Shown here piece by piece: positions 1 through 64,000 of a DNA stretch of 64,000 nucleotides. This DNA is from an uncultured Acidimicrobiaceae bacterium. GTDB taxonomy: Bacteria; Actinomycetota; Acidimicrobiia; Spongiisociales; ZC4RG35. The notes under the pieces were generated by a model. The model was given only the letters and a program-made list of their open reading frames with translations, ran no database searches and had not been told where the DNA came from. Numbering within the stretch: position 1 is the first letter of the stretch; every line of letters starts with the position of its first letter. The position numbers were made by a program, and so were the translations under genes. The DNA lies in assembly GCA_964558575.1 (NCBI GenBank), contig CAZLEQ010000005.1, positions 3,743 to 67,742 on the forward strand, written 5' to 3'.

Positions 1-810
1 GTGGTGTCACCGGCTGTGATTCGCACCTACGACCCATCTCACGACGCCCTCGTGGGCAAGACCGTCGTGGGACTGCACCGGGTTGGCAAGCGAATCGTGT
101 TCGGGACGGAAGGCGGCCTCCACCTGGTCATCCACCTCATGGTCGCCGGTCGACTGCGGTGGGAGGCACCGGGAAAGCCGATACCGAAGAAGGTGGGTCT
201 CGCCGCACTCGACTTCGAGCACGGGTCGTTGATCCTCACCGAGCAAGGGACTCACAAGCGCGCCGGGATGTGGGTGTTCGCCGACCGGGAGGGCGTCGCC
301 TCTCTGGATCGTGGCGGCATCGAGCCCCTGGAGGCTTCGACCGCCGAGTTCGCCGCCGCCCTCAGATCAGAGAACAGGACCCTGAAGCGGGCGCTGACCG
401 ACCCACGCATCTTCTCCGGGATCGGCAACGCCTACTCCGATGAGATCCTCTGGGCAGCCCGTATCTCACCGGTGAAGCGGACCTCGCAGCTGAGCGACGA
501 GGAGGTGCAGGATCTCCACGATGCGGTGGTCGGCTCGCTGGAGTCATGGACCCGGGCTCTTCGGGAGGAGGTTGGAGAGGGCTGGCCGACCAGAGTGACC
601 GCCTTCCGGGAAGAGATGGCGGTGCACGGAAAGTTCGGGGGCCCTTGCCCCCGGTGCGGGTCGAAGGTGCAGCGAATCGTCTACTCGGACAACGAGACCA
701 ACTACTGCGCCACCTGCCAGACCGGAGGCAAGCTGCTCGCCGACCGGTCGCTCTCCCGCATCCTCAAAGACGACTGGCCCAAGACCCTCGAGGAGATGGA
801 AGAGGGATAG
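1..810 (+). CDS. Fpg/Nei family DNA glycosylase/AP lyase (5' end outside window)
   Basis: HLMVAGRL motif, H2TH signature GIGNAYSDEIL, C-terminal zinc finger CPRC...CATC; N-terminal PE motif not in window. Confidence 0.9.
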   Translation: MVSPAVIRTYDPSHDALVGKTVVGLHRVGKRIVFGTEGGLHLVIHLMVAGRLRWEAPGKPIPKKVGLAALDFEHGSLILTEQGTHKRAGMWVFADREGVASLDRGGIEPLEASTAEFAAALRSENRTLKRALTDPRIFSGIGNAYSDEILWAARISPVKRTSQLSDEEVQDLHDAVVGSLESWTRALREEVGEGWPTRVTAFREEMAVHGKFGGPCPRCGSKVQRIVYSDNETNYCATCQTGGKLLADRSLSRILKDDWPKTLEEMEEG

Positions 811-811
811 G

Positions 812-1246
812 TCAGATCTCGATCTGGCGGGCCCCGATGAAGGCCATCACTGCAGCTGCATAGGTGATGAGACCCCCGATCACCGCCCACACTTCGTCGA
901 GTATGCCGAAGCGAACGTCCTCGAACAGCGTGAACACTCCGAGGATGGCGATGGCATAACCCAGTGTCTTCATCAGCACCGGCAGCGGATGGACTCTCTC
1001 CAACGTGGCCCGGTCGACGCGGGGAAGGATGGCGGCCGCCAGGGCCAGGAGGAGGATCGAGAATTCGAAGAAGTACTCCCTCGCCATTATCGAGAAGATG
1101 ATCCAAGAGGCGATCACCACCATTCCGGCGAACGCCACCAAGCCCTCACCGCTGGTGAAGTCGCCCGCTCCCTCCAATACGTTGTCGCGCTCATCCCCAG
1201 GAGTGGGCTCGGGGATCGGTTCCGTTCTGTGTGACTCGTCGGTCAT
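812..1246 (-). CDS. Hypothetical membrane protein (about 4 TM)
   Basis: 144-aa ORF with hydrophobic segments and AGGAG upstream. Confidence 0.7.
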   Translation of the reverse strand: MTDESHRTEPIPEPTPGDERDNVLEGAGDFTSGEGLVAFAGMVVIASWIIFSIMAREYFFEFSILLLALAAAILPRVDRATLERVHPLPVLMKTLGYAIAILGVFTLFEDVRFGILDEVWAVIGGLITYAAAVMAFIGARQIEI

Positions 1247-1345
1247 GACTCGCTCCTAGAGGCGACAGGTGCCGGTCGACTCTATTCGCGAATCGCGTCG
1301 GCAGTCGTGCAAGAACCGGCTCACTGTGACTCGGTGCCAGGTTTG

Positions 1346-1724
1346 TCACCCGCGCCGCTCCATGTTGCCCCAGCCGCGGGTCGCTTCGCCGCCGAGCAGG
1401 GCCCGGATCCGCCAGAGCACGGTGAGTTGCCGGGGCCCGAGGTTCTCAAGCATCGCCACTGTGATCAGACGCGCGGTGTCAGCCGGGCTGTTGAAGTACC
1501 CGAACGACTCGTCGAGGAGGAGGGCGATCAGCGAGTTGAGCAACCCCATCCCGAGACTGATCGAGGATGATCAAGTCGTATTCACCGGCGCTGCCCAGCT
1601 CGTAGGCACTCAATCCGTCCTCGGCGGTGTTCACCTCGTAGCCGGCGCTCTCCAGGGCGGTCTGTGGCAGTGCTCTGATGGTCTCGGAGTCGTCGGCGAC
1701 GAGGATTCTCTTCTTCTCGCTCAC
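1346..1724 (-). pseudogene. Degenerate/frameshifted response-regulator receiver domain
   Basis: KKRILVADDSETIRAL...AGYEVNTAEDGLSAYE...YDLIILD is a clear REC N-half; similarity is lost right after the phospho-Asp (~1555) and that frame stops at 1479. Confidence 0.6.
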
Positions 1725-1780
1725 CAGGATCGTGATCGTAATGGTCATGTGATGCTCGGTCAGGGGAGGTTGACGACTTG

Positions 1781-1808
1781 TTGCCATCGAACATACGTTC
1801 GATAAGAT
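1781..1808 (+). promoter_or_regulatory. imuA promoter with LexA SOS box
   Basis: TTGCCA (1781-86), TCGAACATACGTTCGA (1787-1802), TAAGAT (1803-08); matches the actinobacterial SOS consensus TCGAAC-N4-GTTCGA. Confidence 0.9.
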
Positions 1809-1832
1809 GGGCGCCCCACAACCGGAGTCAGT

Positions 1833-2477
1833 TTGCACACAGAGGGCACTGCGACAGTCGATGTCGCACATGCGGCCGACGAGAAGAGGTTGCTCGACCT
1901 CCAGCCCGGGCGGGTCACCGAGCTGGTCGGGGCCCCCGGGACCGGTTTGACGCGTCTGGGTCTGAGGCTGATCGCTCCCCATTCCCGGGCGGCGCCGGTG
2001 GTGGCGCTCGATGTCAGAGGTTGGATCTCACCGGAGGCGGCATGGGAGACCGGGGTGATCCCCGAGAGGCTGGTGGTGGTCAGGTGCAACGACTCCGCCC
2101 TGTGGCCCAAGGTGACCGCAGCACTCCTCGAGGGAGTGCGTGCCATGTACGTCGAGGTGCCTTCCCCTGCCGGAGAGCGCGATCTGCGACGTCTCGCCGC
2201 CCTGGCCCGGGCCCGTCGGGTGGCGGTGGCGATGAGGCCGCTACGTGACGGTCTGCCCGGGGGTATCGCATATCTCAGGTTGCGCGCACTCGGGGTCACC
2301 TGGGAGGGGGCGGACCGTGGTCATGGGAGGTTGACCCGGCGGCGTCTCGTGCTGGAGGCCACGGGCAAGGGGGTAGCGGGGGTGTCACGTCGATACGAGG
2401 TCGAAGATGAAGGTGCGGACTCTGTGCGTGTGGTTTCCGATGTGGTCGTTGACCAGGCCAGACGCGCCGTCGGGTGA
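1833..2477 (+). CDS. imuA: ImuA-like RecA-fold mutasome accessory protein
   Basis: Degenerate Walker A (GAPGTGLT), RRLAALARAR segment, SOS box upstream, precedes imuB. Confidence 0.8.
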   Translation: MHTEGTATVDVAHAADEKRLLDLQPGRVTELVGAPGTGLTRLGLRLIAPHSRAAPVVALDVRGWISPEAAWETGVIPERLVVVRCNDSALWPKVTAALLEGVRAMYVEVPSPAGERDLRRLAALARARRVAVAMRPLRDGLPGGIAYLRLRALGVTWEGADRGHGRLTRRRLVLEATGKGVAGVSRRYEVEDEGADSVRVVSDVVVDQARRAVG

Positions 2478-3909
2478 GCCGTTACTGGTGGTGGACGATC
2501 GCGTGGTGGCCGCGGCCACTGACGACGTGCTCTCCGTCGGGGTCAGCCCTGGAATGCCCCGTCGCGCGGCAGAGGCATTGGCTCCTTTCGCCACGGTGAT
2601 GACGAGAGACGTGGAGGAGGAGACCCGCAGATTCGAGCCGGTGGTCACCACAGTGGAAGATCTCGTGCCCAAGGTCGAGGTGGTCGCTCCTGGTCTGCTC
2701 TTCGTCCCCATCAGCGGTGCGGTCCGTTTCTACGGCGGTGAGGAGGCGCTGGCGAGGAAGGTGAATGAGGTGATGAATGGTTTCCTCCCCCAGGAGCGAA
2801 GCGAAGGAGGAGGCTGGACCTTCAGGATCGGGGTTTCGGACGGTCCCTTTGCCGCCCGATGGGCGGCCGCCACTGCCTCACCTGGAGAGCCTCTGATCGT
2901 CACCGACACCATCTCTTTTCTCTCCCAGCTCGATCTCAGCGCCCTTCGGGAGGCGATGGGTGGTGAGGAGATGATCGATACCTTCCGTTGGCTGGGCATC
3001 TCGACTCTCGGTGACCTTGCTCGCCTGCCCCGCGAGACTCTCGCCTCTCGGTTCGGCAACCCGGGTCTGCTGGCTCACCGTCTCGCCAGCGGTGACGACC
3101 GCATGATCCAGCCACGGGAGATCCCAGGTGACCTGATGGTGGAGCTGGCCTTCGAAGATCCGCTGGAGAGTCTCGACGCGGTTGCCTTCGCCGGCCGCCA
3201 TCTGGCCGAGAAGCTGTTGGGGAAGCTCCGTCCCTGCGGGCTGGCACCTCACGCGGTGACCATCAGCGCAGAGTCTGCACTGGGGACGGCGAGGTCGAGG
3301 ACATGGCGCTCGGCCGACCCGTTCACGGGCAGGGAACTGAGTGACCGGGTGTGGTGGCAGCTCAGGGCATGGGTGGAGTCGTCCGGGATCCCGGGCGGGA
3401 TCACCGCGTTGTGCATCGTCCCGGCCGAGCTTTCCGGGGAAGGTCGCCAGCTCGGGCTCTTCAGTGACGAGTCGTCGTTGGTCGAGACCGAGCGCGCCCT
3501 CGCCCGAGCTCAGGCGATCTTGGGCCCTGACGCCGTCCTCCAGGCGAGGGCGCAAGGAGGACGAATGCCGGGAGAGCGGGTCATCTGGTCGCGTTGGGGC
3601 GAGCCGGACACCCCGGAGGATCGCGACTCCGGTGCGCCGTGGCCGGGAGCGACACCATCACCTGCACCAGCCCTGGTGCCTCCCCGTCTCGACCCCATCG
3701 AGGTGGAGTGGGACGGGGGGATGCCTGCCCGGATCAGGTTGGGGTCTAGGTGGGAGCCGGTCCTCACCTGGAGTGGGCCTTGGAGGTTGAGCGGCCGGTG
3801 GTGGGGGGGAGATGGTGAAGCGGACCGCTACCAGATGGTCACCTCGGTAGGCGCTTTCCTCTGTGTGGTGTCCGGGGGCCGGGCTTTCCTCGCCGGCATC
3901 TACGATTGA
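2407..3909 (+). CDS. imuB: ImuB, inactive Y-family polymerase-like protein
   Basis: GVSPGM, FEPVV, LGISTLGDLARLP HhH, QLGLF clamp-binding motif, C-terminal GPWRLSGRWW. Confidence 0.9.
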   Translation: MKVRTLCVWFPMWSLTRPDAPSGEPLLVVDDRVVAAATDDVLSVGVSPGMPRRAAEALAPFATVMTRDVEEETRRFEPVVTTVEDLVPKVEVVAPGLLFVPISGAVRFYGGEEALARKVNEVMNGFLPQERSEGGGWTFRIGVSDGPFAARWAAATASPGEPLIVTDTISFLSQLDLSALREAMGGEEMIDTFRWLGISTLGDLARLPRETLASRFGNPGLLAHRLASGDDRMIQPREIPGDLMVELAFEDPLESLDAVAFAGRHLAEKLLGKLRPCGLAPHAVTISAESALGTARSRTWRSADPFTGRELSDRVWWQLRAWVESSGIPGGITALCIVPAELSGEGRQLGLFSDESSLVETERALARAQAILGPDAVLQARAQGGRMPGERVIWSRWGEPDTPEDRDSGAPWPGATPSPAPALVPPRLDPIEVEWDGGMPARIRLGSRWEPVLTWSGPWRLSGRWWGGDGEADRYQMVTSVGAFLCVVSGGRAFLAGIYD

Positions 3910-4650
3910 TCAGCCCACCGGGCCACCCAGGTCGCCGACCCTCTTGGCGATGAGGTCGCGGACCTGGTCGCGCAGGCTGTCGGCGTCCGCCTGGGTCAGC
4001 CCCGCGGTGGCGATGGGAGAGTCGAGGATGGCGGTCACCGGCCCACCCCGGAACCACGGCTTTCCCGGAACGGCCGCCTCGTAGGTTCCGTGTATCGACA
4101 GTGGGAGAATCGGGAGTTGACTGGCGATCGCCATGGTGAAAGCGCCCTTCTTGAAAGGCTTCATCACCCCGTCTCGCGGTCTGGTGCCCTCCGCGTAGAT
4201 GATCAGGCTCCGGTTGTGGGCGATCAGCTCTCGGGCCTGCTGGTTCACAGAACTGTGGATCGCTCCCCGCGCCGCCCGATCGACCTCGATGATGCCGACT
4301 GCCCGCATCGCCTGGGCAAGCAGCGGAATGCGAAACAGCTCCTTCTTCGCCAGATACCGGATGGGAAGGTCCACGGCGAGGAAGCAGACCATGATGTCGA
4401 GCGTCGAGAGGTGATTGGCCACCACCACATAGGACCTGGAGGGGTCGACATGCTCACCACCCTCAACGGTCAGCTCTGTGCCTGATGCCAACAACCACAT
4501 CCGAGACCACCATCGGATCACCCTCTCGATGGCAGGGGAGTCCGGTCTGGTGATCACGAGGGCGATCACCGACAGCGCTCCGACGATGGTGACGAGCACG
4601 CCGACCATCCAGGTGAGGATGGTGCGGAAGAGGATGGTGGCCCAGCGCAT
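3910..4650 (-). CDS. plsC: 1-acyl-sn-glycerol-3-phosphate (lysophospholipid) acyltransferase
   Basis: NHLSTLD (HX4D), AKKEL, AEGTR, FKKGAF motifs. Confidence 0.88.
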   Translation of the reverse strand: MRWATILFRTILTWMVGVLVTIVGALSVIALVITRPDSPAIERVIRWWSRMWLLASGTELTVEGGEHVDPSRSYVVVANHLSTLDIMVCFLAVDLPIRYLAKKELFRIPLLAQAMRAVGIIEVDRAARGAIHSSVNQQARELIAHNRSLIIYAEGTRPRDGVMKPFKKGAFTMAIASQLPILPLSIHGTYEAAVPGKPWFRGGPVTAILDSPIATAGLTQADADSLRDQVRDLIAKRVGDLGGPVG

Positions 4651-4688
4651 CAGGGGGCGAGGCTAGTGGCCGGTCTACCCTGCCGCCG

Positions 4689-5234
4689 GTGGACAAGAAG
4701 ACGTTGCGGAAAGAGATGCGCGCCCAGCCTCCGGTCGATCCGGAAGAGAACCGGCTGGTGGTGGAGGCCCTCTTCACCTGGCTCTCGGCGCGCCTACCCG
4801 GGACCGCGGCCGCTTTCCTGGCCATGCCCGATGAGGTGGACCTCAGCCCCCTGTTCGCCCGTCTCCCCGGGTGGCGTTGGCTGTTGCCCCGGGTCGAGGG
4901 AGACGGGTCGATGACTTTCCGTGACCGTGACCTGCCCCGGGAGAGCCACCGTCTCGGCATGGAGCAGCCGACCGGGTCCGGGCCGTCGATCCCGGTTCAC
5001 GAGATCGACGTTTTTCTCACCCCGGGCCTCGCCTTCGACCGTTGCGGTGGCCGTCTCGGCAAGGGGGGCGGTTTCTATGACCGGGCGCTCGACGGGATGA
5101 GGTCTGATGCCCTGGCCGTCGGGGTCACGGTGACCCGTCGGGTCGTCGATGAGGTGCCGATGACGTCCCACGACCGTCGGGTCGACCTCGTCGCCACCGA
5201 AGAAGGGGTCATGCCCTGCTCGACCAGCCACTGA
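4689..5234 (+). CDS. 5-formyltetrahydrofolate cyclo-ligase
   Basis: KKTLRK N-terminus, PGLAFDRCGGRLGKGGGFYDR, HDRRVD. Confidence 0.92.
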   Translation: MDKKTLRKEMRAQPPVDPEENRLVVEALFTWLSARLPGTAAAFLAMPDEVDLSPLFARLPGWRWLLPRVEGDGSMTFRDRDLPRESHRLGMEQPTGSGPSIPVHEIDVFLTPGLAFDRCGGRLGKGGGFYDRALDGMRSDALAVGVTVTRRVVDEVPMTSHDRRVDLVATEEGVMPCSTSH

Positions 5235-5622
5235 TTCGATCGATCGAGATCACAATCGCCGGCCCCGCGGGCGGGCGGTCGGCGTACTGGTGATACTTGG
5301 CGGTGAGGGCGGCGCCTCCTTCGGACCAGATGGAGTCGTCAATATGGATGCGGGCCGGTCCGTCCACCCTCACCCACAGGAGTTGCGTCCAGTCCTCCGA
5401 CCAGTGGTCGATGAGCAGCGAGGCCGAGGGGTGGGCCGCGACGTTGGCCAGTCGCTGTAGACGGGTGGTCGTCTTGGGCTTGTGGTCCACCATGGTCACC
5501 ACGAAGTTCCCCACCACGGCGAAAGTGACGGGGACGACATGTGGTCTGCCGTCGGGTCGTACCGTCGCCAGATGAGCGACCCGAGCGGCCGCCAGGAGTG
5601 CCCGTGCCTCAGCCTCTTCCAT
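5209..5622 (-). CDS. PPOX-class F420-dependent oxidoreductase (Rv0121-like)
   Basis: ARVAHLATVRPDGRPHVVPVTF, VDHKPK, EDWTQLLWVRVDG, KYHQY. Confidence 0.85.
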   Translation of the reverse strand: MEEAEARALLAAARVAHLATVRPDGRPHVVPVTFAVVGNFVVTMVDHKPKTTTRLQRLANVAAHPSASLLIDHWSEDWTQLLWVRVDGPARIHIDDSIWSEGGAALTAKYHQYADRPPAGPAIVISIDRISGWSSRA

Positions 5623-6361
5623 CCGGGCTCAACAGCGGCTCGACTGTTCGCCACGTAGTTTCGGCCCAACGGGCGTGCCCGAAGCCGCTGACGTGGAACA
5701 GGTCTGCAGCCCAGAGGGTGGAGTCGCGGTTCCAGGTGGCGGCGTCATCGCTGCGCTGGTCGACCACCGCGGTCTCGTGTCTGGCCGCCACCTCCCAGTG
5801 GATCCGATCGAAACGGTGTGCCCGTCTCGACATCAGGTTGCTCAACGGGGGGTGGAGCCGTGGGATAGTCCCTAGAACGCCGACGCCGCTCTGGACCACT
5901 GTCGCCCCGCTCTCGGCGAGGGCACCGATCAGACGTTCGAGGTCGGCGGCGAACCTGCGCAGGGGGACCCCTTTGATGGCGTCGTTGGCACCCACCGAGA
6001 CGAAGACCAGGTCGGGTTGGAAGGCGATGGCGGGCTCGAGTTGGCTCTCGATGACGTCGCTGGCCCGCGATCCCCCGACGGCGAACGAGCGAAGCACGAC
6101 ATGCCGGCTCTCGGACAGACGTTGGCACACCCGGCTGACCCAGATCTCATGGGGGCCGGCCACTCCCGGGGCCGTCACCGAGGAGTCACCGAGGACGGCG
6201 ATGCGAAGCGTGGGATGGGACGGATCTCCGAATTCACCCGACGGATCGAACTCTTCGAGGGCAGGCGCGGGACGCAGGAGCGCATAGGCGACTTCCAGCC
6301 CGAGGATGGTGATCCCCGCCATCGCTCCGCGTCGAAACAATCGCCCGACCATCGTCTCCAT
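5609..6361 (-). CDS. SGNH/GDSL hydrolase
   Basis: LGDSS block I, GAND block III, DLFH block V. Confidence 0.88.
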   Translation of the reverse strand: METMVGRLFRRGAMAGITILGLEVAYALLRPAPALEEFDPSGEFGDPSHPTLRIAVLGDSSVTAPGVAGPHEIWVSRVCQRLSESRHVVLRSFAVGGSRASDVIESQLEPAIAFQPDLVFVSVGANDAIKGVPLRRFAADLERLIGALAESGATVVQSGVGVLGTIPRLHPPLSNLMSRRAHRFDRIHWEVAARHETAVVDQRSDDAATWNRDSTLWAADLFHVSGFGHARWAETTWRTVEPLLSPDGRG

Positions 6362-6384
6362 TCTGCCAGGGTCAGAGCCGTTCT

Positions 6385-6693
6385 CTAGCTGCCGGCAGCG
6401 CGCTCGATCCTCTCGCGCAGGCCGAAGCGGCCCTTTGCTTCGGTGAGATCGACGACGGCTCCGACCTCGTCGGAGAAGTTCGACGGATCGTCGGGATAGA
6501 AGTCGAAGCTCTCGCCGTCGATGTTCAACGAGAACTTGTATATCGATGTGCGTTCGGCCGTGACCGATTCCAACGACCAGGAACCGAGGCGACGTCTCCC
6601 TGCAGCGATCCTGAATCGGCCATCGGCGATGTCGATCAGAACACTGCTCGGTTCGAGGTTCGGTCCTTGTAGCCGCCCGGTGAATTGCGCCAT
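6385..6693 (-). CDS. Hypothetical protein
   Basis: About 102-aa ORF from MAQFTG with GGAG upstream; no recognised motif. Confidence 0.6.
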   Translation of the reverse strand: MAQFTGRLQGPNLEPSSVLIDIADGRFRIAAGRRRLGSWSLESVTAERTSIYKFSLNIDGESFDFYPDDPSNFSDEVGAVVDLTEAKGRFGLRERIERAAGS

Positions 6694-6744
6694 CCCGCTC
6701 TCCAATCTAGTCGGGTGGGATCGACGTGGGGGAGGGTCGATCAT

Positions 6745-7296
6745 CTACCCCGGCAAGTGACTAGTCATCGGGTTCGGCACGACCTCGTCACCGGCGGCGT
6801 GTCTGATGGGAACGAGCAACCTCACCAGGTGGTCCAGGTCGCGGTCGGAGAGACCGAGGTTGGCGAAGACCTCGTTGACCGCCGCCGTGGCCGGCTCCAG
6901 AACCTCCCGGCCTTTGCGGAGCAGCACCGCAAGGACCACGCGGTTGTCGGTCCGGTCGATGACCCGCTCGATCAGCCCTTCTCGTTCCAGACGCTTCACC
7001 GCGCTGGTCACGCTCGCCGGATGCACCTGGAGCCGGTCGCTGATCTTGCCCATGGGAAGGCTGCCGACACGGCTGAATCCGAGGAGTCGGAGTATCTCGA
7101 AGCGGGCGAAGGTGAGCCCGAGTGGAGCCAGCACTTCCTCCACCCAACCGGCGAGGATCTGCTGCACCCTGGTGATGGTGGTCACCGCCGCCATGCCGGA
7201 GGCGGCCTCTTCCCAGCCATGGGCGACCCATTGGCGTCGCGCCTCGGCGATGGGATCACGCAGTCTGATTCCGGGCTCGCTCATTTCCTTTGACAT
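6745..7296 (-). CDS. MarR family transcriptional regulator
   Basis: LTFARFEIL, w[23 protein letters not shown]; divergent from icmF; start may be 7284. Confidence 0.9.
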
Positions 7297-7328
7297 CAAA
7301 CTATTCGCTCCATATCCTGATGGCAAAC

Positions 7329-10300
7329 ATGTCGGACCAACAGTTGGCCAACAAGGTCAGGTTCGTGACCGCCACCTCCCTCTTCGACGGCCACGACGCC
7401 TCGATCAACATCTTCCGGAGGATCCTCCAGGCCTCGGGGGCCGAGGTGATCCACCTCGGCCACAACCGAAGCGGGGTCGACATCGTGGATGCAGCAATCC
7501 AGGAGGATGTCCATGCCATCGCGGTCACCTCCTATCAGGGTGGCCACATGGAGTTCTACCGCTATCTGCGCGACCTGCTCGTCGAGCGAGACGCCGACCA
7601 CGTCCGGGTATTCGGCGGGGGAGGCGGGACCATCCTCCCCAACGAGGGTGAGGAACTGGCCTCGTACGGGGTCACCAGGATCTACTCGCCGGACGACGGG
7701 CGTTCCATGGGCCTCACCGGGATGGTGGCCGACATGCTCGCTCGCTCCGACTACCCGCGTGGTGAGCTCGACCCCGACCTCGATCTCGATGCCCTCGGCA
7801 CCGACACACCCGCCCTGGTGGCCTCGTTGATATCGGCGGCGGAGAACTACACCGAGAAGTACGCCGATGTCTGGGAGCGTCTCGAGGCCCGGGCGCTGGA
7901 GTCTCCGGCGTCGGTCATCGGGGTGACCGGCACCGGCGGTTCCGGCAAGTCGAGTCTCGTCGACGAGATGGTCCGTCGTCTCCTCGCCGACTTTGGGGGC
8001 CGGACCGTCGCCATCATCTCGGTCGATCCTTCCAAGCGTCGGTCCGGAGGGGCGTTGCTCGGTGATCGCATCAGGATGAATTCGCTGCCGCATCCCCGGG
8101 CCTACATGCGCTCGCTGGCCACCAGGCAGTCGAACCTGGCGCTCTCGCCGCATGTCCGTCAGGCGGTCGACATCGTCAAGGCGGCCGGATACGACCTCGT
8201 GATCCTGGAGACATCGGGGATCGGCCAATCCGACACCGAGATCGTCGACCACGCCGACCACGCCCTATATGTGATGACCCCGGAGTACGGGGCGGCCACC
8301 CAACTGGAGAAGATCGACATGCTCGACTTCGCCGACCTGGTGGCGATCAACAAGGCGGACAAGCAGGGAGCCGAAGACGCCCTCCGCGACGTGCGCAAGC
8401 AGTACAAGCGCAACCGTCTCGCCTTCGACACCGCCGACGACGAGCTGCCGGTCCACCTGACGGTGGCGTCGGACTTCAACGATCCCGGCACCAACCGCTT
8501 CTACCGGGCGCTGGTCGAGCGTCTCGGGTTCGAGACCAGCCTCGATCTCCCCTTGGAGGACGCGGCGAAACAGCACGTGGTGCCGCCCGAGCGCAGCCGG
8601 TACCTGGCCGAGATCGTCGAAGAGATCCGCCGCTACGACGATTGGGCCGAGCAGCAGGCGGAAGTCGCTGAGAAGGTCTATCGCTTGCAGGGCGCCGGCG
8701 AAGAGGGCATCGACCTCGAGGAAACCCTCACCGCGGCGAAACAAGATCTCGACCCCGAGAGTGTCGACGCCCTGGAGTCCTGGGACGACCTGGTGGGTGC
8801 CTACTCGGGTGACGAGTTCGTCTACCGGGTACGCGACCACGAGATCAGGGTGCCTCTCCACACCGAGACCCTGTCGCACACCAAGGTGCCCAGAGTCGCC
8901 CTGCCGCGTCTTCGGTCGTGGGGAGATCGCCTCCGCTGGCTGCTCCAGGAGAATGTGCCCGGGGAGTTCCCCTACACCGCCGGGGTGTTCCCCTTTCGGC
9001 GGGCCAGCGAGGATCCGGCCCGCATGTTCGCCGGCGAGGGTCCACCGGAACAGACCAACGCCCGGTTTCACTATCTGTCCGAGGGGATGCCGGCCCGGCG
9101 ACTGTCGACGGCGTTCGACTCGGTGACCCTCTACGGTGACGATCCACACGAGCGTCCTGACATCTACGGGAAGGTAGGCAACTCCGGGGTCTCGATCGCC
9201 ACCCTCGACGACGCCAAGAAGCTCTACTCCGGGTTCGACCTCGACGATCCCGCCACCTCGGTGTCGATGACCATCAACGGCCCGGCGCCGATGATCCTCG
9301 CCTTCTTCCTCAACGCAGCCATCGACCAGGCCTGTGAGACCTACATCAGCGAGAACGACCTGTGGGACGAGGTCGAGGAGAAGATCGACGAGATCTTCGG
9401 GGACCGGCCCCGTCCCGAGTACCACGGTGACCTACCGCGGGGCAACGACGGGCTCGGCCTGCGTCTCCTCGGCGTGACCGGCGACCAGGTCCTCCCGCCC
9501 GACGTCTACGAGAGGCTCAAGGCGGAGACCATCTCCACTGTGCGGGGGACGGTCCAGGCCGACATCCTGAAAGAGGATCAGGCCCAGAACACCTGCATCT
9601 TCTCCACCGAGTTCGCTCTCCGCATGCAGGGAGACATCCAGCAGTACTTCGTGGACGACGACGTCCGCAACTTCTACTCGGTGTCGATCAGCGGATATCA
9701 CATGGCCGAGGCGGGGGCCAACCCGATCACCCAGCTTGCCTTCACCCTGGCCAACGGGTTCACGTTCGTCGAGAACTACCTGGCCCGGGGTATGGACGTC
9801 GACGACTTCGCCCCCAACCTCTCCTTCTTCTTCTCCAACGGGATCGACGCCGAGTACGCGGTGATCGGACGAGTGGCCCGCCGTATCTGGGCCAAGGCGA
9901 TGAGGGACAAGTACGGGGGCAACGAGCGCTCCCAGAAGCTCAAGTACCACATCCAGACCTCCGGCCGCTCCCTGCACGCCCAGGAGATCGGCTTCAACGA
10001 CATCAGGACCACCCTTCAGGCGCTGTACGCCCTCTATGACAACGCCAACAGCCTCCACACCAACGCCTACGACGAGGCCATCACCACCCCGACCGAGGAG
10101 TCGGTGCGCCGTGCGCTGGCGATCCAGCTCATCATCAACAAGGAGCTGGGCCTCAACAAGAACGAGAACTCCCTCCAGGGCAGCTTCATCATCGAGGAGC
10201 TGACCGATCTGGTCGAGGAGGCGGTGCTGGCCGAGTTCGAGCGGCTCAACAGTCGCGGGGGAGTGCTGGGGGCGATGGAGCGCCAGTACCAGCGCACCAA

Positions 10301-10643
10301 GATCCAAGAGGAGTCCCTCTACTACGAACAGATGAAGGAGTCGGGTGAGTACCCGGTGGTCGGGGTGAACACCTTCATCTCCAAGGAGGGGTCGCCGTTC
10401 CAGATCCCCGAGCATCTGATCAGGTCGACGGACGAGGCCAAGAAGCGCCAGATCGCCAATTTGCGTGCCTTCCAGGAGCGTAACCAGGACGTTGCCGAGG
10501 AGGCGCTTGCCGAGCTGCAGCGAGTGGCCGTGCACGGCGAGAACATCTTCGAACAGCTCATGGAGACCGCCAAGGTTGCCTCACTGGGCCAGATGAGCCA
10601 GGCCCTCTACCAGGTGGGCGGCCAGTATCGACGGAACATGTAG
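7329..10643 (+). CDS. icmF: Fused isobutyryl-CoA mutase/GTPase chaperone IcmF
   Basis: B12-binding FDGHDASIN, MeaB P-loop GTGGSGKSS, mutase barrel motifs ([27 protein letters not shown]). Confidence 0.95.
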
Positions 10644-10694
10644 GCCGGCCCTACACGGACACGAGCTGACCGCTGCCGGGTTTAGGCTGCGGAG

Positions 10695-11270
10695 GTGGCT
10701 GAGTACAGGGTCAAGCCTCTGGGATCTGACACGTGGGAGGCGTTCGCCGAGTTGGTCGAGCGCCACAACGGTGTCTGGGGCGGGTGTTGGTGTCTTGCGT
10801 ATCACGCCAGGACTCCGCACATGGGTCAGAGCGTCGCGGGCAACCGGGCGGTGAAACAGGGTCTGGTCAGTGACGGGCAGGCGCATGCCGCCGTCGTTTT
10901 CGATGACGATCGCGCAATCGGGTGGTGCCAGTTCGGCTCTCCTGAGGAATTGCCGCGTATCACCCATCGCAAGGAGTACGAGGCAGGTCTCGTCGAGCCG
11001 GCGGACTACCGAATCACCTGCTTCTTCGTCGACCGGGATTACCGGCGGAAGGGTGTGTCGGCGGTGGCATTGCGGGGTGCTCTCGACTTGATCGCCCAGG
11101 CCGGGGGTGGAGTAGTAGATGGGTTCCCTTATGACACTCAGGGAGACAGGGCCAACGCCTCGTTTCTGTACAACGGCACCCGTCTTCTCTTCCAGCAGGC
11201 CGGCTTCGCGTACGAGAGACCCAAGGGAAAGAACCACTGTGTGATGCGCGCCACGATCGCACCGGCGTGA
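10695..11270 (+). CDS. GNAT family N-acetyltransferase
   Basis: GGCWC, ITCFFVDRDYRRKGV acetyl-CoA motif, FQQAGF. Confidence 0.88.
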   Translation: MAEYRVKPLGSDTWEAFAELVERHNGVWGGCWCLAYHARTPHMGQSVAGNRAVKQGLVSDGQAHAAVVFDDDRAIGWCQFGSPEELPRITHRKEYEAGLVEPADYRITCFFVDRDYRRKGVSAVALRGALDLIAQAGGGVVDGFPYDTQGDRANASFLYNGTRLLFQQAGFAYERPKGKNHCVMRATIAPA

Positions 11271-11433
11271 TCGGAGCTCCTTTCGAAGGGAAGCGGTCGT
11301 CCAGGTCCCCAAGCCCTGACAGGTCGGGTCATTGGGCATGCTTTCATCCGAGAGTACGTGAGGATATGTGCGCCTGCGTGACGAGGCGTTCCGATAGATT
11401 CCCAACCGGAGCGTCAACCGGAGGAGTGAGCGA

Positions 11434-11778
11434 GTGTCCCAGGTACGAGTTGTCGCGATCCTTCGCATGAAAGACCGGCAGGCTGCACTTGACGTCCTCC
11501 GCCGAGTGAGTGCTGTGGCCGCGGGCATTCGTGGGGCCGAAGTGTGGGAGGCCTTCGTCGACGAGTCCGATCTCGTTTACTTGAATGAACGGTTCGACTC
11601 AGAGGATACGTACCTGAGTTACGAGAGTGCTGTGGATGAAGAGGGTCTGCGCCCCCTGGTCCGCAAAGCCTTAGAAATGGAGCGCCTGCTTCTTCTCACC
11701 CCTATTCAGGGCACGAGGCTGAAAGCCGACCTGCATGCTCTAGGAGCTATCGCCGTTCGCCCCATAGCCTCGGCGTAG
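11434..11778 (+). CDS. Putative ABM/quinol monooxygenase-like protein
   Basis: 114 aa, GGAGGAG upstream, ERFDSED pattern typical of dimeric alpha-beta barrels; less GC-biased codons. Confidence 0.5.
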   Translation: MSQVRVVAILRMKDRQAALDVLRRVSAVAAGIRGAEVWEAFVDESDLVYLNERFDSEDTYLSYESAVDEEGLRPLVRKALEMERLLLLTPIQGTRLKADLHALGAIAVRPIASA

Positions 11779-11874
11779 CCGGCGGCGGGGTAAGCCGCTC
11801 GAAATATCCGGCAAGATGATCTGGACTCGCACAAGACCGGGTGGCGGGGAGCCCGACACCTGACCAGTTTGCAG

Positions 11875-12300
11875 CTACCCCTCGGGCAGCCTCACCGCAC
11901 CCGCCTCGTCTATCGGCCAATGGGGGTTGTGGGCGACCTCCCATGGGTGACCGTCCGGATCGATGAACACACCCGAGTATCCGCCCCAGAAGGTATCCGC
12001 CGGCTCGCGGCTGATGGTGGCTCCAGCGGTCCGAGCCTCCTCGATCACTTCGTCGACCTCGGACCGGCTTCGGGTGTTGTGGGCCAGGGTCACCCCGCCC
12101 CACCCTCCCGGGTCCTCGATGGCGCTGTCCTCCGCCAGCCTCTCGCGGTCCCAAAGACCGAAGACGATGGCGCCTACCTGGAAGAAGACGACGTCGTCGG
12201 CGGATGACGGATCCTCGCTCCAACCCAGCGAGTGGTAGAACGACCTCGATCGGCTCAGATCGGTGACGCCCAATGTCACCACACTCAGTCTCTGTTCCAT
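11875..12300 (-). CDS. VOC/glyoxalase family protein
   Basis: VTLGVTDLSRSRSFY, FWGGYSGVFIDPDGHPWEVAHNP. Confidence 0.92.
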   Translation of the reverse strand: MEQRLSVVTLGVTDLSRSRSFYHSLGWSEDPSSADDVVFFQVGAIVFGLWDRERLAEDSAIEDPGGWGGVTLAHNTRSRSEVDEVIEEARTAGATISREPADTFWGGYSGVFIDPDGHPWEVAHNPHWPIDEAGAVRLPEG

Positions 12301-12318
12301 GAGACGAGCCTAAGCCGC

Positions 12319-12810
12319 TCACCCGGCGAAACAGCCCCAGAACTCGTTCACGACGTCGAAGTCGCCGAGGGTCGCCACCTCTCCGTCGGGACTCCGTGCC
12401 TCGACGTCACCGAGGCGGGCGGTGGCGGGGCCGCACCCACCCGGATCGGCGAGGTCGATGATGTCGATCGTCCCGGTCACGTCCCAGGTCTCATCGATCT
12501 CAGGAGTGGGCTCGTCTGGCTCGAGGACGTCGTCGCACCAGTTGGCGAAGAGGTCGGAGCCGAACTGGAGTTGCGCCCTCCAAGCTTCACCGGCAAGCTC
12601 CGAAGACGGAGGGACCTGACCCGCTTGGGCCGCCTCGAAGTCTTCGAAGTGCACGAACAGGCCAGCAGTCTCGTCCGAAGAGCCCAGGTAGAACCCGAAG
12701 CCACAACCGTATTGCTCGGTCAGCGGAGGAGGCTCGGGCGAAGCGGAGGGTTCGGGACCACATGCCGTGGCGACCAGTAACAGGCTGAGAGCGATCGTCG
12801 TCTTTCTCAC
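12319..12810 (-). CDS. Hypothetical lipoprotein
   Basis: Signal peptide with lipobox ATAC; four further Cys. Confidence 0.65.
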   Translation of the reverse strand: MRKTTIALSLLLVATACGPEPSASPEPPPLTEQYGCGFGFYLGSSDETAGLFVHFEDFEAAQAGQVPPSSELAGEAWRAQLQFGSDLFANWCDDVLEPDEPTPEIDETWDVTGTIDIIDLADPGGCGPATARLGDVEARSPDGEVATLGDFDVVNEFWGCFAG

Positions 12811-12818
12811 GGCTCTTC

Positions 12819-12845
12819 GACGATGCCGACCGCCCTACGGGTTCC
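12819..12845 (-). promoter_or_regulatory. Putative ECF-sigma promoter GGAACC-N17-CGTC
   Basis: Same motif and spacing as 27735-27761; resembles SigM/SigH-type promoters. Confidence 0.55.
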
Positions 12846-13029
12846 GCCTTCCTAACGGTGTGCGCGTCCATGGACGTGGAGAGGGTCGTGAAGCCCGGTG
12901 TTCGACGGGTCAGCTCCGTGCGGTCGACAGTTGGCCGAGGACTCACTCGCGTGGTCCGGCGTGGCCGGCTGGTCCCCCCGGACTCGGTTCCGTGTCGGGG
13001 CGGGTGGCCCATTAGCCTCGATGGGGAAT

Positions 13030-15567
13030 ATGACCAGGAACATTCCCGACAAGCCAGGCCTGGAAGGTCTCGAGACGAAGTGGGACGAGCGTTGGGAGAG
13101 TGACGGCACCTACCGCTTCGACGTCACCAAGACCCGACCCGAGATCTTTGCCATCGACACCCCGCCCCCGACGGTGTCGGGCTCGCTGCACATGGGGTCG
13201 GTGTTCGGCTACGTCCAGACTGATGCTCATGCCCGATATCGGCGGATGTCCGGCAATGAGGTCTTCTACCCGATGGGGTGGGACGACAACGGCCTCCCCA
13301 CGGAGCGCCGGGTCCAGAACTACTACGGGGTCCGCTGCGACCCATCGCTGCCTTACGACCGGGACTTCAGCCCACCCGAACAACCCCACGACCCCCCGAT
13401 CTCGATCAGCCGGCGCAACTTCATCGAGCTGTGTCACATCCTCACCGCCGAGGACGAGAAGGTCTTCGAGAACCTGTGGCGGACCCTGGGACTCTCGGTC
13501 GACTGGCACCAGACCTACGCCACCATCGACGAGCTGAGTCAACGCACCAGCCAGAAGGCTTTCCTCAACAACCTGGCCCGAGGCGAGGCGTACTCCCAGG
13601 ATGCCCCCGTGCTCTGGGATATCGACTTCCAGACCGCGGTCGCCCAGGCGGAGCTCGAAGACCGGGAGAAGGGTGGGGCGTACCACAAGATCGCTTTTCG
13701 CAGACCCGACGGCTCCGCGGTCCACATCGAGACCACGAGACCGGAGCTGATCTGCTCCTGCGTGGCCCTGGTCGCTCATCCCGAGGACCAGAGGTACCAG
13801 GACCTCTTTGGCACCACTGTCACGACTCCGTTGTTCGGCATCGAGGTGCCCGTCGTCTCCCACGAGCTGGCTGACCCGGAGAAGGGCACCGGGGTCGCCA
13901 TGATCTGCACCTTCGGTGACACCACCGATGTCACCTGGTGGCGAGAGCTCGACCTTCCGACCCGGGCGGTCATCCAACAGGACGGCCGTCTCCAGGAGGA
14001 GACTCCCGCGTGGCTCGACGGTGAGGGAGCGGTCGCCTACTCGGAGATAGCCGGGCTCTTCGCAAATCAAGCCCGACACAAGATGGCCGAGATGCTCGTC
14101 GAGTCTGGCGACCTCGACGGGGAGCCGCGTCAGATCATGCATCCGGTGAAGTTCTACGAGAAGGGCGACCGTCCCCTCGAGATAGTCACCAGTCGCCAGT
14201 GGTACATCCGCAACGGGGGTCGTGAGGAGAAGCTGCGCAAGGAGCTGCTGGTAAGGGGTGAGGAACTGGACTGGGTTCCCGAGTTCATGGGAGTTCGCTA
14301 CCAGCATTGGGTCGAGGGCTTGACCGGCGACTGGCTCATCTCCCGTCAGCGCTACTTCGGGGTGGCGATCCCGCTCTGGTACCCGGTGACCGAGGACGGC
14401 CACATCGATTACGAGAACCCGATCATCCCCGGCGATGACCAGCTTCCCATCGATCCCAGCTCCGACGCTCCGGAGGGATATGACGAGTCACGGCGTGGCC
14501 AACGCGGTGGTTTCGTCGGCGATCCCGACATCATGGACACCTGGGCGACCTCGTCACTGACTCCGCAGATCGCAGGCCACTGGGTGGACGATCCTGAGTT
14601 TTTCGCCAGGGTGTTTCCGATGGACATCCGGCCTCAAGGGCCTGAGATCATCCGCACCTGGCTGTTCTCGTCGACACTTCGCTCGCACTTCGAGCACGGT
14701 GCCCTTCCCTGGCACACCGCCACTATCAACGGGTGGATCCTCGATCCCGACCGCAAGAAGATGTCGAAGTCGATCGGGAACGTGGTCACCCCGATGCCGC
14801 TCATCGAGGAGTACGGGCCGGAGGCGGTGCGGTACTGGGCGTGTAACGGACGACCGGGGGTGGACACCGCGGTCGACTATGGCGTGATGAAGATCGGACG
14901 TCGTCTCGCCATCAAGATCCTCAACGCCTCTCGGTTCGCACTGAGGTTTGCGGAGACCGATGTCGACCGATCCGCGATCACCGAGCCGCTGGACCGCTCG
15001 ATGCTGGCGGGCCTTGCCGCGGTGGTCGAAGGCGCTACTGCTGCCTTCGACGAGTACGACTACACCAGGGCGCTCGAGATCGCCGAGAAGTCGTTCTGGG
15101 GTTGGACCGACGACTACGTCGAGCTGGTCAAGAGCCGGGCGTACGACGTCGGCCCCGGGGCGGCTTCGGCCCACGCCACACTGCAGTTCGCCCTGGGTGT
15201 CTATCTGCGTCTGTTCGCACCGTTCCTGCCCTTCGTCACCGAAGAGGTGTGGAGCTGGTGGAAGGAGGGGTCGGTTCATCTCTCTTCGTGGCCCTCGACA
15301 ACGGAGTTCGAGGGTCTCACCGGAGACGTCGAGGTCCTCGGGGCCGTCTCGAGAGTCCTCGGCGAGATCAGACGGGCCAAGTCTGACGCCAGGGCATCGA
15401 TGCGGGCCGAGATCGAGCACGTCGACGTGACCGCGGACGGGGAGCTGATCGACAGGGCACGGGCTGCCGAATCGGACTTGTTGGCCGCGGGTCGCGTTTC
15501 CGCCATCGAGTATGCGGAGGGGGAGTTCTCGGTCGTCAGCCGGCTGGCTCAGGACCCGAGCAGCTGA
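13030..15567 (+). CDS. valS: Valine--tRNA ligase
   Basis: DTPPPTVSGSLHMGS, GWDDNGLPTE, DWLISRQR, MDTW, KMSKS. Confidence 0.95.
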   Translation: MTRNIPDKPGLEGLETKWDERWESDGTYRFDVTKTRPEIFAIDTPPPTVSGSLHMGSVFGYVQTDAHARYRRMSGNEVFYPMGWDDNGLPTERRVQNYYGVRCDPSLPYDRDFSPPEQPHDPPISISRRNFIELCHILTAEDEKVFENLWRTLGLSVDWHQTYATIDELSQRTSQKAFLNNLARGEAYSQDAPVLWDIDFQTAVAQAELEDREKGGAYHKIAFRRPDGSAVHIETTRPELICSCVALVAHPEDQRYQDLFGTTVTTPLFGIEVPVVSHELADPEKGTGVAMICTFGDTTDVTWWRELDLPTRAVIQQDGRLQEETPAWLDGEGAVAYSEIAGLFANQARHKMAEMLVESGDLDGEPRQIMHPVKFYEKGDRPLEIVTSRQWYIRNGGREEKLRKELLVRGEELDWVPEFMGVRYQHWVEGLTGDWLISRQRYFGVAIPLWYPVTEDGHIDYENPIIPGDDQLPIDPSSDAPEGYDESRRGQRGGFVGDPDIMDTWATSSLTPQIAGHWVDDPEFFARVFPMDIRPQGPEIIRTWLFSSTLRSHFEHGALPWHTATINGWILDPDRKKMSKSIGNVVTPMPLIEEYGPEAVRYWACNGRPGVDTAVDYGVMKIGRRLAIKILNASRFALRFAETDVDRSAITEPLDRSMLAGLAAVVEGATAAFDEYDYTRALEIAEKSFWGWTDDYVELVKSRAYDVGPGAASAHATLQFALGVYLRLFAPFLPFVTEEVWSWWKEGSVHLSSWPSTTEFEGLTGDVEVLGAVSRVLGEIRRAKSDARASMRAEIEHVDVTADGELIDRARAAESDLLAAGRVSAIEYAEGEFSVVSRLAQDPSS

Positions 15568-15645
15568 GCCAACGGGTCTCAGAACGGAATCAGGTCCACC
15601 GGTGGAACAGGGTTTGACCAGCCTCCCCGTGGGTAACTGTCGCCG

Positions 15646-16800
15646 GTGACGAGAGAACCGACGGGTCGGGGGACGAGCCAGGTTCCCGCGGCCAACGAGC
15701 CGGAGCCCGAGGTGTGGCGTGAGAACTGGCCGCCACCGTCCTACTGGATCAAGGTGGGCCTCGCCCTCATCGGTGCGGTCGTTGCCCTCTTCCTGCTCGG
15801 GATCCTCCAGGGGATCCTCCTTGTGATATTCGCCTCTTTCGTCCTCGCCATCGGATTCCAGCCGGCCATCTCGTGGTTCGAACGCAGGGGGATGCGCCGT
15901 GGCCTGGGGCTGGGGCTCGTCCTCATGTCTTTTCTCGTGGTCGTGGGAGGCCTGCTGGCATTGGCGCTGCCCCTGATCCTGTCCCAGGTCGGTGACATCG
16001 TGGGCCAATTCCCGGTGCTCGTCGAGCGTCTCCAGGCAGGTGGCGGTCTCCTGGCCCGAGTGGCCGGGCTCATCGACCTCGACCGGATGACGACCGAGGC
16101 GACTGCGGACCCGGCCACCGCGCTGGAGATCGTAGGTAGCGTGGCCGGATTCACCTTCAACTTCCTCACCGTGTTGCTGGTGACTCCCTACTTCGCCATG
16201 TCCATGCCCGCCATCAAGCGGTGGCTGGTCCGACTGCTTCGCCCGCGCCATCGGGAGGATTTCATTGGTCTGCTCGGCCAGTCGACAGACCTGATCGCCA
16301 ACTTCATCATCGGGAACCTGGTGGTGAGCGTTATTGCAGGTCTGGTGACCTGGGTCGGGCTCACCCTGATAGGGGTCCCATATGCCCTCGCCCTCGCCGC
16401 CTGGGTGGCCATCACCGATCTGATCCCCATCCTCGGAGCGCTGCTCGGAGCGGCGGGAGTGGCCGCGGTCGCCTTCGTGGAGGCTCCCGAGACGGTCTTT
16501 TGGGCGATGCTGCTCCTTTTGGTCTACCAGCAGGTGGAGAACTTCTTGATCGCTCCCAGGGTGATGAACCGGGCGGTGGACCTGAGCCCGGCAACGGTGA
16601 TCATCGCCTTGATGGTGGGAGGGAGTCTCGCCGGGCTGCTGGGTGCCCTGTTGGCTCTGCCGCTGGCCGCGCTGGTCAAGATCATCGTCGAGGACTTCAT
16701 CGTGCAGGAGCGGATCGACAAGGTCAGTGCCGAAGTGACCGACGAAGCGCGTCAGGTGGGGCGAAGGCGGCGGCGCAGAGGGTCGCGCCCGCTCCCCTGA
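15646..16800 (+). CDS. AI-2E (PerM) family transporter
   Basis: Multi-TM; LIPILG, YQQVENFLIAPRVM, GLLGALLALP. Confidence 0.9.
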   Translation: MTREPTGRGTSQVPAANEPEPEVWRENWPPPSYWIKVGLALIGAVVALFLLGILQGILLVIFASFVLAIGFQPAISWFERRGMRRGLGLGLVLMSFLVVVGGLLALALPLILSQVGDIVGQFPVLVERLQAGGGLLARVAGLIDLDRMTTEATADPATALEIVGSVAGFTFNFLTVLLVTPYFAMSMPAIKRWLVRLLRPRHREDFIGLLGQSTDLIANFIIGNLVVSVIAGLVTWVGLTLIGVPYALALAAWVAITDLIPILGALLGAAGVAAVAFVEAPETVFWAMLLLLVYQQVENFLIAPRVMNRAVDLSPATVIIALMVGGSLAGLLGALLALPLAALVKIIVEDFIVQERIDKVSAEVTDEARQVGRRRRRRGSRPLP

Positions 16801-16813
16801 GTCGGACGGGAGA

Positions 16814-18145
16814 TCATCGCTCCCGTCCCAGCACGCGGTCGATGGCGGCCAGCCTCTCGGCAAGGGAGGCCTCCTCACCGAGATCCCCCGGTCTGAAGAG
16901 GGCTCTCGGCTCGATTCCGTCGGGGAAATACTGTTGTCTCACCACGCCACCCGGGTGCTCGTGGGAGTACTCGTAACCCTCACCATGCCCGATCTCGGCG
17001 GCGCCGCGATATCCGCTGCCGCGAAGATGGAGTGGCACCGATGGGGTTGGGCCGCTCTCGACCAGTTGCCGCGCCGCTCCGATCGCCCGACCAATGGAGT
17101 TCGACTTCGACGCTGTCGCCAGATAGAGGGTGGCGTGGGCGAGGTGATAGATCGCCTCGGGAAGCCCGACGTAGGCCAGGGCCTCGGCTGCGGCAACCGC
17201 CACCCCCAGCCCCGTGGAGTCGGCGAGCCCGATGTCCTCGGAGGCGAGGATGATCAGTCTCCTGGCAATGAACTCGGGGTCCTCGCCGCCTTCGAGCATC
17301 AACATCAGCCAGTACAACGCGGCGTCGGGGTCCGAGCCCCTGACCGACTTGATGAACGCCGAGATCACGTCGTAGTGGGAGTCGCCGGCCTTGTCGTAAC
17401 GGATCAGTCTCCTCTGCAGGGCCTCGGCGATGTCGTTGGTCTCAATCACCGGCCGGCCCTCGGCGGTCGCCATTCGTGCCGCCACCTCGAGGGCGTTGAG
17501 CGACTGGCGGGCGTCACCACCGGTGCGGGTGGCCAGCTCGCCAGCCGCCTCCGAGGGCAACTCGACACCCAGCCGACCGAGACCCCGTTCGACGTCGGCC
17601 ACCGCGGCCTGGAGGAGCGATTCGATGTCCTCGGGTGACAGCGGCTCGAGCCGGAACAAGGTCATCCGGCTCATCAGAGGGCTGTTGACCTCGAAGTAGG
17701 GATTCTCCGTCGTCGCTCCGACCAGGATCAGCGTGCCGTCCTCCACACCCGGCAGGAGGGCGTCCTGTTGATTCTTGGCGAAGCGGTGGATCTCATCGAG
17801 GAAGAGCACGGTCCTTCGTTCCTCGGTAGCCAGCAGGCGGCGCGCCTCGGCGAGTACCTCCCTGATGTCCTTGACCCCCGCCGAGGTGGCCGAGAGCGTC
17901 CGGAAAGCGGCATCGGCATGAGAGGCCACCAGCTTCGCCAAGGTGGTCTTCCCCGTGCCCGGAGGGCCCCAGAGGAGCATGGAGATGGGCTCGCCGGACT
18001 CGACGATGTGACGGAATGCAGCCCCCTCGGAGAGGAGTTTCGGCTGCCCGGCGACCTCTCCAATCGTCCTGGGCCGCATCCGAGTGGCCAGCGGCGCCGA
18101 ACGGGCGGCGAGGTCCTCGCCCCTTGCTTCGAACAGGTCGGTCAT
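16814..18145 (-). CDS. rarA: Replication-associated recombination protein A (MgsA)
   Basis: PLATRMRP, GPPGTGKTT, DEIHRF, ATTENP, SAFIKSVRGSDPDAALYW. Confidence 0.95.
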   Translation of the reverse strand: MTDLFEARGEDLAARSAPLATRMRPRTIGEVAGQPKLLSEGAAFRHIVESGEPISMLLWGPPGTGKTTLAKLVASHADAAFRTLSATSAGVKDIREVLAEARRLLATEERRTVLFLDEIHRFAKNQQDALLPGVEDGTLILVGATTENPYFEVNSPLMSRMTLFRLEPLSPEDIESLLQAAVADVERGLGRLGVELPSEAAGELATRTGGDARQSLNALEVAARMATAEGRPVIETNDIAEALQRRLIRYDKAGDSHYDVISAFIKSVRGSDPDAALYWLMLMLEGGEDPEFIARRLIILASEDIGLADSTGLGVAVAAAEALAYVGLPEAIYHLAHATLYLATASKSNSIGRAIGAARQLVESGPTPSVPLHLRGSGYRGAAEIGHGEGYEYSHEHPGGVVRQQYFPDGIEPRALFRPGDLGEEASLAERLAAIDRVLGRER

Positions 18146-18212
18146 CGGATCCGACAGTAACCCCCTCACGCCGCTCGCGAGCACAGGGAGGGTCCGTCGG
18201 TACGATTCGGAC

Positions 18213-20051
18213 GTGAGTGCCGGAGAGATAGGGTCGGTGGCCCTCTGGGCCGCGATCGCCTTCTCGGCGATCGCCACCGTCTCCGGGCATCGCTGGGCTC
18301 TCATCTCCGCGGGCGCGTCGAGCGCCGGCGCCACCGCCATCCTGACCGCGGCCCTGCTCACCGGGGACTTCTCCCTGGCCTATGTGGCGGAGACCACCAG
18401 CCTGGCGACGCCCTGGCCCTACCGGCTGGCCGCGTTGTGGGGGGGCATGGACGGATCGCTGCTCTTCTACACCGCGATGCTGCTGGTCATCGGGGCACTC
18501 TCGCTGCGCGCCGCGGTGGCCGTCAGGACTGCTTCGGTCGTCGGCCTGGGGTTGCTTCTCATCACTGCCCTACTCGCCAACCCGTTCGTGGTCACCGACA
18601 TCCCTGCGGTCGACGGTGTCGGTCTGCTGGCGATCTTGCAGCACCCCGCCATGATCTACCACCCACCGATCCTCTATCTCGGTTTGACCGTCCTGGTGGT
18701 GCCCTTCTCCTTGACCGCGGCACACCTCCTCCGCGCCACGGATCGTGAGCGCTGGCTGGGGCAGGTGCGTCGCTGGTTCTACGTCTCCTGGGCCCTGCTC
18801 ATCTTCGGCATGGCCGCCGGCGCCAACTGGGCGTATGTGGAACTGGGCTGGGGAGGCTACTGGGCGTGGGACCCGGTCGAGAACACGGCGCTCATGCCCT
18901 GGCTGGCGGTCACCATCTTCCTCCACACTTCACGGGTGGAGGAGTCGACGGGTCGGTTGCGTCGTTGGAACGCGCTGTTCGCCGCCCTGCCATTCGCCCT
19001 CACCGTCCTCGGTGTGTATCTGACCAGGTCCGGCGTCACCGGCTCGATCCACTCCTTCGCCGAGGACCCTGTGGTGGGACAGGTCCTCCTCGTTGCGGCA
19101 GGGATTGCGATCATCCTGGCCGCAGTGGGCGCGCTTCGCTCGCCACCGGGGGAGACGTGGAAGCAGTTTCGGCTCGATCGGAGCGGATGGCTGGCGCTCA
19201 ACGGTGCCCTGCTCAGCGCGGTGCTGGTGTTCGTCACAGCAGGCTCGGCCTATCCCGCCTTCGCCTCGGTGTTCCTCAACCGGTCGGTGATCGTCGACAG
19301 CAGGTATTTCGTCTTGACGGCGCTTCCCATTGCGATGGTGGTGGCGTTCAGCGTCTATCTAGCGCTGGGGCGGAGCGCCATGCTGTTCGCCGGGCTCACC
19401 GCGGTGACACTGGCCGCGGCCACGCTCGTCTCAGGGCCGCATCCGGGCGTGTTCCTGCTCGCACCGGCACTGGCCTCGGCACTGCTGCTCGCTCGCCTGG
19501 CGTCGCGGCGGAGGTCGGCCCCCCGGGTTCTCGTCTCCCGTCTCGCCCATCTCGGCATGGCCTTGTTTCTCGTAGGGGTGGGCGGCAGCGCCCTCGGCGA
19601 CGACTTCACCGGGTCGATGCGACCAGGAGATAGCGTGAGCGTCGCCGGGAAGGAGGTGCGTCTGGAGTATGTGGAGCTGGGCGAGGCAGATCGCTACCTC
19701 TTCGTGAGGGGTGGTTTCGACATCGAGGGGCGGACGGCGACTCCCGAGATACGCGCTTACGAGCAGCAGGCTCTTCCCGTGGCCGAGCCCGCCCTCCTCG
19801 CCGGTCTCTCCCAAGATGTGATCGTGGCGATCTCTCTCCTGTTCCCTGACGGTGAGACGGTCGAGGTCAGCGTGTTCGTGAGGCCTCTGGTGATGTGGGT
19901 CTGGGTGGGGGCGATCGTGATGGGTCTGGCGGGTCTGGTTGCTCTCTTCGGGAGAGGCGGAGTCGTCGCAGCGCGACGTCCACTGGCCACAGCAGTGCTG
20001 CAATCAGGAGGAACCACCAGCGGAGATAGCTCTCGGTCACCCCGGCGGTGA
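18213..20051 (+). CDS. ccmF: Cytochrome c biogenesis heme lyase CcmF
   Basis: LWGGMDGSLL, HPPILY, WAYVELGWGGYWAWDPVEN (WWD domain), SIHSF. Confidence 0.9.
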   Translation: MSAGEIGSVALWAAIAFSAIATVSGHRWALISAGASSAGATAILTAALLTGDFSLAYVAETTSLATPWPYRLAALWGGMDGSLLFYTAMLLVIGALSLRAAVAVRTASVVGLGLLLITALLANPFVVTDIPAVDGVGLLAILQHPAMIYHPPILYLGLTVLVVPFSLTAAHLLRATDRERWLGQVRRWFYVSWALLIFGMAAGANWAYVELGWGGYWAWDPVENTALMPWLAVTIFLHTSRVEESTGRLRRWNALFAALPFALTVLGVYLTRSGVTGSIHSFAEDPVVGQVLLVAAGIAIILAAVGALRSPPGETWKQFRLDRSGWLALNGALLSAVLVFVTAGSAYPAFASVFLNRSVIVDSRYFVLTALPIAMVVAFSVYLALGRSAMLFAGLTAVTLAAATLVSGPHPGVFLLAPALASALLLARLASRRRSAPRVLVSRLAHLGMALFLVGVGGSALGDDFTGSMRPGDSVSVAGKEVRLEYVELGEADRYLFVRGGFDIEGRTATPEIRAYEQQALPVAEPALLAGLSQDVIVAISLLFPDGETVEVSVFVRPLVMWVWVGAIVMGLAGLVALFGRGGVVAARRPLATAVLQSGGTTSGDSSRSPRR

Positions 20052-23000
20052 GCCCTTCTGGCTCGAAGGCCTGGGATGCCTCGATCTCTCCCCGGCCGCC
20101 GGTACGTCTCGAGATGGCAGCCATCAGCTCGGCGTCGGGATCTCCAGGCAGGAACTCGGCGGCGAAGGAGCGTGTGGCGAGGGTGGAGAGGACCACCGCC
20201 TCGCCGTCGGGGATGTCGACCCGCACCCCGACCGCATAGGTCCCGCCCTGGCGTGCGGGCGCCACCGCTCCGAACTCGTGGCCGGAGATCCGATCGAGAC
20301 GCACCTCCTGGGAGGTGCCGTCTGGATAGCTGATCCGGGCGAGGGGCTCGGTGCCGGCGGGCCACTCCTCGGCTCCCTCGAGGGTGACGCTCATCACCTC
20401 GTCGGTGATCTTGGCGTCGATGCGCTGTCCCTCCGACCCGCTCAGCGGGAACGTGTCGCGAACCACGGTGGACCAGAAATCACTGAAACCCTCCCACCCG
20501 GCCCAGCCCGACGCCCAGCGATCCCCTCCGTCGGAGGTCCAGGCGGTGACCCGTCCCAGGCCGACCCGCCAGGCGGCGAGGAGAGGGTCACTCATCTCCC
20601 CGATCTGAAGCTGGATCTCGGCTGTCGGCTTGGGGGTGGTCGCCACGTAGCCGAGGATCGCCGGCGACGCCGCCAGATCACGCACCGCCTCGGCCGTCGA
20701 AGTGACCACCGGGAAGAACTGGCCTTCGTTGATGAACGATCTGGAGGCGAGACGGGCCTCCTGCACGAAGATCTCCGGAATCTCGTTGAGGTCTCGGCCC
20801 GGGTAGAAGCGCCCGTTCCCGGCGGCGGCCACCTCCTCCAGGGCTGGGATGGCGCCCTCCCCGGTGCCCACCACCGAGACCGTGATCCCCAGATCGGCGA
20901 TCTCCTTCACCTTCTCCAACAGGTTGGCGGTGAACGGGCCTCCGCCGAAGTCCTCGCCCAGATCGAGCTCCGTGGTGAAGCCGTCGGTGAACAGGATGAT
21001 GTGCTTCAGCTCCTTGTCGGAGGCGAGGAGCTCCTCGGCGGCTGCGTCCATCGCGGGGACGATCCGGGTCTCGCCGGATGGGCGCAGTGAGCCGATGCCG
21101 CTCGCGATGGTGGCCCGGTCGGGGAACTCCTGTAGGGGGATCACCCACTCCGTGGTTCCGCTGAAGGCGAGTACCCCCACTTCGTCGCCGCTGCCCAGGG
21201 CCTCGATCGCCCGGGTGGCGGCAGCCTTGGATATGTCGGTCTTGTTGACTCCTCCTTCCTCGGCGAACATGCCACGGTCGGTGCAGTGACAGGCTCCCAT
21301 CGACTCGCTGGTGTCGATGAGGAGGACCTCGGCCACCTCGGCCTCACGTTGGGTGTCCGGGGCGTCGGAGTCGACCGGGAGCAAGCCCTCCAGGGGAGTG
21401 TCCCGGTATCCACCCAGTCCGTATGAATGAGTGCCACCGACCACGACCATCCCTCTTCCCAGGTCGCGCACGAAGGTCTCGAGAGTCGAGAACCTCTCGT
21501 CACTGAGGTCGCGTGCGCTCACGTCTACCAGCACCACGGATCGGTGGATCGACAGTTCTTGAAGCCCTGGCATCTCCTCGATCGAGGTTCGCTCGACCTC
21601 GAGACCGCGTGCGGTCAAGGCCTCTTCGAGGATCAACCCCCTGTCGGTCTCTCCCTCGACGATCATCACGCTGGTGGCCCCCCGCACCTCCACCCCGGCA
21701 CGATGCGTGTCGTTCTGGGGCACGGCATCACCGGTCATCCGCACTCGGGCGGTGTACTGGTGCAGGCCCGACTCTCCGGCCTCCACGTTGAACACCGCAT
21801 AGTTCGAGCCGGGAGTCAGCGAGATCTCCTGGGTTCCCACGATCCGGTCCTCTTGGGCCAGCTCGACGATGGCCTCTGCGGAGATGGTCGAGAGGATCTC
21901 GACCGACACATCGAAGGCCTCGCCCTCGTTGACCGACGAAGGCACGTCGACAGCCGATATCGCGGCGTCTGTCACCGTGCTCCCCAAGATGGTGTTGACG
22001 TCGACGACGACGCCGAGAGTCTCCAGCCGCTCCAGTTCGGCCTGGAGATCTCCGGCGTTGGCCCTTCCGTCGGAGACCAGCACGATCCGCTGGCGAGTGT
22101 CTCCGGCCAGGATCGACTCGGCGAGACGCAGGCCCCTGGCCAGATTGGTCGCCTCTGCCTCGACCCCCCGGGCCCGGCGATAGGGCTCGGTGCCCAATGG
22201 GGTCCCTACCCGCGCGTCGGACCCGAACTCAACTACTGCCCACTCGGCTCCGCCGGCGTCGGTCAGTGCCGACTCCACCCATGCCCGCGCCATCTGGCGC
22301 CCTCCGTCTCCCATCGACTCCGACACGTCGACGACGAACACCGTGGCGACGTCATCGGAGCTCCTCACGAACGGCGGGTTGACGAGGGCCAGCACACAAA
22401 GCGCGACGATGAGAGCGCGCACGACCAGTCCGATGCGCCATTGTCGCGACGGCACTCCTCTCGCCCGGGCGCTGATGTACAGCTCCAGTGCCAGGACCAC
22501 GAAGAGGGCAGCAAGCACCCAGGGGAGGAGAGATCGGGCGATCGTGGTCGTGGCGTCGACCAAGGGCTGGGCGTCGGGTGCGGGACGCAGCCCGGGGAGT
22601 GACTCCCTGGGGGCGAGATCCGACTCGGCCGGGTCGGTGTTGACCGCGATATCGACGGGATCCGACCCGTCACGGGCCACCGTCCAGAAGCCGGCCATCG
22701 TGGCCACCGGGGCTGAATCGCCCACCGAGATCGTCGTGGTGTTGCCACGCGGATCGGTCACCGTGGCGCCACTGGCCCCGACCGGCAGCGGCTCACCGAC
22801 GATCAGTGGCTCGGAGACGCCCTCGGAGGTGGCGAGGGCGCCCACCATCCGGGCCCCGAGGATCGGATAGGCGATATCTATCGGCAGATTCGATTGCTCG
22901 AGCGTGAAGGCGAAATAGTAGAAGGGCACCCCCGAGGCATCCCCCTCGACGATCAGAGGGGCACCCGGTGCCCCCAACACCACCTCCCCGCTGGTGACCT

Positions 23001-24228
23001 CGAGAGCCTGAGCCTCGGCGATGGCGATACGACTGACATCGATGTCCTCGAGTAGCGGGTGGTTGGCGCGCAGGGTGGGAATGGGGTTTTCGATCCGCCC
23101 CACCGGAGTGACGCCGGGGGCACCGCCGGGGACGTCGATGGCGATGAAGGGGATCGTGGGGTCGGGGGGAACGGGGACGCCAGCGTAGATCTCGAAGTCC
23201 ACCTCCTGGGCTGGGGCGACGTCGAAGTCCACCTCGGGGAGCGAGCCGAGCAGGCGGTCGATGAAGAAACGGCTCTCCCCGTGCACCCGCGCCCGCAGCG
23301 CGCCGAGCACGGGTGCGCTCACGTAGCGTTGGTTGTCGAGTGCCATCAGGTCCTCGCCGTCGAGGTAGGCGGCGACGCGCGTGCCGGTGGGCAGTTCATA
23401 CGCCTCTTCCACCACGCCCCCACCAGGGATCTCGATTTGCTGGCTCAACACCGTGATCCCGTCCACGTCGAGACGGACTATCTGGATGGCGTCGGGCCCG
23501 CCGGTCGACTCGATGGTGACCCGGGCCTGCATCCCTCCCGGCCCCGAGGTGACGGAGAGGTCGGTGATGGCGCGGTTGGTGTCGGTTCGTCCGATCGGAA
23601 CGAAACGAGTCCCCAGTGGGGCCAGACGCTGCTCCTGCTCGGTGAGCTGACCGTCGGAGAGGAGGACGAAATCGCTTTCCCGCTCGGGGAGCACCAGGGA
23701 CTCGGCCAGGGAGAATGCCGATTCGAAGTCGGCGCCGCCACCGCTGCTCCGGATGGTGTCCGCGGCTTTGGAGAACTCGTCGGGATCGTCACTGTGCGAC
23801 ACCAGGACCGTGGGGCGGGGTGAGGCCACCACGAGGCTGGCGATTCCCTGGTCGGGCAGTTCCGCCCGCAGTTGTTTCGCCTCCGCCACCGCCGAGCCGA
23901 GCCGGTCGGGGTCGCCGTCGATGGCCGACATGGAGGCGGAAGCGTCGACGATGAAGACGGTGTGCTCGGCAAGGTCGGCCTGTTCGAGCAGGGCCGGGCG
24001 GGCGAGAGCGAGCGCGAACAACACCACCGCGGCGAGCTGGAGGATCAGGAGCAGGCTCCAGCGCAGCTTCTGCCAAGGCTCGGCCGCGGTTATGGCGTGC
24101 TTCAGTCCATCCCAATGGAGCAGCGAGGACACCGACGTTGGCGGTCGACGGGGGGTCAGCATGTGGAGGATGACGATCGGCGCGGCGAGGAGGAGCGCGG
24201 TGAGGCCGACCGGCAGCAGCAGGCTCAT
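19867..24228 (-). CDS. BatA-N/VWA/GATase1-like multidomain membrane protein
   Basis: BatA N-terminus (PIVILHML, LLLILQLAA...LARP); three MIDAS motifs DASAS, DVSES, DTSES; GATase-like GGYRDTPLEGLLPV. Confidence 0.85.
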   Translation of the reverse strand: MSLLLPVGLTALLLAAPIVILHMLTPRRPPTSVSSLLHWDGLKHAITAAEPWQKLRWSLLLILQLAAVVLFALALARPALLEQADLAEHTVFIVDASASMSAIDGDPDRLGSAVAEAKQLRAELPDQGIASLVVASPRPTVLVSHSDDPDEFSKAADTIRSSGGGADFESAFSLAESLVLPERESDFVLLSDGQLTEQEQRLAPLGTRFVPIGRTDTNRAITDLSVTSGPGGMQARVTIESTGGPDAIQIVRLDVDGITVLSQQIEIPGGGVVEEAYELPTGTRVAAYLDGEDLMALDNQRYVSAPVLGALRARVHGESRFFIDRLLGSLPEVDFDVAPAQEVDFEIYAGVPVPPDPTIPFIAIDVPGGAPGVTPVGRIENPIPTLRANHPLLEDIDVSRIAIAEAQALEVTSGEVVLGAPGAPLIVEGDASGVPFYYFAFTLEQSNLPIDIAYPILGARMVGALATSEGVSEPLIVGEPLPVGASGATVTDPRGNTTTISVGDSAPVATMAGFWTVARDGSDPVDIAVNTDPAESDLAPRESLPGLRPAPDAQPLVDATTTIARSLLPWVLAALFVVLALELYISARARGVPSRQWRIGLVVRALIVALCVLALVNPPFVRSSDDVATVFVVDVSESMGDGGRQMARAWVESALTDAGGAEWAVVEFGSDARVGTPLGTEPYRRARGVEAEATNLARGLRLAESILAGDTRQRIVLVSDGRANAGDLQAELERLETLGVVVDVNTILGSTVTDAAISAVDVPSSVNEGEAFDVSVEILSTISAEAIVELAQEDRIVGTQEISLTPGSNYAVFNVEAGESGLHQYTARVRMTGDAVPQNDTHRAGVEVRGATSVMIVEGETDRGLILEEALTARGLEVERTSIEEMPGLQELSIHRSVVLVDVSARDLSDERFSTLETFVRDLGRGMVVVGGTHSYGLGGYRDTPLEGLLPVDSDAPDTQREAEVAEVLLIDTSESMGACHCTDRGMFAEEGGVNKTDISKAAATRAIEALGSGDEVGVLAFSGTTEWVIPLQEFPDRATIASGIGSLRPSGETRIVPAMDAAAEELLASDKELKHIILFTDGFTTELDLGEDFGGGPFTANLLEKVKEIADLGITVSVVGTGEGAIPALEEVAAAGNGRFYPGRDLNEIPEIFVQEARLASRSFINEGQFFPVVTSTAEAVRDLAASPAILGYVATTPKPTAEIQLQIGEMSDPLLAAWRVGLGRVTAWTSDGGDRWASGWAGWEGFSDFWSTVVRDTFPLSGSEGQRIDAKITDEVMSVTLEGAEEWPAGTEPLARISYPDGTSQEVRLDRISGHEFGAVAPARQGGTYAVGVRVDIPDGEAVVLSTLATRSFAAEFLPGDPDAELMAAISRRTGGRGEIEASQAFEPEGLTAGVTESYLRWWFLLIAALLWPVDVALRRLRLSRREQPDPPDPSRSPPPRPTSPEASRTR

Positions 24229-25085
24229 CTCAGCACGCCGGCGGCGCGCCAGGTCCTCATGAGCAAGGCCTCGACGTCGTCGTCGGCGTCGACTGCCTCG
24301 AAGCTGGCCCCGGCGCCGCGTGCTGCCCTGGCCACCTGATCGCGCCAGGCCCTCACCCGGTCCCGGTAGGAGGCGGCCACGTCGTCGGTGACGCTGACGG
24401 TGAGCCGTTCACCGAGCTCACGATCGACCAACTCGAGATCCCCCGAGAATTCCGGCTCAAGGTCGTCCTCACAGAGGACGTGGAGAATGGTGACGTCAGA
24501 GCCGGAGGCACGAAGTTGGACCAGGGATCGCCACTCTGTCGTCAGCAGATCGGAGAGGACGATGGTGAGGCCCGGCAGACTGCTTTGGCCGAGCAGATGA
24601 CGGGCCGCATCGGCGAAAGGGGTCAACCCGGTGGCTTCGAGATCCTCGACGTAGTCGAGGAACGAGGGCACCGCGGCGCGGCCGGCGAAACGCGGTGACG
24701 GAGCTCGAGCGGGGAAGGTGTGCACTGAGACCGAGTCGTGGGCGGAGAGGGCGACGAAGCCGAGAGCGGCAGCCAGCCGCTTCGCCTGAAGCATCTTCCC
24801 TCCCACCGCCATCGACCCCGAGGCGTCGATGAGGAGGCGAACGGTGATCTCGTCGTCCGCCTCGTAGAGCTTGATGAGCACCTGGTCGAGTCGTGCCAGC
24901 ACGTGATAGTCGATGCGGCGGAAGTCGTCGCCCGGGTGATACTCGCGGAAGTCAGCGAAGTCGACGGTGTTTCCGTAGCGCTTCGACTTGTGATCCCCGC
25001 CAAATCGACCGATGAGACGATGTCGGCTGGCGAGTTGGAGGCTCTCGAGCCTGGCCATCAATGCCGGGCTGAGAAGCGTGGTCAC
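24225..25085 (-). CDS. DUF58 protein
   Basis: DFADFREYHPGDDFRRID, DASGSM, VLSDL; start overlaps moxR stop. Confidence 0.9.
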   Translation of the reverse strand: MTTLLSPALMARLESLQLASRHRLIGRFGGDHKSKRYGNTVDFADFREYHPGDDFRRIDYHVLARLDQVLIKLYEADDEITVRLLIDASGSMAVGGKMLQAKRLAAALGFVALSAHDSVSVHTFPARAPSPRFAGRAAVPSFLDYVEDLEATGLTPFADAARHLLGQSSLPGLTIVLSDLLTTEWRSLVQLRASGSDVTILHVLCEDDLEPEFSGDLELVDRELGERLTVSVTDDVAASYRDRVRAWRDQVARAARGAGASFEAVDADDDVEALLMRTWRAAGVLR

Positions 25086-26095
25086 GGGGCTCCCCGGATT
25101 TCCGGTCTCGGCTCGGGCACCGAATGGATGACTTCGTCGATGATGGCATCGGTGCCGACACCCTCGGCCGTTGCCTCGTAACCGAGCACCAGGCGGTGGC
25201 GCAGTGCGGCCGGAGCGGCCCAGCGAATGTCCTCTGCGGTCACGTGGGGGCGGCCGTCGATGATCGCAGCCGCTTTCGCCGCGAGGATGATGGATTGGGC
25301 TCCGCGGGGGGACGAGCCCCATCTGACGTAGCGCTTGACCGGTGGAGTGGCGTTGTCACCCTCGGGATGGGTGGCGACGATGATCTGCGACACGTAGCTG
25401 AGCAGATGCGAGGCCACCGGAAGCCTCGGGGTCATTCCGATCATCGACTCGATGGTCTCCATGTCTGCCACCAGGGGCACCTCAGGCACCGCCCCGGTGG
25501 TGGTGCGTCGGAGGATCTCCTCGAGCACTTCCGCCGTCGGGGGGTTGACCGTTGCCTTGAACATGAAGCGGTCGAGCTGAGCCTCCGGTAGGGGGTAGGT
25601 GCCTTCGAGCTCGATCGGGTTCTGTGTGGCGAGAACCAGGAACGGGCGGGGGAGAGAGCGGGTCTCGCCGGCCACGGTGACATGACTCTCTTGCATCGCC
25701 TCGAGCAGGGCCGCCTGCGTCTTCGGTGTGGCGCGATTGATCTCGTCGGCCAGGAGGAGGTTGGTGAACACCGGCCCGGCCTGGTACTCGAAGCGGCGAT
25801 GACCAGTCTCGGTCTCCTCCAACACCTGGGTTCCGACTATGTCGGCGGGCATCAGGTCAGGGGTGAATTGGATCCGGGAGAACTGGACACCCAGGGCCGC
25901 CGAGAACGCCTTGACCAACTCCGTCTTCCCGAGACCGGGGACACCTTCGAGGAGCACGTGACCCTCGGCGAGCAGCCCGACGAGGGTTTGGCGGATCAGC
26001 TCGGGCTGGCCTGCGATCCGCCGACCGACCGCGGACTCGATGTCCGCGGCGACTTCGGTGTATCGGTCGAGATCGGTCTGCTCGAGATTGGTCAA
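25082..26095 (-). CDS. moxR: MoxR family AAA+ ATPase
   Basis: GVPGLGKT, RIQFTPDLMPAD, DEINRA, ATQNPIELEGTYPLPEAQLDRF. Confidence 0.95.
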   Translation of the reverse strand: MTNLEQTDLDRYTEVAADIESAVGRRIAGQPELIRQTLVGLLAEGHVLLEGVPGLGKTELVKAFSAALGVQFSRIQFTPDLMPADIVGTQVLEETETGHRRFEYQAGPVFTNLLLADEINRATPKTQAALLEAMQESHVTVAGETRSLPRPFLVLATQNPIELEGTYPLPEAQLDRFMFKATVNPPTAEVLEEILRRTTTGAVPEVPLVADMETIESMIGMTPRLPVASHLLSYVSQIIVATHPEGDNATPPVKRYVRWGSSPRGAQSIILAAKAAAIIDGRPHVTAEDIRWAAPAALRHRLVLGYEATAEGVGTDAIIDEVIHSVPEPRPEIRGAP

Positions 26096-26103
26096 CGTCC
26101 CTC

Positions 26104-27711
26104 CTAGCGGGCCTCGGCGGCGAGTAGTTCGAAGTAGGTCTGGACGATGGTGCGCATCGAAGGGGGAAGCTGGAGTGCCCCGAGCGCGTCGGCTGCCTGA
26201 TTCAGATACTCCGGAAGCACCTGTGCATAGGGGACGATCGCCTCGCCTCGCGCGGTGGGGCCATCGGCGCGCCCCAGAACGTCACCGTCGCCGCTGCCTC
26301 CAGCGATGTCGACCTGGAGCAGTTCGGCGAGTGCGTCGGATTCGGTCGGGCTGAACACGTTGGCGGTCTCGACCTCGGAGCCGTGGTCCTCGGTGCCGCC
26401 GGCTCCGACGTTGCCCTGCCCTCCCTGGCCGGAGGCGTTGCCGTCTCCGGGAGCCACATTCGAGATCTCACCGCTGCCGCCATCGGACTGCTGGCCTCCG
26501 CCGCCGCCCTGGCCCCCTTGCCCTTGGCCTTCCCCCTGCCCTTGGCCCTGTCCTCGCCCCTCTCCGATGCCCCGGCCTTCGTCGTCGTCCTGCCCCTGGC
26601 CGTCGCCCTCGCCCTGGCCAGAGGTCCCGGCTCCGGCCAGGCGGGTTCGGGCACCCTCGAGGGCCCGCTGGGTCTCGCTGAGCGCCTGTTGTCCTCTGGC
26701 TCCATCGATACCCGACTCCTGTTCTCCGGCCGCGCGCTGCAAGGCCCGCGCCGCAGCCTCCAGATCACCAGAGTCGATGGCGCGGGCTGCGTCTGACAGC
26801 TCGCTGGAGAGTTCAGGGTTTCCCGCGGCCTGCGACTCGGCGAGGTCGGAGAGGCGATCGGCCAGTGCGGCCAGCTCCGGCTCGGAGAGATCCCCGAGCT
26901 CGTTGGCTACATGCTCGAGCTGAGAGACGGCGTCGAGCGGGGCGCCGTCGGACAGCGGTCGCAGCGCCAGGTCGCGGGCCAGACCCTGAACCGCGGCCTT
27001 CTGTGACAAGAAGTCGGGGTCGACCTGGCCGTCCAGCCGCTTCTCGGCGTTCTCGAGCGACTGCACCGCCTCCTCCAGGGACTCCGCCTGACGGAGCTCC
27101 TGTGCGAGTCTCTCCAACTCGGCTGCGATCTCGGCGGCCGTCTCCACATCGGACTCCTCTATTGCGGCAGCGATGCGCTCGAGCTGTTCCGCCTCGGCCT
27201 CGATCGCCGTCGCCAGATCCGAGGACAGGGCAGGTGTCGAACCGAGCGGAGGGAGTAGCCCGATGATCACGGCCAGGGCGGCAGCCATGCCGAACTGGCG
27301 GAGCCGGGAGCGGTTGGCACCTATCGGAATTGCCGCGGAGGGCTTTGAGCCAACGGCCAACGAGTCGGCACGTTGCTGGATGGCGAGGTGCACCCCATTG
27401 GCAGGGTCACCGAACTCGAGGGCAGTGGTGAAGGCGTCACGGGCTCCGAGGCCACGCTCCGCGGCCCGGGCCGCGTCCCAGGGCGTGATGCGAAGTGTCG
27501 TCGCCCTGATGATCAGGACGAGGACGAAGCCGGCCGCCAGGGCACCGGAGAAGAGCGGCCCGCGGTCGAAGGAAGTCAGTCGGTCGGCGCCGAGGGCGAG
27601 GACGATTGCGATCCCGAGATAGGGCGCATACTGCTGGGCGGTGGCAGACAGCCAGGCCAGACGCATACGTGCGCGGATGCGTCTGAGGAATCCCTGTCGA
27701 CTTTCGCTCAA
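26104..27711 (-). CDS. MoxR-associated membrane-anchored coiled-coil protein with Gly/Gln-rich region
   Basis: N-terminal TMs, long helical region, GQG repeats, C-terminal VPY...Y...LPP...V.TYF. Confidence 0.75.
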   Translation of the reverse strand: MSESRQGFLRRIRARMRLAWLSATAQQYAPYLGIAIVLALGADRLTSFDRGPLFSGALAAGFVLVLIIRATTLRITPWDAARAAERGLGARDAFTTALEFGDPANGVHLAIQQRADSLAVGSKPSAAIPIGANRSRLRQFGMAAALAVIIGLLPPLGSTPALSSDLATAIEAEAEQLERIAAAIEESDVETAAEIAAELERLAQELRQAESLEEAVQSLENAEKRLDGQVDPDFLSQKAAVQGLARDLALRPLSDGAPLDAVSQLEHVANELGDLSEPELAALADRLSDLAESQAAGNPELSSELSDAARAIDSGDLEAAARALQRAAGEQESGIDGARGQQALSETQRALEGARTRLAGAGTSGQGEGDGQGQDDDEGRGIGEGRGQGQGQGEGQGQGGQGGGGGQQSDGGSGEISNVAPGDGNASGQGGQGNVGAGGTEDHGSEVETANVFSPTESDALAELLQVDIAGGSGDGDVLGRADGPTARGEAIVPYAQVLPEYLNQAADALGALQLPPSMRTIVQTYFELLAAEAR

Positions 27712-27734
27712 ACTGACATCTCCTCGGGATGTAA

Positions 27735-27761
27735 GACGCTCCGCGACCGGAGCACGGTTCC
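27735..27761 (-). promoter_or_regulatory. Putative ECF-sigma promoter of the MoxR operon
   Basis: GGAACC-N17-CGTC on the minus strand just upstream of GAGGAG and the first gene. Confidence 0.55.
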
Positions 27762-27851
27762 CTCATGGACGCCCGGCACAGAGTAAAGCAGGGTCCGCGA
27801 CATGTCTGATTGACGCCGATTGCCGGTACCTTCTTCCGGGTCTTGGGAAAC

Positions 27852-30299
27852 ATGCCCTCCAGCTCGATGTGGCGACGCCTCGCTGTCATCAGCGGGTTGA
27901 GTGCGGTTGCCTTCGTCGCTCCGGTCCTCGACCTGTACGGGGACAATCCCGAGGTGTTCGTCGCCAACAGGTCGAGCGCACACGAGATCCTCCTCTTCGG
28001 CATCGGGATTGCGCTCCTCGTCCCCCTTCTGGCCTGGGCCGCCTTGGCGGCGGCCGACGCCGTCGGAGGCCGCTTCCCTCATGTCGTCTACCGGAGTCTC
28101 GTTGCCTTCTTGGCGATCGGGGCGGGACTGGTGATCAGCCGGCAGATGCAGCCCGACCACACGGTTCTCGCCGCCGTAGTGGCGGTGATCGCTGCCGTGT
28201 TGGTGTACTGGGCGGTGTCCAATATCGACGTTCTCTTTCTCTTGGCTGCGGTGGCGATTCCCCTGTCCGTGGTGATGTTCCTCGGCACCTCCGCCACCGC
28301 ACGGCTGATATGGGAGGAGCCCGAGATCGTTGAGGGTGCGGAGGAAGTGGGCAATCCGGCGCACCTGGTGGTGCTCCAACTCGACGAGATGCCGCTGGCA
28401 TCCATCATGGACACCGACGGCACGGTGAACCAGGCACTGTTTCCCAACTTCGCCCGGCTCGCCGGCGACGGCACGTGGTACCGCAATGCGCTCTCGGACT
28501 CGATCGCCACCACTCAGAGCGTCCCCTCGATCCTGACCGGGCTCCGGGGAAGAGAGGACGCCGGCCCGTCGTATCTGGACCACCCCGACAACCTCTTCAC
28601 CCTCTTGGGCGACTCATACGAGATGCATGTGATCGAGTGGGTGGCCGAGCTCTGCCCTGAAGACGTTTGCCCCGAGTACGCCGGTCGAGCCCCGGCGCGG
28701 TTCTCCAACCTCCTCCAGGACGTCGGAGTGGTCTATGGGCACCTCACCCTCCCCGGGGCGATGAGGGATAGGTTGCCCAGCATCGGGAACGCATGGGCCG
28801 GTTTCCTCGGCCAGGAGGAGCCTGCAGAGGGTGTCGGCGTCGCAGTGGACGGTGTCCCGGTGCCACCCGGCCATGAACGCCAGGAGTGGGTCGACTGGGT
28901 GCAACGACTGATCAACGGCATCGATCGCGACACCCCGCCGACGCTCAGCTATGCCCACTTACGCGCGCCGCATGTCCCCTGGGAAACCAATCCGTCGGGC
29001 ACCCACTACGAGCGTCCCGAGCAGTACACAGAGGTACAAGGGGTCGAGGGCGACGGGCGATGGGGTCCTGAGCCGGGGCCGGCACTCCTCGGATTCCAGC
29101 GACACCTCTATCAGGTGGGGTTCCTCGACACGATGCTGGGTCGTCTCCTCGATCGAGTCGAGCAAGCGGGCAACTGGGACGACACGATGATCGTGGTCAT
29201 CGCCGATCATGGGGCATCGTTCGTGCCCGGGGAGCATCGCCGCTGGCCGTTCGAGGACAACCGCGACGACCTGTACCGGATCCCGTTCTTCGTCAAGTAT
29301 CCGGGTCAGACCGCCGGGGAGACGATCGACCTCCCGGCGTTCGGCATCGATCTCCTCCCCACCATCGTCGATGCTCTCGAGATCGAGACCGATTGGGAGT
29401 TCGACGGGATCTCTTTGCTCCAACTGGACTTCGAGCGGCCCCATGAGCCCATCCACTGGTGCTGTAATGGGGAGGGGGCCAGCATCGACCTGAATGTCCT
29501 CAACGCCCAAGTGCAGCGGAACCACCAGTGGATACCGGACCAGACCAGCTGGAGGGGCGTGGCCGGGATCGGCCCCATGGCCCCGCTGGTGGGCACCCCG
29601 GTCACAGAGATCGAGGTCAGCTCTGACGCCGGCTTTCGTTGGTCGATCGAGCTCGGCACCGACCTCGACTCGGTCGACAGGACGTCGGGCAAGGTGCAGA
29701 CCCTGATCACCGGACGTGTCGAGGCCGACCGTCTCCCCGACTCCGATCGGCTTCTCATAGTCCTCAACGACACCGTGGCCGGTGTCGCCCACCTCAGTCG
29801 CGACAGCGTGTCCGGGGGCGCCGTCATCGGCTTGATCGCCGAGGAGCTGGTCCGGGACGGTGCCAACGACGTCGAGTTGTTGCTGCCGGGCGAGTCCGGA
29901 AGCTGGGTTGCCGGAGTTCGGGATGACATCACTCTCGAGTTGGTCACCGCCGACGGGCGCATGCTCGATCTCGGCACCGAGGGCTCGCTTCGGATCCAGG
30001 TCGATTCCGTCGAGGAGACCGAGAACGGATGGGAGGTGGTGGGATGGGCCGCCGATGTGACTGCGAAGGCCACGCCCGACATGGTCTACGTCTACGCGGG
30101 AGACCGGCTGCTGGCCTGGGGCCCACCGAACGAAGACAACGCCAACGTGGTCCGCTGGTTCGATAGTGAAGACTTGCTCCGCTCCGGTTTCGTATTCGAG
30201 GTGAGTGCCGAGGAGGTCCCCCCCGAGATAGCCCAGTTGCTCATCGTCGCCGAGTTCGGGGACGCCGCGGTGGCCGACCCGGCCTCCCTCACCCGCTGA
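27852..30299 (+). CDS. Membrane-anchored sulfatase/alkaline-phosphatase-superfamily transferase
   Basis: About 5 N-terminal TMs, LQLDE, TTQSVPSILTG, PHVPW, ADHG, IPFFVKYP. Confidence 0.85.
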   Translation: MPSSSMWRRLAVISGLSAVAFVAPVLDLYGDNPEVFVANRSSAHEILLFGIGIALLVPLLAWAALAAADAVGGRFPHVVYRSLVAFLAIGAGLVISRQMQPDHTVLAAVVAVIAAVLVYWAVSNIDVLFLLAAVAIPLSVVMFLGTSATARLIWEEPEIVEGAEEVGNPAHLVVLQLDEMPLASIMDTDGTVNQALFPNFARLAGDGTWYRNALSDSIATTQSVPSILTGLRGREDAGPSYLDHPDNLFTLLGDSYEMHVIEWVAELCPEDVCPEYAGRAPARFSNLLQDVGVVYGHLTLPGAMRDRLPSIGNAWAGFLGQEEPAEGVGVAVDGVPVPPGHERQEWVDWVQRLINGIDRDTPPTLSYAHLRAPHVPWETNPSGTHYERPEQYTEVQGVEGDGRWGPEPGPALLGFQRHLYQVGFLDTMLGRLLDRVEQAGNWDDTMIVVIADHGASFVPGEHRRWPFEDNRDDLYRIPFFVKYPGQTAGETIDLPAFGIDLLPTIVDALEIETDWEFDGISLLQLDFERPHEPIHWCCNGEGASIDLNVLNAQVQRNHQWIPDQTSWRGVAGIGPMAPLVGTPVTEIEVSSDAGFRWSIELGTDLDSVDRTSGKVQTLITGRVEADRLPDSDRLLIVLNDTVAGVAHLSRDSVSGGAVIGLIAEELVRDGANDVELLLPGESGSWVAGVRDDITLELVTADGRMLDLGTEGSLRIQVDSVEETENGWEVVGWAADVTAKATPDMVYVYAGDRLLAWGPPNEDNANVVRWFDSEDLLRSGFVFEVSAEEVPPEIAQLLIVAEFGDAAVADPASLTR

Positions 30300-31653
30300 G
30301 GGCCGGGGCCAGGCTGTACAGCACCCGAGTCCCTCCATCGAGGGTCTGCGAGGCGATGGTCTCGAAATGGGTAGAGAGCAACCCCTCGAATTCGGTCCTC
30401 GAGCGGTTTGGGTGAAGCTCCGACTCCAGCTTGTTGGCGGTCAGCGTGGCCACCATCTCGTCCTCGGGCGCGACGAACTCGACGACCACCGGGCAGCCGA
30501 GAGCGGCCAGCCAGGCCACCACCTCTGAGGGCGGAATGCTGGCGGTGTAGATCAGGTGATGGATCAGGCCATAGGCGATCACCAGGTCTGGGTCGGCGCG
30601 TTCCATCAGGCCGGGACGTTCCTTCCCGGCCCAGCCCTGTGCCGGTGTTGGGTTGGTCAGGTCGCTGAGGACGATGGACACCTTGGAGCCTCTCCGGTAG
30701 AGCGCATCGAGGACGGCCTCGTCGCCGTCCACGGCGATGGCGACAGCCCCCGATCCTGCGGCGAGCTCGGAGAAGTGCCCGTCATTGGCTCCCAGGTCGA
30801 CGACACGTCGTGGACGGTGGGTTTCGAGGGCGCGGGTCAGGAAGTCGCCCTTCTTGTCGCGGTCGCGCGCCACGTGATCACACGACTCGTACCCGACCCA
30901 TCCCCCCGCGCCGGCCTCCCATTCCAGGCCCTCGACCAGCTTTCGCAGCTTGTTCACATTGGCCAGGATCATCTCGGCACCGAATCCGGCGGTCTTCAGG
31001 TGGTTGCGCACCGGGGCTCCCGACATGCTCCGTTCCATCCTCGCCTGGAGGGAGACGTGGGGGAGGGTGGAAGGTCGGAGACGCTGCCAGAACCCGAGGA
31101 CGTTGCGCATCTCGGCGGCGGTGGGTCCCTCCGGGTTCCCGCGCATCCAGGGCTGAAATGGGATCCCGGCGTCGGCTCTGAGCATGAGCGGAAAGAGGAA
31201 CTGCCGGGTGAACTGTCGGTATCCGATCCAGGGCTCGCCCGGTGAGTACTCCTCGAACGAGCCGATGTCGAGGAACACCGGACGGCCATCCACGAACTGG
31301 ACGTTGAACGGAGTGGCATCCTTGATGGTGATCCCGTCGACGAGGGCCTCCGCCAACAGGTCGAGTTGGAGGAGGGCTGCGTCTTTCAGCATCGAGAACG
31401 TCCACTCGTGCGGATAGGACACGAACGGGATGCGCGGGTGCTCCAGCGCTCCGGCCACTTCCTCCGCCTCGTATTCGACCGGCGTGGAGCCGATGAGCCT
31501 GCCCTCGGAGATGGCACGTGCGAAGAAGTCGGTGGCGGAGAGGGCGTTCCAGGAGCGAAGTCCTCGCTCGTCGAGCAAGCGGAAGACCCGATCGCCTGTG
31601 AAGACGATGTGCGATGCGGGGTCGCGGAAGGACCCCGGATCGGCCCGATGCAT
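30289..31653 (-). CDS. NoeA-like kinase-like/SAM-dependent methyltransferase
   Basis: SFRDP, SYPHEW, KDATPFN...FLDIGSF; SAM motif VVDLGANDG; LIHHL, VEFV. Confidence 0.85.
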   Translation of the reverse strand: MHRADPGSFRDPASHIVFTGDRVFRLLDERGLRSWNALSATDFFARAISEGRLIGSTPVEYEAEEVAGALEHPRIPFVSYPHEWTFSMLKDAALLQLDLLAEALVDGITIKDATPFNVQFVDGRPVFLDIGSFEEYSPGEPWIGYRQFTRQFLFPLMLRADAGIPFQPWMRGNPEGPTAAEMRNVLGFWQRLRPSTLPHVSLQARMERSMSGAPVRNHLKTAGFGAEMILANVNKLRKLVEGLEWEAGAGGWVGYESCDHVARDRDKKGDFLTRALETHRPRRVVDLGANDGHFSELAAGSGAVAIAVDGDEAVLDALYRRGSKVSIVLSDLTNPTPAQGWAGKERPGLMERADPDLVIAYGLIHHLIYTASIPPSEVVAWLAALGCPVVVEFVAPEDEMVATLTANKLESELHPNRSRTEFEGLLSTHFETIASQTLDGGTRVLYSLAPALSG

Positions 31654-31661
31654 CTCGGGGG

Positions 31662-31838
31662 TCAGGACTCGGTCGGTATTGCGGGCTCGTCGACCTCGGC
31701 CTCGGCCTCGGCGATGGCACCCTTGCCCACGAGGCGAGCCTTCCACGCCTTGAAGGCCACGAGTATTCCTGCCGCTCCACCGAGAAGCGCCTGCAGGATG
31801 AGGCTTCCCGATCCGGCATCGAGGTATGCAAACAACAT
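31662..31838 (-). CDS. Small single-TM protein with AYLDAGSGS motif
   Basis: 58 aa MLFAYLDAGSGSLILQALLGG...; GGAG SD; ends 8 bp before the methyltransferase start. Confidence 0.8.
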   Translation of the reverse strand: MLFAYLDAGSGSLILQALLGGAAGILVAFKAWKARLVGKGAIAEAEAEVDEPAIPTES

Positions 31839-31917
31839 CTCTCCTGTTCCTTCCCAGGGACGAGCGGACTGACCGCTAGCCACCATGATCGTCCAAGACG
31901 GGTGACATGCCAACCCC

Positions 31918-32892
31918 TCAAACCCGGTAGAGCGTCTTCCCTTCGCGCTCGGAGGCGCGGACCCGCCCGATGAGGCGGAGATGCTCGAGATGGGACACCG
32001 TCTCCAGAAAGGCGAGACGCGCCCCGACGGGGTCGAGATTGGGGCGAAACGACTGTGTCATCACGTTCCAGGCCGTGGTCTCGGCGGTTCGAACCAGGTC
32101 GGTCATGTCCCTCAGGCGGCGATCGTGGTGGAGGAGGATCTGTCTCGCCCGCTCATCGCCCTGGTCGATGAGGGTGCCGTGGGCGGGGTAGGTGCGGCTG
32201 ATCTCCAGTGCGATCAGCCTGCGGAGCGAGTCGAGGTAGTCGCCGAGAGGGTCACCGATATCGGTGTCGTACATGATTACCGGAGAGATCCGGGGGAGCA
32301 CGTGATCGCCGGAGAAGAAGACTCCTGTGCGGGTGTCGCGCAGACAGATGTGAGCCGGCTCGTGGCCCGGGGTGTGCACCACCACCAGAGACCGACCCGT
32401 GCCGAGCGGGATCTCGTCGCCATCGGCCACCAGATGGTCAGGCGGGTCGATCAGCGGCATGTAGTCCGGCCGGCGGGTGCGGGTCGTGGCTTCGATGACC
32501 TGGTCGGGGACACCGTGGGAACGGGCAATGCCGGTCAGCCTTCTGGCATACCCCGGTGTGTCGTTGTAGCGATCGACGAGTTTGGCGGCTCGGTCGTGCA
32601 TGACGAAGCGGCACCCCAGCTCCCGCACCAGACGCGAGGCCATGCCGACATGGTCTGGATGGAGGTGGGAGACCACCAATGTGTGTACTGCGGACTCGTC
32701 GAGACCGAGATAGGTCAACCCCTCTCGCAGCGCGGTCCGGCCCGGCTCCCAATCCGTGCCACAGTCGATGAGGAGCAGCCCGGTGTCGTCTTCGATCGCG
32801 TAGGCATTCACCCACGCTGGAGATTGGAAGGGGAGTGGGGCCGGGATCAGGTGAATCCCGTCACCCAGAGACTGTGGCGATGGGATGCTCAT
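31918..32892 (-). CDS. MBL-fold metallo-hydrolase
   Basis: SHLHPDH, TPGH, GDH, PAHG. Confidence 0.92.
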   Translation of the reverse strand: MSIPSPQSLGDGIHLIPAPLPFQSPAWVNAYAIEDDTGLLLIDCGTDWEPGRTALREGLTYLGLDESAVHTLVVSHLHPDHVGMASRLVRELGCRFVMHDRAAKLVDRYNDTPGYARRLTGIARSHGVPDQVIEATTRTRRPDYMPLIDPPDHLVADGDEIPLGTGRSLVVVHTPGHEPAHICLRDTRTGVFFSGDHVLPRISPVIMYDTDIGDPLGDYLDSLRRLIALEISRTYPAHGTLIDQGDERARQILLHHDRRLRDMTDLVRTAETTAWNVMTQSFRPNLDPVGARLAFLETVSHLEHLRLIGRVRASEREGKTLYRV

Positions 32893-33512
32893 GTCTTCCT
32901 CGGCTTCTGGCTGCGCCTAGTCGCCCACCAACTGCTGAGGAGAGCGATGGCGAGCGTGACGGCCAGGGCAGTACCCGACCAGATCGCCACCCCGCGCCCG
33001 CCGACCTCGTTCGGATCGAGAAACGGATACGCGTGGTAGTCGGTCATCGCCCCGCGCGTCAGGGTGTAACCGAGGTAGAGCACCGGCAGCGCCGTCCAGG
33101 CCGCGGCGTCTCTCACGGCGAATGGAAGTGGGGGCGGGAAGGCCAGCCAGTCGGCGAGCACCGCCACCGGGCCCACAAAGCCCAGGCTCCAATCGACCCA
33201 TGGCTCCGTGGATCCGGGCACCGTACCGAGTGAGGTCTGGAGCGAGGCGAAGAGTGTGACGGTCATCGCCATCGAAACGGTGACGGCACCCCTGAAGAAC
33301 GAGAATCGCTTCGACCCGCCGAGACCGGGGCGGACGGCATACATGGCGAGCATCGCCATCGCCAGCACGTTGCTCAGGACGGTGAAAGAGGAGAGGAATT
33401 CGGTGGGCGGTGTCTCGCCGCGACTCATGCCGATCGCAAGCCGGCCGACCAGGGCCACGGCCAGGAGGGAGGCCATGGCGAGGCGAAGGGAACGAAGGGA
33501 CGTCTCGCTCAT
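32889..33512 (-). CDS. Pr6Pr/FAR-17a-like integral membrane protein
   Basis: FTVLSN, RGA, ADWL, YTLTRG, YPFLDP. Confidence 0.75.
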   Translation of the reverse strand: MSETSLRSLRLAMASLLAVALVGRLAIGMSRGETPPTEFLSSFTVLSNVLAMAMLAMYAVRPGLGGSKRFSFFRGAVTVSMAMTVTLFASLQTSLGTVPGSTEPWVDWSLGFVGPVAVLADWLAFPPPLPFAVRDAAAWTALPVLYLGYTLTRGAMTDYHAYPFLDPNEVGGRGVAIWSGTALAVTLAIALLSSWWATRRSQKPRKT

Positions 33513-33679
33513 GGGGCGGGGATGGTAAACGCGGATTGCTTGGCCGATCGGGTGGCATGTCGAACTCGACGCGTCTGGCGGGTCAGGCGAGGGCGATTTC
33601 CTGGCGTCGGATGGATCACCCTGCCGAGCATCGGGTTGGTTTCTTCGCGATTGGGGCTGAGACCTGCTCGGCGCTCCGT

Positions 33680-33830
33680 TATGCTTTGTGGTGGCGCCGT
33701 GAGATCCGGTGCCACGCCTGGCTTGTGCGCTCCAACCCGTCGGAGACTGCACATGGCGATCGGCGGCTTCGGCCGACGGTCGCGCAGATGGTCGGTGCAG
33801 TTGAATTCGACGGGATCCAAAGGAGCGAAA
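33680..33830 (+). ncRNA. Highly structured 5' leader of RRM gene (candidate cis-regulatory RNA)
   Basis: -10 TATGCT 33680-85; hairpin 33691-33715; long nested hairpin 33728-33827 with cUUCGg apex that pairs the SD. Confidence 0.6.
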
Positions 33831-34085
33831 ATGGCAACCAATCTCTTCGTAGGGAATCTTCCCTTCTCGACGAGTTCCTCCGAGCTGGAGGAGCTCTTCG
33901 GCCGATTCGGCGCGGTGTCCCGCGCCCAGGTGATCACCGATCGCGACACGGGGCGTTCCCGGGGCTTCGGTTTCGTCGAGATGGACTCCGACGACGAGGC
34001 GCAGCAGGCCATCGAGGCTCTCGACGGCTCCGAGATCGACGGGCGCCAGATCAAGGTCAACGTGGCCCGGGAGCGCTCTCGCTGA
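33831..34085 (+). CDS. RRM (RNP) RNA-binding protein
   Basis: RNP2 LFVGNL, RNP1 RGFGFVEM; AAGGAG SD. Confidence 0.95.
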   Translation: MATNLFVGNLPFSTSSSELEELFGRFGAVSRAQVITDRDTGRSRGFGFVEMDSDDEAQQAIEALDGSEIDGRQIKVNVARERSR

Positions 34086-34098
34086 ACGTCTGACGGAC

Positions 34099-34323
34099 CT
34101 AGCCGTGTTCGACGGGGTCCTTGATCCCGAAGGTGATGTCGAGCGTCACCGAGAACACGGTGGGGGCTCCCGAGGAGTCCACTTCCCCGCCGACTTCGAC
34201 GATCTCGAAGCGGTGGATGTCGGAGATGGTGCTGGCGGCGCGCGCCAGGACGGTGCGCACCGCATCCTCGATCGAGTCTCCGGCTGTGCCCGACAGTCTG
34301 ATCGTCTTGGTTATCGATGACAT
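34099..34323 (-). CDS. Dodecin-like flavin-binding protein
   Basis: 74 aa, K.I.L.GT...SIEDAV...A..T...FE..E..G.V...F.VTL.I.F pattern. Confidence 0.8.
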   Translation of the reverse strand: MSSITKTIRLSGTAGDSIEDAVRTVLARAASTISDIHRFEIVEVGGEVDSSGAPTVFSVTLDITFGIKDPVEHG

Positions 34324-34336
34324 GTGGAGCGAGAAG

Positions 34337-35224
34337 CTAGCCGGTCGAAGCTATCGCTGAGGCGACGGAGGCGGCACCACTGCCCAGTACCAGCGTGTAG
34401 TGGTTGACTCCGGGGAGGTACTGCATGGACAGGTTCGGGTTCGAGGCGACCAGATCCTCTGCGACGTCTCGGGGGATCATCCCCCCGGGCTGGTCGAGTG
34501 CTCCTCGCTCCACCACGATGACGTGAGTGGGGACCTCGAGGGCGGCAGCGGCTCGGTTGGCCTCAGTCCCGACGGTGATCTCTCGGGCCCCTATCTCGAT
34601 GGCGGTGGGGTTGGCGATGACCTCGAAGCCGTCTCCGACAGGGACGAGCTCGTGGCCGAGGGCTTCTCTCATCGAGTCGTCCCAGTACTTCTCGAATGCA
34701 GGGTGGCTCTTCCAGTGGTCGAAGAACGCCCTTTCGCTGTCGAAGCCCATTTCGAGTCGCCGCAAGGAGGGGCCGACGATCGCGTCGATGATCTCCTGAG
34801 GTTCGGCATGGGGGTCACGCGGCATCGGTAACCCGCCGTCGACCAGGATCACCCGCTCCGTCCGGTCGGGATGTCTGGCTCCGAAAAGGGCGGCGACCCA
34901 GCCGCCCATCGAATAGCCGGCGATGATGCCGCGATCGGAGCCGAAGTGGTCGAGCGCGCGGACGATGTCGTCGGCCACGGTGGTCAGGTCGTACGGGGGT
35001 GGGGCGTGGGCGCTACCGGCGCGCCCCCTGACGTCGAGGGCAATGACCCCTAACCGGGGAGGGAGATGCTCGATGACCGCGCCCCACCAACGGGAATTTC
35101 CGGAGAGCCCGTGAACCAGGACCGCGGTACCGGTGTCTCCCGCGGAGGGCCGGTGCCACGCGTTGACATGGCCGCCTGGGATCGGGATCGAGACGTCTCG
35201 CATCGAGCCGAATGTAGCCGTCAA
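34337..35224 (-). CDS. Alpha/beta hydrolase
   Basis: VHGL, DVRGRAGS, GYSMGG, NHY. Confidence 0.88.
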   Translation of the reverse strand: MTATFGSMRDVSIPIPGGHVNAWHRPSAGDTGTAVLVHGLSGNSRWWGAVIEHLPPRLGVIALDVRGRAGSAHAPPPYDLTTVADDIVRALDHFGSDRGIIAGYSMGGWVAALFGARHPDRTERVILVDGGLPMPRDPHAEPQEIIDAIVGPSLRRLEMGFDSERAFFDHWKSHPAFEKYWDDSMREALGHELVPVGDGFEVIANPTAIEIGAREITVGTEANRAAAALEVPTHVIVVERGALDQPGGMIPRDVAEDLVASNPNLSMQYLPGVNHYTLVLGSGAASVASAIASTG

Positions 35225-36324
35225 CCGTGGAGCCGCTCGCCTCTGACGTAGGTGGCGACGACGTCGAGACCTTCGTCCAAGATGACGACGTCGGCGCGCG
35301 AGCCCACCTCGAGGCTTCCCCTCCGTTCCAGTCCCAGGGCTCGGGCCGGGTTGCGAGTGACGCAGAGCAGAGCCTCGTCGATGGCCGCCGGGGTGGACGT
35401 GGTCAGGTGAGCCATCGCCTGGGTCAGGGTGACGACACTCCCGGCCAGACGGCCATCGCTGGTCCGGGGGCCGTCGTCACCGACCGTGATCGGCCCGTCG
35501 CCCAGCGGGTAGGTGCCCGGTCCCAGCCCGAGTGCTGCCATGGCGTCGGTGACCAGGATGGTGCGGCTCGGTCCGAGCACGCGCCAGGCGACGTCGAGGG
35601 CGCCGGCTGCGACGTGGATCCCGTCGACGATGAGGAGACAATACGGCGAGGAGGCCAATGCGGCGCCGACGACTCCAGGCTCGCGGTGTCCCATCGGGGT
35701 CATCTGGTTGAAGAGGTGGGTCACCGTCGTCGCGTAGGCGGCGAGGGCCCCCGTGGCGGTGTCGTAGGTGGCGGCGGTGTGGCCGAGGGAGACGACCACA
35801 CCGGACCGAGCCAGGGACCGTCCCACCTCGGTGGCACCGGGTAGTTCCGGGGCGAGGGTGACCATGCGGACCGTCCCGGAGCTCGCCCAGCGGTGTGCGG
35901 TGGCCCAGTCGGGCTCGACGATGTGTGCCGGATCATGTGCGCCGTGCATGTGAGGGGATATCCAGGGTCCCTCGAAATGGAGTCCGAGGACTTCCGCGCC
36001 TCGGTAGTCGGACGGTCTCCGGTTGGCCACCACGTCCATGGCGAGATCGGTGACCTCTGCCGGGGAGGTGACGATCGTGGGAGCGAACGCAGTGACCCCG
36101 AGCCTGGGGAGCAGTTGACCTACCTCCCATATCGTCGTCGGATCGTGAGTGAAGTCGTGGCCGAAGGCGCCGTTGATCTGGAGGTCGATGAGACCCGGTG
36201 CGACCATGAGCCCGCTGGCGTCGGCCGTTTGCCCTTCCGGGCGGTCAGCGACCAGCATTCCGTCTGCGATGTGCAGGTCTCGCCGTGAGCCCGAGACGAG
36301 CCGTCCGCCCTCGATGGTGGTCAC
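35221..36324 (-). CDS. nagA: N-acetylglucosamine-6-phosphate deacetylase
   Basis: PGLIDLQING, HFEGP, TLAPE, GHT, THLFNQM, VTDAM, LAGS. Confidence 0.95.
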   Translation of the reverse strand: MTTIEGGRLVSGSRRDLHIADGMLVADRPEGQTADASGLMVAPGLIDLQINGAFGHDFTHDPTTIWEVGQLLPRLGVTAFAPTIVTSPAEVTDLAMDVVANRRPSDYRGAEVLGLHFEGPWISPHMHGAHDPAHIVEPDWATAHRWASSGTVRMVTLAPELPGATEVGRSLARSGVVVSLGHTAATYDTATGALAAYATTVTHLFNQMTPMGHREPGVVGAALASSPYCLLIVDGIHVAAGALDVAWRVLGPSRTILVTDAMAALGLGPGTYPLGDGPITVGDDGPRTSDGRLAGSVVTLTQAMAHLTTSTPAAIDEALLCVTRNPARALGLERRGSLEVGSRADVVILDEGLDVVATYVRGERLHG

Positions 36325-36392
36325 GGCGTTGAGTGTGGGCGCCGAGGGGAGGGGACGCAACTAAGACCCGACGGTGTCCTAAGTTTGGGGGC

Positions 36393-37262
36393 ATGCGGCT
36401 CGTCGGGGTCCTCGTTGCGGCCATGGCCCTGGTGGCGTGCACAGGCTCCGATGCAGGATCGGTGACTTCGATCGCGATACGGGAGACGACGACCACGTCC
36501 ACTACGACGACCGCGACCACCACCACCTCTACCATCCCCACCACCACGACCACCAACCCGTTCGCACGACCCGAGTGGCTGGGCACACATCCCCTGCCCC
36601 TGCGTCCCGATGGCCACGGCGAGGCCCAGCCCACACCGGACGAGCTGGTGGACCGTCGACTGGGGACCATCGACCTTCTAGACCCTCCGGCCACGTCGCG
36701 GTTCGAGAGCACCATCGAGCCGGTCCCCCCCGATGTGCTGGCCCGCTCCAGCTGGCAGGACGATTGTCCCGTGGGGGTGGATGACCTGCGGTACCTGACC
36801 CTCGGCCACTATGGCTTCGACGGGGAGTTCCACACTGGGGAGATGATCGTCAACGTCGACGTAGCCGAGGATGTGGTCGACGTCTTCGCCAGGCTCCACG
36901 AGGCGCGTTTCCCCATCGAGCAGATGCGGGTCATCAGGGCGGACGAGATCGACGATCATCCGACGGGAGACTGGAACGAGACCACGTCGTTCGTCTGTCG
37001 ACCTGCCGTGGGGTCCTCGAATTGGTCACAGCACGCCTTTGGTTTGGCCATCGACGTCAATCCCTTCCACAACCCCTATCTCAAGGGGGATCTGGTGATC
37101 CCGGAACTGGCCGCTGCTTACACCGACAGGGACCACGTGAGGCCGGGCATGATCGTCGATGGTGACGTGGTGGTCGAGGCCTTCGCCGAGATCGGCTGGA
37201 CCTGGGGCGGCGATTGGAACACCCTCAAGGACTGGATGCACTTCTCCGTGACCGGCCGCTAG
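36393..37262 (+). CDS. M15 family metallopeptidase lipoprotein
   Basis: Lipobox LVAC, Thr-rich linker, SQHAFGLAIDVNP, WGGDW...DWMHF. Confidence 0.88.
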   Translation: MRLVGVLVAAMALVACTGSDAGSVTSIAIRETTTTSTTTTATTTTSTIPTTTTTNPFARPEWLGTHPLPLRPDGHGEAQPTPDELVDRRLGTIDLLDPPATSRFESTIEPVPPDVLARSSWQDDCPVGVDDLRYLTLGHYGFDGEFHTGEMIVNVDVAEDVVDVFARLHEARFPIEQMRVIRADEIDDHPTGDWNETTSFVCRPAVGSSNWSQHAFGLAIDVNPFHNPYLKGDLVIPELAAAYTDRDHVRPGMIVDGDVVVEAFAEIGWTWGGDWNTLKDWMHFSVTGR

Positions 37263-37388
37263 AGAACCGCACTTTGCTTCCTATGCACAGGGGCCGGATT
37301 CGGGCTCCCAGCAAGGGGAAGTGTCCGGTCGAGTCTCGGCGCCTTCTCTGTTCACCAGGGCCGGTATATCGGCCCTACAGCATTAGGA

Positions 37389-37411
37389 ATCGAACATATG
37401 TTCGATATAGT
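37389..37411 (+). promoter_or_regulatory. LexA SOS box and -10 of dnaE2
   Basis: Perfect 18-bp palindrome ATCGAACATATGTTCGAT (37389-37406); TATAGT 37406-11; GTG start at 37418. Confidence 0.92.
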
Positions 37412-37417
37412 AGGGCG

Positions 37418-40400
37418 GTGGCCCGATACGCCGAGCTCCACTGTCATACCAACTTCTCCTTCCTCGACGGGGCATCGCATCCGGAGGACCTGGTGCAGCG
37501 GGCGATGGACCTGGGGTACGAGGCACTGGCAGTGACCGACCACAACGGCTTCTACGGAACCTCGCGGTTATGGCAGGCGGCCAAGGAGACGGGGCTGGCG
37601 GTCATCTACGGGGTGGAGATCGCATTGGAGCGGCCCGACCCGGGCGGTGGCCCCGACCCCGTCTTCCGTGCCGAGGAGTGGGACCGGAAGCGTCATGGCC
37701 GGAGCAAGGGTGGCCAGGGCCGGTTGCGACGGGGTCGATCGGTCCGCTCCCACGGGGTCAAGCCGACCCGTTTGCCCGAGTCGGACCACCTGGTGTTGCT
37801 GGCGGGGTCTCCCGACGGCTACCGGGCTCTCTCTCATCTCGTCACCCGGGCACAGATGCTGGGAGAGAAGGACCATCCGATCTACACCTGGGACGACCTC
37901 GCCGTGGCCGCCACCAACCGGGCCGTCCATGCCCTCACCGGCTGCCGTCATGGTGCCGTCCCCAAGGCGACCTCCGAAGGCCTGGCCGCGGTGGTGCGGG
38001 AGACGTCCCGGCTGCGTGAGATCTTCGGTCCCCGGCTCCACATGGAGTTGTGGCATCACGGCATGCCCGAGGACGATTCCCGCAATGACATGATCTGGGA
38101 GGTGGGTCGGAAGCTGGGCTTGTCGACGCTGGCCACCAACCAGGTGCACTATCACGACCGCGCCGACGCCCATCTGTCCGAGGTGCTGGCCGCCATCGGC
38201 GGCCGGAGGACACTGGCCGAGGCCGATGGGTTCCGGCCGGCCACTGACGAGCGCTATCTGAAACATCCCAAGGAGATGGAATGGCGTTTCACCCGCTATC
38301 CGGGAGCGGTGGAGCGCAGTGCAGAGCTGGGCCGGCGGCTCGCCTTCGACCTGGCCCTGGTGGCTCCCCGACTCCCGGACTTCCCCATGCCGGGACATTT
38401 CCGCGACGAGATGGACTATCTCCGCCATCTCACCTGGGAGGGGGCGGGAGAGGTCTACCCGGGATCGGATGACGGCATCGACCCGGCCGCTCGCCGCCGT
38501 CTCCAGTATGAGCTCGACATCATCGAGAGGCTGGGGTTCCCCGGTTACTTCCTGGTGGTCAAGGATCTGGTCGACTTCTCCAGGGAGCAGGGGATCTATT
38601 GCCAGATCAGAGGGTCGGGGGCCGATTCGGCGGTGTGTCGCTGCATCGGGCTGACCCGGGTCGATCCGATCAGGCTCCAACTCCCGTTCGAGCGCTTCCT
38701 CTCGGAGGAGCGGGGAAAGCCGCCCGACATCGACGTCGACTTCGAGGCAGACCGCCGTGAGGAGGTGATCCAGTATTGCTACCGGCGTTACGGAAGAGAG
38801 CGGGCGGCGATGGTGGCCAATGTCATCACCTATCGAGCCCGGTCGGTGCTCCGTGATGTGGCCAAGACGTTCGGCTTCACCCAGGCTCAGGTCGACGGCC
38901 TGTCGAAGTACGTCGACAGCCATGATCCCGCGCAATTGCGTGACATGGACATCTCGTTGCCCGAGGGGGTCACCTCCGAGATGATCTACGACATCTGCTG
39001 GCGGCTCGACGGCTTTCCCCGGCACCTCGGCATCCACTCCGGGGGGATGGTGATAGCCGACCGGCCCCTCTGGCAGGTGGTGCCACTCGAGTGGGGGCGG
39101 ATGGAGGGTCGCACGGTCATCCAGTGGGACAAGGACGACTCGGCCGCGGTCGGCATCGTCAAGTTCGATCTGCTCGGCCTGGGGATGCTCAACGCCCTCC
39201 ATCTGACCACCGACCTGGTCGAGGAGACCCACGGTGTCGAAATCGACCTGGCCCGGATCCCCCAAGAGCCGGCGATATACGAGTCGATGACCCGAGCCGA
39301 CACCGTTGGCCTGTTCCAGATCGAGTCACGTGCCCAGATGGCCACCTTGCCCAAGATGAAACCGAAGACCTTCTACGACCTGGCAGTCGAGGTGGCTCTG
39401 ATCCGGCCCGGCCCGATCCAAGGCCAGTCGGTCCACCCATATCTGCGGCGACGCAGTGGTGAGGAGCCGATTCGCTATCCCCATCCGTCCACCGAGCCGA
39501 TCCTGGAGAAGACCCTCGGCGTGCCCATCTTCCAGGAGCAACTCATGGAACTCGCCCGGGTCTGTGCCGGCTTCGACGGCTCCCAGGCCGACCGGCTTCG
39601 CCAGGCCATGACTCACAAGCGATCAGCCGAGGCGATGGGCAGGCTGCGCCACGAGGTGTATGCCGGGATGGCGTCGAACGGGATCGTCGGTTCTGCGGCC
39701 GATGAGATCTGGGAGAAGTTGCAGGGTTTCTCGAGCTTCGGCTTTCCCGAGAGCCACTCGGTGAGCTTCGCCTACATCGTGTACATGTCGGCGTGGCTTC
39801 GTTTCCATTATCCGGCCGAGTACCTGGCAGGTCTGCTCAACGCCCAGCCCATGGGTTTCTATAGCCCTAATTCCCTGGTCCAGGATGCGCAGCGGCACGG
39901 AGTGGTGGTGCTGGCGCCGTGTGTCAACCTCTCCTGGCACGATTGCACGATCGAGCCGATGGTCACCGACCCCGATGACGTGGTCTCTCATCTCGGCCAG
40001 GAGTGGCGGCGGGGGAGGGGCCACGTCGCCGATCCGCTCCGCCCTGCTGTGGCGGTGCGCATAGGTCTCCGCTACGTCCGCAACCTGGGGGAGAGGGAGA
40101 TCACCCGGATCGAGGCGGCGCGAATCCTGGGCGGCGAGTTCAGCTCACCGGAGGATCTGGCCTCCCGCACCGGTCTCGACGTGGCGTCGCTGGAGGGTCT
40201 GGCCGCGTCAGGGGCACTCGAAGCGGTGGGTCTGGGCCGACGCGAGGGTCTGTGGGCCGCCGGTGCGCTGGCCGAGATCGACCCCGAGCGGCTCGCACTG
40301 TCTCCGGGGGTGGCTGCGCCCACCTTGCCGGGGATGACCGAAGAGGAGATCCATCGGGCCGACCTCTGGTCGACGTCGGTGTCCTCCCGTCATCCGATGA

Positions 40401-40738
40401 GTTTCGTCCGTGACCGGCTCGTGGGTTGTCTCACCGCAGCGGAGGCTCTCGAAGTGCGTCGCAACCAGGCCCGGGTCAAGGTGGCCGGGGTGGTCACCCA
40501 CCGACAGCGGCCCGGGACGGCGCGCGGGGTCTATTTCCTCAATCTGGAGGACGAGACCGGTCTTCTCAACATCGTGGTGCTTCCCGACGTGTGGGCCCGG
40601 CACCGTCGTGTCGTCCGCAAGAGCCCCGCCCTGGTGATCCATGGTCGTCTCGAGTACCACGACGGGGTTACCAACATCGTCGCCCGTGACTTCGATCCGA
40701 TCGGGGTGACAACCGTCCGGTCCCGAGATTTCAGGTAG
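37418..40738 (+). CDS. dnaE2: Error-prone DNA polymerase DnaE2 (ImuC)
   Basis: PHP YAELHCHTNFSFLDGAS, PDIDVDF, FGFPESH, QRPGTA, C-terminal SRDFR. Confidence 0.97.
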   Translation: MARYAELHCHTNFSFLDGASHPEDLVQRAMDLGYEALAVTDHNGFYGTSRLWQAAKETGLAVIYGVEIALERPDPGGGPDPVFRAEEWDRKRHGRSKGGQGRLRRGRSVRSHGVKPTRLPESDHLVLLAGSPDGYRALSHLVTRAQMLGEKDHPIYTWDDLAVAATNRAVHALTGCRHGAVPKATSEGLAAVVRETSRLREIFGPRLHMELWHHGMPEDDSRNDMIWEVGRKLGLSTLATNQVHYHDRADAHLSEVLAAIGGRRTLAEADGFRPATDERYLKHPKEMEWRFTRYPGAVERSAELGRRLAFDLALVAPRLPDFPMPGHFRDEMDYLRHLTWEGAGEVYPGSDDGIDPAARRRLQYELDIIERLGFPGYFLVVKDLVDFSREQGIYCQIRGSGADSAVCRCIGLTRVDPIRLQLPFERFLSEERGKPPDIDVDFEADRREEVIQYCYRRYGRERAAMVANVITYRARSVLRDVAKTFGFTQAQVDGLSKYVDSHDPAQLRDMDISLPEGVTSEMIYDICWRLDGFPRHLGIHSGGMVIADRPLWQVVPLEWGRMEGRTVIQWDKDDSAAVGIVKFDLLGLGMLNALHLTTDLVEETHGVEIDLARIPQEPAIYESMTRADTVGLFQIESRAQMATLPKMKPKTFYDLAVEVALIRPGPIQGQSVHPYLRRRSGEEPIRYPHPSTEPILEKTLGVPIFQEQLMELARVCAGFDGSQADRLRQAMTHKRSAEAMGRLRHEVYAGMASNGIVGSAADEIWEKLQGFSSFGFPESHSVSFAYIVYMSAWLRFHYPAEYLAGLLNAQPMGFYSPNSLVQDAQRHGVVVLAPCVNLSWHDCTIEPMVTDPDDVVSHLGQEWRRGRGHVADPLRPAVAVRIGLRYVRNLGEREITRIEAARILGGEFSSPEDLASRTGLDVASLEGLAASGALEAVGLGRREGLWAAGALAEIDPERLALSPGVAAPTLPGMTEEEIHRADLWSTSVSSRHPMSFVRDRLVGCLTAAEALEVRRNQARVKVAGVVTHRQRPGTARGVYFLNLEDETGLLNIVVLPDVWARHRRVVRKSPALVIHGRLEYHDGVTNIVARDFDPIGVTTVRSRDFR

Positions 40739-40899
40739 ATGGTGGGTAGCCAGTCGCACGCCTACAGCGAGCGCGGCAGCTGCAGGCCGACCGGCGTCTG
40801 TTCTGGCGAGGATCACAGCTCGCTAGGCGCTCTCAGTGTCAATGCCCGGCAGCGGCCCGGGCGAGATCCTCGTAGGCAACCGCCAGGAGTCGGCCTGCC

Positions 40900-41502
40900 C
40901 TAACGACAGTTGAAGATGTCCCAACCGCCCCCGTGGTAGACCTCCCACGCCGCAGCAGCGGTCGATGCCTCCGGGTCGGTGGCATCGATGCCCGGGAATC
41001 CGGCGTTGTCAGCCCTCTCATCCCAATAGCGGGGGAGATGGTTGTACACGCCCACCCCGCCGGTGCGGGCATCGACGGCGTTGGGGTCGAAGCGGGACTC
41101 GCACCAGGCGATGCGCACGGCGCGGTTCACGTCCTGGGGCTCGAAGTAGAGGCTGGCGAGGGCCCGCACCTCGACCTCCGACAGCCAACCCGCGGTTGGT
41201 GGCGTGATGGGGGTGGAGGCGGACTCCGCCCTTTCCTCGCCTTCCTCATCGACGACGGCGCTCTCGGCCGTGTCGGCGGACTCGGCGGTCATGGCCACCG
41301 CGGCAGAGGTCCCATCGTCTCCGAGCAACGCGAAGTTGAGTCCCGCATAGGCACCGGCGGTGTGTCCGATCGCAGCGGCCGCAGCATCCGCCTGCATCTC
41401 GTCGGGATCGGCTCCAGAAGTGCCGAACGCGGCAAAGCCGGCGACAGCCAGCAGTGCGACGGCTACCCACCCAGCGACAAATGAGAGACGTTTAGAGCGC
41501 AT
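40900..41502 (-). CDS. Secreted SLT/Rpf-like lytic transglycosylase domain protein
   Basis: Signal/TM segment, low-complexity linker, AVRIAWCESRFDPNA, GGGW. Confidence 0.75.
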   Translation of the reverse strand: MRSKRLSFVAGWVAVALLAVAGFAAFGTSGADPDEMQADAAAAAIGHTAGAYAGLNFALLGDDGTSAAVAMTAESADTAESAVVDEEGEERAESASTPITPPTAGWLSEVEVRALASLYFEPQDVNRAVRIAWCESRFDPNAVDARTGGVGVYNHLPRYWDERADNAGFPGIDATDPEASTAAAAWEVYHGGGWDIFNCR

Positions 41503-41562
41503 TGAGCATTGACTCCATGTGGGTCGGTGACCCACACCCAGGGGACCCGAACCCTACCCAAC

Positions 41563-41595
41563 TGTGGATAACAATGCATCTGCCACTGTGGATAA
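41563..41595 (-). promoter_or_regulatory. Two perfect DnaA boxes (TTATCCACA)
   Basis: TGTGGATAA at 41563-71 and 41587-95 on the + strand, intergenic. Confidence 0.75.
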
Positions 41596-41613
41596 GTGCA
41601 TCCGCCGCCCGGT

Positions 41614-42750
41614 TCAGACAGTCTCCAGCGCCAAACCGATGCGTTCCATCATCTCGACGAGTATCCCGGGGTCGGTGGCGAAATTGAGCCTGACGTGCTG
41701 GTCGCCCCCACCCCGGAAGTGGGCTCCCCCGCTGGTAGCGACTCGGGCGTTGTCGATCAGGAAGCGGTAGGGATCGTCGAGCCCGTACCCCGCGAGGTCG
41801 AGCCAGGCGAGGTAGGTCGCCTCCGGCGGGGTGAGGCGGGCTCGGGGGAGGTGTTCGGCCACCAACGAGATGACCAGATCCCGGTTGGCGGCGAGTTGTC
41901 CTCTGACCTCCTCGAACCACTCCCGCCCCTTCGAGTAGGCCGATTCCGCGGCGATGAGCCCGAGTGTCCCCACCCCGACCATGTGGGGGGCGAAGTAGTC
42001 CTTCCATATCTTGCGGTCGGCCTCGTCGGTCAACACCACCTGGGCGCATTTGAGCCCCGGCAGGTTCCATGCTTTCGATGCGGCCGTGACCGTCACCGTG
42101 TTGACCGGGTCGAGGATGGCGACGGGGACGTGGGATCGGTCATAGGTGATCGGGCCGTGGATCTCGTCGGCGATCACCCGGGCGTTATGGCTCGTCGCCA
42201 GAGCGACAACCTCTTCGAGCTCTTCCCAGGTCAGCATCCGACCGGTCGGATTCCAGGGATTGCACACCACGACGGCGCCGGCACCGGCGACGAGACCTGC
42301 CTCGATCGCACCCAGATCCAGGGTGTAGCGCCCGTTTCGGTCGACCCGGCTCGGGGCCTCGATGATCTCGCGACCCGCCTGTTCGACCATCGAGAAGAAC
42401 GGGAAGTAGACGGGAGTGTGCAGGACGACCGGCGACCCGGGCCGGGTGAGGTGGACGATGGCCCTTCTGATACCTTCGATCACGTCGGGGGCCGGGAACA
42501 CCCAGGTGGGGTCGACCGACCAGTCGAACCAGTCGGCCCAGAAGTGGACCGCGGCCTCGGCCACCGCCTGCTCGGCTTCCGGGTAAGGGTAGCCGGTGAT
42601 GCCATCGTCTACGGCTCTGTGGAGTGCCTCGCTCACTGCTGGCGCCAGGCCGAAGTCCATCTCCGCCACCCAGGCAGGCAAGACGTCTTCGTCGTAGTAG
42701 GTCCACTTGAGGCCGCCGAGCCGACGGAGACGATCAGCCGTGGTGTTCAT
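41614..42750 (-). CDS. MalY/PatB family PLP-dependent C-S lyase/aminotransferase
   Basis: LPAWVAEMDF, CNPWNPTG, DEIH, SKAWNLPGL, ATYLAWLD, RLNFA. Confidence 0.92.
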   Translation of the reverse strand: MNTTADRLRRLGGLKWTYYDEDVLPAWVAEMDFGLAPAVSEALHRAVDDGITGYPYPEAEQAVAEAAVHFWADWFDWSVDPTWVFPAPDVIEGIRRAIVHLTRPGSPVVLHTPVYFPFFSMVEQAGREIIEAPSRVDRNGRYTLDLGAIEAGLVAGAGAVVVCNPWNPTGRMLTWEELEEVVALATSHNARVIADEIHGPITYDRSHVPVAILDPVNTVTVTAASKAWNLPGLKCAQVVLTDEADRKIWKDYFAPHMVGVGTLGLIAAESAYSKGREWFEEVRGQLAANRDLVISLVAEHLPRARLTPPEATYLAWLDLAGYGLDDPYRFLIDNARVATSGGAHFRGGGDQHVRLNFATDPGILVEMMERIGLALETV

Positions 42751-43831
42751 ACCCCGACCCCAAGCGATCGATCACCCAGGACCACTCCGGCCGGGCCGGG
42801 TCGAGCAGCGAGAAGTGGTCACACGAGGCGCGGTGATGCTCGATGCCGTGTTGCCCGGCGTAGGCCACCGAGCTGGCGACCGGGACGATCTGGTCGTCGT
42901 CACCGTGGACCAGGACCGTCTCCACTCCCCCCGGGCCAAGATCCTGGGGCGCTCCCTGGCCCAACATCTCCCGGCACTGCTCGGCCCCCACATCTCCTGC
43001 CTCCACGGCGGCGGTGAGGGAGAGCAGGGGGGCCAGGGCGATGTGGACGTCGACCGGTACCCGTGTTCGAGTGGCCGCCCACATCAGCAGATAGGCGCCC
43101 GCCGAATGGCCCACCAGGATCAGACGGCGGAGATCGGTTGCCATCCTGGGGGTTGAGTCGAGGGCGGTGAGGACGTCGTGACCCGACCCCGGCCAGCCGC
43201 CACCCGCCCCCAGCCGGCGGTACTCGATGTTCCAGGTGCTGTATCCCCGCTTGGTCAGGTCCACGGCGAGACTCTCGGTCAGGTCCCTGGCGAACTCGTG
43301 CTTCCACAGCCCGCCGTGGGCCAGGATCACCAGGTCGGGGCCTCCTGCCCTGAAATCGCCGATGTTGTCCTCATGGGGACCGTATCGCACCGTCTCGAAC
43401 GACCCCTCCGCCCGATTGACCAGGTGCCGGATGGCGGCGCGGTAGCCGGCCGCCCCTCGCCCGTAGATACTGAGAGCGCAGGCATCGGCCACGAGTGAAA
43501 TCGCTCGCCACGGCTCACGCTGGCGGATGTTGGAGATGTGCACCTCCACGGCCGGTGCGCTCACTGCGGCGATGGCGTCGGCGATGGCGTGCGAGGTGTG
43601 TGTGAAAGCGCCGGGGTTGATGACGATGCCGTCCCCGTCGAACGTTTGGATCGCCTCGATGATGTCCTTCTCGCCGTTGTACTGCACAGTGTCGATGTCG
43701 GCGCCCAGCTCCACTCCCCATGCGGTGATCTGCTCCTCCAATTCGGCGAAGGCTGTGGACCCGTAGACCTCGGGCTGGCGGGTGCCCAACAGGTTCAGAT
43801 TCGGGCCGTTGATTGCCAGGAGGCGCATCAA
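42734..43831 (-). CDS. aroQ: Type II 3-dehydroquinate dehydratase fused to alpha/beta hydrolase
   Basis: NGPNLNLLG.R.P..YG, NPGAFTHTS, EVHISN; then HGG.W, EYRR, GHSAG, HGDDD, DHF. Confidence 0.88.
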   Translation of the reverse strand: MMRLLAINGPNLNLLGTRQPEVYGSTAFAELEEQITAWGVELGADIDTVQYNGEKDIIEAIQTFDGDGIVINPGAFTHTSHAIADAIAAVSAPAVEVHISNIRQREPWRAISLVADACALSIYGRGAAGYRAAIRHLVNRAEGSFETVRYGPHEDNIGDFRAGGPDLVILAHGGLWKHEFARDLTESLAVDLTKRGYSTWNIEYRRLGAGGGWPGSGHDVLTALDSTPRMATDLRRLILVGHSAGAYLLMWAATRTRVPVDVHIALAPLLSLTAAVEAGDVGAEQCREMLGQGAPQDLGPGGVETVLVHGDDDQIVPVASSVAYAGQHGIEHHRASCDHFSLLDPARPEWSWVIDRLGSGYEHHG

Positions 43832-44577
43832 GCCACCCCGGGCAGATGCTCGGCCAGGAGGCGCTCCGCACGGCGGGCGATCTCGGGTGGCAGTTCGCCC
43901 TCGGCCAGGGAGAACCGCCGTTGGAACTGCTCCTCGATGCTCTTCACCACCATATCGTTGGTGAGCCCGGGCGAGCGGTCTGCCAGCGACCCCGCGGTAC
44001 GGGGATCCCAGTCGAGGCCCAACGCCCGGTATACCGGGATCAAGACGTTACGGATGCGGTCGCCGTCGTCGACGACAACGACTCCTCCGATGTGCGCAGC
44101 TCGTCTGACCAGACGCTGGCCCACACCCATCACCTTGACTTTTCCACCGACGTTCACCGACCACCGGCCCCGGCAGTACTCGCCCGGGAGCTCTCCGATC
44201 CTGGCATCGACTCCGAGCGACTCGAACGCCTCGCTCATGAGGGTGGAGACCATCTCGAATCGGTCGTGGATCCCGGTCTTGGGTTCAGCTTCGGGGAGGG
44301 CCAGGGAGAAGGCGACGGTCGACTCGTGAAACACCGCCGCCCGTCCGCCCGCCAAGCGCTCGACGGCGGTGAAACCGTGGGCTCGGGCGGCTCTGACCGC
44401 GGCCTTGTAGCCGGGGGTGACCCGGTCGGCCCGCCCGAAGGCAACCATCGCCCCCGGGATGTGGAGCCGGAGCGTCGCACCCATCTCCCCGGCCGAGACT
44501 GCAGCCAGGATCGAGTGGCTTATCGCCACATCCATCGGCCCCTGCCGGCTAGCGCGGATCAATGTGAGCGAATTCAC
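43828..44577 (-). CDS. Lipoate-protein ligase family protein (LipL-like)
   Basis: RLAGGRAAV, GEYC.G..SV, KVMGVGQR; TATGCT 7 nt before the GTG at 44577. Confidence 0.85.
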   Translation of the reverse strand: MNSLTLIRASRQGPMDVAISHSILAAVSAGEMGATLRLHIPGAMVAFGRADRVTPGYKAAVRAARAHGFTAVERLAGGRAAVFHESTVAFSLALPEAEPKTGIHDRFEMVSTLMSEAFESLGVDARIGELPGEYCRGRWSVNVGGKVKVMGVGQRLVRRAAHIGGVVVVDDGDRIRNVLIPVYRALGLDWDPRTAGSLADRSPGLTNDMVVKSIEEQFQRRFSLAEGELPPEIARRAERLLAEHLPGVA

Positions 44578-44662
44578 CCGATTCAGCATACGGAGGGCAA
44601 CAATGAATCATTGGTACGACCCCTGGAACGGAGATCACGTGTTGAGTCGTTGTGTGGGCGTG

Positions 44663-45448
44663 ATGGAACGGTTGAGATCGAGCCCGGGGACACCCTCGAG
44701 GCTCTTTCCGTTGCTTTCGATCGCGCTCGCCGCCTCACTGGTTGCGTGTGGCGGGTCACCGCTGGAGTCGATCGGCCTGCGCAGCTCGGAGTGGATCAAC
44801 GAGCCCACGGTCCCGACGACGGTCCCCGTCGTCACCACCACGCCCACCGTGGTGGCAGTGGACCGATTGCAATGGGCCAACGATGACATCGAGACCGAGA
44901 ATCTCGGAGAACACAACGCCCTGCTCGCCGAGGTGTTCTCCCGGCGGGAGGGGGACCGGTTCATCCAGGCGAGCCGATATGAGATCGCGGTGGCTCTTCC
45001 GGAGCTGACCTTCCCCGACAAGGCGCCGAACGGGGCGGAGTGGGTCTCGTCCCAGCTGGTATTCGACAACAATGGATCGCTCGCGGACGACCCCACCGCC
45101 GCCTTCGGTATCTGGTCGGCCGAGCCCTACACCCGCTCCCGCTCCGTGGCGCAGATGGTGGTCCTCAGGGTGGCCACCGATATCGAGGCGGCGAACCAAC
45201 TCGCCAGCGGTGAGGGTGACCTGACCTGTGACCGATTCGCCGACCGGACCGCGTCACAGTGCGAGATCCTGACGATCGACGATCGGCCCACCTGGCTGCT
45301 CACCCAGGCCGGTGGTTCGACCCTGGTGTGGTTTGAGGGGCCGCACCGCTACGAGCTCTTCGGCCGATCCTTCGTCCCCTCCGGGGTGCTGCGTGACATG
45401 AGCGCGGGGATGGTCCCCTTCAGTTCGATTGTGGAAGAGTCGTCGTAA
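44663..45448 (+). CDS. Hypothetical lipoprotein
   Basis: Lipobox LVAC, Thr/Pro linker; no recognised domain. Confidence 0.7.
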   Translation: MERLRSSPGTPSRLFPLLSIALAASLVACGGSPLESIGLRSSEWINEPTVPTTVPVVTTTPTVVAVDRLQWANDDIETENLGEHNALLAEVFSRREGDRFIQASRYEIAVALPELTFPDKAPNGAEWVSSQLVFDNNGSLADDPTAAFGIWSAEPYTRSRSVAQMVVLRVATDIEAANQLASGEGDLTCDRFADRTASQCEILTIDDRPTWLLTQAGGSTLVWFEGPHRYELFGRSFVPSGVLRDMSAGMVPFSSIVEESS

Positions 45449-45478
45449 GGTCTAGGGCTCCTCTCCGGGAGACGAATC

Positions 45479-47371
45479 ATCTTTCACAGCGGTGGGTGGT
45501 GGAGCTACCTCAGATACGACGAGGAGCAAGACCGGCCTGACTTGGACAGGGACCTGCTGAGACGGGTCTGGGCCTACGGGCGTCCCTACCAGCGCGGGCT
45601 GGCCGGGATCCTGGTCACCATCGTCGTCATCTCCACGGTCTCGGTCATCCCCGCCATCCTGATTCGGGAGCTCCTCGACGTGGCGATAGACGACCGTGAC
45701 GTCCGGTACCTGACCATCCTCGGCCTGGGCATGGTGGCAGTCCCGCTGGTGAACGCCGTCGTCGGCATCGTCCAGCGTTGGCTCTCCTCGAAAGTGGGTG
45801 AGGGGATCATCTTCGACCTGCGCCGCGAGCTCTATGCCCACCTGCAGAGGATGTCGCTGCGCTTCTTCACCGCAACCAAGACAGGTGAGCTGATGAATCG
45901 GCTCAACTCCGACGTCGTCGGGGCCCAGCAGGCGATCACGGGCACCTTCGTGACCATCGTCTCCAATGTGGTGTCGGTGACCGTGATCCTGATCGTCATG
46001 TTCGGCGAGGAGTGGCGTCTCACCCTGCTCGCCATCGCAGCGCTCCCCTTGTTCGTCATACCCGCCCGACGGGTGGCCAAGGTGCTGCGCCGGATAACCC
46101 AACAGCAAATGGAGCACGAGGCGCGGATGTCGGGGATCCTCCAGGAGTCGTTCAACGTCTCCGGAGCCCAACTGATCAGGCTGTTCGGCCGCTGGGACGA
46201 GGAGATGGCCCGGTTCTCACACGCCGCCGACAATGTCCGCGACTACGGGATCAGGCGGGCCACCGTGGGGCGGGGGTTCTTCGCCGCCCTCGGCCTGGTG
46301 TCGGCGGTGGGCACGGCGGCCGTGTTCTGGGTCGGTGGGCTGATGGTCATCGAGAGTGACATCTCGAAGGGGACGATCGTGATGTTCGCCACGCTGTTGA
46401 CCCAGCTGTACGGGCCGCTGTCGGCCATAACCAACTCCAGAGTCGAGTTTGCCACCTCCCTGGTGTCCTTCGAGCGAGTGTTCGAGGTCCTCGACCTCGA
46501 TACCGACATCGTGTTGCCCGCCGATCCCGAGCCCTTGAGCGGGGCGGGCAGAGTGGAGTTCGATGGTGTCTCCTTCCGTTATCAGGGCGATGGCCCGGAG
46601 GGCTTGGAGGCGGTGCAGAGGTTCAGCTGGCACCATCGGGGGGACGGCCCAGGGGTGGTTCCGCAACCGTCGTCGCGAGATTGGGCCCTCGAAGATGTGA
46701 GCTTCGTCGCCGAGCCGGGGACCCTGACTGCGCTGGTCGGGCCGTCGGGGGCGGGCAAGACCACCATCTCCTACCTCGTGCCGCGTCTCTACGACGTCAC
46801 CCGGGGAAGGGTGCTCATCGATGGAGCTGACGTGCGAGAGGTGTCTCTCGAGGATCTGGCCGCCACCGTGGGAGTGGTCACCCAGGAGACCTACTTGTTT
46901 CACGACACCATCGCGGCCAATCTCCGTTACGCGCGGCCCGATGCCGACGATGCCGAACTAATCGCGGCGGCCACTGCGGCCAACATCCATCAGATGATCG
47001 AGCGGTTGCCCGAAGGCTATGAGACGGTGGTCGGGGAGCGTGGATACCGTCTCTCCGGTGGAGAGAAGCAGCGCATCTCCATCGCCCGGGTGGTTCTCGC
47101 CGACCCGAAGATCCTCATCCTCGATGAGGCGACCTCACATCTCGATTCGCGTTCGGAGGCCTTGATCCAACAGGCCTTGGAGACGCTCATGAAGGGACGG
47201 ACCTCCATCGTGATCGCCCATCGGTTATCCACCGTGAGGGCCGCGGATCAGATCCTGGTCATCGACGAGGGTCGGATCGTCGAACGCGGCAATCACGAGC
47301 AACTCGTGGGGCGCAGCGGCCTATACGCCGAGTTGAGCCGGACTCAGTTCGCCGGAGGTCTCACCGCTTGA
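45479..47371 (+). CDS. ABC transporter, fused permease/ATPase (MdlB-like)
   Basis: TM domain plus GPSGAGKT, LSGGEKQR, LDEATS, IAHRL; start ambiguous (ATC 45479 or TTG 45542). Confidence 0.92.
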   Translation: MFHSGGWWSYLRYDEEQDRPDLDRDLLRRVWAYGRPYQRGLAGILVTIVVISTVSVIPAILIRELLDVAIDDRDVRYLTILGLGMVAVPLVNAVVGIVQRWLSSKVGEGIIFDLRRELYAHLQRMSLRFFTATKTGELMNRLNSDVVGAQQAITGTFVTIVSNVVSVTVILIVMFGEEWRLTLLAIAALPLFVIPARRVAKVLRRITQQQMEHEARMSGILQESFNVSGAQLIRLFGRWDEEMARFSHAADNVRDYGIRRATVGRGFFAALGLVSAVGTAAVFWVGGLMVIESDISKGTIVMFATLLTQLYGPLSAITNSRVEFATSLVSFERVFEVLDLDTDIVLPADPEPLSGAGRVEFDGVSFRYQGDGPEGLEAVQRFSWHHRGDGPGVVPQPSSRDWALEDVSFVAEPGTLTALVGPSGAGKTTISYLVPRLYDVTRGRVLIDGADVREVSLEDLAATVGVVTQETYLFHDTIAANLRYARPDADDAELIAAATAANIHQMIERLPEGYETVVGERGYRLSGGEKQRISIARVVLADPKILILDEATSHLDSRSEALIQQALETLMKGRTSIVIAHRLSTVRAADQILVIDEGRIVERGNHEQLVGRSGLYAELSRTQFAGGLTA

Positions 47372-47880
47372 GTCTGGATCTCCGCGGCGAGGGCATCGCC
47401 CCATCGGTCGATGGCGTCCCAGTCGCGGAAGTCACCCTCGGGGGCCCGTAGGGCGATCACGATCGCCTTCTCCCCCAGACTCAGCGAGGACCGGTCGATC
47501 TTGCCCGAGAACACCTTGTGGTCACGGGCGATGGTGAGCTTGCGGACCTCCGCGGCATCCACCGGGTCCTCCTCGGGCTTGGGCGGATCGCCCATCGGGC
47601 CGCTGGAGAAGATCCAGGTCGGTGCGGGCTGCTCCATGGCTGCCACCCTCTGGGCGAGTGCCATCGCGTCCGAAGTCCAGCGACCGGCATACACCGCGCT
47701 GCCCAGGACGATGGCATCGAATCTGTCGAGGTCACCCACGTCATCGGGTCTCTCCTCGATGACCCGGCAACCGCCCCGACCCAGGGCGCCGGCGATGCGA
47801 GATGCGATCTCGGCCGTGGCGCCATGCTTGGACCCGGCTGACACCAGCACGGTGGGCCCTGCCCCATGTGAAGAGGTCAA
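47344..47880 (-). CDS. Flavodoxin-domain protein (HemG-like)
   Basis: SKHGATAEIA, GSAVY.G.W, FSSGP, GDFRDWDAI. Confidence 0.85.
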   Translation of the reverse strand: MTSSHGAGPTVLVSAGSKHGATAEIASRIAGALGRGGCRVIEERPDDVGDLDRFDAIVLGSAVYAGRWTSDAMALAQRVAAMEQPAPTWIFSSGPMGDPPKPEEDPVDAAEVRKLTIARDHKVFSGKIDRSSLSLGEKAIVIALRAPEGDFRDWDAIDRWGDALAAEIQTQAVRPPAN

Positions 47881-47892
47881 TGCAACCCCCCT

Positions 47893-48105
47893 CTATTGTC
47901 CGGGCTCGTTGCCAGAACGAATGGCGCGTCCGATCGAGGTGGCCACGACGACGGCACCGAGCAGGATGACGAACACCGGCCCGACGAGGCGGAGGTCGAT
48001 GGAGGAGATGTCCCACCATCCCAGACCCACCGCGGTGAGCGCCGCTCCCGAGATCGCCAGGATCAAGCCCCAGAGAAACGTGCCCACGTGAAGTCGTTCA
48101 TTCAT
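47893..48105 (-). CDS. Small 2-TM protein of the pspC operon
   Basis: 70 aa, hydrophobic, overlaps the upstream gene. Confidence 0.65.
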   Translation of the reverse strand: MNERLHVGTFLWGLILAISGAALTAVGLGWWDISSIDLRLVGPVFVILLGAVVVATSIGRAIRSGNEPGQ

Positions 48106-48745
48106 CGGTCACTACCACCTTTCCCGCGAAGATCCGCAGATCGAGGCCCAGACCGCCGTCCTCGCTGCTGAACCCGGGTGATCGATATGTTTCGTTGATT
48201 CCCACACCGTCGGTGAAACGGTCGAGGATCTCCGCCTGTCCGGCTCCGACCTGTGTCTCCACGGATATCTCTGCTCCCGCTGGTATCCGCACGATCAGCT
48301 CCCCCATACCCACACTTGCCCTCAGTCCTGTGGCGTCGAGGTCGCCGATCTGTCTCAGGTCGAGGGTCAGCTTTCCCATTGCGAGGTTGTAGTCCGCGCG
48401 GATGTCGTCCACCGAGGTGATCTCCACCGTTCGGTCTCCGATGCCCCCCTGGAACCCCTCGAAGGGGGCGGCGGCAGTCAAGAGGGTGACCAAGGCGAGG
48501 ATCGTCCCGAAGACGATCAATCCGCCATGTGCCCCTTGACGGGCGAGGAGCATCAAAGCCAGCCCCGCCAGGGTGGTGGCGATCCCGAGCACGGCGGTGA
48601 CACTGAGATCGATTACCGCACTGCGCTCCAATAGCCAGAGGACGCCGATCAGGACCAGGATTCCGCCGCCCACGATCTGTGGGAGGTGCCGGTCCGCCCT
48701 GTTGGGTGACGTGGCCTCGGCTGAGGGCTTGTCAACGAGTGTCAC
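48098..48745 (-). CDS. LiaF-like (DUF2154) envelope stress protein
   Basis: TMs followed by G.L.LDL, VGMGEL.V.IP, V.AG beta-repeat. Confidence 0.75.
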   Translation of the reverse strand: MTLVDKPSAEATSPNRADRHLPQIVGGGILVLIGVLWLLERSAVIDLSVTAVLGIATTLAGLALMLLARQGAHGGLIVFGTILALVTLLTAAAPFEGFQGGIGDRTVEITSVDDIRADYNLAMGKLTLDLRQIGDLDATGLRASVGMGELIVRIPAGAEISVETQVGAGQAEILDRFTDGVGINETYRSPGFSSEDGGLGLDLRIFAGKVVVTDE

Positions 48746-49163
48746 GATTGAGACCTCCTAGAACCAAAGCGACGCCACCGATCACGAGAATTACCGGCCA
48801 GAAGTACTGACCCAACCATGGCGCCATGGTGTTCACGAGGGCGATGGTGCCCACGAACATCAGGACCATCCCGATCACGACGGCTCCGCTGACCTGTGCC
48901 CCCGGCCCCGGAGGAGGGGTGTCCCCAGCGGGCTGTTCAGGGACGATCAGCCACATCAGCAGGTAGATGAGAACACCCGACCCGCCGCCGAATGCCAGCA
49001 CCACGAATCCGATCCGAAACCAGACCGGATCTAGGGCGAAGTAGTCGCCCAACCCGCCACACACCCCGGCGATGACCTTCTGGTCTCTGCTTCGGTAGAG
49101 ACGTGGCTGCGACCCGCTGGGGGGGGCCGCGTCGGTCTCGACCGGCTCAGACGTTGTCGACAT
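48732..49163 (-). CDS. pspC: PspC domain protein
   Basis: LYRSRDQKVIAGVCGGLGDYF..DP...R; YLLMWLIVP. Confidence 0.9.
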   Translation of the reverse strand: MSTTSEPVETDAAPPSGSQPRLYRSRDQKVIAGVCGGLGDYFALDPVWFRIGFVVLAFGGGSGVLIYLLMWLIVPEQPAGDTPPPGPGAQVSGAVVIGMVLMFVGTIALVNTMAPWLGQYFWPVILVIGGVALVLGGLNRDTR

Positions 49164-49250
49164 GATCGACTCCTTTCGGTGACCGGCTCATCGGAGCCGT
49201 AGCCTCCAACTCGCGTCACCCTGATTGGACCGCGTCTGTCGGACCCCGGA

Positions 49251-49267
49251 CAGGGCCTTTGGTCACC
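49251..49267. promoter_or_regulatory. DosR-type box upstream of the pspC operon
   Basis: Minus strand reads GGTGACCAAAGGCCCTG versus core GGGAC-N4-GNCCC. Confidence 0.6.
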
Positions 49268-49298
49268 ATCGGGAGGGCCCAACGAAGGCGCGAGCCGG

Positions 49299-50318
49299 TC
49301 AAGCGGCGAGTGAGATCGTGGCCACCGCCCCGAGATAGGCGAGGAGGAGGACGAGGGCGTCCGGCTCCAGTCGCCGAATCCGGGCCTCGGTGCCTCCCAC
49401 GATCGCCGCCACCGCGAGCGCGGTGAGCAGGATGGCACCCAACGCCGCCACTGCCAGCGCGGGAGAAACCGCAGCCAGGATCGGCCCCTCCGTGTAAGCG
49501 AGGTCGGCGAAGAAGAGGATCGACATGTTGGCGGCGTTGCTGCCGAAGAGGTTGCCTGCGGCGAGGTCGTATGCGCCGATCTTGACCGCGGCGAGAGACG
49601 CGGAGAGCTCCGGGAGCGATGTGGTTATGGCGAGGAGCAGTACTCCGATGGAGGTCTGGGCGATACCGGTGAGCTCGGCGATCCTCTCCGCACCGAGGGT
49701 CATCACAGGGGCGGCCATCAGGATGAACGACGCGGCCACTCCAAATCGGATCGCCAGACCCCGTACCGACACTTCGCCCTCGTCCACGTGCAATCCGGTG
49801 GGTTGGAGCAGGGCGGGGGCGTCGTCCTGAAAGGCTGTACGGGGCAATGCGGGGGAGCGACGGAACCAGGCGACCGCGATCACATAGAGGACGAAGATCA
49901 GGATCGACGTGATCCCCACCCAGCCGACCGCCGGTTCGGAGGAACTTTGCATTCCCACAGCCGCCAGCGCGGTCAGCACGATGGCGACCGCGGCGACGCG
50001 GGCGTGTCCCAACTCGACCACGGGCCAGACCTTTCCCCGATGGCGGAGGTCGATGAACGCGAGGATGGCCATGTTGGCCATGGAGGACCCGAACAGGTCT
50101 CCCACGGCGAGGTCGGGAGCTCCGGCCGCGGCGGCGGTTATGTCAGTGATCAGCTCCGGGAGCGAGGTGGCGAAGGCCAGTACGAGAGTCCCCACGAACA
50201 GGCCGCCGAGCCCGGTCCGCTCGGCGATCTCGTCGCCATAGGCGGCGAGCCTGGAACCTGCCATCACCACGATGGCGGCCATGACCAGGAACACGAGAGC
50301 TGCGAGGGGGAGAGTCAT
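49299..50318 (-). CDS. Sodium:calcium antiporter (CaCA family)
   Basis: Two alpha repeats ATSLPE / TTSLPE, GDLFGSS / GNLFGSN. Confidence 0.9.
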   Translation of the reverse strand: MTLPLAALVFLVMAAIVVMAGSRLAAYGDEIAERTGLGGLFVGTLVLAFATSLPELITDITAAAAGAPDLAVGDLFGSSMANMAILAFIDLRHRGKVWPVVELGHARVAAVAIVLTALAAVGMQSSSEPAVGWVGITSILIFVLYVIAVAWFRRSPALPRTAFQDDAPALLQPTGLHVDEGEVSVRGLAIRFGVAASFILMAAPVMTLGAERIAELTGIAQTSIGVLLLAITTSLPELSASLAAVKIGAYDLAAGNLFGSNAANMSILFFADLAYTEGPILAAVSPALAVAALGAILLTALAVAAIVGGTEARIRRLEPDALVLLLAYLGAVATISLAA

Positions 50319-52959
50319 GTGGCGGCGGTGATGTTGGCCCATCCGGATGCGGCCGGTTGGAAATCCGCACCAGAACCATCGAGAAAAGGGCAGCTCCTAC
50401 GGTGCAAACCATCTCCACGAACCCCAGCGGCGTCGTCCTGAACAACGTGTTGCCCGTTTCCGTGTAGACCACGGCGAGATGGAGGGCCGTGGATCCGATG
50501 AGCGCGGTCCACATCAGCTTGGGCAGCGAGATCACCGCCCCATGTCTAGTGGCGGCCGCGGCCCGGACGTTGACCGCGTGGAGGAGCTGAGACAGCACGA
50601 GGGTTGTGAACACCATGGTCTGGACCGTTGCTTGGTTGTGACCCAGGGCGAACGCTCCGATCGACATCGTCACCACCGCAGCCGATGCGAGTAGTGCACC
50701 TTGTATGAGGAGCAGGATCGTGTTCCGAGCACTGAGGACGTCACGACCGCATCCGGGTGGGTCACTCATCAGATCTCGGGTGGGGCGGTCCATCCCCAGA
50801 GCGATGGCGGGGAGGGAGTCAGAAACGAGGTTGACCCACAGCAACTGCACCGCGAGCAGAGGCTCCCCGAGTGAGCCGAACACCAAGAAGCCGAGCATCA
50901 CGTATATGACCTCGGAGGCGTTGGCAGACAGTAGATAGTGGACCACATTTCGCAGATTGGCGAACAGCCTCCGCCCCTCTGCGATGGCGGCGACGATCGT
51001 GGCGTAGTTGTCGTCCGTTAGCACCATCGCCGCCGACTCGCGGGCGATGTCCGTGCCAGACCCCATTGCCACCCCGATGTCGGCTCGATGGAGCGCAGGG
51101 GCGTCGTTGACCCCGTCGCCCGTCATGGCCACCGTGGCGCCGCGCCGCTGCCAGGCTTCGATGATCTTGACCTTGTCCGCGGGATCGACCCGGGCGTACA
51201 CGCGAATCTGCTCGACCGAGTCAGTCAGTTCGTCGACGGTCATCCTGGCAAGCTCGGCACCCGCGATCACCTCTCCCCGGTCGAGGCCAACCGCGTCCGC
51301 GATGGCAGTGGCCGTCGTCGCGTGATCCCCGGTGACCATGACGGTCCGGACTCCGGCTCGGGCCGCCCGGGCAAGGGCGTCAGGAACTTCCGCCCGCACT
51401 TTCTCACGGAGACCGATAGTGGCGATGAAGGTCAGTTCGTACTCTTCGTCGGCGGGGTCGTCAGGGAGTTCGTCGAGTTCTCGCATGGCGAAGGCGAGGG
51501 GGCGCATGCCGCCTGCTGCCAGTCTCTCGGCGACCTCACGGATCCTGTGGCTACCTTGATCGGCGATGTGTTGGTAGCCACCATCGGCGAGGAGGCGAGC
51601 GGAACGCTCGAGCAACACCTCGGGTGCGCCCTTCACCAACAGGACGTATCGGCTGCCGTCCCAGTGGACAGTCGACATCCGCTTCCGACGGGCATCGAAG
51701 GCCGCTTCGTCCCGCCGGGGCAGCTCTTTCACCAGCTGGCTGACCAAATCGGGTGAGGCCAACGAGCGGAGGAGCGCCACCTCAGTCGGGTCGCCCTGCC
51801 AGCCCTGCTCGGTTCGGTAGGCGTTGTTCACCAGGACTGCGACCGCTCGCAGCCATCCGACCCCAGGATCGTCCCGGGTGAGGAGACTCAGCCCCTCTCG
51901 TCCGTCTGCCATCACCACCTCACCCACCTCGAGGTCGGGGGCGGTCAGTGTTCCCGTCTTGTCCGTGCAGATGACGTCGACCGCGCCCAGCGCCTCGACG
52001 GCAGGGAGCCGACGCACTATCGCATTGCGGTGGGCCATCCTCTGCATACCCCCGGCGAGGCTCACTGTGATGACGGCAGGCAGCCCTTCGGGGATCGCGG
52101 CTACTGCCAGCGCCACCGCGGTCAGGATCATCGACTCGATGGGGAAATCTCGCGCAGTGCCCGCCCAGAAGATCAGCACTGCGGCAAGACTCGCCACCAT
52201 GGCGAGTCGTCGCCCGATGCGGGCCAGTTCGATCTGAAGGGGGGTGCGAGGTTGCTCGTCGCCAAAGAGCTCGGCGATATGGCCGATCTCCGTCGTCATG
52301 CCCGTTGCCGTCACCACCGCCCGCGCTCTCCCCGACACCACGGTGGTCCCGGCATGGATCATGGAGCTGCGGTCACCGATCGCGGCGTCGACGACTGCGG
52401 GCTCCGTGGATCTGGCCACCGGCACGGACTCGCCAGTGAGGGCGGCCTCGTCGACCACCAGGCGAATCGAGTCGAGTATCCGGGCATCCGCCGGCACGCG
52501 GTCGCCGGCCTCGACGAGGATCACGTCGCCCGGGACCAATATCTCAGCAGGTATCCGACGTACCGTTCCGTCACGGACGACCGTGGCCTCCAAGGCCCCG
52601 AGGTCGCGAAGACGATCGAGAGATGTCCTGGCCTTCGTCTCCTGGACGTAGCCGACCAGGGCATTGAGCACGACGATGGCACCGATTGCCGCCGCATCGA
52701 TCCAAGCCTGGAGCAGGACTCCACTGGCAACGGCGGCGATGATGAGGAGCCAGATCAGCACGTCCCGGAACTGATCGATGAAACGCCGCATCCGTATCCA
52801 TCTCTCAGGCTCTCGGAGGCGATTCGGGCCGTGAACCTCGATCCGATCGGTGGCTTCGGCATTGCTCAAGCCGCGAATCGGGTTCGAGCCCAGACGGGCG
52901 AGAGTGTCCTGGACGCTCAGTCTGTGCCAGGCAGAGTCGGTCGGTCCGTCCTCGTTCAT
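50143..52959 (-). CDS. Cation-transporting P-type ATPase (type IIA, CtpF-like)
   Basis: TGES, PEGLP, DKTGT, KGAPE, TGDH, GDGVND. Confidence 0.93.
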   Translation of the reverse strand: MNEDGPTDSAWHRLSVQDTLARLGSNPIRGLSNAEATDRIEVHGPNRLREPERWIRMRRFIDQFRDVLIWLLIIAAVASGVLLQAWIDAAAIGAIVVLNALVGYVQETKARTSLDRLRDLGALEATVVRDGTVRRIPAEILVPGDVILVEAGDRVPADARILDSIRLVVDEAALTGESVPVARSTEPAVVDAAIGDRSSMIHAGTTVVSGRARAVVTATGMTTEIGHIAELFGDEQPRTPLQIELARIGRRLAMVASLAAVLIFWAGTARDFPIESMILTAVALAVAAIPEGLPAVITVSLAGGMQRMAHRNAIVRRLPAVEALGAVDVICTDKTGTLTAPDLEVGEVVMADGREGLSLLTRDDPGVGWLRAVAVLVNNAYRTEQGWQGDPTEVALLRSLASPDLVSQLVKELPRRDEAAFDARRKRMSTVHWDGSRYVLLVKGAPEVLLERSARLLADGGYQHIADQGSHRIREVAERLAAGGMRPLAFAMRELDELPDDPADEEYELTFIATIGLREKVRAEVPDALARAARAGVRTVMVTGDHATTATAIADAVGLDRGEVIAGAELARMTVDELTDSVEQIRVYARVDPADKVKIIEAWQRRGATVAMTGDGVNDAPALHRADIGVAMGSGTDIARESAAMVLTDDNYATIVAAIAEGRRLFANLRNVVHYLLSANASEVIYVMLGFLVFGSLGEPLLAVQLLWVNLVSDSLPAIALGMDRPTRDLMSDPPGCGRDVLSARNTILLLIQGALLASAAVVTMSIGAFALGHNQATVQTMVFTTLVLSQLLHAVNVRAAAATRHGAVISLPKLMWTALIGSTALHLAVVYTETGNTLFRTTPLGFVEMVCTVGAALFSMVLVRISNRPHPDGPTSPPPHDSPPRSSRVPGHGRHRGDGRFQARRLWRRDRRADRARRPVRGDSRTGLRHLAPGADH

Positions 52960-53041
52960 CCTCCCGAAATCCTGCCGTTTGCCCCTGATGGCCGGAGGAG
53001 AAGTAGGCCATTGCTCCGGGTGAGGGACGTCCCGTTCCCGG

Positions 53042-54064
53042 TCAGGTGAGGAACCAACTGGCTTCCCGGTAGGTGTCCAGGTCGAGGTGTCGGGGCCTGG
53101 CAACGGCTTCCGCCATGTCGACGGGGACGATACGGTTGCCCCGGAGCGCAACCATCAACCCGCTCCTCCCCTCCATGGCCAACTCGGTCGCCTGCACTCC
53201 CATGCGCGTTCCGAGCATCCGGTCGAATGCGGTGGGGGTTCCCCCACGCTGGAGGTACCCCAGGATCGTCGGTCGGGCCTCGTACGTGGTGAGACGCTCG
53301 ATCTCGGACGCCACCTCCTGGCAGACCCCTCCGATCCGGGTGAACCCATAGGGATCGGTTCCCGTCTCCGAGATTGCGCCGCTCGGCCCCGGGGTCCCCT
53401 CTGCCACCACGATCACGGAGAAGTCGTACCCCGACTCGTGGCGGGCGACGATCCTGCGGGCCAGGTCTTCGTAATCGACCTCCACCTCCGGCACCAGAAT
53501 GGCCTGGGCCCCTCCCGCCATCCCCGCCGCGGCGGCGATCCACCCGGTGGTGCGGCCCATCACTTCGATCACCATGATCCGGTTATGTGACTCGGCCGTG
53601 GTGGCCAGTCGATCGATGGCGTCGACGACTATCTGCACTGCGGTGTGGAATCCGATGCTCACGTCGGTCCCGTCGATGTCGTTGTCGATGGTCTTCGGGA
53701 CTCCGACGATGGGGAGCCCCTCCCGCTCCAGGTGGATGGCCGTGCGCAGCGACCCGTCCCCTCCGATCACCACCAGGGCGTCGATCTCGTGCTGTTCCAC
53801 CGTATTGCGAATGGACTCATAGCCGTCGCCGTGCTCATACGGATCCTGGCGCGATGTGCCCAGGATCGTGCCGCCTCGACCCACCACGCCCCGCACGTCG
53901 TCCCTGGTCATGGGGCGGGTCGTCCCCTCCATGAGGCCGGCCCAGCCTTCCTCGATGCCGACCACCTCCCGCCCCTCGGCGGTGGCCCTGGTCACCACCG
54001 CCCGAATGGCTGCGTTGAGGCCCGGGCAGTCACCCCCTGCGGTGAGGACGCCGATGGAGCCCAT
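53042..54064 (-). CDS. pfkA: ATP-dependent 6-phosphofructokinase
   Basis: GGDCPGLN, GGTILGTSR, GGDGS, PKTIDND, EVMGR, LQRGG. Confidence 0.95.
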   Translation of the reverse strand: MGSIGVLTAGGDCPGLNAAIRAVVTRATAEGREVVGIEEGWAGLMEGTTRPMTRDDVRGVVGRGGTILGTSRQDPYEHGDGYESIRNTVEQHEIDALVVIGGDGSLRTAIHLEREGLPIVGVPKTIDNDIDGTDVSIGFHTAVQIVVDAIDRLATTAESHNRIMVIEVMGRTTGWIAAAAGMAGGAQAILVPEVEVDYEDLARRIVARHESGYDFSVIVVAEGTPGPSGAISETGTDPYGFTRIGGVCQEVASEIERLTTYEARPTILGYLQRGGTPTAFDRMLGTRMGVQATELAMEGRSGLMVALRGNRIVPVDMAEAVARPRHLDLDTYREASWFLT

Positions 54065-54136
54065 CAGTAAGTCGTCTGCGTCACGGCCGAGCGATTGTAG
54101 ATGGTGTCCGGTCACCTCATGGGCCGCGCCACGAAA

Positions 54137-54181
54137 CAGGGACTTTCGGCCCTAGACGACTTGGGGTGATGCTGGTATGTT
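54137..54181. promoter_or_regulatory. DosR-type box abutting a sigmaA-like promoter
   Basis: CAGGGACTTTCGGCCCTAG 54137-55; TAGACG (54153-58)-N17-TATGTT (54176-81) on the + strand. Confidence 0.7.
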
Positions 54182-54189
54182 CCGCAGCT

Positions 54190-54325
54190 GAAGAGCCCGA
54201 GGTGTGAGAACGGGTACCAGGTGACTGCCTGGTTGAGACCGAGACCATAGGAGTCCCGGGACCGTAGAACCTGAACCGGTTGATACCGGCGTAGGAACTC
54301 ATTCATCGGGCTCTTCTTCTTTCTT
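54190..54325 (+). ncRNA. TPP riboswitch aptamer with extended closing stem and pyrimidine tail
   Basis: ACGGG...GGT-TGAGA...GACCGT-AGAACCTGA-ACCGG-TTGAT-ACCGGCGTAGGAA; P3 ACCAGG/CCTGGT; outer stem GAAGAGCCCGA/TCGGGCTCTTC. Confidence 0.85.
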
Positions 54326-54420
54326 GCTCCCTCCGTGTTCTGATCGAAGGGGCTTCCGGCCTGCGGCATTCGGGACCTGCTCCCATAGCCGTCTCGTCCG
54401 TTGCGGGCGATGCTCGACGG

Positions 54421-54681
54421 GTGAGACCCGGAGAAATTCGCCAATTGCTCGTCGATGTCGTCGTCGGCACCCTGATCGGGGGGATCGTGGGTGGAATCCT
54501 GGCGGTCAACCTGGTCATCTACTACGGCCTGGAGCGCGGTTACGAGTCCAGCTTCGCGGAGATCTTCGAAGCGAGTGTCGTCCTGGGCACGATCGTGGTA
54601 GGGGTTCTGGTCGCCTTCCCGGTACTGGGCGTGGTGATGGCGCGGCGGCGGAGGGCGCGAAGCCGAACCAGTGTCGGATGA
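54421..54681 (+). CDS. Small 2-TM hypothetical protein
   Basis: 86 aa, two hydrophobic helices, basic C-terminal tail. Confidence 0.6.
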   Translation: MRPGEIRQLLVDVVVGTLIGGIVGGILAVNLVIYYGLERGYESSFAEIFEASVVLGTIVVGVLVAFPVLGVVMARRRRARSRTSVG

Positions 54682-54683
54682 GC

Positions 54684-55145
54684 TCAGTCGCCGCCTGCGA
54701 TATCGACGTTGAAGGCGTCGAACAGAAGCTCTGCCCCTGACTGGCGATGGAGTGTCAGCCGGACGAGGAGAGCATTCACCCTGCGACGCAGCATCTGTGT
54801 CGACCAGTCGGCGGTCATACTCAATGCCCGATGACAAGCCGACTCCAGGGAGCGATGCTCGTCACGGAGCCGCTCCACCGCAGGCTGCAGATGTGGCGCC
54901 CGGTCGAGGATCTCGGCGAACAAGCCGTCCTCCGCCTCGATCTGGGCGGTGTGATCACTCAGTGCCGCTTCCAGATGCGAGAGAGCGGTCTCGATGTCCA
55001 TTCTCCAATCGGCGGCGCCGCTGGGCCGGGCGACGGCCCGCTCCAGACCTGTCATCGCGTGGTAGAGCTCCTGGCGCCGGCTGACCACCTGGTCTTGGGT
55101 ATCGTCCGATGGCCAGCTGATGTCGTCAGCTTGGAATTCGCTCAT
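54684..55145 (-). CDS. Hemerythrin-like domain protein
   Basis: H...E..DGLF...AP.L......L..EH, H....E spacing. Confidence 0.7.
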   Translation of the reverse strand: MSEFQADDISWPSDDTQDQVVSRRQELYHAMTGLERAVARPSGAADWRMDIETALSHLEAALSDHTAQIEAEDGLFAEILDRAPHLQPAVERLRDEHRSLESACHRALSMTADWSTQMLRRRVNALLVRLTLHRQSGAELLFDAFNVDIAGGD

Positions 55146-55212
55146 GGCCGCGATGATGCAGCACCGGGGTGATCGGGCAAGGGCACAATGGCCCAATCTT
55201 CGGGCCGTTCGG

Positions 55213-55578
55213 TCAGGCTCCCCGGGTCAGGTTCTCGAAGAGCAGGGGCTGGGTGGGGGCGAGCAGGAGGACCTCGCCGTCGGTCGACATCCACAGCTGG
55301 GGACCGGCCTTGAGCCAGGCCCGGCGGGGCAGGGCGTCGAGGTTGCGCCGCTTCCGGGCCGTTGGGGGAACGTAGACGAGGGCTTCCCGCACCGGAGCGC
55401 CCAGCGCCTCTATCGACCCCGCCAGGTCATAGCTACCGAACAGGGCAGCCATGGCCTCGGCAGGGTCGATGGCGCCGCGGTCGGAGAGCCAGTCGACCGA
55501 CCCGCACTCCTCGCATGCGGCGACTGCAACCCTCCCAACCCAGACCGGCTTGTGCTCGCACCACTGGTTCGTGTCCAT
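55213..55578 (-). CDS. Hypothetical protein with Cys/His cluster (possible Zn ribbon)
   Basis: CEH...CEEC; TAGATT 7 nt before the ATG. Confidence 0.6.
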   Translation of the reverse strand: MDTNQWCEHKPVWVGRVAVAACEECGSVDWLSDRGAIDPAEAMAALFGSYDLAGSIEALGAPVREALVYVPPTARKRRNLDALPRRAWLKAGPQLWMSTDGEVLLLAPTQPLLFENLTRGA

Positions 55579-55638
55579 GTCCGACAATCTACGACTGGGA
55601 TGGGACAGAATTGGGGCTGACCCAGTGGTCCCCGTGGA

Positions 55639-55657
55639 TAGGGGACTTTCGGCCGTG
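55639..55657. promoter_or_regulatory. DosR-type box
   Basis: TAGGGGACTTTCGGCCGTG shares 13 bp GGGACTTTCGGCC with the 54139 site. Confidence 0.7.
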
Positions 55658-55711
55658 GTGGCAGACCGCCGCGGGCCCGAAGATGGAGGCACAGATGCCA
55701 AGGAGGATGAC

Positions 55712-56092
55712 ATGGAACTCAGGGAGCTGGTCAGCGGCGAGATCGAGACCATCGCCGCGGAGGCGAAGGCGATCGATGCCGCCATCCAGATGCAACAGGC
55801 CGGTGTCGGTTCGCTGGCGGTGATGACCGGCGACGATTTCAGCGGGATCTTCACCGAGCGTGATGTGCTACGACTCGTCGCATCGGGCGAGGACGCCGCT
55901 TCGGAGACGGTCGGCGAATGGATGACGATGTACCCGGACGCCTTCCTGCCCGACATGGAGGTCGGTGAGGCTGCCGAGTGGATGCTGGCCGCCGGCTATC
56001 GGCATCTTCCGGTGATGGATCAGGGACGTCTCATCGGCATGGTGTCGATCAAGGACATCCTCTGGGCGCTGAGCGGAGATTCGGTCGGTTGA
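55712..56092 (+). CDS. CBS domain protein (Hrp1-like)
   Basis: GIFTERD, V.EWMT, RHLPV...LIGMVSIKD; AAGGAGG SD. Confidence 0.9.
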   Translation: MELRELVSGEIETIAAEAKAIDAAIQMQQAGVGSLAVMTGDDFSGIFTERDVLRLVASGEDAASETVGEWMTMYPDAFLPDMEVGEAAEWMLAAGYRHLPVMDQGRLIGMVSIKDILWALSGDSVG

Positions 56093-56093
56093 C

Positions 56094-56558
56094 ATGGATG
56101 AGCTGACCCGTGAGGAGGCATTGGAGGTCCTCGAGCGCGAGTTCGTCGCCCATCTCGGCGTGATCGTCGACGGTCTGCCGTATGTCACTCCCATGTCCTA
56201 TGTGACCGACGGGAATCGGATCCTGTTCCGGACGATGCCCGGAAGGAAACTCGACGGGATCCGCACCCACCCGTCGGTGTGCATCGAAGTGTCCCACTTC
56301 GATCGAGACACCGGAGACTGGGTCAGCGTGATCGTGGCGGGAACGGCACGGTTTGTCGACGATCCCGATGTGAGACAGGACACGATCGTCCGGCTCTTCG
56401 AGAAGTACGAGCGAGTGATGGGCTCACCGCTCTCCCGGAGTGGCGGCTTGGTGCCTCTCGGAGGCGACCCGCAAGTGATCGAGGTGCCCATCGACCACGT
56501 CTCCGGTATGTCATCCGGCCGCGGGATGCATGTTCGCACCAAGCCGGGAAGGCTCTGA
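56094..56558 (+). CDS. Pyridoxamine 5'-phosphate oxidase family flavin-binding protein
   Basis: PYVTPMSY, GRKL, P.VC.EV, W.SVIV.G. Confidence 0.85.
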   Translation: MDELTREEALEVLEREFVAHLGVIVDGLPYVTPMSYVTDGNRILFRTMPGRKLDGIRTHPSVCIEVSHFDRDTGDWVSVIVAGTARFVDDPDVRQDTIVRLFEKYERVMGSPLSRSGGLVPLGGDPQVIEVPIDHVSGMSSGRGMHVRTKPGRL

Positions 56559-56559
56559 G

Positions 56560-57015
56560 TTGTTCGTCGAGTACACGACCAAAGTCGAGGCGGGTCTCTC
56601 GCATGTGGAGAAGAGTCTCGACCGGGTCCGGTCCAGTCTGGAGGAGTGGGCTGACATCGCCTATCGGGAGGGTGAGCAGTTGAGGGCACGGGTCGGCCCG
56701 TCGGCGGGAATCGCCCGGGAGGTGAAGCTGAAGATTGGCGGCGCCGAGATCCATCGCTCAGGTCTCGTCTATCCAATCCACTGGACGGCCAGTGGCGCCG
56801 GTCTCCTCTTCCCCGAGTTGAGCGCGGACCTGATTCTCTCCAAGTCGGGATCACAGGTCACCCACCTGACCTTACGCGGGACCTACCAGCCGCCACTGGG
56901 ACCCCTGGGCCGGCTCGCCGACCGGATCGTGCTAGGAAGGGTCGCCGACGCCACGGTCGCCGATTGGATGGAGCGACTCGCTACGGCGCTCAGTTCCGAG
57001 ACGGCGAGTCGCTGA
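56560..57015 (+). CDS. Conserved hypothetical protein (hypoxia-island type)
   Basis: LFPELSADL, L.GTY.PPLG.LG..ADR; in operon with the CBS and PNPOx genes. Confidence 0.65.
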   Translation: MFVEYTTKVEAGLSHVEKSLDRVRSSLEEWADIAYREGEQLRARVGPSAGIAREVKLKIGGAEIHRSGLVYPIHWTASGAGLLFPELSADLILSKSGSQVTHLTLRGTYQPPLGPLGRLADRIVLGRVADATVADWMERLATALSSETASR

Positions 57016-58117
57016 CCGGGAAACGCACCTCGACGGTGGTCCCTTCGCCCGGTGTGCTTCGCACCTCCATCCTCCCGCCGAGCCCGTGGGCCCGGGTCCG
57101 CATGCTCGCCAGTCCCATCCCCGCTTCCGAGGGCCGAGCGTCGTCGAACCCGATTCCGTCGTCGCTGACCAGCAGCACGACGTGGTCGTCATCTCGCCCG
57201 AGGCGGATCTCGACGTTCTCCGCGTTGGAGTGCCTGAGGGCGTTGGACAGGGCCTCGGTCAAGATCAGGAGCAGCTCGTCGTCGGAATCGTGGCTCTCGA
57301 ACGCGTCGAGAGTGAGCCGGACCCGCGCCGGGTAGACAGACCCCATTCGGGCGACCAGCGCCTGGACCCGGTCATCGAGCCCGGTGGTGGGTCGGACCGT
57401 CTCCCTCAGCTCGAACACATAGTGACGCAGGCGATTCACCGCCTCGTCGAGGGTGTCGACGGACCTGTCGAGGAGCTCGGCGACGCCCTGGTCGTCCACC
57501 TGCGAGACGAGACCCTGGAGACCGAGACCAACGGCGAACAGATCCTGGATCACGGAGTCGTGTAGGTCGCGCGCGATGCGGAGACGGTCCTCCATGACCG
57601 CGACGTGTCTGAGCCTCGTCTGGAGACGGGCGGTCTGGATGGCGGCTCCTGCGATGCGCCCCAGGGCCTGGACGACCGCGATGTCCTCGTCGGTGAATCC
57701 ACCCTCCTTGTCGGCCAGATAGAGGTTTCCGTACGTCTCGCCCCCAACGGACACGGGGACACCCAGAAAGGTCCCCATTGGGGGATGGTGCTCCGGAAAT
57801 CCGACTGAGTCGGGATGATCTGTGATCGACTCGAGGACGATGGTCTTGTTCTCCCGTATCACCGTGCCCAACACGCCTCGTCCGGTGGGCGGATGTCCGA
57901 TCCGCTCGGCCTCCTCTCTGGTGATCCCCTGGTAGACGAAGTCGGAGAGGGTCTGGTGGTCACCGAGGACGCCCATGGCCACGTAGGGAGCGTCCGTGGC
58001 AGCCATGACCTCGGCCACAAGCGTGCGGAGGACCCGGCCAAGATCGGCTTCGCCCTCCACCGCGGCGGCCTCGGCGATGAGAGGTGCGATTCGGCTCAGT
58101 TCGCGCCTGTCGGTCAT
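56990..58117 (-). CDS. DosS/DosT-like GAF sensor histidine kinase
   Basis: GFPEHHPPMGTFLGVP heme-GAF, RIARDLHDSVIQ H-box, EALSNALRHS, DDGIGF. Confidence 0.9.
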   Translation of the reverse strand: MTDRRELSRIAPLIAEAAAVEGEADLGRVLRTLVAEVMAATDAPYVAMGVLGDHQTLSDFVYQGITREEAERIGHPPTGRGVLGTVIRENKTIVLESITDHPDSVGFPEHHPPMGTFLGVPVSVGGETYGNLYLADKEGGFTDEDIAVVQALGRIAGAAIQTARLQTRLRHVAVMEDRLRIARDLHDSVIQDLFAVGLGLQGLVSQVDDQGVAELLDRSVDTLDEAVNRLRHYVFELRETVRPTTGLDDRVQALVARMGSVYPARVRLTLDAFESHDSDDELLLILTEALSNALRHSNAENVEIRLGRDDDHVVLLVSDDGIGFDDARPSEAGMGLASMRTRAHGLGGRMEVRSTPGEGTTVEVRFPVSDSPSRN

Positions 58118-58150
58118 GATTCGACGATAACCCCAGCTAGCGTGATCGCC

Positions 58151-58819
58151 ATGGCGCTTCGAGTATTGCTGGTCGACGACCACGAGGTCGTTCGAGCCGG
58201 CCTGAAAGCCCTCATCGACTCCCAGGAGGACATGACCGTGGTCGGTGAGGCGGGCACTGTCGAGGATGGGGTGCGTCGTGTGGGGTTCGACGAGCCCGAC
58301 GTGGTGGTGCTCGACGTGAGACTCCCCGACGGGAGCGGCGTGGAGGCCTGCCGCGACATCAGAGAGCGCTTTCCCGAAGTGAGAGTCCTCATGCTCACCT
58401 CGTTCGCCGACGAGGAGGCTTTGATGGCGGCGATCCTGGCAGGGGCGTCGGGATACGTGCTGAAACGCATCAAGACCGAAGACCTCATTGGCGACATCCG
58501 CAAGGTGGGGTCCGGAGAGTCGCTGCTCGACCCTGAGATGACCGACCGGCTGTTCCAGCGGTTGCGGACCGGGTCGTCCGAGGATCCTCTGCTCGGTCAG
58601 CTCACCAAGCAAGAGAGGACGATCGTCGAGCACATCGCCGACGGGCTCACCAACAAGCAGATCGCCGAGGAGATGTTCCTGGCCGAGAAGACGGTCAAGA
58701 ACTACGTCTCGAACGTTCTCGCCAAGATGGGCATGAGCCGGCGCAGCGAGGCGGCAGCCTACGTGGCCCGCGTCCAGGCCGAGAAGGAGTCCACGGACCT
58801 CCCCGAGAGCTGGAACTGA
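58151..58819 (+). CDS. DosR/DevR-like NarL-family response regulator
   Basis: VDDHEVVRAGL, LDVRLPDGSG, LTSF, GLTNKQIA..MFLAEKTVKNYVS. Confidence 0.93.
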   Translation: MALRVLLVDDHEVVRAGLKALIDSQEDMTVVGEAGTVEDGVRRVGFDEPDVVVLDVRLPDGSGVEACRDIRERFPEVRVLMLTSFADEEALMAAILAGASGYVLKRIKTEDLIGDIRKVGSGESLLDPEMTDRLFQRLRTGSSEDPLLGQLTKQERTIVEHIADGLTNKQIAEEMFLAEKTVKNYVSNVLAKMGMSRRSEAAAYVARVQAEKESTDLPESWN

Positions 58820-58820
58820 C

Positions 58821-59228
58821 TCACAGCGGTTCCAGGACGATCACCGGTATCTCGGCCCTCGTCGTTCTCTGCTCGTACTCGGCGAAAAAGGCGTGGTCCG
58901 ACTTCTGGCGCTCCCAGATGACTGCCCTCTCGTCCCCGTGCACAAGCCGTGCCCGCACCTGGATCGCGTCGGTGCCGACCTCGATGATGGTGTCGGGGTG
59001 GGCGCGCAGGTTGTGGTACCAGTCAGGGTTGGTGTCGGCGCCGCCCTTGGAGGCGAAGACGGCAAAGCCTCCCTCTACTTCTTGGTACATCAGGGGAGTC
59101 ACCCGCTCGATTCCCGTCCTGGCCCCCCGATGGTGGAGCAGGAGTAGGGGCCTTCCCTCGAACGGGCCGCCCGGCTGGCCTCCACCGGCTCGGAACTCCT
59201 CTATGACGCGGGCATTCCTGTCACTCAT
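58821..59228 (-). CDS. Deazaflavin (F420)-dependent nitroreductase family protein
   Basis: EEFRA.GG, GARTG..R.TPL, ASKGG...NPDWYHNL. Confidence 0.92.
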   Translation of the reverse strand: MSDRNARVIEEFRAGGGQPGGPFEGRPLLLLHHRGARTGIERVTPLMYQEVEGGFAVFASKGGADTNPDWYHNLRAHPDTIIEVGTDAIQVRARLVHGDERAVIWERQKSDHAFFAEYEQRTTRAEIPVIVLEPL

Positions 59229-59249
59229 GTCTGGGGGGAGGTTTGTTAC

Positions 59250-59759
59250 TCATAGCTCGATTATGGGCATCTCCATGGTGTCCTCGATTCGTGCCCCGGG
59301 TACCAGCAGGACCGGGAGATGTGAGTTGACCATGACCCGCGCCGACACGCTCCGCCAAGCCTCCTCCGTGAAGAGTCGACGGGTAGCCCCCATGACCACC
59401 AACTCGGCGTCGACCCCCGACGCGGTCTGGATGATGGCCTCTGCGGGGTCGTCACCCTCGACGAAGTGGACGTCGGACTCGATCTCCTCCGCAGCCAGGG
59501 CAGCGCGTATCGGATCGACGGCGCGTCGGCCCCTCTCCTCCAGGTATGCGGCCGCCTTCTCCTCCTCGGTGGAGCTCTGGTCAGGAGCGTCGTCGAGAAA
59601 GGATCGTCTCACATCGTCGTCGAGGGACTCGAGGAACGACCGGGGCACTCTGATGACGGTCATCAGCGATACCGACTCGTCGTTGCCGATCAGCTGCCGG
59701 CAGAACTCAGCGGTGGGAGCCGCGGGCAACACGCCAGTCGTGGCTATGAGGATCCGCAC
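59250..59759 (-). CDS. Universal stress protein
   Basis: ILIAT, GDDPAEAII, LVVMG, SVSARV....PVLLV. Confidence 0.8.
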   Translation of the reverse strand: MRILIATTGVLPAAPTAEFCRQLIGNDESVSLMTVIRVPRSFLESLDDDVRRSFLDDAPDQSSTEEEKAAAYLEERGRRAVDPIRAALAAEEIESDVHFVEGDDPAEAIIQTASGVDAELVVMGATRRLFTEEAWRSVSARVMVNSHLPVLLVPGARIEDTMEMPIIEL

Positions 59760-59797
59760 CGCGGGAACATTAGGGTTGCGAGCCCGGATACGCAGAG

Positions 59798-60301
59798 GTG
59801 AAAGTGGACCCAGATCTCATCAACAATGTCACGTTCAAGATCCCCAATGCCTTGGCCCTGATCGGGTCGGCGTCGGGAGAGGAGTGGAACGGAATGACCG
59901 CCAGCTGGATCACCCAGCTCTCCATGGAGCCGGTGATCATTGGAGTCGGTATCGACAACAAGGCGGTGACCCATCGCCTGATCTCAGAAGGCGGTTCGTT
60001 CACCGTGAATCTCTGGTCGTCGGAGGACACCAAGCCTTTCGTCAAGTTCTCCAAGCCCGCCGAACGTGACGGCAACACCCTCAACGGTCGCCCGGTGACC
60101 ACCGCCACCACCGGCGCCCCGGTCTTCGAGGAGGCAATCGCCTGGATGGACTGTGCGGTGAGACAGGCGATCAACCTGGGGACCCACACCCTGTTTCTCG
60201 GCGAGATCGTCGACGCCGCGATCAACGACGGCGATCAGCGGGCCGCTGCCATATCCGACACCCGGATGAAGTATGGCGGCGTCAAGCGCGGCGGTCTCTA
60301 G
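59798..60301 (+). CDS. Flavin reductase family protein
   Basis: NGMTASW..Q.S.EP, FTVN, GAPV, GTHTLFLGEI. Confidence 0.9.
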   Translation: MKVDPDLINNVTFKIPNALALIGSASGEEWNGMTASWITQLSMEPVIIGVGIDNKAVTHRLISEGGSFTVNLWSSEDTKPFVKFSKPAERDGNTLNGRPVTTATTGAPVFEEAIAWMDCAVRQAINLGTHTLFLGEIVDAAINDGDQRAAAISDTRMKYGGVKRGGL

Positions 60302-60313
60302 GCAGGAGAGGGC

Positions 60314-61090
60314 ATGGAAATCTCAGTTGAGGGCAAGGTCGCCGTGGTCACGGGGGCGAGCCGCGGCATCGGACAGGAGACCGCCCGGGAACTGGCGACC
60401 AGCGGAGCGCGCGGCGTGGTCATCACTTCGCGCAAACAGGAGAACGTCGATCAGTCGCGTGCCGAGCTGATCGAGTCGGGAGTCGACGGTGACAAGATCC
60501 TGGCGGTCGCGGCCCGGGCCGACGACGAGGATGCCGCCCAGCAGGCCGCCCGAGCAACGGTGGAGACCTTCGGCTCGTGCGACATCCTGGTCAACAACGC
60601 CGGCACCAACCCCGCCTTCGGGAACCTCATGGAGGTCGATCTCGGCGCGCTCGACAAGACCTGGGCCGTCAACATGCGGGCTCCACTGCTCTGGGTTCGG
60701 GCTACCCATGCCGTCTGGATGGGGGAGCATGGGGGTGCGGTGGTCAACGTCGCCTCCGTGGCCGGTCTCCGCCCCAGTCCCCTCATGGGCGCATACAACA
60801 TCTCCAAGGCGGGCCTGGTGCACATGACCCGTCAACTCGCGCTGGAGTTGGCTCCCGGCATCCGGGTCAACGCCGTGGCTCCCGCGGTGGTGAAAACCCG
60901 GCTCGCCGGGGCGCTGCTCGAGGACGAGGGAGCGACCGCGGCCCTGCATCCCTTGGGGCGGGTTGGTGAGCCCGAAGACGTGGCCCGTCTCATCGTCTTC
61001 CTCGCCTCGGACGCCTCGAGTTGGATGACGGGCGCCGTAGTCCCCGTAGACGGGGGCGTGACCGGGGCCGGTTCGTCCGGCATCTCGTAG
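60314..61090 (+). CDS. SDR family oxidoreductase
   Basis: TGASRGIG, NNAG, YNISK. Confidence 0.93.
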   Translation: MEISVEGKVAVVTGASRGIGQETARELATSGARGVVITSRKQENVDQSRAELIESGVDGDKILAVAARADDEDAAQQAARATVETFGSCDILVNNAGTNPAFGNLMEVDLGALDKTWAVNMRAPLLWVRATHAVWMGEHGGAVVNVASVAGLRPSPLMGAYNISKAGLVHMTRQLALELAPGIRVNAVAPAVVKTRLAGALLEDEGATAALHPLGRVGEPEDVARLIVFLASDASSWMTGAVVPVDGGVTGAGSSGIS

Positions 61091-62229
61091 TGACTCACCC
61101 AGCCCCCGATCCCGATCTCGCGCTCCGTTACTTGACCGGAGAGACCCGAGACTCCGAGCTGCTCGATCATGCCGCCAGGCTGCGTGACGATGGCAAGGGG
61201 CGTGTCATCACTTACAGCCGCAAGGTCTTCATCCCCCTCACGACTTTGTGTGTCGACCGCTGCTCCTACTGCACCTTCGCCAAGGCGCCAGGGGCGGGGG
61301 GCGTCTACCTGGAGCCCGAGGAGGTGTCGGCGGTGGCTCGCGCCGGGGACGCCCACGGCTGCACCGAGGCGCTCCTCACGCTGGGTGACCGCCCAGAGGA
61401 GCGCTGGCCCCAGGCGAGGGAGTTCCTCGACGGGAAGGGACTGGAGACCACGATCGATTATGTAGCCGAGGTGTCAGCGCTCATACGAGCGGAGACCCGT
61501 CTCTTCCCCCACGCCAACCCGGGCCTGCTCTCCGACGACGACTTCGGACGGCTCCGGCCCACCAATGCCTCGATGGGGATGATGCTCGAGAACATCTCGC
61601 CTCGTCTCACCGAGAGAGGGATGCCACATCACGGGACTCTCACCAAGTCGCCCTCCAAGCGGGTTGCCACGATCGAGGCGGCTGGGAGGCAAAAGGTCCC
61701 GTTCACCACGGGGATCCTCGTCGGGATCGGGGAGAACAACCAGGAGATCGTCGATTCGTTGTTCGCATTGCGTGATCTCGCCGAGAGAACGGGGGCCATC
61801 CAGGAGGTGATCGTCCAGAACTTCCGGGCCAAGGCCGACACCCGGATGCGTCACAGCGCCGAGCCAGTGCCCCGTTGGTTCGCCCGGGCGGTGGCACTGG
61901 CTCGCTGGATCATGGGGGCGGAGGCCAACATCCAGGTGCCTCCCAACCTCACCGAGACTTACGAGATCTACCTCGACGCCGGGATCAACGACTGGGGTGG
62001 GGTGTCACCGCTGACCATCGACTGGGTCAACCCGGAAGCCCCGTGGCCGCATCTCGATGAGCTGTCCGCTCGCACTGAACAGGCGGGCTTTGAGCTGCGT
62101 CCCCGGCTGCCGGTCTATCCCGAGTACATCGACGAGGAATGGATCGACCCAGGCTTGGTTGTCGATGTCAGGGCGGCGAGCGACCAAGATGGTCTCGCTG
62201 CAATCGGAACGATGCCGGGAGTGAGATGA
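61090..62229 (+). CDS. cofG: FO synthase subunit CofG (radical SAM)
   Basis: TYSRKVFIPLT.LCVDRCSYC, PHANPG, EVIVQNF, Q.PPNL, DWGGVSP, NPEAPWP. Confidence 0.93.
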   Translation: MTHPAPDPDLALRYLTGETRDSELLDHAARLRDDGKGRVITYSRKVFIPLTTLCVDRCSYCTFAKAPGAGGVYLEPEEVSAVARAGDAHGCTEALLTLGDRPEERWPQAREFLDGKGLETTIDYVAEVSALIRAETRLFPHANPGLLSDDDFGRLRPTNASMGMMLENISPRLTERGMPHHGTLTKSPSKRVATIEAAGRQKVPFTTGILVGIGENNQEIVDSLFALRDLAERTGAIQEVIVQNFRAKADTRMRHSAEPVPRWFARAVALARWIMGAEANIQVPPNLTETYEIYLDAGINDWGGVSPLTIDWVNPEAPWPHLDELSARTEQAGFELRPRLPVYPEYIDEEWIDPGLVVDVRAASDQDGLAAIGTMPGVR

Positions 62230-64000
62230 CAGTCACCTACCTGAGAATGAGGCCCGCTGAGATGCTCGCCGAGCCGACCGCGGTGAGTCGCCGTCGGGAA
62301 GGGACCACTGCGATCGAGATGGGCGCGCCGACCCCGTCCGATCTCTCCACGGCCTATCAGGCGGGTGTCTTGGTCGCAGCACGAAGTGTCGGAGACGTCG
62401 AGCCTGCCGCCTGGGTGCTCCCCCCTGCCCAGGCGCGAGACCTGTCTCCGCAGCCGTGGCGTCTCACCATCCTTGACGACGGTTCCCGGGAGCTCGTCCT
62501 CGAAGCGCTCGCTCGAACCAGAGCCGCCTATCTCCGCACCACCAGGTCCAACGTCGCCAGGGCAGTCGATCTGGCCCGTCTCCCTTCTATCTGGTCTCGG
62601 GTGTCGGTGTTCGTCGACGACGTGGACCAGGCGCTCGAGGCCGTGGGCCAGGGAGCCACCGATCTCCTACTCCGCGACTGGAGCCAGGAGCGGATCGGTG
62701 AGCTACGCGATGCTCTCCACGTCCCGCTGACCGAGCGCACCCTGTTCCCGGTCGGTCTCGAGATCGACGCGGCACGTGACAGCCTGCCCAGGGAGGTCTT
62801 CACCGCATGGCTGTCCCAGGTCGATGGCTCCGGGGCGGCGCGGCCCCGGTACGAGTGGGCACCGGGCAAGGACCTGCCACCACCGGTGCCTGCCCGTCGG
62901 CTCTCCGCGGAGTGGCCCGACGCGGTCTGGGTCGATGGCGCGGCGCCCGAAGGCCCCGACGGCGCCGGCGATCTCTCCCCGATCCTGGAGCGATCGCTGG
63001 AAGGCATTCCGCCCACTGTCGGGGAGATCGAGCAGCTGTTCCGGGCTCGTGGTGACCAAGTCGATGCGGTAGCTCATGTCGCCGACGTCCTCAGGCAACA
63101 GTCAGTCGGCGACACGGTGACCTACGTGGTCAACCGAAACATCAACTACACCAACCTCTGCTACTTCAAATGCGGGTTCTGTGCCTTCTCCAAAGGCCCC
63201 AAATCCCTCAATCTGCGTGGTGAGCCGTATCTCATGGGTCTCGAGGAGATCGTCGGATTGGCCCGGGAGGCATGGGATCGCGGCGCCACCGAGGTGACCC
63301 TGCAGGGTGGTATCCATCCCGACTTCACCGGCAACTTCTATCGGGAGGTGGTCGAGTCGATCAAGGCCGAGATGCCCGAAATGCACATCCACGGGTTCAC
63401 GCCTTTGGAGGTGTGGCAGGGAGCCGAGACCCTCGGCGTCACCGTACGCCAGTTCCTGACCGAACTGCGTGACGCCGGTCTGGGAACGCTGCCCGGCACC
63501 GCCGCAGAGATACTCGACGACGACATCCGAACCCATCTCTGCCCGGACAAGATCCGCACCTCGCAGTGGGCGGAGGTGATGATCACCGCCCACGAGCTCG
63601 GTCTGAGGGCGACCTCCACGATCATGTTCGGCCACATCGACCATCCCCGCTCCTGGGCCAACCATCTCGAGGTGATCCGCCAGATCCAGCGTCGCACCGG
63701 AGGCTTCACCGAGATGGTGCCGCTGCCGTTCGTCCACATGGGGTCACCGATCTTCCTGCGCGGCCGGTCACGTCCCGGCCCCACCTGGGACGAGGCGGTT
63801 CTGATCCATTCGGTGTCCCGGATCGCCTTCGACGGCCTCATCGACAACATCCAGGCTTCCTGGGTGAAACTGGGCCTCGATGGGGGAGTGCGTCTCCTCG
63901 AGGCGGGCTGCAACGACCTGGGCGGCACCTTGATGGGCGAGATCATCACCCGCTCCGCCGGCGCCGAGCACGGCCAGGAGGTCACCCCGGCCCAGTTCGT
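62226..64000 (+). CDS. cofH: FO synthase subunit CofH with long N-terminal extension (runs off window)
   Basis: Open frame from the ATGA overlap; VTYVVNRNINYTNLCYFKCGFC, LQGGIHP, PGTAAEIL, NIQASWVK, NDLGGTLM. Confidence 0.9.
   Translation, partial: MTVTYLRMRPAEMLAEPTAVSRRREGTTAIEMGAPTPSDLSTAYQAGVLVAARSVGDVEPAAWVLPPAQARDLSPQPWRLTILDDGSRELVLEALARTRAAYLRTTRSNVARAVDLARLPSIWSRVSVFVDDVDQALEAVGQGATDLLLRDWSQERIGELRDALHVPLTERTLFPVGLEIDAARDSLPREVFTAWLSQVDGSGAARPRYEWAPGKDLPPPVPARRLSAEWPDAVWVDGAAPEGPDGAGDLSPILERSLEGIPPTVGEIEQLFRARGDQVDAVAHVADVLRQQSVGDTVTYVVNRNINYTNLCYFKCGFCAFSKGPKSLNLRGEPYLMGLEEIVGLAREAWDRGATEVTLQGGIHPDFTGNFYREVVESIKAEMPEMHIHGFTPLEVWQGAETLGVTVRQFLTELRDAGLGTLPGTAAEILDDDIRTHLCPDKIRTSQWAEVMITAHELGLRATSTIMFGHIDHPRSWANHLEVIRQIQRRTGGFTEMVPLPFVHMGSPIFLRGRSRPGPTWDEAVLIHSVSRIAFDGLIDNIQASWVKLGLDGGVRLLEAGCNDLGGTLMGEIITRSAGAEHGQEVTPAQF

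Follow-up and report, generated by a model that had tools for sequence, protein, structure and literature searches.

Three adjoining genes of the window, the whole 64-kb stretch of DNA that was analysed, can be assigned by homology and gene order to the noeA/noeB neighbourhood (Lani_1193-1195 in Legionella), of which the locus is a new member. noeA and noeB are long-known nodulation genes of rhizobia; their small partner has gone almost unnoticed. The explanation that we prefer, to which we give an even chance, is that of a noeA/noeB-type module that would add a phosphate-containing group to a glycoconjugate, either secreted or part of the envelope, with the micro-protein as its membrane subunit, as suggested by sequence, structural models and analogy. 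The original prediction had presented the system as undescribed, which does not stand, since the two large genes are homologues of noeA and noeB and the conserved neighbourhood was reported in 2022, in the portions of PMC9758233 considered here.

Organization of the locus

The features are as follows, in positions of the window:

31662..31838, minus strand: micro-protein gene (P0001), 58 aa, with a short N-terminus, the motif, one predicted membrane helix and a tail that is first basic, then acidic
31803..31826, minus strand: motif YLDAGSGS, residues 5-12 of the micro-protein
30289..31653, minus strand: NoeA-like kinase-methyltransferase gene (P0002), 454 aa
30919..31653, minus strand: kinase-like N-domain of P0002, residues 1-245, with D112, N117 and D129 (catalytic-type) and R25
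30289..30891, minus strand: predicted class I SAM-methyltransferase C-domain of P0002, about residues 255-454, motif I VVDLGANDG
27852..30299, plus strand: gene of a sulfatase/alkaline-phosphatase-fold membrane enzyme (P0003), 815 aa
27852..28292, plus strand: N-terminal membrane region of P0003, residues 1-147
28359..29486, plus strand: predicted catalytic domain of P0003, about residues 170-545, with D178, T220, H369, H374, D452 and H453
29487..30296, plus strand: C-terminal extension of P0003, ~270 aa

The original prediction described this layout correctly: exactly 8 nt separate the stop codon of the micro-protein (TGA, 31664-31662) from the start codon of the NoeA-like gene (ATG, 31653), and the P0003 gene is convergent with the latter, the 3' ends overlapping by 11 nt. 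The 58-aa protein with one membrane segment and AYLDAGSGS that it had pointed out is likewise present as ORF 31838..31662 (minus strand), which starts MLFAYLDAGSGS and continues with a hydrophobic run of about 17 residues and a tail rich in K/R; AGGAG lies just 5' of its ATG, and its GC content by codon position (0.69/0.49/0.73) has the pattern of the neighbouring genes.

Conservation of the three-gene unit

The neighbourhood was sampled in the best 80 of 596 relatives in species-representative genomes, other than that of the window. In this sample, a Y-L-D-P/A-G-S/T-G-S micro-ORF lies beside the NoeA-like gene in 77 of the 80 loci, and of the remaining three, two have no upstream DNA and one (L048) is truly devoid of it. 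A sulfatase-fold membrane gene is found at most 6 kb from the NoeA-like gene in 67/80 loci, either adjacent on the same strand (51), adjacent and convergent (8) or elsewhere within 6 kb (8), so that it adjoins the NoeA-like gene in 59/80 loci, from several phyla; such a gene is missing from six loci whose downstream DNA extends for 1.6 kb or more. Any other gene family recurs in 11 loci of the sample at most. The order micro-ORF, noeA, noeB is also found in four plasmid records (S. meliloti 1021 pSymA, Ensifer pT173b, Novosphingobium and Singulisphaera), and in S. meliloti pSymA the same micro-ORF is located between nodL and noeA. This co-occurrence supports the view that the grouping did not arise by chance and that the three genes form one functional unit, as had been proposed.

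Parts of the unit also occur as single proteins. The leader, AYLDPG[ST]G and the helix are fused to a TagF-like domain in four protein clusters (14 member sequences), with Pfam PF04464 above the cut-off in one of the three fusions scanned and precomputed for a fourth. The micro-protein module is fused in frame to a NoeA-like enzyme in P0403, and a NoeA-like part is joined to a sulfatase domain in P0324 (890 aa); these two single fusions may have arisen from errors of sequencing or gene calling, given that the genes lie end to end or share a few bases, and P0402 and P0396 look frameshifted.

The NoeA-like kinase-methyltransferase

By sequence, P0002 is a full-length homologue of rhizobial NoeA: tblastn aligned it with the annotated noeA at 31.5% identity over residues 7-448 (97% of the protein; E 5e-56 to 1e-55) and retrieved 65 plasmid records with a query coverage of 80% or more. 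Its N-half carries KDATPFN and DIGS and its C-half DLGANDG, in agreement with the original prediction, and 42 diverse relatives, when aligned, show no variation at D112, N117, D129 or the motif I residues D286 and G288. The AlphaFold2 model has a pLDDT of 92.1 and a pTM of 0.93, the model of the N-domain has a pLDDT of 89.6, and the Foldseek matches listed for the N-domain in the PDB are nearly all protein kinases or kinase-like proteins (CK2, PknG, RNase L, AceK), with E values from 2.4e-5 upwards, a probability of 1.00 and moderate TM scores of 0.34-0.46. Together with the invariance of D112, N117 and D129, these matches support the kinase-like N-domain that had been proposed. For the full model, the top Foldseek matches are all SAM methyltransferases (E about 1e-7), and the C-domain matches Pfam Methyltransf_23 at E 2e-4, under the curated cut-off. 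Neither a membrane helix nor a signal sequence was seen in P0002, which is predicted to be cytoplasmic and to unite an intact kinase-like active site with a SAM methyltransferase.

The sulfatase-fold membrane enzyme

P0003 matches Pfam Sulfatase (E 1.8e-23). No variation was seen among 36 relatives at D178, T220, H369, H374, D452 and H453, and T220 (codon 28509-28511) is kept in 58 of 63 relatives. The sequence at the nucleophile reads ...IATTQSVPSILTG, the position being T-T-Q-S-V-P in P0003 and T-x-x-[AS]-[VL]-P in its relatives, and no C/S-x-P-x-R, the formylglycine motif of type I sulfatases, is found there; the proposal of a sulfatase-fold enzyme with several membrane segments and Thr instead of CxPxR is thereby borne out. 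The hydropathy scan gave four peaks (residues 10-28, 46-64, 78-96 and 127-145), the hydrophobic stretch 103-147 could fit two helices, and two Arg are among the first 10 residues, from which we infer five N-terminal helices with the N-terminus inside. C268 and C273 are nearly invariant, a Cys pair that suits an outside location. As in LtaS, EptA (MCR-1), BcsG and YejM, the N-terminal membrane helices precede a metal-dependent domain, predicted to face outward, with a Thr nucleophile. Profile matches include LtaS and LtaP (E 8e-14 to 7e-13) and YejM (2e-6), with all NCBIfam scores far under the cut-offs (LtaS 17.3 bits against 970; YejM 15.1 against 825). P0003 is thus predicted, from sequence features and profile comparisons, to be a Thr-nucleophile member with the LtaS/EptA/BcsG architecture.

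That the genes are unrelated neighbours and P0003 is an ordinary hydrolytic sulfatase is hardly credible. The Pfam assignment and the best PDB sequence matches, which are soluble phosphonate monoester hydrolases and sulfatases, would agree with it, although these matches span mainly the C-terminal part of the fold; it is contradicted by the invariant Thr nucleophile, the missing C/S-x-P-x-R, an N-terminal membrane region like that of LtaS, EptA and YejM, and the adjacency of such a gene to the NoeA-like gene in 59/80 loci of several phyla, and was rejected.

The D/T/H/H/D catalytic set of P0003 aligns with that of true NoeB. The relationship is remote, NoeB being found by the profile of the P0003 subfamily at E 4e-6, which speaks against the preferred explanation; P0003 differs from NoeB in belonging to another subfamily and in its extra C-terminal extension of ~270 aa. 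This extension has near-invariant G581, G621 and G670, is conserved within the subfamily and absent from the 553-aa NoeB, and gave no Pfam match and, in the Atlas search, only 'hypothetical protein' clusters.

The micro-protein: motif, topology and possible roles

Homologues of the micro-protein number 343 proteins of 31-102 aa (E<=1e-3), and the micro-protein itself has no Pfam match at E<=1 and no NCBIfam family. The loose form of the motif occurs once in the whole window, all six frames considered, and 78 times in 893 kb of related loci, 77 of them at the position of the micro-protein; the motif is therefore more than a chance string. Among 76 related micro-ORFs, Y and D are conserved in all 76, followed by P (62) or A (14), G (70), S/T (73), G (69) and S7 (74), and beyond the motif by Q11 (68), G16 (75) and K/R25 (74). 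Q11, G15 and G19 lie on one face of the helix, which suits helix-helix packing. The conserved residues of the cytoplasmic tail are K/R25 and W28, with no conserved Ser/Thr.

In Gram-negative-type lineages, a Sec-like leader ending in A/V-x-A/G immediately precedes the motif Tyr in 22/22 loci; the micro-protein of the window is without this 20-aa leader. The 15 residues that follow the helix contain 2.9-4.5 K/R, compared with 0.2 ahead of the Tyr in short-type copies. The micro-protein is accordingly predicted from its sequence to be bitopic, with the conserved Y-L-D-P/A-G-S-G-S end outside the membrane and the basic tail inside, and the GSGS serines should face outward, since the leader ends right before the Tyr and the K/R cluster follows the helix. 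This topology bears on the carrier form of the original prediction, in which the peptide bears on a Ser a methyl-phosphate-type group that is assembled in the cytoplasm and then moved to an envelope polymer. The presence of kinase and methyltransferase domains together, as in the methyl-phosphate-making WbdD, and the tight co-occurrence of the peptide with both enzymes would fit such a carrier, but the serines would be placed by the predicted topology outside the cell, beyond the reach of a cytoplasmic enzyme, and the cytoplasmic tail has K/R25 and W28 conserved and no Ser/Thr; the Ser-linked cytoplasmic carrier is not borne out and appears very improbable.

Pilin and flagellar proteins are modified by related transferases (PptA, EptC). 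The micro-protein could likewise be the acceptor, the outward Thr enzyme adding a phospho-substituent to an exposed Tyr, Ser or Thr in Y-L-D-P-G-S-G-S. No part of the micro-protein is better conserved than this motif (Y 76/76, S7 74/76), which is predicted to share its side of the membrane with the catalytic domain; moreover, in locus L067 the micro-ORF is directly upstream of the sulfatase-like gene and divergent from the NoeA-like gene, an arrangement which implies that the micro-protein may serve the transferase instead of, or besides, the kinase-methyltransferase. Against this, the same motif and helix head TagF-like proteins that have no sulfatase domain in the same protein and whose Pfam family comprises cytoplasmic-type glycerophosphotransferases, and the micro-ORF stays with the NoeA-like gene in the six loci without a nearby sulfatase-fold gene, so that we consider an acceptor role rather unlikely.

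Envelope enzymes and sensors are also regulated by small membrane peptides, and the size of the micro-protein, its single helix with a face (Q11, G15, G19) suited to packing, and the location of the micro-ORF upstream of both enzymes in the operon would be compatible with a peptide that acts as an on/off switch of the transferase or the kinase-methyltransferase, being neither anchor nor substrate. A constitutive subunit would agree better with the near-universal position just 5' of the NoeA-like gene (77/80 loci) and with the fusions in which the micro-protein module forms the N-terminus of enzymes, which makes a regulator unlikely.

A bolder and quite improbable reading takes Y-L-D-P-G-S-G-S with its helix as a widespread, undescribed membrane 'handle' with a phospho-modified exposed end: the LtaS-like enzyme would use the outward Tyr/Ser/Thr as covalent anchor or primer of a substituent or chain that contains phosphate, and the kinase-methyltransferase, docked on the inner tail, would supply or cap the donor. 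If true, lipoteichoic-acid-type polymers would have a counterpart that is anchored on a peptide.

Comparison with known systems

The nodL-noeA-noeB operon of Sinorhizobium meliloti pSymA consists of host-range nodulation genes (Ardourel et al. 1995, cited in the part of PMC9758233 considered here). A micro-ORF with AYLDPGTGS or AYLDAGSGS just upstream of the NoeA-like gene and an adjoining membrane sulfatase-fold gene are common to the two loci, whereas the locus of the window is without nodL, without nodulation context and without the 20-aa leader on its micro-protein, and its sulfatase-like gene is convergent rather than co-directional. For an S. meliloti nodL mutant polar on noeA and noeB, loss of O-acetylation is the sole Nod-factor change reported in the account consulted in part, an observation that speaks against a glycoconjugate-modifying module.

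In the Legionella pan-kinome survey, Lani_1194 is described as a kinase-like plus methyltransferase homologue of NoeA, with a small hypothetical protein in 65% and an alkaline-phosphatase-fold, EptA/YejM-like protein in 38% of 816 neighbourhoods (PMC9758233, in the portions considered). In these portions, the Lani_1193/Lani_1194/Lani_1195 neighbourhood has the same architecture as the locus of the window, and its small member, Lani_1193, probably belongs to the micro-protein family, as its size and position suggest. The portions make no mention of the motif, leader or topology of the small protein, and the motif strings are absent from nine supplement files of the same paper.

In E. coli O9a, the O-antigen receives a methyl-phosphate cap from WbdD, which adds the phosphate first and then methylates it (PMC3482155, considered in part). 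The likeness to WbdD that had been noted is real: in the PDB, the NoeA-family profile matches WbdD best (E 1.2e-5, with weakly aligned catalytic loop and D-x-G-S segment), and P0002 is likewise a single cytoplasmic protein with both a kinase-like and a SAM-methyltransferase domain; it is nonetheless a distant likeness, and the order, kinase-like domain then methyltransferase in P0002, is reversed in WbdD. P0002 ends at residue 454, no C-terminal coiled-coil tail was seen in it, and no ABC-transporter O-antigen genes are nearby. WbdD and Lcin_0519, of a related Legionella kinase-methyltransferase family, are described as 'clearly different, remotely related' families (PMC9758233, in the portions considered).

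In the E. coli cellulose system, as given in the portions of PMC11470070 considered here, the BcsF peptide recruits cytosolic BcsE and makes no contact with the transferase BcsG. The BcsE-BcsF-BcsG trio, made up of a cytosolic protein, a single-pass peptide of ~60 aa that recruits it and a phosphoethanolamine transferase of the same superfamily, resembles the present one; the likeness drawn here is one of operon logic, and BcsE is a c-di-GMP sensor, unlike the kinase-methyltransferase.

A DltX-type identity of the micro-protein was also considered. Pfam has a DltX model; the micro-protein gave no Pfam match at E<=1, and no dlt-like genes are among the annotated neighbours.

A working model for the module

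According to the preferred explanation, a noeA/noeB-type module acting on a glycoconjugate, the micro-protein would be a subunit in the membrane, tethering the soluble kinase-methyltransferase to the membrane's inner face, by analogy with the recruitment of BcsE by BcsF. There, the kinase-methyltransferase would phosphorylate and methylate a membrane-bound substrate, the phosphate itself perhaps being methylated, as in WbdD, and the Thr enzyme would transfer the phospho-group at the outer face through a phospho-Thr intermediate.

Several observations bear on this explanation. The six loci without a sulfatase-fold gene, L048 without a micro-ORF and L067, in which the micro-ORF heads the sulfatase-like gene, point away from it; the outward motif, the most conserved part of the micro-protein, is left unexplained by an anchor, and in the precedent BcsF does not touch BcsG (PMC11470070, in part). 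The micro-protein module at the head of TagF-like proteins and, in P0403, of a NoeA-like enzyme speaks for an anchor.

The Trio in the Window

The original prediction placed three genes side by side in the window, and the open reading frames recovered agree exactly with that observation:

31838..31662, minus strand: P0001, the micro-protein gene, an open reading frame of 58 aa
31653..30289, minus strand: P0002, the NoeA-like kinase-methyltransferase gene, 454 aa, its ATG 8 nt past the P0001 stop
27852..30299, plus strand: P0003, the sulfatase-fold membrane protein gene, 815 aa, convergent with P0002, the 3' ends sharing 11 nt

The G+C content of the window is 62-69%, and its proteins have their nearest relatives among sequences labelled Acidimicrobiia. 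Three features make the micro-ORF look genuine: AGGAG stands directly before its ATG, its GC by codon position (0.69/0.49/0.73) follows the pattern of the neighbouring genes, and 343 homologues of 31-102 aa are found at E<=1e-3.

The NoeA-Like Kinase-Methyltransferase

In Pfam, P0002 gives a methyltransferase match only, below threshold, and in NCBIfam no match. The translated search of plasmid records matched 65 records, Sinorhizobium accounting for 57/65, and genes annotated as noeA were matched by residues 7-448 with 31.5% identity (E 5e-56 to 1e-55). This is a large family: at E<=1e-3 the search with P0002 yields 5118 representative clusters, and at E<=1e-30 it yields 1460 (clustered at 50% identity). 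S8, R25, E83, W84, D112, N117, D129 and S132 are invariant in 42 diverse members, as are D286, G288, E345, R352, H365 and others.

AlphaFold2 modelled P0002 at full length with confidence (pLDDT 92.1, pTM 0.93), and all Foldseek matches of this model are SAM methyltransferases; the N-domain (residues 1-245) was therefore modelled separately (pLDDT 89.6), and most matches of this second model have a protein-kinase fold (CK2, PknG, RNase L, AceK, MSK1), with E from 2.4e-5, probability 1.00 and TM-scores of 0.34-0.46. The best PDB sequence match of the NoeA-family profile is WbdD (E 1.2e-5), to its methyltransferase domain, while the kinase catalytic loop and the D-x-G-S segment also align, weakly. 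Because of these Foldseek and WbdD matches, the earlier reading of kinase and methyltransferase motifs in P0002 proved correct, the kinase fold of the N-half being borne out by the separate model.

The Sulfatase-Fold Membrane Protein

P0003 matches the Pfam Sulfatase domain (E 1.8e-23), and its NCBIfam matches are partial, all far under the family cut-offs. Residues 10-145 show four hydrophobic peaks, and the final hydrophobic region, 103-147, could hold two helices by length. D178, T220, P225, H369, H374, D452, H453 and K482 are invariant in 36 relatives, in which C268 and C273 are almost so; T220 is conserved in 58/63 sequences, within the pattern T-x-x-[AS]-[VL]-P and not C/S-x-P-x-R. The PDB profile matches have phosphonate monoester hydrolases and sulfatases on top, and include LtaS and LtaP (8e-14 to 7e-13) and YejM (2e-6). 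The D, T, H, H and D residues are retained when P0003 is aligned with true NoeB and other distant partners. The assignment of a Thr transferase holds. For the C-terminal ~270 residues, no recognisable family was found in Pfam and the Atlas search returned nothing usable.

Conservation of the Trio in Other Genomes

The genome scan, with a pattern from a 24-sequence subset of the 42-sequence NoeA-like alignment and one genome per species, gave at least 599 candidate stretches and at least 596 confirmed NoeA-like relatives, from Actinomycetota, Acidobacteriota, Pseudomonadota, Planctomycetota and other phyla. Neighbourhoods were counted in the best 80 of these at least 596 loci, those closest to the protein of the window, so that the percentages may not fit the whole family. 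An ORF with the motif (Y-L-D-P/A-G-S/T-G-S) lies immediately upstream on the same strand in 76/80 loci, and a sulfatase-fold gene, sought by a profile built from the first matches, lies within 6 kb in 67/80, which upholds the proposal of a three-gene functional unit. This gene is adjoining on the same strand in 51/80 loci, adjoining and convergent in 8/80, and elsewhere within 6 kb in 8/80; in the 13/80 where it is absent, the downstream DNA is <1 kb in seven and 1.6-6 kb in six. In the clustering of all ORFs of >=150 aa, no other family was found in more than 11/80 loci, and the conserved unit is therefore taken as these three genes.

Among the 76 loci, the NoeA-like gene is truncated at the edge of the contig in two, and in one (L076:5776-5973) the micro-ORF is frameshifted just past the motif (AYLDPGSGSML), with no sulfatase-fold gene within 6 kb; either the assembly is wrong here or the copy is decaying. 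In L067 (188-2403, minus strand), the micro-ORF immediately precedes the sulfatase-like gene and diverges from the NoeA-like gene, the sole such case in the best 80 of at least 596 loci. L036 and L082 have no DNA upstream of the NoeA-like gene, and in L048 the micro-ORF is truly absent. The neighbour in L065, one of the eight convergent ones, is a classical soluble-type sulfatase, with a second sulfatase-fold ORF at the same locus. L028, L055 and L078 each have a pair of same-family sulfatase-fold membrane genes near the NoeA-like gene, in tandem in L028 and L078, and flanking it, one per side, in L055. A family-2 glycosyltransferase is found near the trio in 10/80 loci (e.g., L070:2961-4022), the sole hint of a glycan context.

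The trio is also present on plasmids. In the annotation of Ensifer canadensis pT173b, nodL is followed by a 71-aa hypothetical protein (...VPAHA-YLDPGTGSMLVQ...), noeA and noeB ('sulfatase-like hydrolase/transferase'), in this order; in S. meliloti 1021 pSymA, the same micro-ORF lies between nodL and noeA, overlapping the noeA start; and all three genes are found on Novosphingobium and Singulisphaera plasmids, the small ORF being unannotated in the latter.

Motif, Forms and Predicted Topology of the Micro-Protein

The micro-protein has no family in Pfam or NCBIfam, and in the Atlas search it matched 'hypothetical protein' clusters only. The consensus of the 76 copies is [VIAL]-[LF]-[AG]-Y-L-D-P-G-S-G-S-[ML]-[IL]-L-Q-x-x-x-G-G, followed by x-A-[GA]-x-x-V-x-x-[KR]-L-[YF]-W; Y and D are invariant, and alignment positions S7, Q11 and G16 are conserved in 74/76, 68/76 and 75/76, respectively. 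Two forms occur, short (54 copies) and leader (22 copies). The short form starts at a median of 5 residues ahead of the Tyr and belongs to loci labelled Actinomycetota or Planctomycetota, except L009 and L011 (Acidobacteriota). The leader form has a median of 24 residues ahead of the Tyr, resembling a Sec signal peptide, with about one K/R early on, followed by a hydrophobic core, and with A (14) or V (8) at position -3 and A (21) or G (1) at position -1. Its loci are labelled Vicinamibacteria, Gamma- and Alphaproteobacteria, Binatia, Thermoanaerobaculia, Rhodothermales, Thermodesulfobacteriota, Thermodesulfovibrionia and Candidatus Multivoradales.

In L009 and L011, despite the Acidobacteriota bin labels, the NoeA-like proteins have 62-63% identity to that of the window and the micro-proteins are of the leaderless MIFG-YLD type, as in Acidimicrobiia, which may reflect mislabelling, misbinning or gene transfer.

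The K/R count of the micro-protein is 2.9-4.5 per 15 residues past the helix, and 0.2 before the Tyr in the short form. The positive-inside rule and the signal-peptidase -3/-1 rule are both established, and from them we infer that the motif would lie outside the membrane and the tail inside. This predicted topology makes a cytoplasmic carrier role through the motif Ser, as had been proposed, unlikely.

Occurrence of the Module on Larger Proteins

The profile search for the module (motif plus helix) in longer proteins gave at least 19 matches, from 8000 candidates sharing most words. Four clusters, P0408-P0411 (3, 1, 2 and 8 member sequences; 418-452 aa), carry a leader, AYLDPG[ST]G and a helix at the N-terminus, followed by a TagF-like CDP-glycerol glycerophosphotransferase domain; PF04464 reaches 32 bits (cut-off 22.1) in 1/3 scanned, is sub-threshold in 2/3, and is listed as precomputed for the fourth cluster. 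The module is thus not confined to noeA neighbourhoods. In P0403 (543 aa), the module is in-frame with a NoeA-like enzyme; two further apparent module fusions look frameshifted; and in P0324, an 890-aa representative, a Pfam Sulfatase domain is fused to a NoeA-like methyltransferase part. Because the genes of the trio usually abut or share a few bases, a fusion seen in a single record may be an error. The TagF family acts from the cytoplasmic side, and the TagF-like set alone was weighed heavily, as it places the module at the head of a cytoplasmic-side enzyme family.

Possible Mechanism

The analysis shows which domains are present, that their catalytic residues are conserved and that the genes are linked; the rest of the mechanism is inference. 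As a membrane subunit, the micro-protein would tether the soluble kinase-methyltransferase at the inner face, which we consider its most likely role. The BcsE-F-G operon is a documented parallel, in which a membrane peptide of ~60 aa recruits a cytosolic protein beside a transferase of the same superfamily, with no contact between the peptide and that transferase (PMC11470070). WbdD, which phosphorylates the end of a lipid-linked glycan and then methylates the phosphate (PMC3482155), is an example of what a kinase and methyltransferase pair can do. The Thr enzyme would act outside the membrane, like LtaS, EptA and BcsG. Co-folding of the NoeA-like protein with the micro-protein (alignments A1 and A5) gave scores of 0.01 and 0.13, the mark being 0.32, control-free values that speak neither for nor against binding. 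Tethering does not explain the conservation peak at the outward-facing motif, and for this reason two other, less likely readings stay alive, namely, that the motif would be an acceptor phospho-modified by the Thr enzyme, or that the micro-protein would be a regulator.

Relation to the noeA/noeB Genes

As host-range nodulation genes, noeA and noeB date back to 1995. In a 2022 preprint their roles are still given as unknown, and the titles and abstract openings of the literature on noeA with methyltransferase and on noeB assign them no biochemical function. PMC9758233 presents Lani_1194 as a kinase-like and methyltransferase homologue of NoeA; of 816 neighbourhoods, 65% hold a homologue of its neighbour Lani_1193 and 38% hold one of its other neighbour, Lani_1195. 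In that paper, Lani_1193 is a small hypothetical protein without a domain, the fold of Lani_1195 is that of alkaline phosphatase, its best templates being EptA, YejM and MCR-1, and decoration of secreted factors or of the envelope is suggested. The noeA homology and this published neighbourhood contradict the description of the system as undescribed, and the original interpretation is, overall, partly supported. The window locus is a further member of the known noeA/noeB-type system. In comparison with the rhizobial prototype, its transferase gene is convergent, the transferase is of another subfamily with an additional C-terminal extension, and the micro-protein is leaderless.

In the full-text search, Lani_1194 appeared by name nowhere except in PMC9758233, in whose available supplement tables neither the motif strings nor the Lani_1193 sequence were found, and nothing on the motif, the leader or the TagF-like fusions came out of the literature searched for noeA with methyltransferase, noeB and Lani_1194. 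Added here are a third, near-universal component, present in the classical rhizobial operon too, its defined motif, a lineage-dependent leader that fixes its likely membrane orientation, and the reuse of the module on TagF-like enzymes; these points make the vague idea of decoration specific and testable by binding, topology and peptide mass.

Flanking Genes in the Window

The genes on both sides of the trio are the following:

19867-24228, minus strand: BatA/von Willebrand-A protein, 1453 aa
24225-25322, minus strand: DUF58 protein
25082-26095, minus strand: MoxR-type AAA ATPase
26104-27711, minus strand: 535-aa protein, its C-half acidic, Gly/Gln-rich and repetitive
31918-32892, minus strand: metallo-beta-lactamase-fold hydrolase, nearest NCBIfam model Strvi_7410, sub-cut-off
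32889-33752, minus strand: Pr6Pr-family membrane protein, before the hydrolase
33522-34085, plus strand: RRM-domain protein
34099-34323, minus strand: dodecin
37214-40738, plus strand: DNA polymerase III alpha-type protein, 1174 aa

The stretch 19867-27711 looks like a Bat/MoxR-vWA cluster right beside the trio. The hydrolase gene ends 80 nt upstream of the micro-ORF, and in L012 a member of its family also lies upstream of the micro-ORF; this ORF family has four sources, the window and 3/80 loci, and its linkage is therefore clade-specific. The RRM-domain, dodecin and DNA polymerase III alpha-type genes, downstream, appear to be ordinary housekeeping genes.

Follow-up and report, generated by a model that had tools for sequence, protein, structure and literature searches.

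No riboswitch class is more widespread than the TPP riboswitches, whose presence is taken to mark thiamine genes. Riboswitch-bearing small and antisense RNAs are also described, such as the Listeria SreA and SreB RNAs, the B12-controlled AspocR and EutX/Rli55, which have SAM or B12 aptamers, ordinary terminator platforms and known targets; DrrS is a DosR-dependent small RNA of mycobacteria. In the HMP-PP riboswitch (thiS motif) the sensor and intrinsic terminator are a single hairpin with no separate platform, and the available part of its description (PMC6478431) has a very small aptamer within the terminator stem, HMP-PP as the ligand, and an association with thiamine-biosynthetic genes; the ligand is described there as suppressing termination in this, the one published aptamer-in-terminator design. 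For DevR promoters, the available part of PMC3177182 reports that DevR contacts GGGACT, that the proximal box lies 33-34 nt from the start site, and that every M. tuberculosis DevR promoter has a second tandem box, the secondary sites being poorly conserved. Our literature searches, which covered sources other than subscription journals, returned no report of a riboswitch in a DevR/DosR regulon, and no element such as the one described here in connection with TPP riboswitches and DosR, hypoxia small RNAs, USP in Actinobacteria, or Acidimicrobiia; among the papers listed on orphan TPP riboswitches, none concerns such an element by title or abstract.

The locus lies in a window of 64,000 nucleotides (the whole stretch of DNA that was analysed) from an uncultured member of the Acidimicrobiaceae, whose genome is designated G000, and its features are collected in Table 1. 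It resembles the canonical TPP riboswitch (RF00059) in aptamer architecture, pocket motifs and a full-length model match. The sole other TPP aptamer of the genome (contig C23, locus L001) is of this canonical kind: it scores 61 bits, precedes genes for a thiamine-type ABC solute-binding protein and a permease, and has a 3' tail complementary to the Shine-Dalgarno region. The window's copy differs from it in having an 11-bp clamp, a transcription start predicted at that clamp, a stress-type operator and a U-rich tail, with no separate expression platform and no link to thiamine genes anywhere. As in the thiS motif, sensor and terminator-like hairpin are one structure, although here a complete ~105-nt TPP aptamer takes the place of the hairpin loop. 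With SreA/SreB, AspocR and EutX/Rli55 the locus shares the arrangement of an aptamer between a promoter and a terminator of its own, here both predicted, which would give a short RNA and, on read-through, an antisense or regulatory RNA instead of an mRNA; it differs from these in the use of a TPP aptamer and in a putative terminator that is an extension of P1.

Table 1. Features of the TPP aptamer locus and its surroundings, in window positions.
Feature	Positions	Strand	Basis or remark
pfkA (phosphofructokinase), divergent	53042-54115	-	PF00365, E 4e-105
DosR/DevR-type operator box	54136-54157	+	core near-palindrome GGGACTTTCGGCCC, 54139-54152; regulator inferred
Predicted promoter: TAGACG (54153-54158), 17 nt, TATGTT (54176-54181)	54153-54181	+	sequence, conservation
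Clamp 5' arm, GAAGAGCCCGA	54190-54200	+	extends P1; MFE fold
TPP aptamer RF00059, P1-P5	54200-54313	+	covariance model, own-genome search
Clamp 3' arm, TCGGGCTCTTC	54306-54316	+	sequence, MFE fold, helix kept across copies
T-rich tail, TTCTTTCTT, putative U tract	54317-54325	+	directly 3' of clamp
Spacer, poorly conserved	54326-54420	+	59-66% identity to G013 and G019
86-aa two-TM protein, GTG start	54421-54681	+	GC3 0.78; 95 nt after tail
Hemerythrin-like gene, convergent	54684-55196	-	weak Hemerythrin match, E 0.0022, below cut-off
DevS-like kinase (GAF + HisKA_3 + HATPase_c)	56990-58633	-	candidate cognate regulator of box
NarL-type response regulator (Response_reg + GerE)	57815-58819	+	candidate cognate regulator of box

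The promoter hexamers, clamp, tail and 86-aa open reading frame reported in a first-pass annotation of this DNA were all found where it had placed them, and the TPP aptamer that it proposed was recovered with the Infernal TPP model. In a permissive Rfam scan the match covers model positions 1-105 of 105 at 53.1 bits (E 1.8e-9). The whole window gives no Rfam match of any kind at the gathering cut-offs, and the standard scan misses the aptamer because it scores 1.2 bits below the RF00059 value of 54.3 bits, which is an operating threshold and not a structural feature. When aligned to the conserved model positions, the pocket motifs UGAGA, CCUGA and GCGUAGG are canonical; UGAGA, CCUGA and the GCG of the P4-P5 region we take to be the TPP-contacting motifs of solved structures. 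One junction G is missing (AGGAA versus AGGGAA), and our reading of the model's structure line would place it between P4 and P1, outside the pocket. Judged by its sequence, the locus RNA is a genuine, near-canonical TPP aptamer, for which ligand binding is predicted. The enclosing clamp has 7 G-C pairs among its 11 bp and contributes -21.9 kcal/mol in this copy (-16.5 to -22.7 kcal/mol over the copies described below). At -62 kcal/mol (z -3.65; equalled by 0 of 200 shuffles), the minimum free energy fold of the plus strand shows both the clamp and the three-way junction of a TPP aptamer; since the clamp is an inverted repeat, the minus strand folds nearly as well (z -3.91).

The predicted promoter hexamers agree with consensus at 8 of 12 positions, and consensus scanners called neither a sigma-70 promoter nor a terminator between 53900 and 54900, so that the promoter and the terminator-like closure are supported by conservation across copies and not by consensus. 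The sequence proposed as a DosR box over the -35 region was found, with half-sites GGGACT...GGCCC at 54139-54152, some 75-90 nt 5' of the start of the divergent pfkA. The core GGGACTTTCGGCCC is the sole exact match to GGGACNNNNGGCCC in the window, in which the loose form of the pattern, with one mismatch allowed, is not enriched (12 found versus 22.7 expected). With a matrix (PWM) built without the locus site, the box is the top match of the genome at 30.3 bits; matches of at least 15 bits number 13 in the genome versus 0-6 in four simulated genomes, and at 12 bits there is no genome enrichment (34 real matches versus 49-72 after mononucleotide shuffling, or 27-45 in Markov-2 genomes). The top matches precede genes for a USP, a 4xCBS protein, a phosphoribosyltransferase, a molybdopterin oxidoreductase and a multicopper oxidase. 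The box thus looks to be of the DevR/DosR type, and binding of such a regulator is predicted.

The predicted start of transcription, near 54188-54190, coincides with the clamp's first base. The end of the box (54154-54157) would then lie ~33-36 nt upstream of the start, compatible with the spacing of the proximal box in mycobacterial DevR promoters (PMC3177182, in the part available), which the locus also resembles in its near-palindromic GGGAC-type box and in having genes for a GAF kinase and a NarL-type regulator nearby. These two open reading frames overlap (56990-58819) and lie 2.3 kb from the locus. The surrounding island, with P-type ATPase, phosphofructokinase, CBS, USP and PNPOx-like genes, is likewise reminiscent of the mycobacterial DevR regulon. 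The locus differs from these promoters in its host, an uncultured member of the Acidimicrobiia, and in box number, since a single box is present in 12 of 13 copies as opposed to at least two in tandem; a PWM scan for a second box (above 0 bits, within 45 nt upstream) found one in only 1 of the 13 copies (G008 C81). Secondary DevR sites are poorly conserved in M. tuberculosis, and could therefore escape such a scan.

On the 3' side, the GC-rich stem, with the 105-nt aptamer as its 'loop', is followed at once by the T-rich tail, and the tails in the sister genomes G013 and G019 likewise have 7-9 T-rich positions. Across 44 clamped copies the first 10 nt after the clamp contain a mean of 4.3 T, as compared with a background of 18%, and 32 of the 44 have at least four. 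The tract is strongest in the G000/G013/G019 lineage and weak or absent (2-4 T) in several copies that have a downstream gene (G014, G016 C22, G011 C46). Nascent-RNA folds of 17 copies gave no conserved alternative pairing: the 5' clamp strand has another partner in eight and is free in nine. With about -20 kcal/mol from its 11 bp, the clamp should form whether TPP is present or not, and termination may therefore be ligand-independent.

The locus position is syntenic in G000, G013 and G019, where the clamp and aptamer are identical at 125/127 (G013) and 123/127 (G019) positions (97-98%), as compared with 89.7-89.8% for pfkA, 87-88% for the hemerythrin-like gene and 90% for the CBS gene; the sister aptamers score 52.9 and 61.5 bits. 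The promoter region is invariant or near-invariant in both. The 86-aa open reading frame has a frameshift and an early stop in G013, is deleted in G019 and is frameshifted in G014. Even so, the two sister genomes have kept promoter, clamp, aptamer and T tract together. This pattern of conservation indicates purifying selection that is independent of the 86-aa frame, and the locus is predicted to be an independent transcription unit.

Similar elements are found throughout the genus, for which we used a set of 22 genomes, 14 of them at least 90% complete. We sorted the 45 Rfam matches in the genus into 20 of ThiB type, 17 of class B and 8 of class C. The class B module, consisting of the box, the fixed spacing, TATGTT, the clamp and the aptamer, occurs in 11 of the 22 genomes, in 1-3 copies per carrier, each with its own stress-type promoter. 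Its aptamers score 44-61.5 bits, with one degenerate copy at 32.1, and many are below the Rfam cut-off. In 13/17 copies a box that departs from the 18-mer consensus at no more than four positions is found 52-56 nt ahead of the clamp, and a TA[TGC][AG][GTA]T hexamer occurs at the same offset in 14/17. The clamp helix is kept in all 17, with compensatory changes at 5 of its 11 pairs; over all predicted pairs, 20 of 40 have at least one pair-preserving double change, a count among related copies that does not amount to a formal covariation test. Neither UGAGA nor the CGGG of P2 varies among the 17 copies, the P3 loop has a class-specific AGGAG, and P4-P5 is altered in G016 C23a and G006 C157. Another 16 genera have clamped copies as well, preceded by promoters of other types.

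The copies are followed by genes for USP, sigma factors, helicase and other functions unrelated to thiamine, by convergent genes, or by nothing. No recognised thiamine gene comes after any of the 17 genus copies or the 27 family copies examined, the only conceivable links being one MFS gene and one Cof-type HAD gene. At the window's locus itself the reported lack of a thiamine gene holds, the neighbours being pfkA and the hemerythrin-like, CBS and PNPOx-like genes. Open reading frames in the relatives were called with a GC3 heuristic. A same-strand frame begins 13-139 nt after the element in 13/27 family loci (10 of 12 tested were confirmed with Pfam), and a same-strand gene is nearby in 6/17 genus copies, leaving 14/27 and 11/17 with none. 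Genus examples are a USP gene at +43, a Pfam-confirmed sigma-factor frame 15 nt after the aptamer match in G011 C46, and a sigma-factor frame at +71 in G020 C228, read by eye only. Frames as close as +13 leave no room for a promoter, and read-through must therefore occur in some copies. The same convergent hemerythrin-like gene lies 3' of the element in G013, G019, G014 and G016 C22.

The genus itself appears to depend on supplied vitamin. Neither ThiC nor ThiE is above cut-off in any of the 22 genomes, including the 14 that are at least 90% complete, so the genus probably cannot make thiamine and is probably a thiamine auxotroph; TPK is present.

The reading that we favour, tentatively and at a little short of an even chance, is that of a TPP sensor under a hypoxia-type promoter, in which the extended P1 and the U tract form an aptamer-embedded attenuator that yields a ~135-nt RNA and gates read-through. 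It builds on the aptamer, the covariation of the clamp, the spacing, the selection and the absence of a thiamine-gene link. A NarL/DevR-type activator would occupy the box over the -35 region of the TATGTT promoter, which would fire under low oxygen or redox stress, with transcription starting at the first clamp base. On folding, the aptamer would join the clamp arms, and the clamp and U tract would then serve as the embedded attenuator, releasing a ~135-nt RNA whose ends are paired. The number of polymerases that pass would probably be set by the TPP-bound state. These polymerases would transcribe the 86-aa gene and then, because the hemerythrin-like gene is convergent, proceed antisense into it; in other copies of the module the gated genes would be those for USP, sigma factor, helicase and others. 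Such a device would combine a stress signal with vitamin B1 status, and as the genus is apparently unable to make thiamine, the TPP level would report vitamin supply.

The same features can be read as a stand-alone TPP-binding small RNA, in which the clamp and U tract are a constitutive terminator and an end-protecting stem, the ~135-nt RNA is the product, acting by TPP titration or storage or in trans on RNAs or proteins, and downstream genes are incidental. We consider this, the main rival, somewhat unlikely overall. In its favour, the element is kept where the frame is broken (G013) or deleted (G019), it is precisely the G000/G013/G019 lineage that has the best T tracts, the clamp could form without ligand and has no conserved competitor pairing, carriers have one to three copies with their own stress-type promoters, and the 11 genus and 14 family copies with convergent genes or nothing on the 3' side fit as well as or better than with an attenuator. 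The 13 family and six genus copies with a same-strand gene at 13-139 nt tell against it, since with no promoter room the RNA is a leader in those copies, and the RNA has no recognised target, partner or conserved single-stranded seed. The first-pass annotation had offered a stand-alone RNA of this size tied to both hypoxia and glycolysis. The evidence leans broadly towards such an RNA, given the retention of the unit without its downstream frame, the fixed box spacing in 13/17 copies and the occurrence of the box before USP, CBS and other hypoxia-type genes elsewhere in the genome; the glycolysis part, argued from the divergent pfkA, is unsupported because most copies have no pfkA beside them. 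A bolder version, which we rate as unlikely, makes the clamped aptamers stress-induced coenzyme sponges and not gene switches: as stable, end-paired ~135-nt RNAs in thiamine-auxotrophic Acidimicrobiia, they would bind TPP, lower its free level, de-repress a riboswitch-controlled thiamine importer and keep a protected reserve for dormancy. The source promoters in that case are hypoxia-type, general-stress-type and other. It is improbable, in our judgement, that the element is a variant riboswitch whose specificity has moved to a different ligand, be it thiamine, a product of TPP breakdown or some unrelated stress metabolite. Wholly non-thiamine gene associations are a classic sign of altered specificity, the scores are at or just under the TPP cut-off, and the missing junction G, the AGGAG of the P3 loop and the altered P4-P5 of two copies point the same way; TPP variants with P4-P5 changes accept thiamine too, according to the available part of PMC5473149. 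The window's copy, however, retains all three canonical pocket motifs, and its missing G is placed outside the pocket.

That the aptamer is an ordinary cis riboswitch for the 86-aa protein, as the thiamine-related micro-transporter suggested earlier, is very improbable and, on the comparisons made here, largely refuted. The frame is the first same-strand gene 3' of the aptamer and has a sub-threshold ThiW match (E 0.0026), but this match is seen in 1 of 16 family members, Rfam finds a TPP aptamer at only 2 of 19 relatives' loci bearing the family (17 lack it), the usual partner is USP, and the aptamer is retained where the frame is frameshifted (G013, G014) or deleted (G019). The chance that the locus is a relic in decay, its former target genes having been lost, is slight: USP has been lost here, and in G019 the small frame also, from an apparently older aptamer-USP-small ORF layout (G014), yet the clamp and aptamer are more conserved (97-98%) than the neighbouring protein genes (87-90%) or the spacer (59-66%). 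The specific proposal of a deleted thi operon fails, as the genes downstream of the orthologous aptamers in relatives are USP and the small ORF, and no relative has a thi gene at this position. Least probable of all is a MITE-like mobile element with the clamp arms as terminal inverted repeats and the aptamer as cargo. Such an element would account for the inverted-repeat ends, for the presence of several copies in a genome and for the variety of insertion contexts, but copies within a genome are diverged (G016, G008), no near-identical copies are present among the 44 examined, the locus is syntenic in three genomes, the arms co-vary as an RNA helix, and the promoter is at a fixed spacing outside the repeats.

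If these RNAs bind TPP and respond to it as proposed, abundant uncultured Actinomycetota of soil would take account of their vitamin status in decisions on stress and dormancy. A near-canonical TPP aptamer is here built into dormancy-type regulon promoters, and in sister genera into other stress-type promoters, preceding regulators, stress proteins or nothing in bacteria seemingly unable to make thiamine. A multi-copy class that is never found with vitamin B1 genes hints, at the level of sequence, that B1 status is fed into the stress programmes of vitamin-dependent soil Acidimicrobiia. Should the attenuator reading be correct, a full-size aptamer and its terminator would be fused in a compact design of which we found no prior description; were the RNAs sponges, an aptamer would serve metabolite storage or titration and not the regulation of a neighbouring gene. 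Because the class reaches the Rfam cut-off only barely or falls slightly short of it, routine annotation misses such elements, as in the window.

The 86-aa protein belongs to what its distribution indicates is a real conserved small-protein family with a USP gene as the usual partner. Homologues with 41-79% identity occur in 15 of the 21 remaining genomes of the genus as well as in further families of the order, and a USP gene is directly upstream in 8/19 of the relatives' loci. Pfam searches that covered the 16 aligned members assigned no family, and a PDB profile search gave no relative (best E 0.7, MscL). Identity as ThiW (PF09512) was considered and rejected: the match of 18.3 bits is below the cut-off of 30.3, and FtsX matches equally, as expected of hydrophobic noise. 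A putative -10 hexamer, GATGCT (54408-54413), lies 7 nt before the GTG, and both are conserved in G013 and deleted in G019. Comparison of the relatives shows the protein to be dispensable and suggests an older layout of aptamer, USP and small ORF, as in G014, with USP lost in the lineage of the locus. The listed public sequencing runs that contain the stretch include no RNA record, and the stretch or part of it appears in 15 soil-metagenome DNA entries from six studies. Further neighbours of the locus are a CBS gene and a PNPOx-like gene, and the true start of pfkA is probably an ATG near 54064, as the G013 open reading frame begins MGSIGVL.

The window's element comprises a putative promoter with an upstream box, a TPP aptamer whose P1 is extended by an 11-bp clamp, and a T-rich tail (see table). 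The hexamers, clamp, tail and 86-codon ORF reported in the first-pass annotation are all present where it placed them, and its observation is confirmed as sequence anatomy. A scan of the whole 64-kb window at Rfam gathering thresholds gave no matches, but with permissive filters RF00059 aligns over the whole model at 53.1 bits (E 1.8e-9), 1.2 bits below the gathering cut-off of 54.3, in agreement with the aptamer assignment made earlier; judged by architecture and motifs, it belongs to the TPP family. The + strand folds into the clamp and TPP three-way junction (-62 kcal/mol, z -3.65). The - strand folds nearly as well, as expected of a clamp made of inverted repeats, so that folding alone does not fix the strand; this is set by our own covariance model, which scores 161.7 bits on + versus 25.9 on -. 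Consensus promoter and terminator scanners called neither feature at the element (53900-54900).

Features of the window's element, its surroundings and selected loci of relatives (window coordinates unless a locus is named)
Feature	Coordinates	Strand	Basis or remark
P-type ATPase, longest ORF	50143-53151	-	
pfkA, longest ORF	53042-54115	-	
-35-like TAGACG	54153-54158	+	sequence
-10-like TATGTT, 17 nt after TAGACG	54176-54181	+	sequence
Clamp 5' arm GAAGAGCCCGA	54190-54200	+	sequence; perfect 11-bp inverted repeat with TCGGGCTCTTC
TPP aptamer RF00059	54200-54313	+	covariance model, permissive filters
Distal P3 loop	54245-54262		columns 60-72 of the 17-copy alignment A1
Clamp 3' arm TCGGGCTCTTC	54306-54316	+	sequence
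T-rich tail TTCTTTCTT	54317-54325	+	sequence
86-codon ORF, GTG start, GATGCT shortly upstream	54421-54681	+	sequence
Further box match GGGGACTTTCGGCCG	55639-55660	+	18.3 bits
Likely CBS-domain gene start, MELRELV	~55709		
Clamped element, G018	C5:569542-569677 (L010 954-1089)	-	72 bits, own model
Hairpin and T tract, G012 C465	L058 ~2610-2665	+	
Sub-variant locus L055	2989-3125	-	
Sub-variant locus L063	339-475	+	

The window's genome (88.9% complete, 87 contigs) has two TPP matches, the window's copy and a 61-bit copy directly upstream of a gene for a ~350-aa solute-binding lipoprotein. The 22 genus genomes together contain 45 matches, 1-5 in each, all of which were sorted by their flanks and downstream genes. 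Twenty are of the ordinary type, lying before an ABC binding-protein gene, and their 3' tail is the complement of the Shine-Dalgarno region; the window's kind (class B) accounts for 17; and eight form class C, with a different clamp and the promoter GTTTGA-N15-GGGTA, which resembles promoters of the SigF/SigB general-stress type. The class C clamp is GAGGACC...GGGTCCT, the aptamer lies at ~1501 or ~3001 in each locus (L052, L023, L035, L024, L045, L033, L053 and L061), and none of the eight copies has thiamine genes downstream.

The clamp is paired in all 17 class B copies, with compensatory changes at five of its 11 pairs, and the UGAGA junction motif is invariant; the box AGGGACTTTTGGCCCTAG (up to four mismatches) lies 52-56 nt upstream of the clamp in 13, and a TATGTT-like hexamer is at a constant offset in 14. 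A covariance model made from this alignment and run on 121 genomes recovers the clamped form at full length from many genera of the family to which this genus belongs. Among 27 clamped loci examined from 16 further genera (two unpublished genomes within the 121 contributed none), eight have by eye a GGGAC-type box as in class B, 15 a TTTCGCG-containing box with TATATT, and two a GGTTT...GGGTA promoter, the remaining two being ambiguous. The TTTCGCG motif is ~40-60 nt upstream of the clamp (L078-L099), in some loci as a CGCGAAA-N-TTTCGCG palindrome followed by TATATT. Sampled across the class, the full-length form occurs mainly in the genus's own family (10 of 15 genomes sampled), with a few copies in three other families, and in a pattern scan the relatives fall among uncultured Acidimicrobiia.

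The 86-aa ORF has homologues at 41-79% identity in 15 of the 21 other genus genomes and also beyond the genus; the family alignment (16 members) has a conserved two-helix pattern, GC3 is 0.78, and on these features it is a real gene family. The suggestion that it encodes a new thiamine micro-transporter does not hold, since a sub-threshold ThiW match occurs in only one of the 16 members, a TPP aptamer is found at two of 19 relatives' small-protein loci by Rfam (three of 19 with our own model), and a USP gene lies directly upstream in eight of the 19. In both relatives where the ORF follows the element its frame is broken, by a 1-nt deletion four codons past the GTG leading to an early TGA (G013) and by a frame change in the first helix (G014); these are metagenome assemblies in which single-base errors are possible. 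An unambiguous, clean ~265-bp deletion removes the ORF from G019, so that ~110 nt separate the element from the stop codon of the convergent hemerythrin-like gene. G014 probably keeps the older layout of element, USP and small ORF.

Clamp and aptamer are identical at 125/127 positions to G013 and 123/127 to G019, and the region from box to -10 at 39/45 and 35/45. Identity to these relatives is 87-90% for the flanking genes (pfkA 89.7-89.8%, hemerythrin-like 87-88%, CBS 90%), 59-66% for the spacer past the T tract and, against G013, 84% for the small ORF. This gradient indicates that the element is constrained more strongly than its protein neighbours and, since it is conserved where the small ORF is lost or broken, independently of that ORF. 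A relic of a deleted thi operon, another origin proposed in the first-pass annotation, is thereby ruled out, and no relative carries thi genes at the element's position.

The window's unit departs from the TPP riboswitch family in its defining genomic context and in the usual expression platforms. Within the genus a nearby same-strand gene follows six of the 17 class B copies (small ORF, USP and sigma factor, twice each; one sigma factor is Pfam-confirmed as sigma-70-type, the other called by eye), and 11 face a convergent gene or nothing. With ORFs picked using a GC3 filter, a same-strand ORF begins 13-139 nt past the element in 13 of the 27 family loci, a convergent gene comes first in 11, and three have nothing within ~400 nt. 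Pfam assigns ten of the 12 same-strand genes tested in these loci: a class-V aminotransferase, S9 peptidase, GreA-like factor, MFS permease, cyclase with AAA domain, HD-domain LuxR regulator, DEAD-box helicase, metallo-beta-lactamase-fold hydrolase, HAD hydrolase and serpin. No recognised thiamine gene is among those so named.

The clamp is a coaxial P1 extension worth -16.5 to -22.7 kcal/mol, and the 10 nt after it average 4.3 T (versus an 18% background), with at least four T in 32 of 44 copies and the richest tails in the lineage of the window's genome, G013 and G019. We propose that clamp and T-rich tract would together act as an attenuator enclosing the aptamer, releasing a ~135-nt end-paired RNA. 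The many gene-less copies are explained at least as well by a stand-alone TPP-binding RNA, but where the next ORF starts 13 nt past the element there is no space for another promoter, so that the aptamer must be a leader there and transcription must pass the clamp. We regard the stand-alone RNA as the main rival, less likely than the attenuator. Because copies with adjacent genes need read-through, we argue that passage of polymerase past the clamp would be regulated, most simply by TPP. Against the attenuator, the clamp may be so strong that it closes regardless of ligand, and the nascent-RNA folds have a clamp-competing pairing in eight of the 17 class B copies and none in nine, with no conserved competitor found across them. 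The aptamer-embedded attenuator is thus a tentative reading, falling slightly short of an even chance. The only published aptamer-in-terminator design is described, in an excerpt of its source, as suppressing termination (PMC6478431). No paper on a TPP aptamer in a DosR-type or stress regulon, or on one from Acidimicrobiia, came up in the literature searches.

No ThiC was found in the 22 genus genomes, and none has a ThiE above cut-off, 14 of them being at least 90% complete. Given also that the window's genome has thiamine pyrophosphokinase and an ABC importer under an ordinary riboswitch, the genus probably depends on imported thiamine, a genus-wide auxotrophy in which the TPP level would report external supply.

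The first-pass annotation had named a DosR box at the promoter. The core, GGGACTTTCGGCCC, does resemble the DevR/DosR operator, and a GAF-HisKA_3 kinase and receiver-GerE regulator are encoded 2.3 kb away, in an island of P-type ATPase, phosphofructokinase, CBS, PNPOx-like and hemerythrin-like genes. In the part of the source drawn on here, each half-site has a GGGACT motif that DevR contacts, one G and one C being essential, and the proximal box is 33-34 nt from the start site (PMC3177182), a spacing that fits the predicted start here. The same excerpt gives at least two boxes at every DevR promoter of M. tuberculosis (PMC3177182), whereas a second tandem box accompanies only one of 13 class B copies; we therefore name it a DevR-type box, its regulator being inferred. 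Scored with a matrix that draws on the other 12 copies and leaves the window's site out, that site reaches 30.3 bits, and the genome has 13 matches of at least 15 bits versus 0-6 in four simulated genomes, with no excess at 12 bits. Genes after the top matches include USP, a four-CBS protein, a phosphoribosyltransferase, a molybdopterin oxidoreductase and a multicopper oxidase. Another of these top matches, at 55639-55660, lies ~50 nt before the likely CBS-gene start and suggests that the same regulator drives that gene too.

For the ATPase and pfkA, the longest ORFs have ~110 nt in common, and that of the ATPase begins with an implausible N-terminus rich in arginine and proline; the true starts are probably further downstream, and the two genes seem to form a single operon divergent from the element. 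Within TPP aptamers it is normally P3 that varies. Its distal loop has a purine-rich AGGAG-like motif in most class B copies, which may be a contact or seed specific to this class or may just reflect common ancestry. The clamped element on G018 contig C5 shares its strand with the small-protein gene and lies ~430 nt downstream of it; the Rfam TPP model reports no match there at E 0.01, and it may be a diverged or degenerate aptamer. At the G012 copy on contig C465 a strong separate hairpin (stem ~15 bp) with a T tract lies within 10 nt after the clamp, adjoining a convergent PEP-utilising-enzyme-like gene, and would serve either as an additional terminator or as a shared one acting in both directions. 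As TPP variants, an excerpt of one source mentions only P4-P5 variants also accepting thiamine (PMC5473149). A sub-variant with clamp GAGCCTG...CAGGCTC has a changed P4-P5, e.g. ACCCGAAACGG replacing ACCUGAACCGG (L055, L063, L085, L087, L091, L097 and L098), and may have relaxed or changed ligand specificity.
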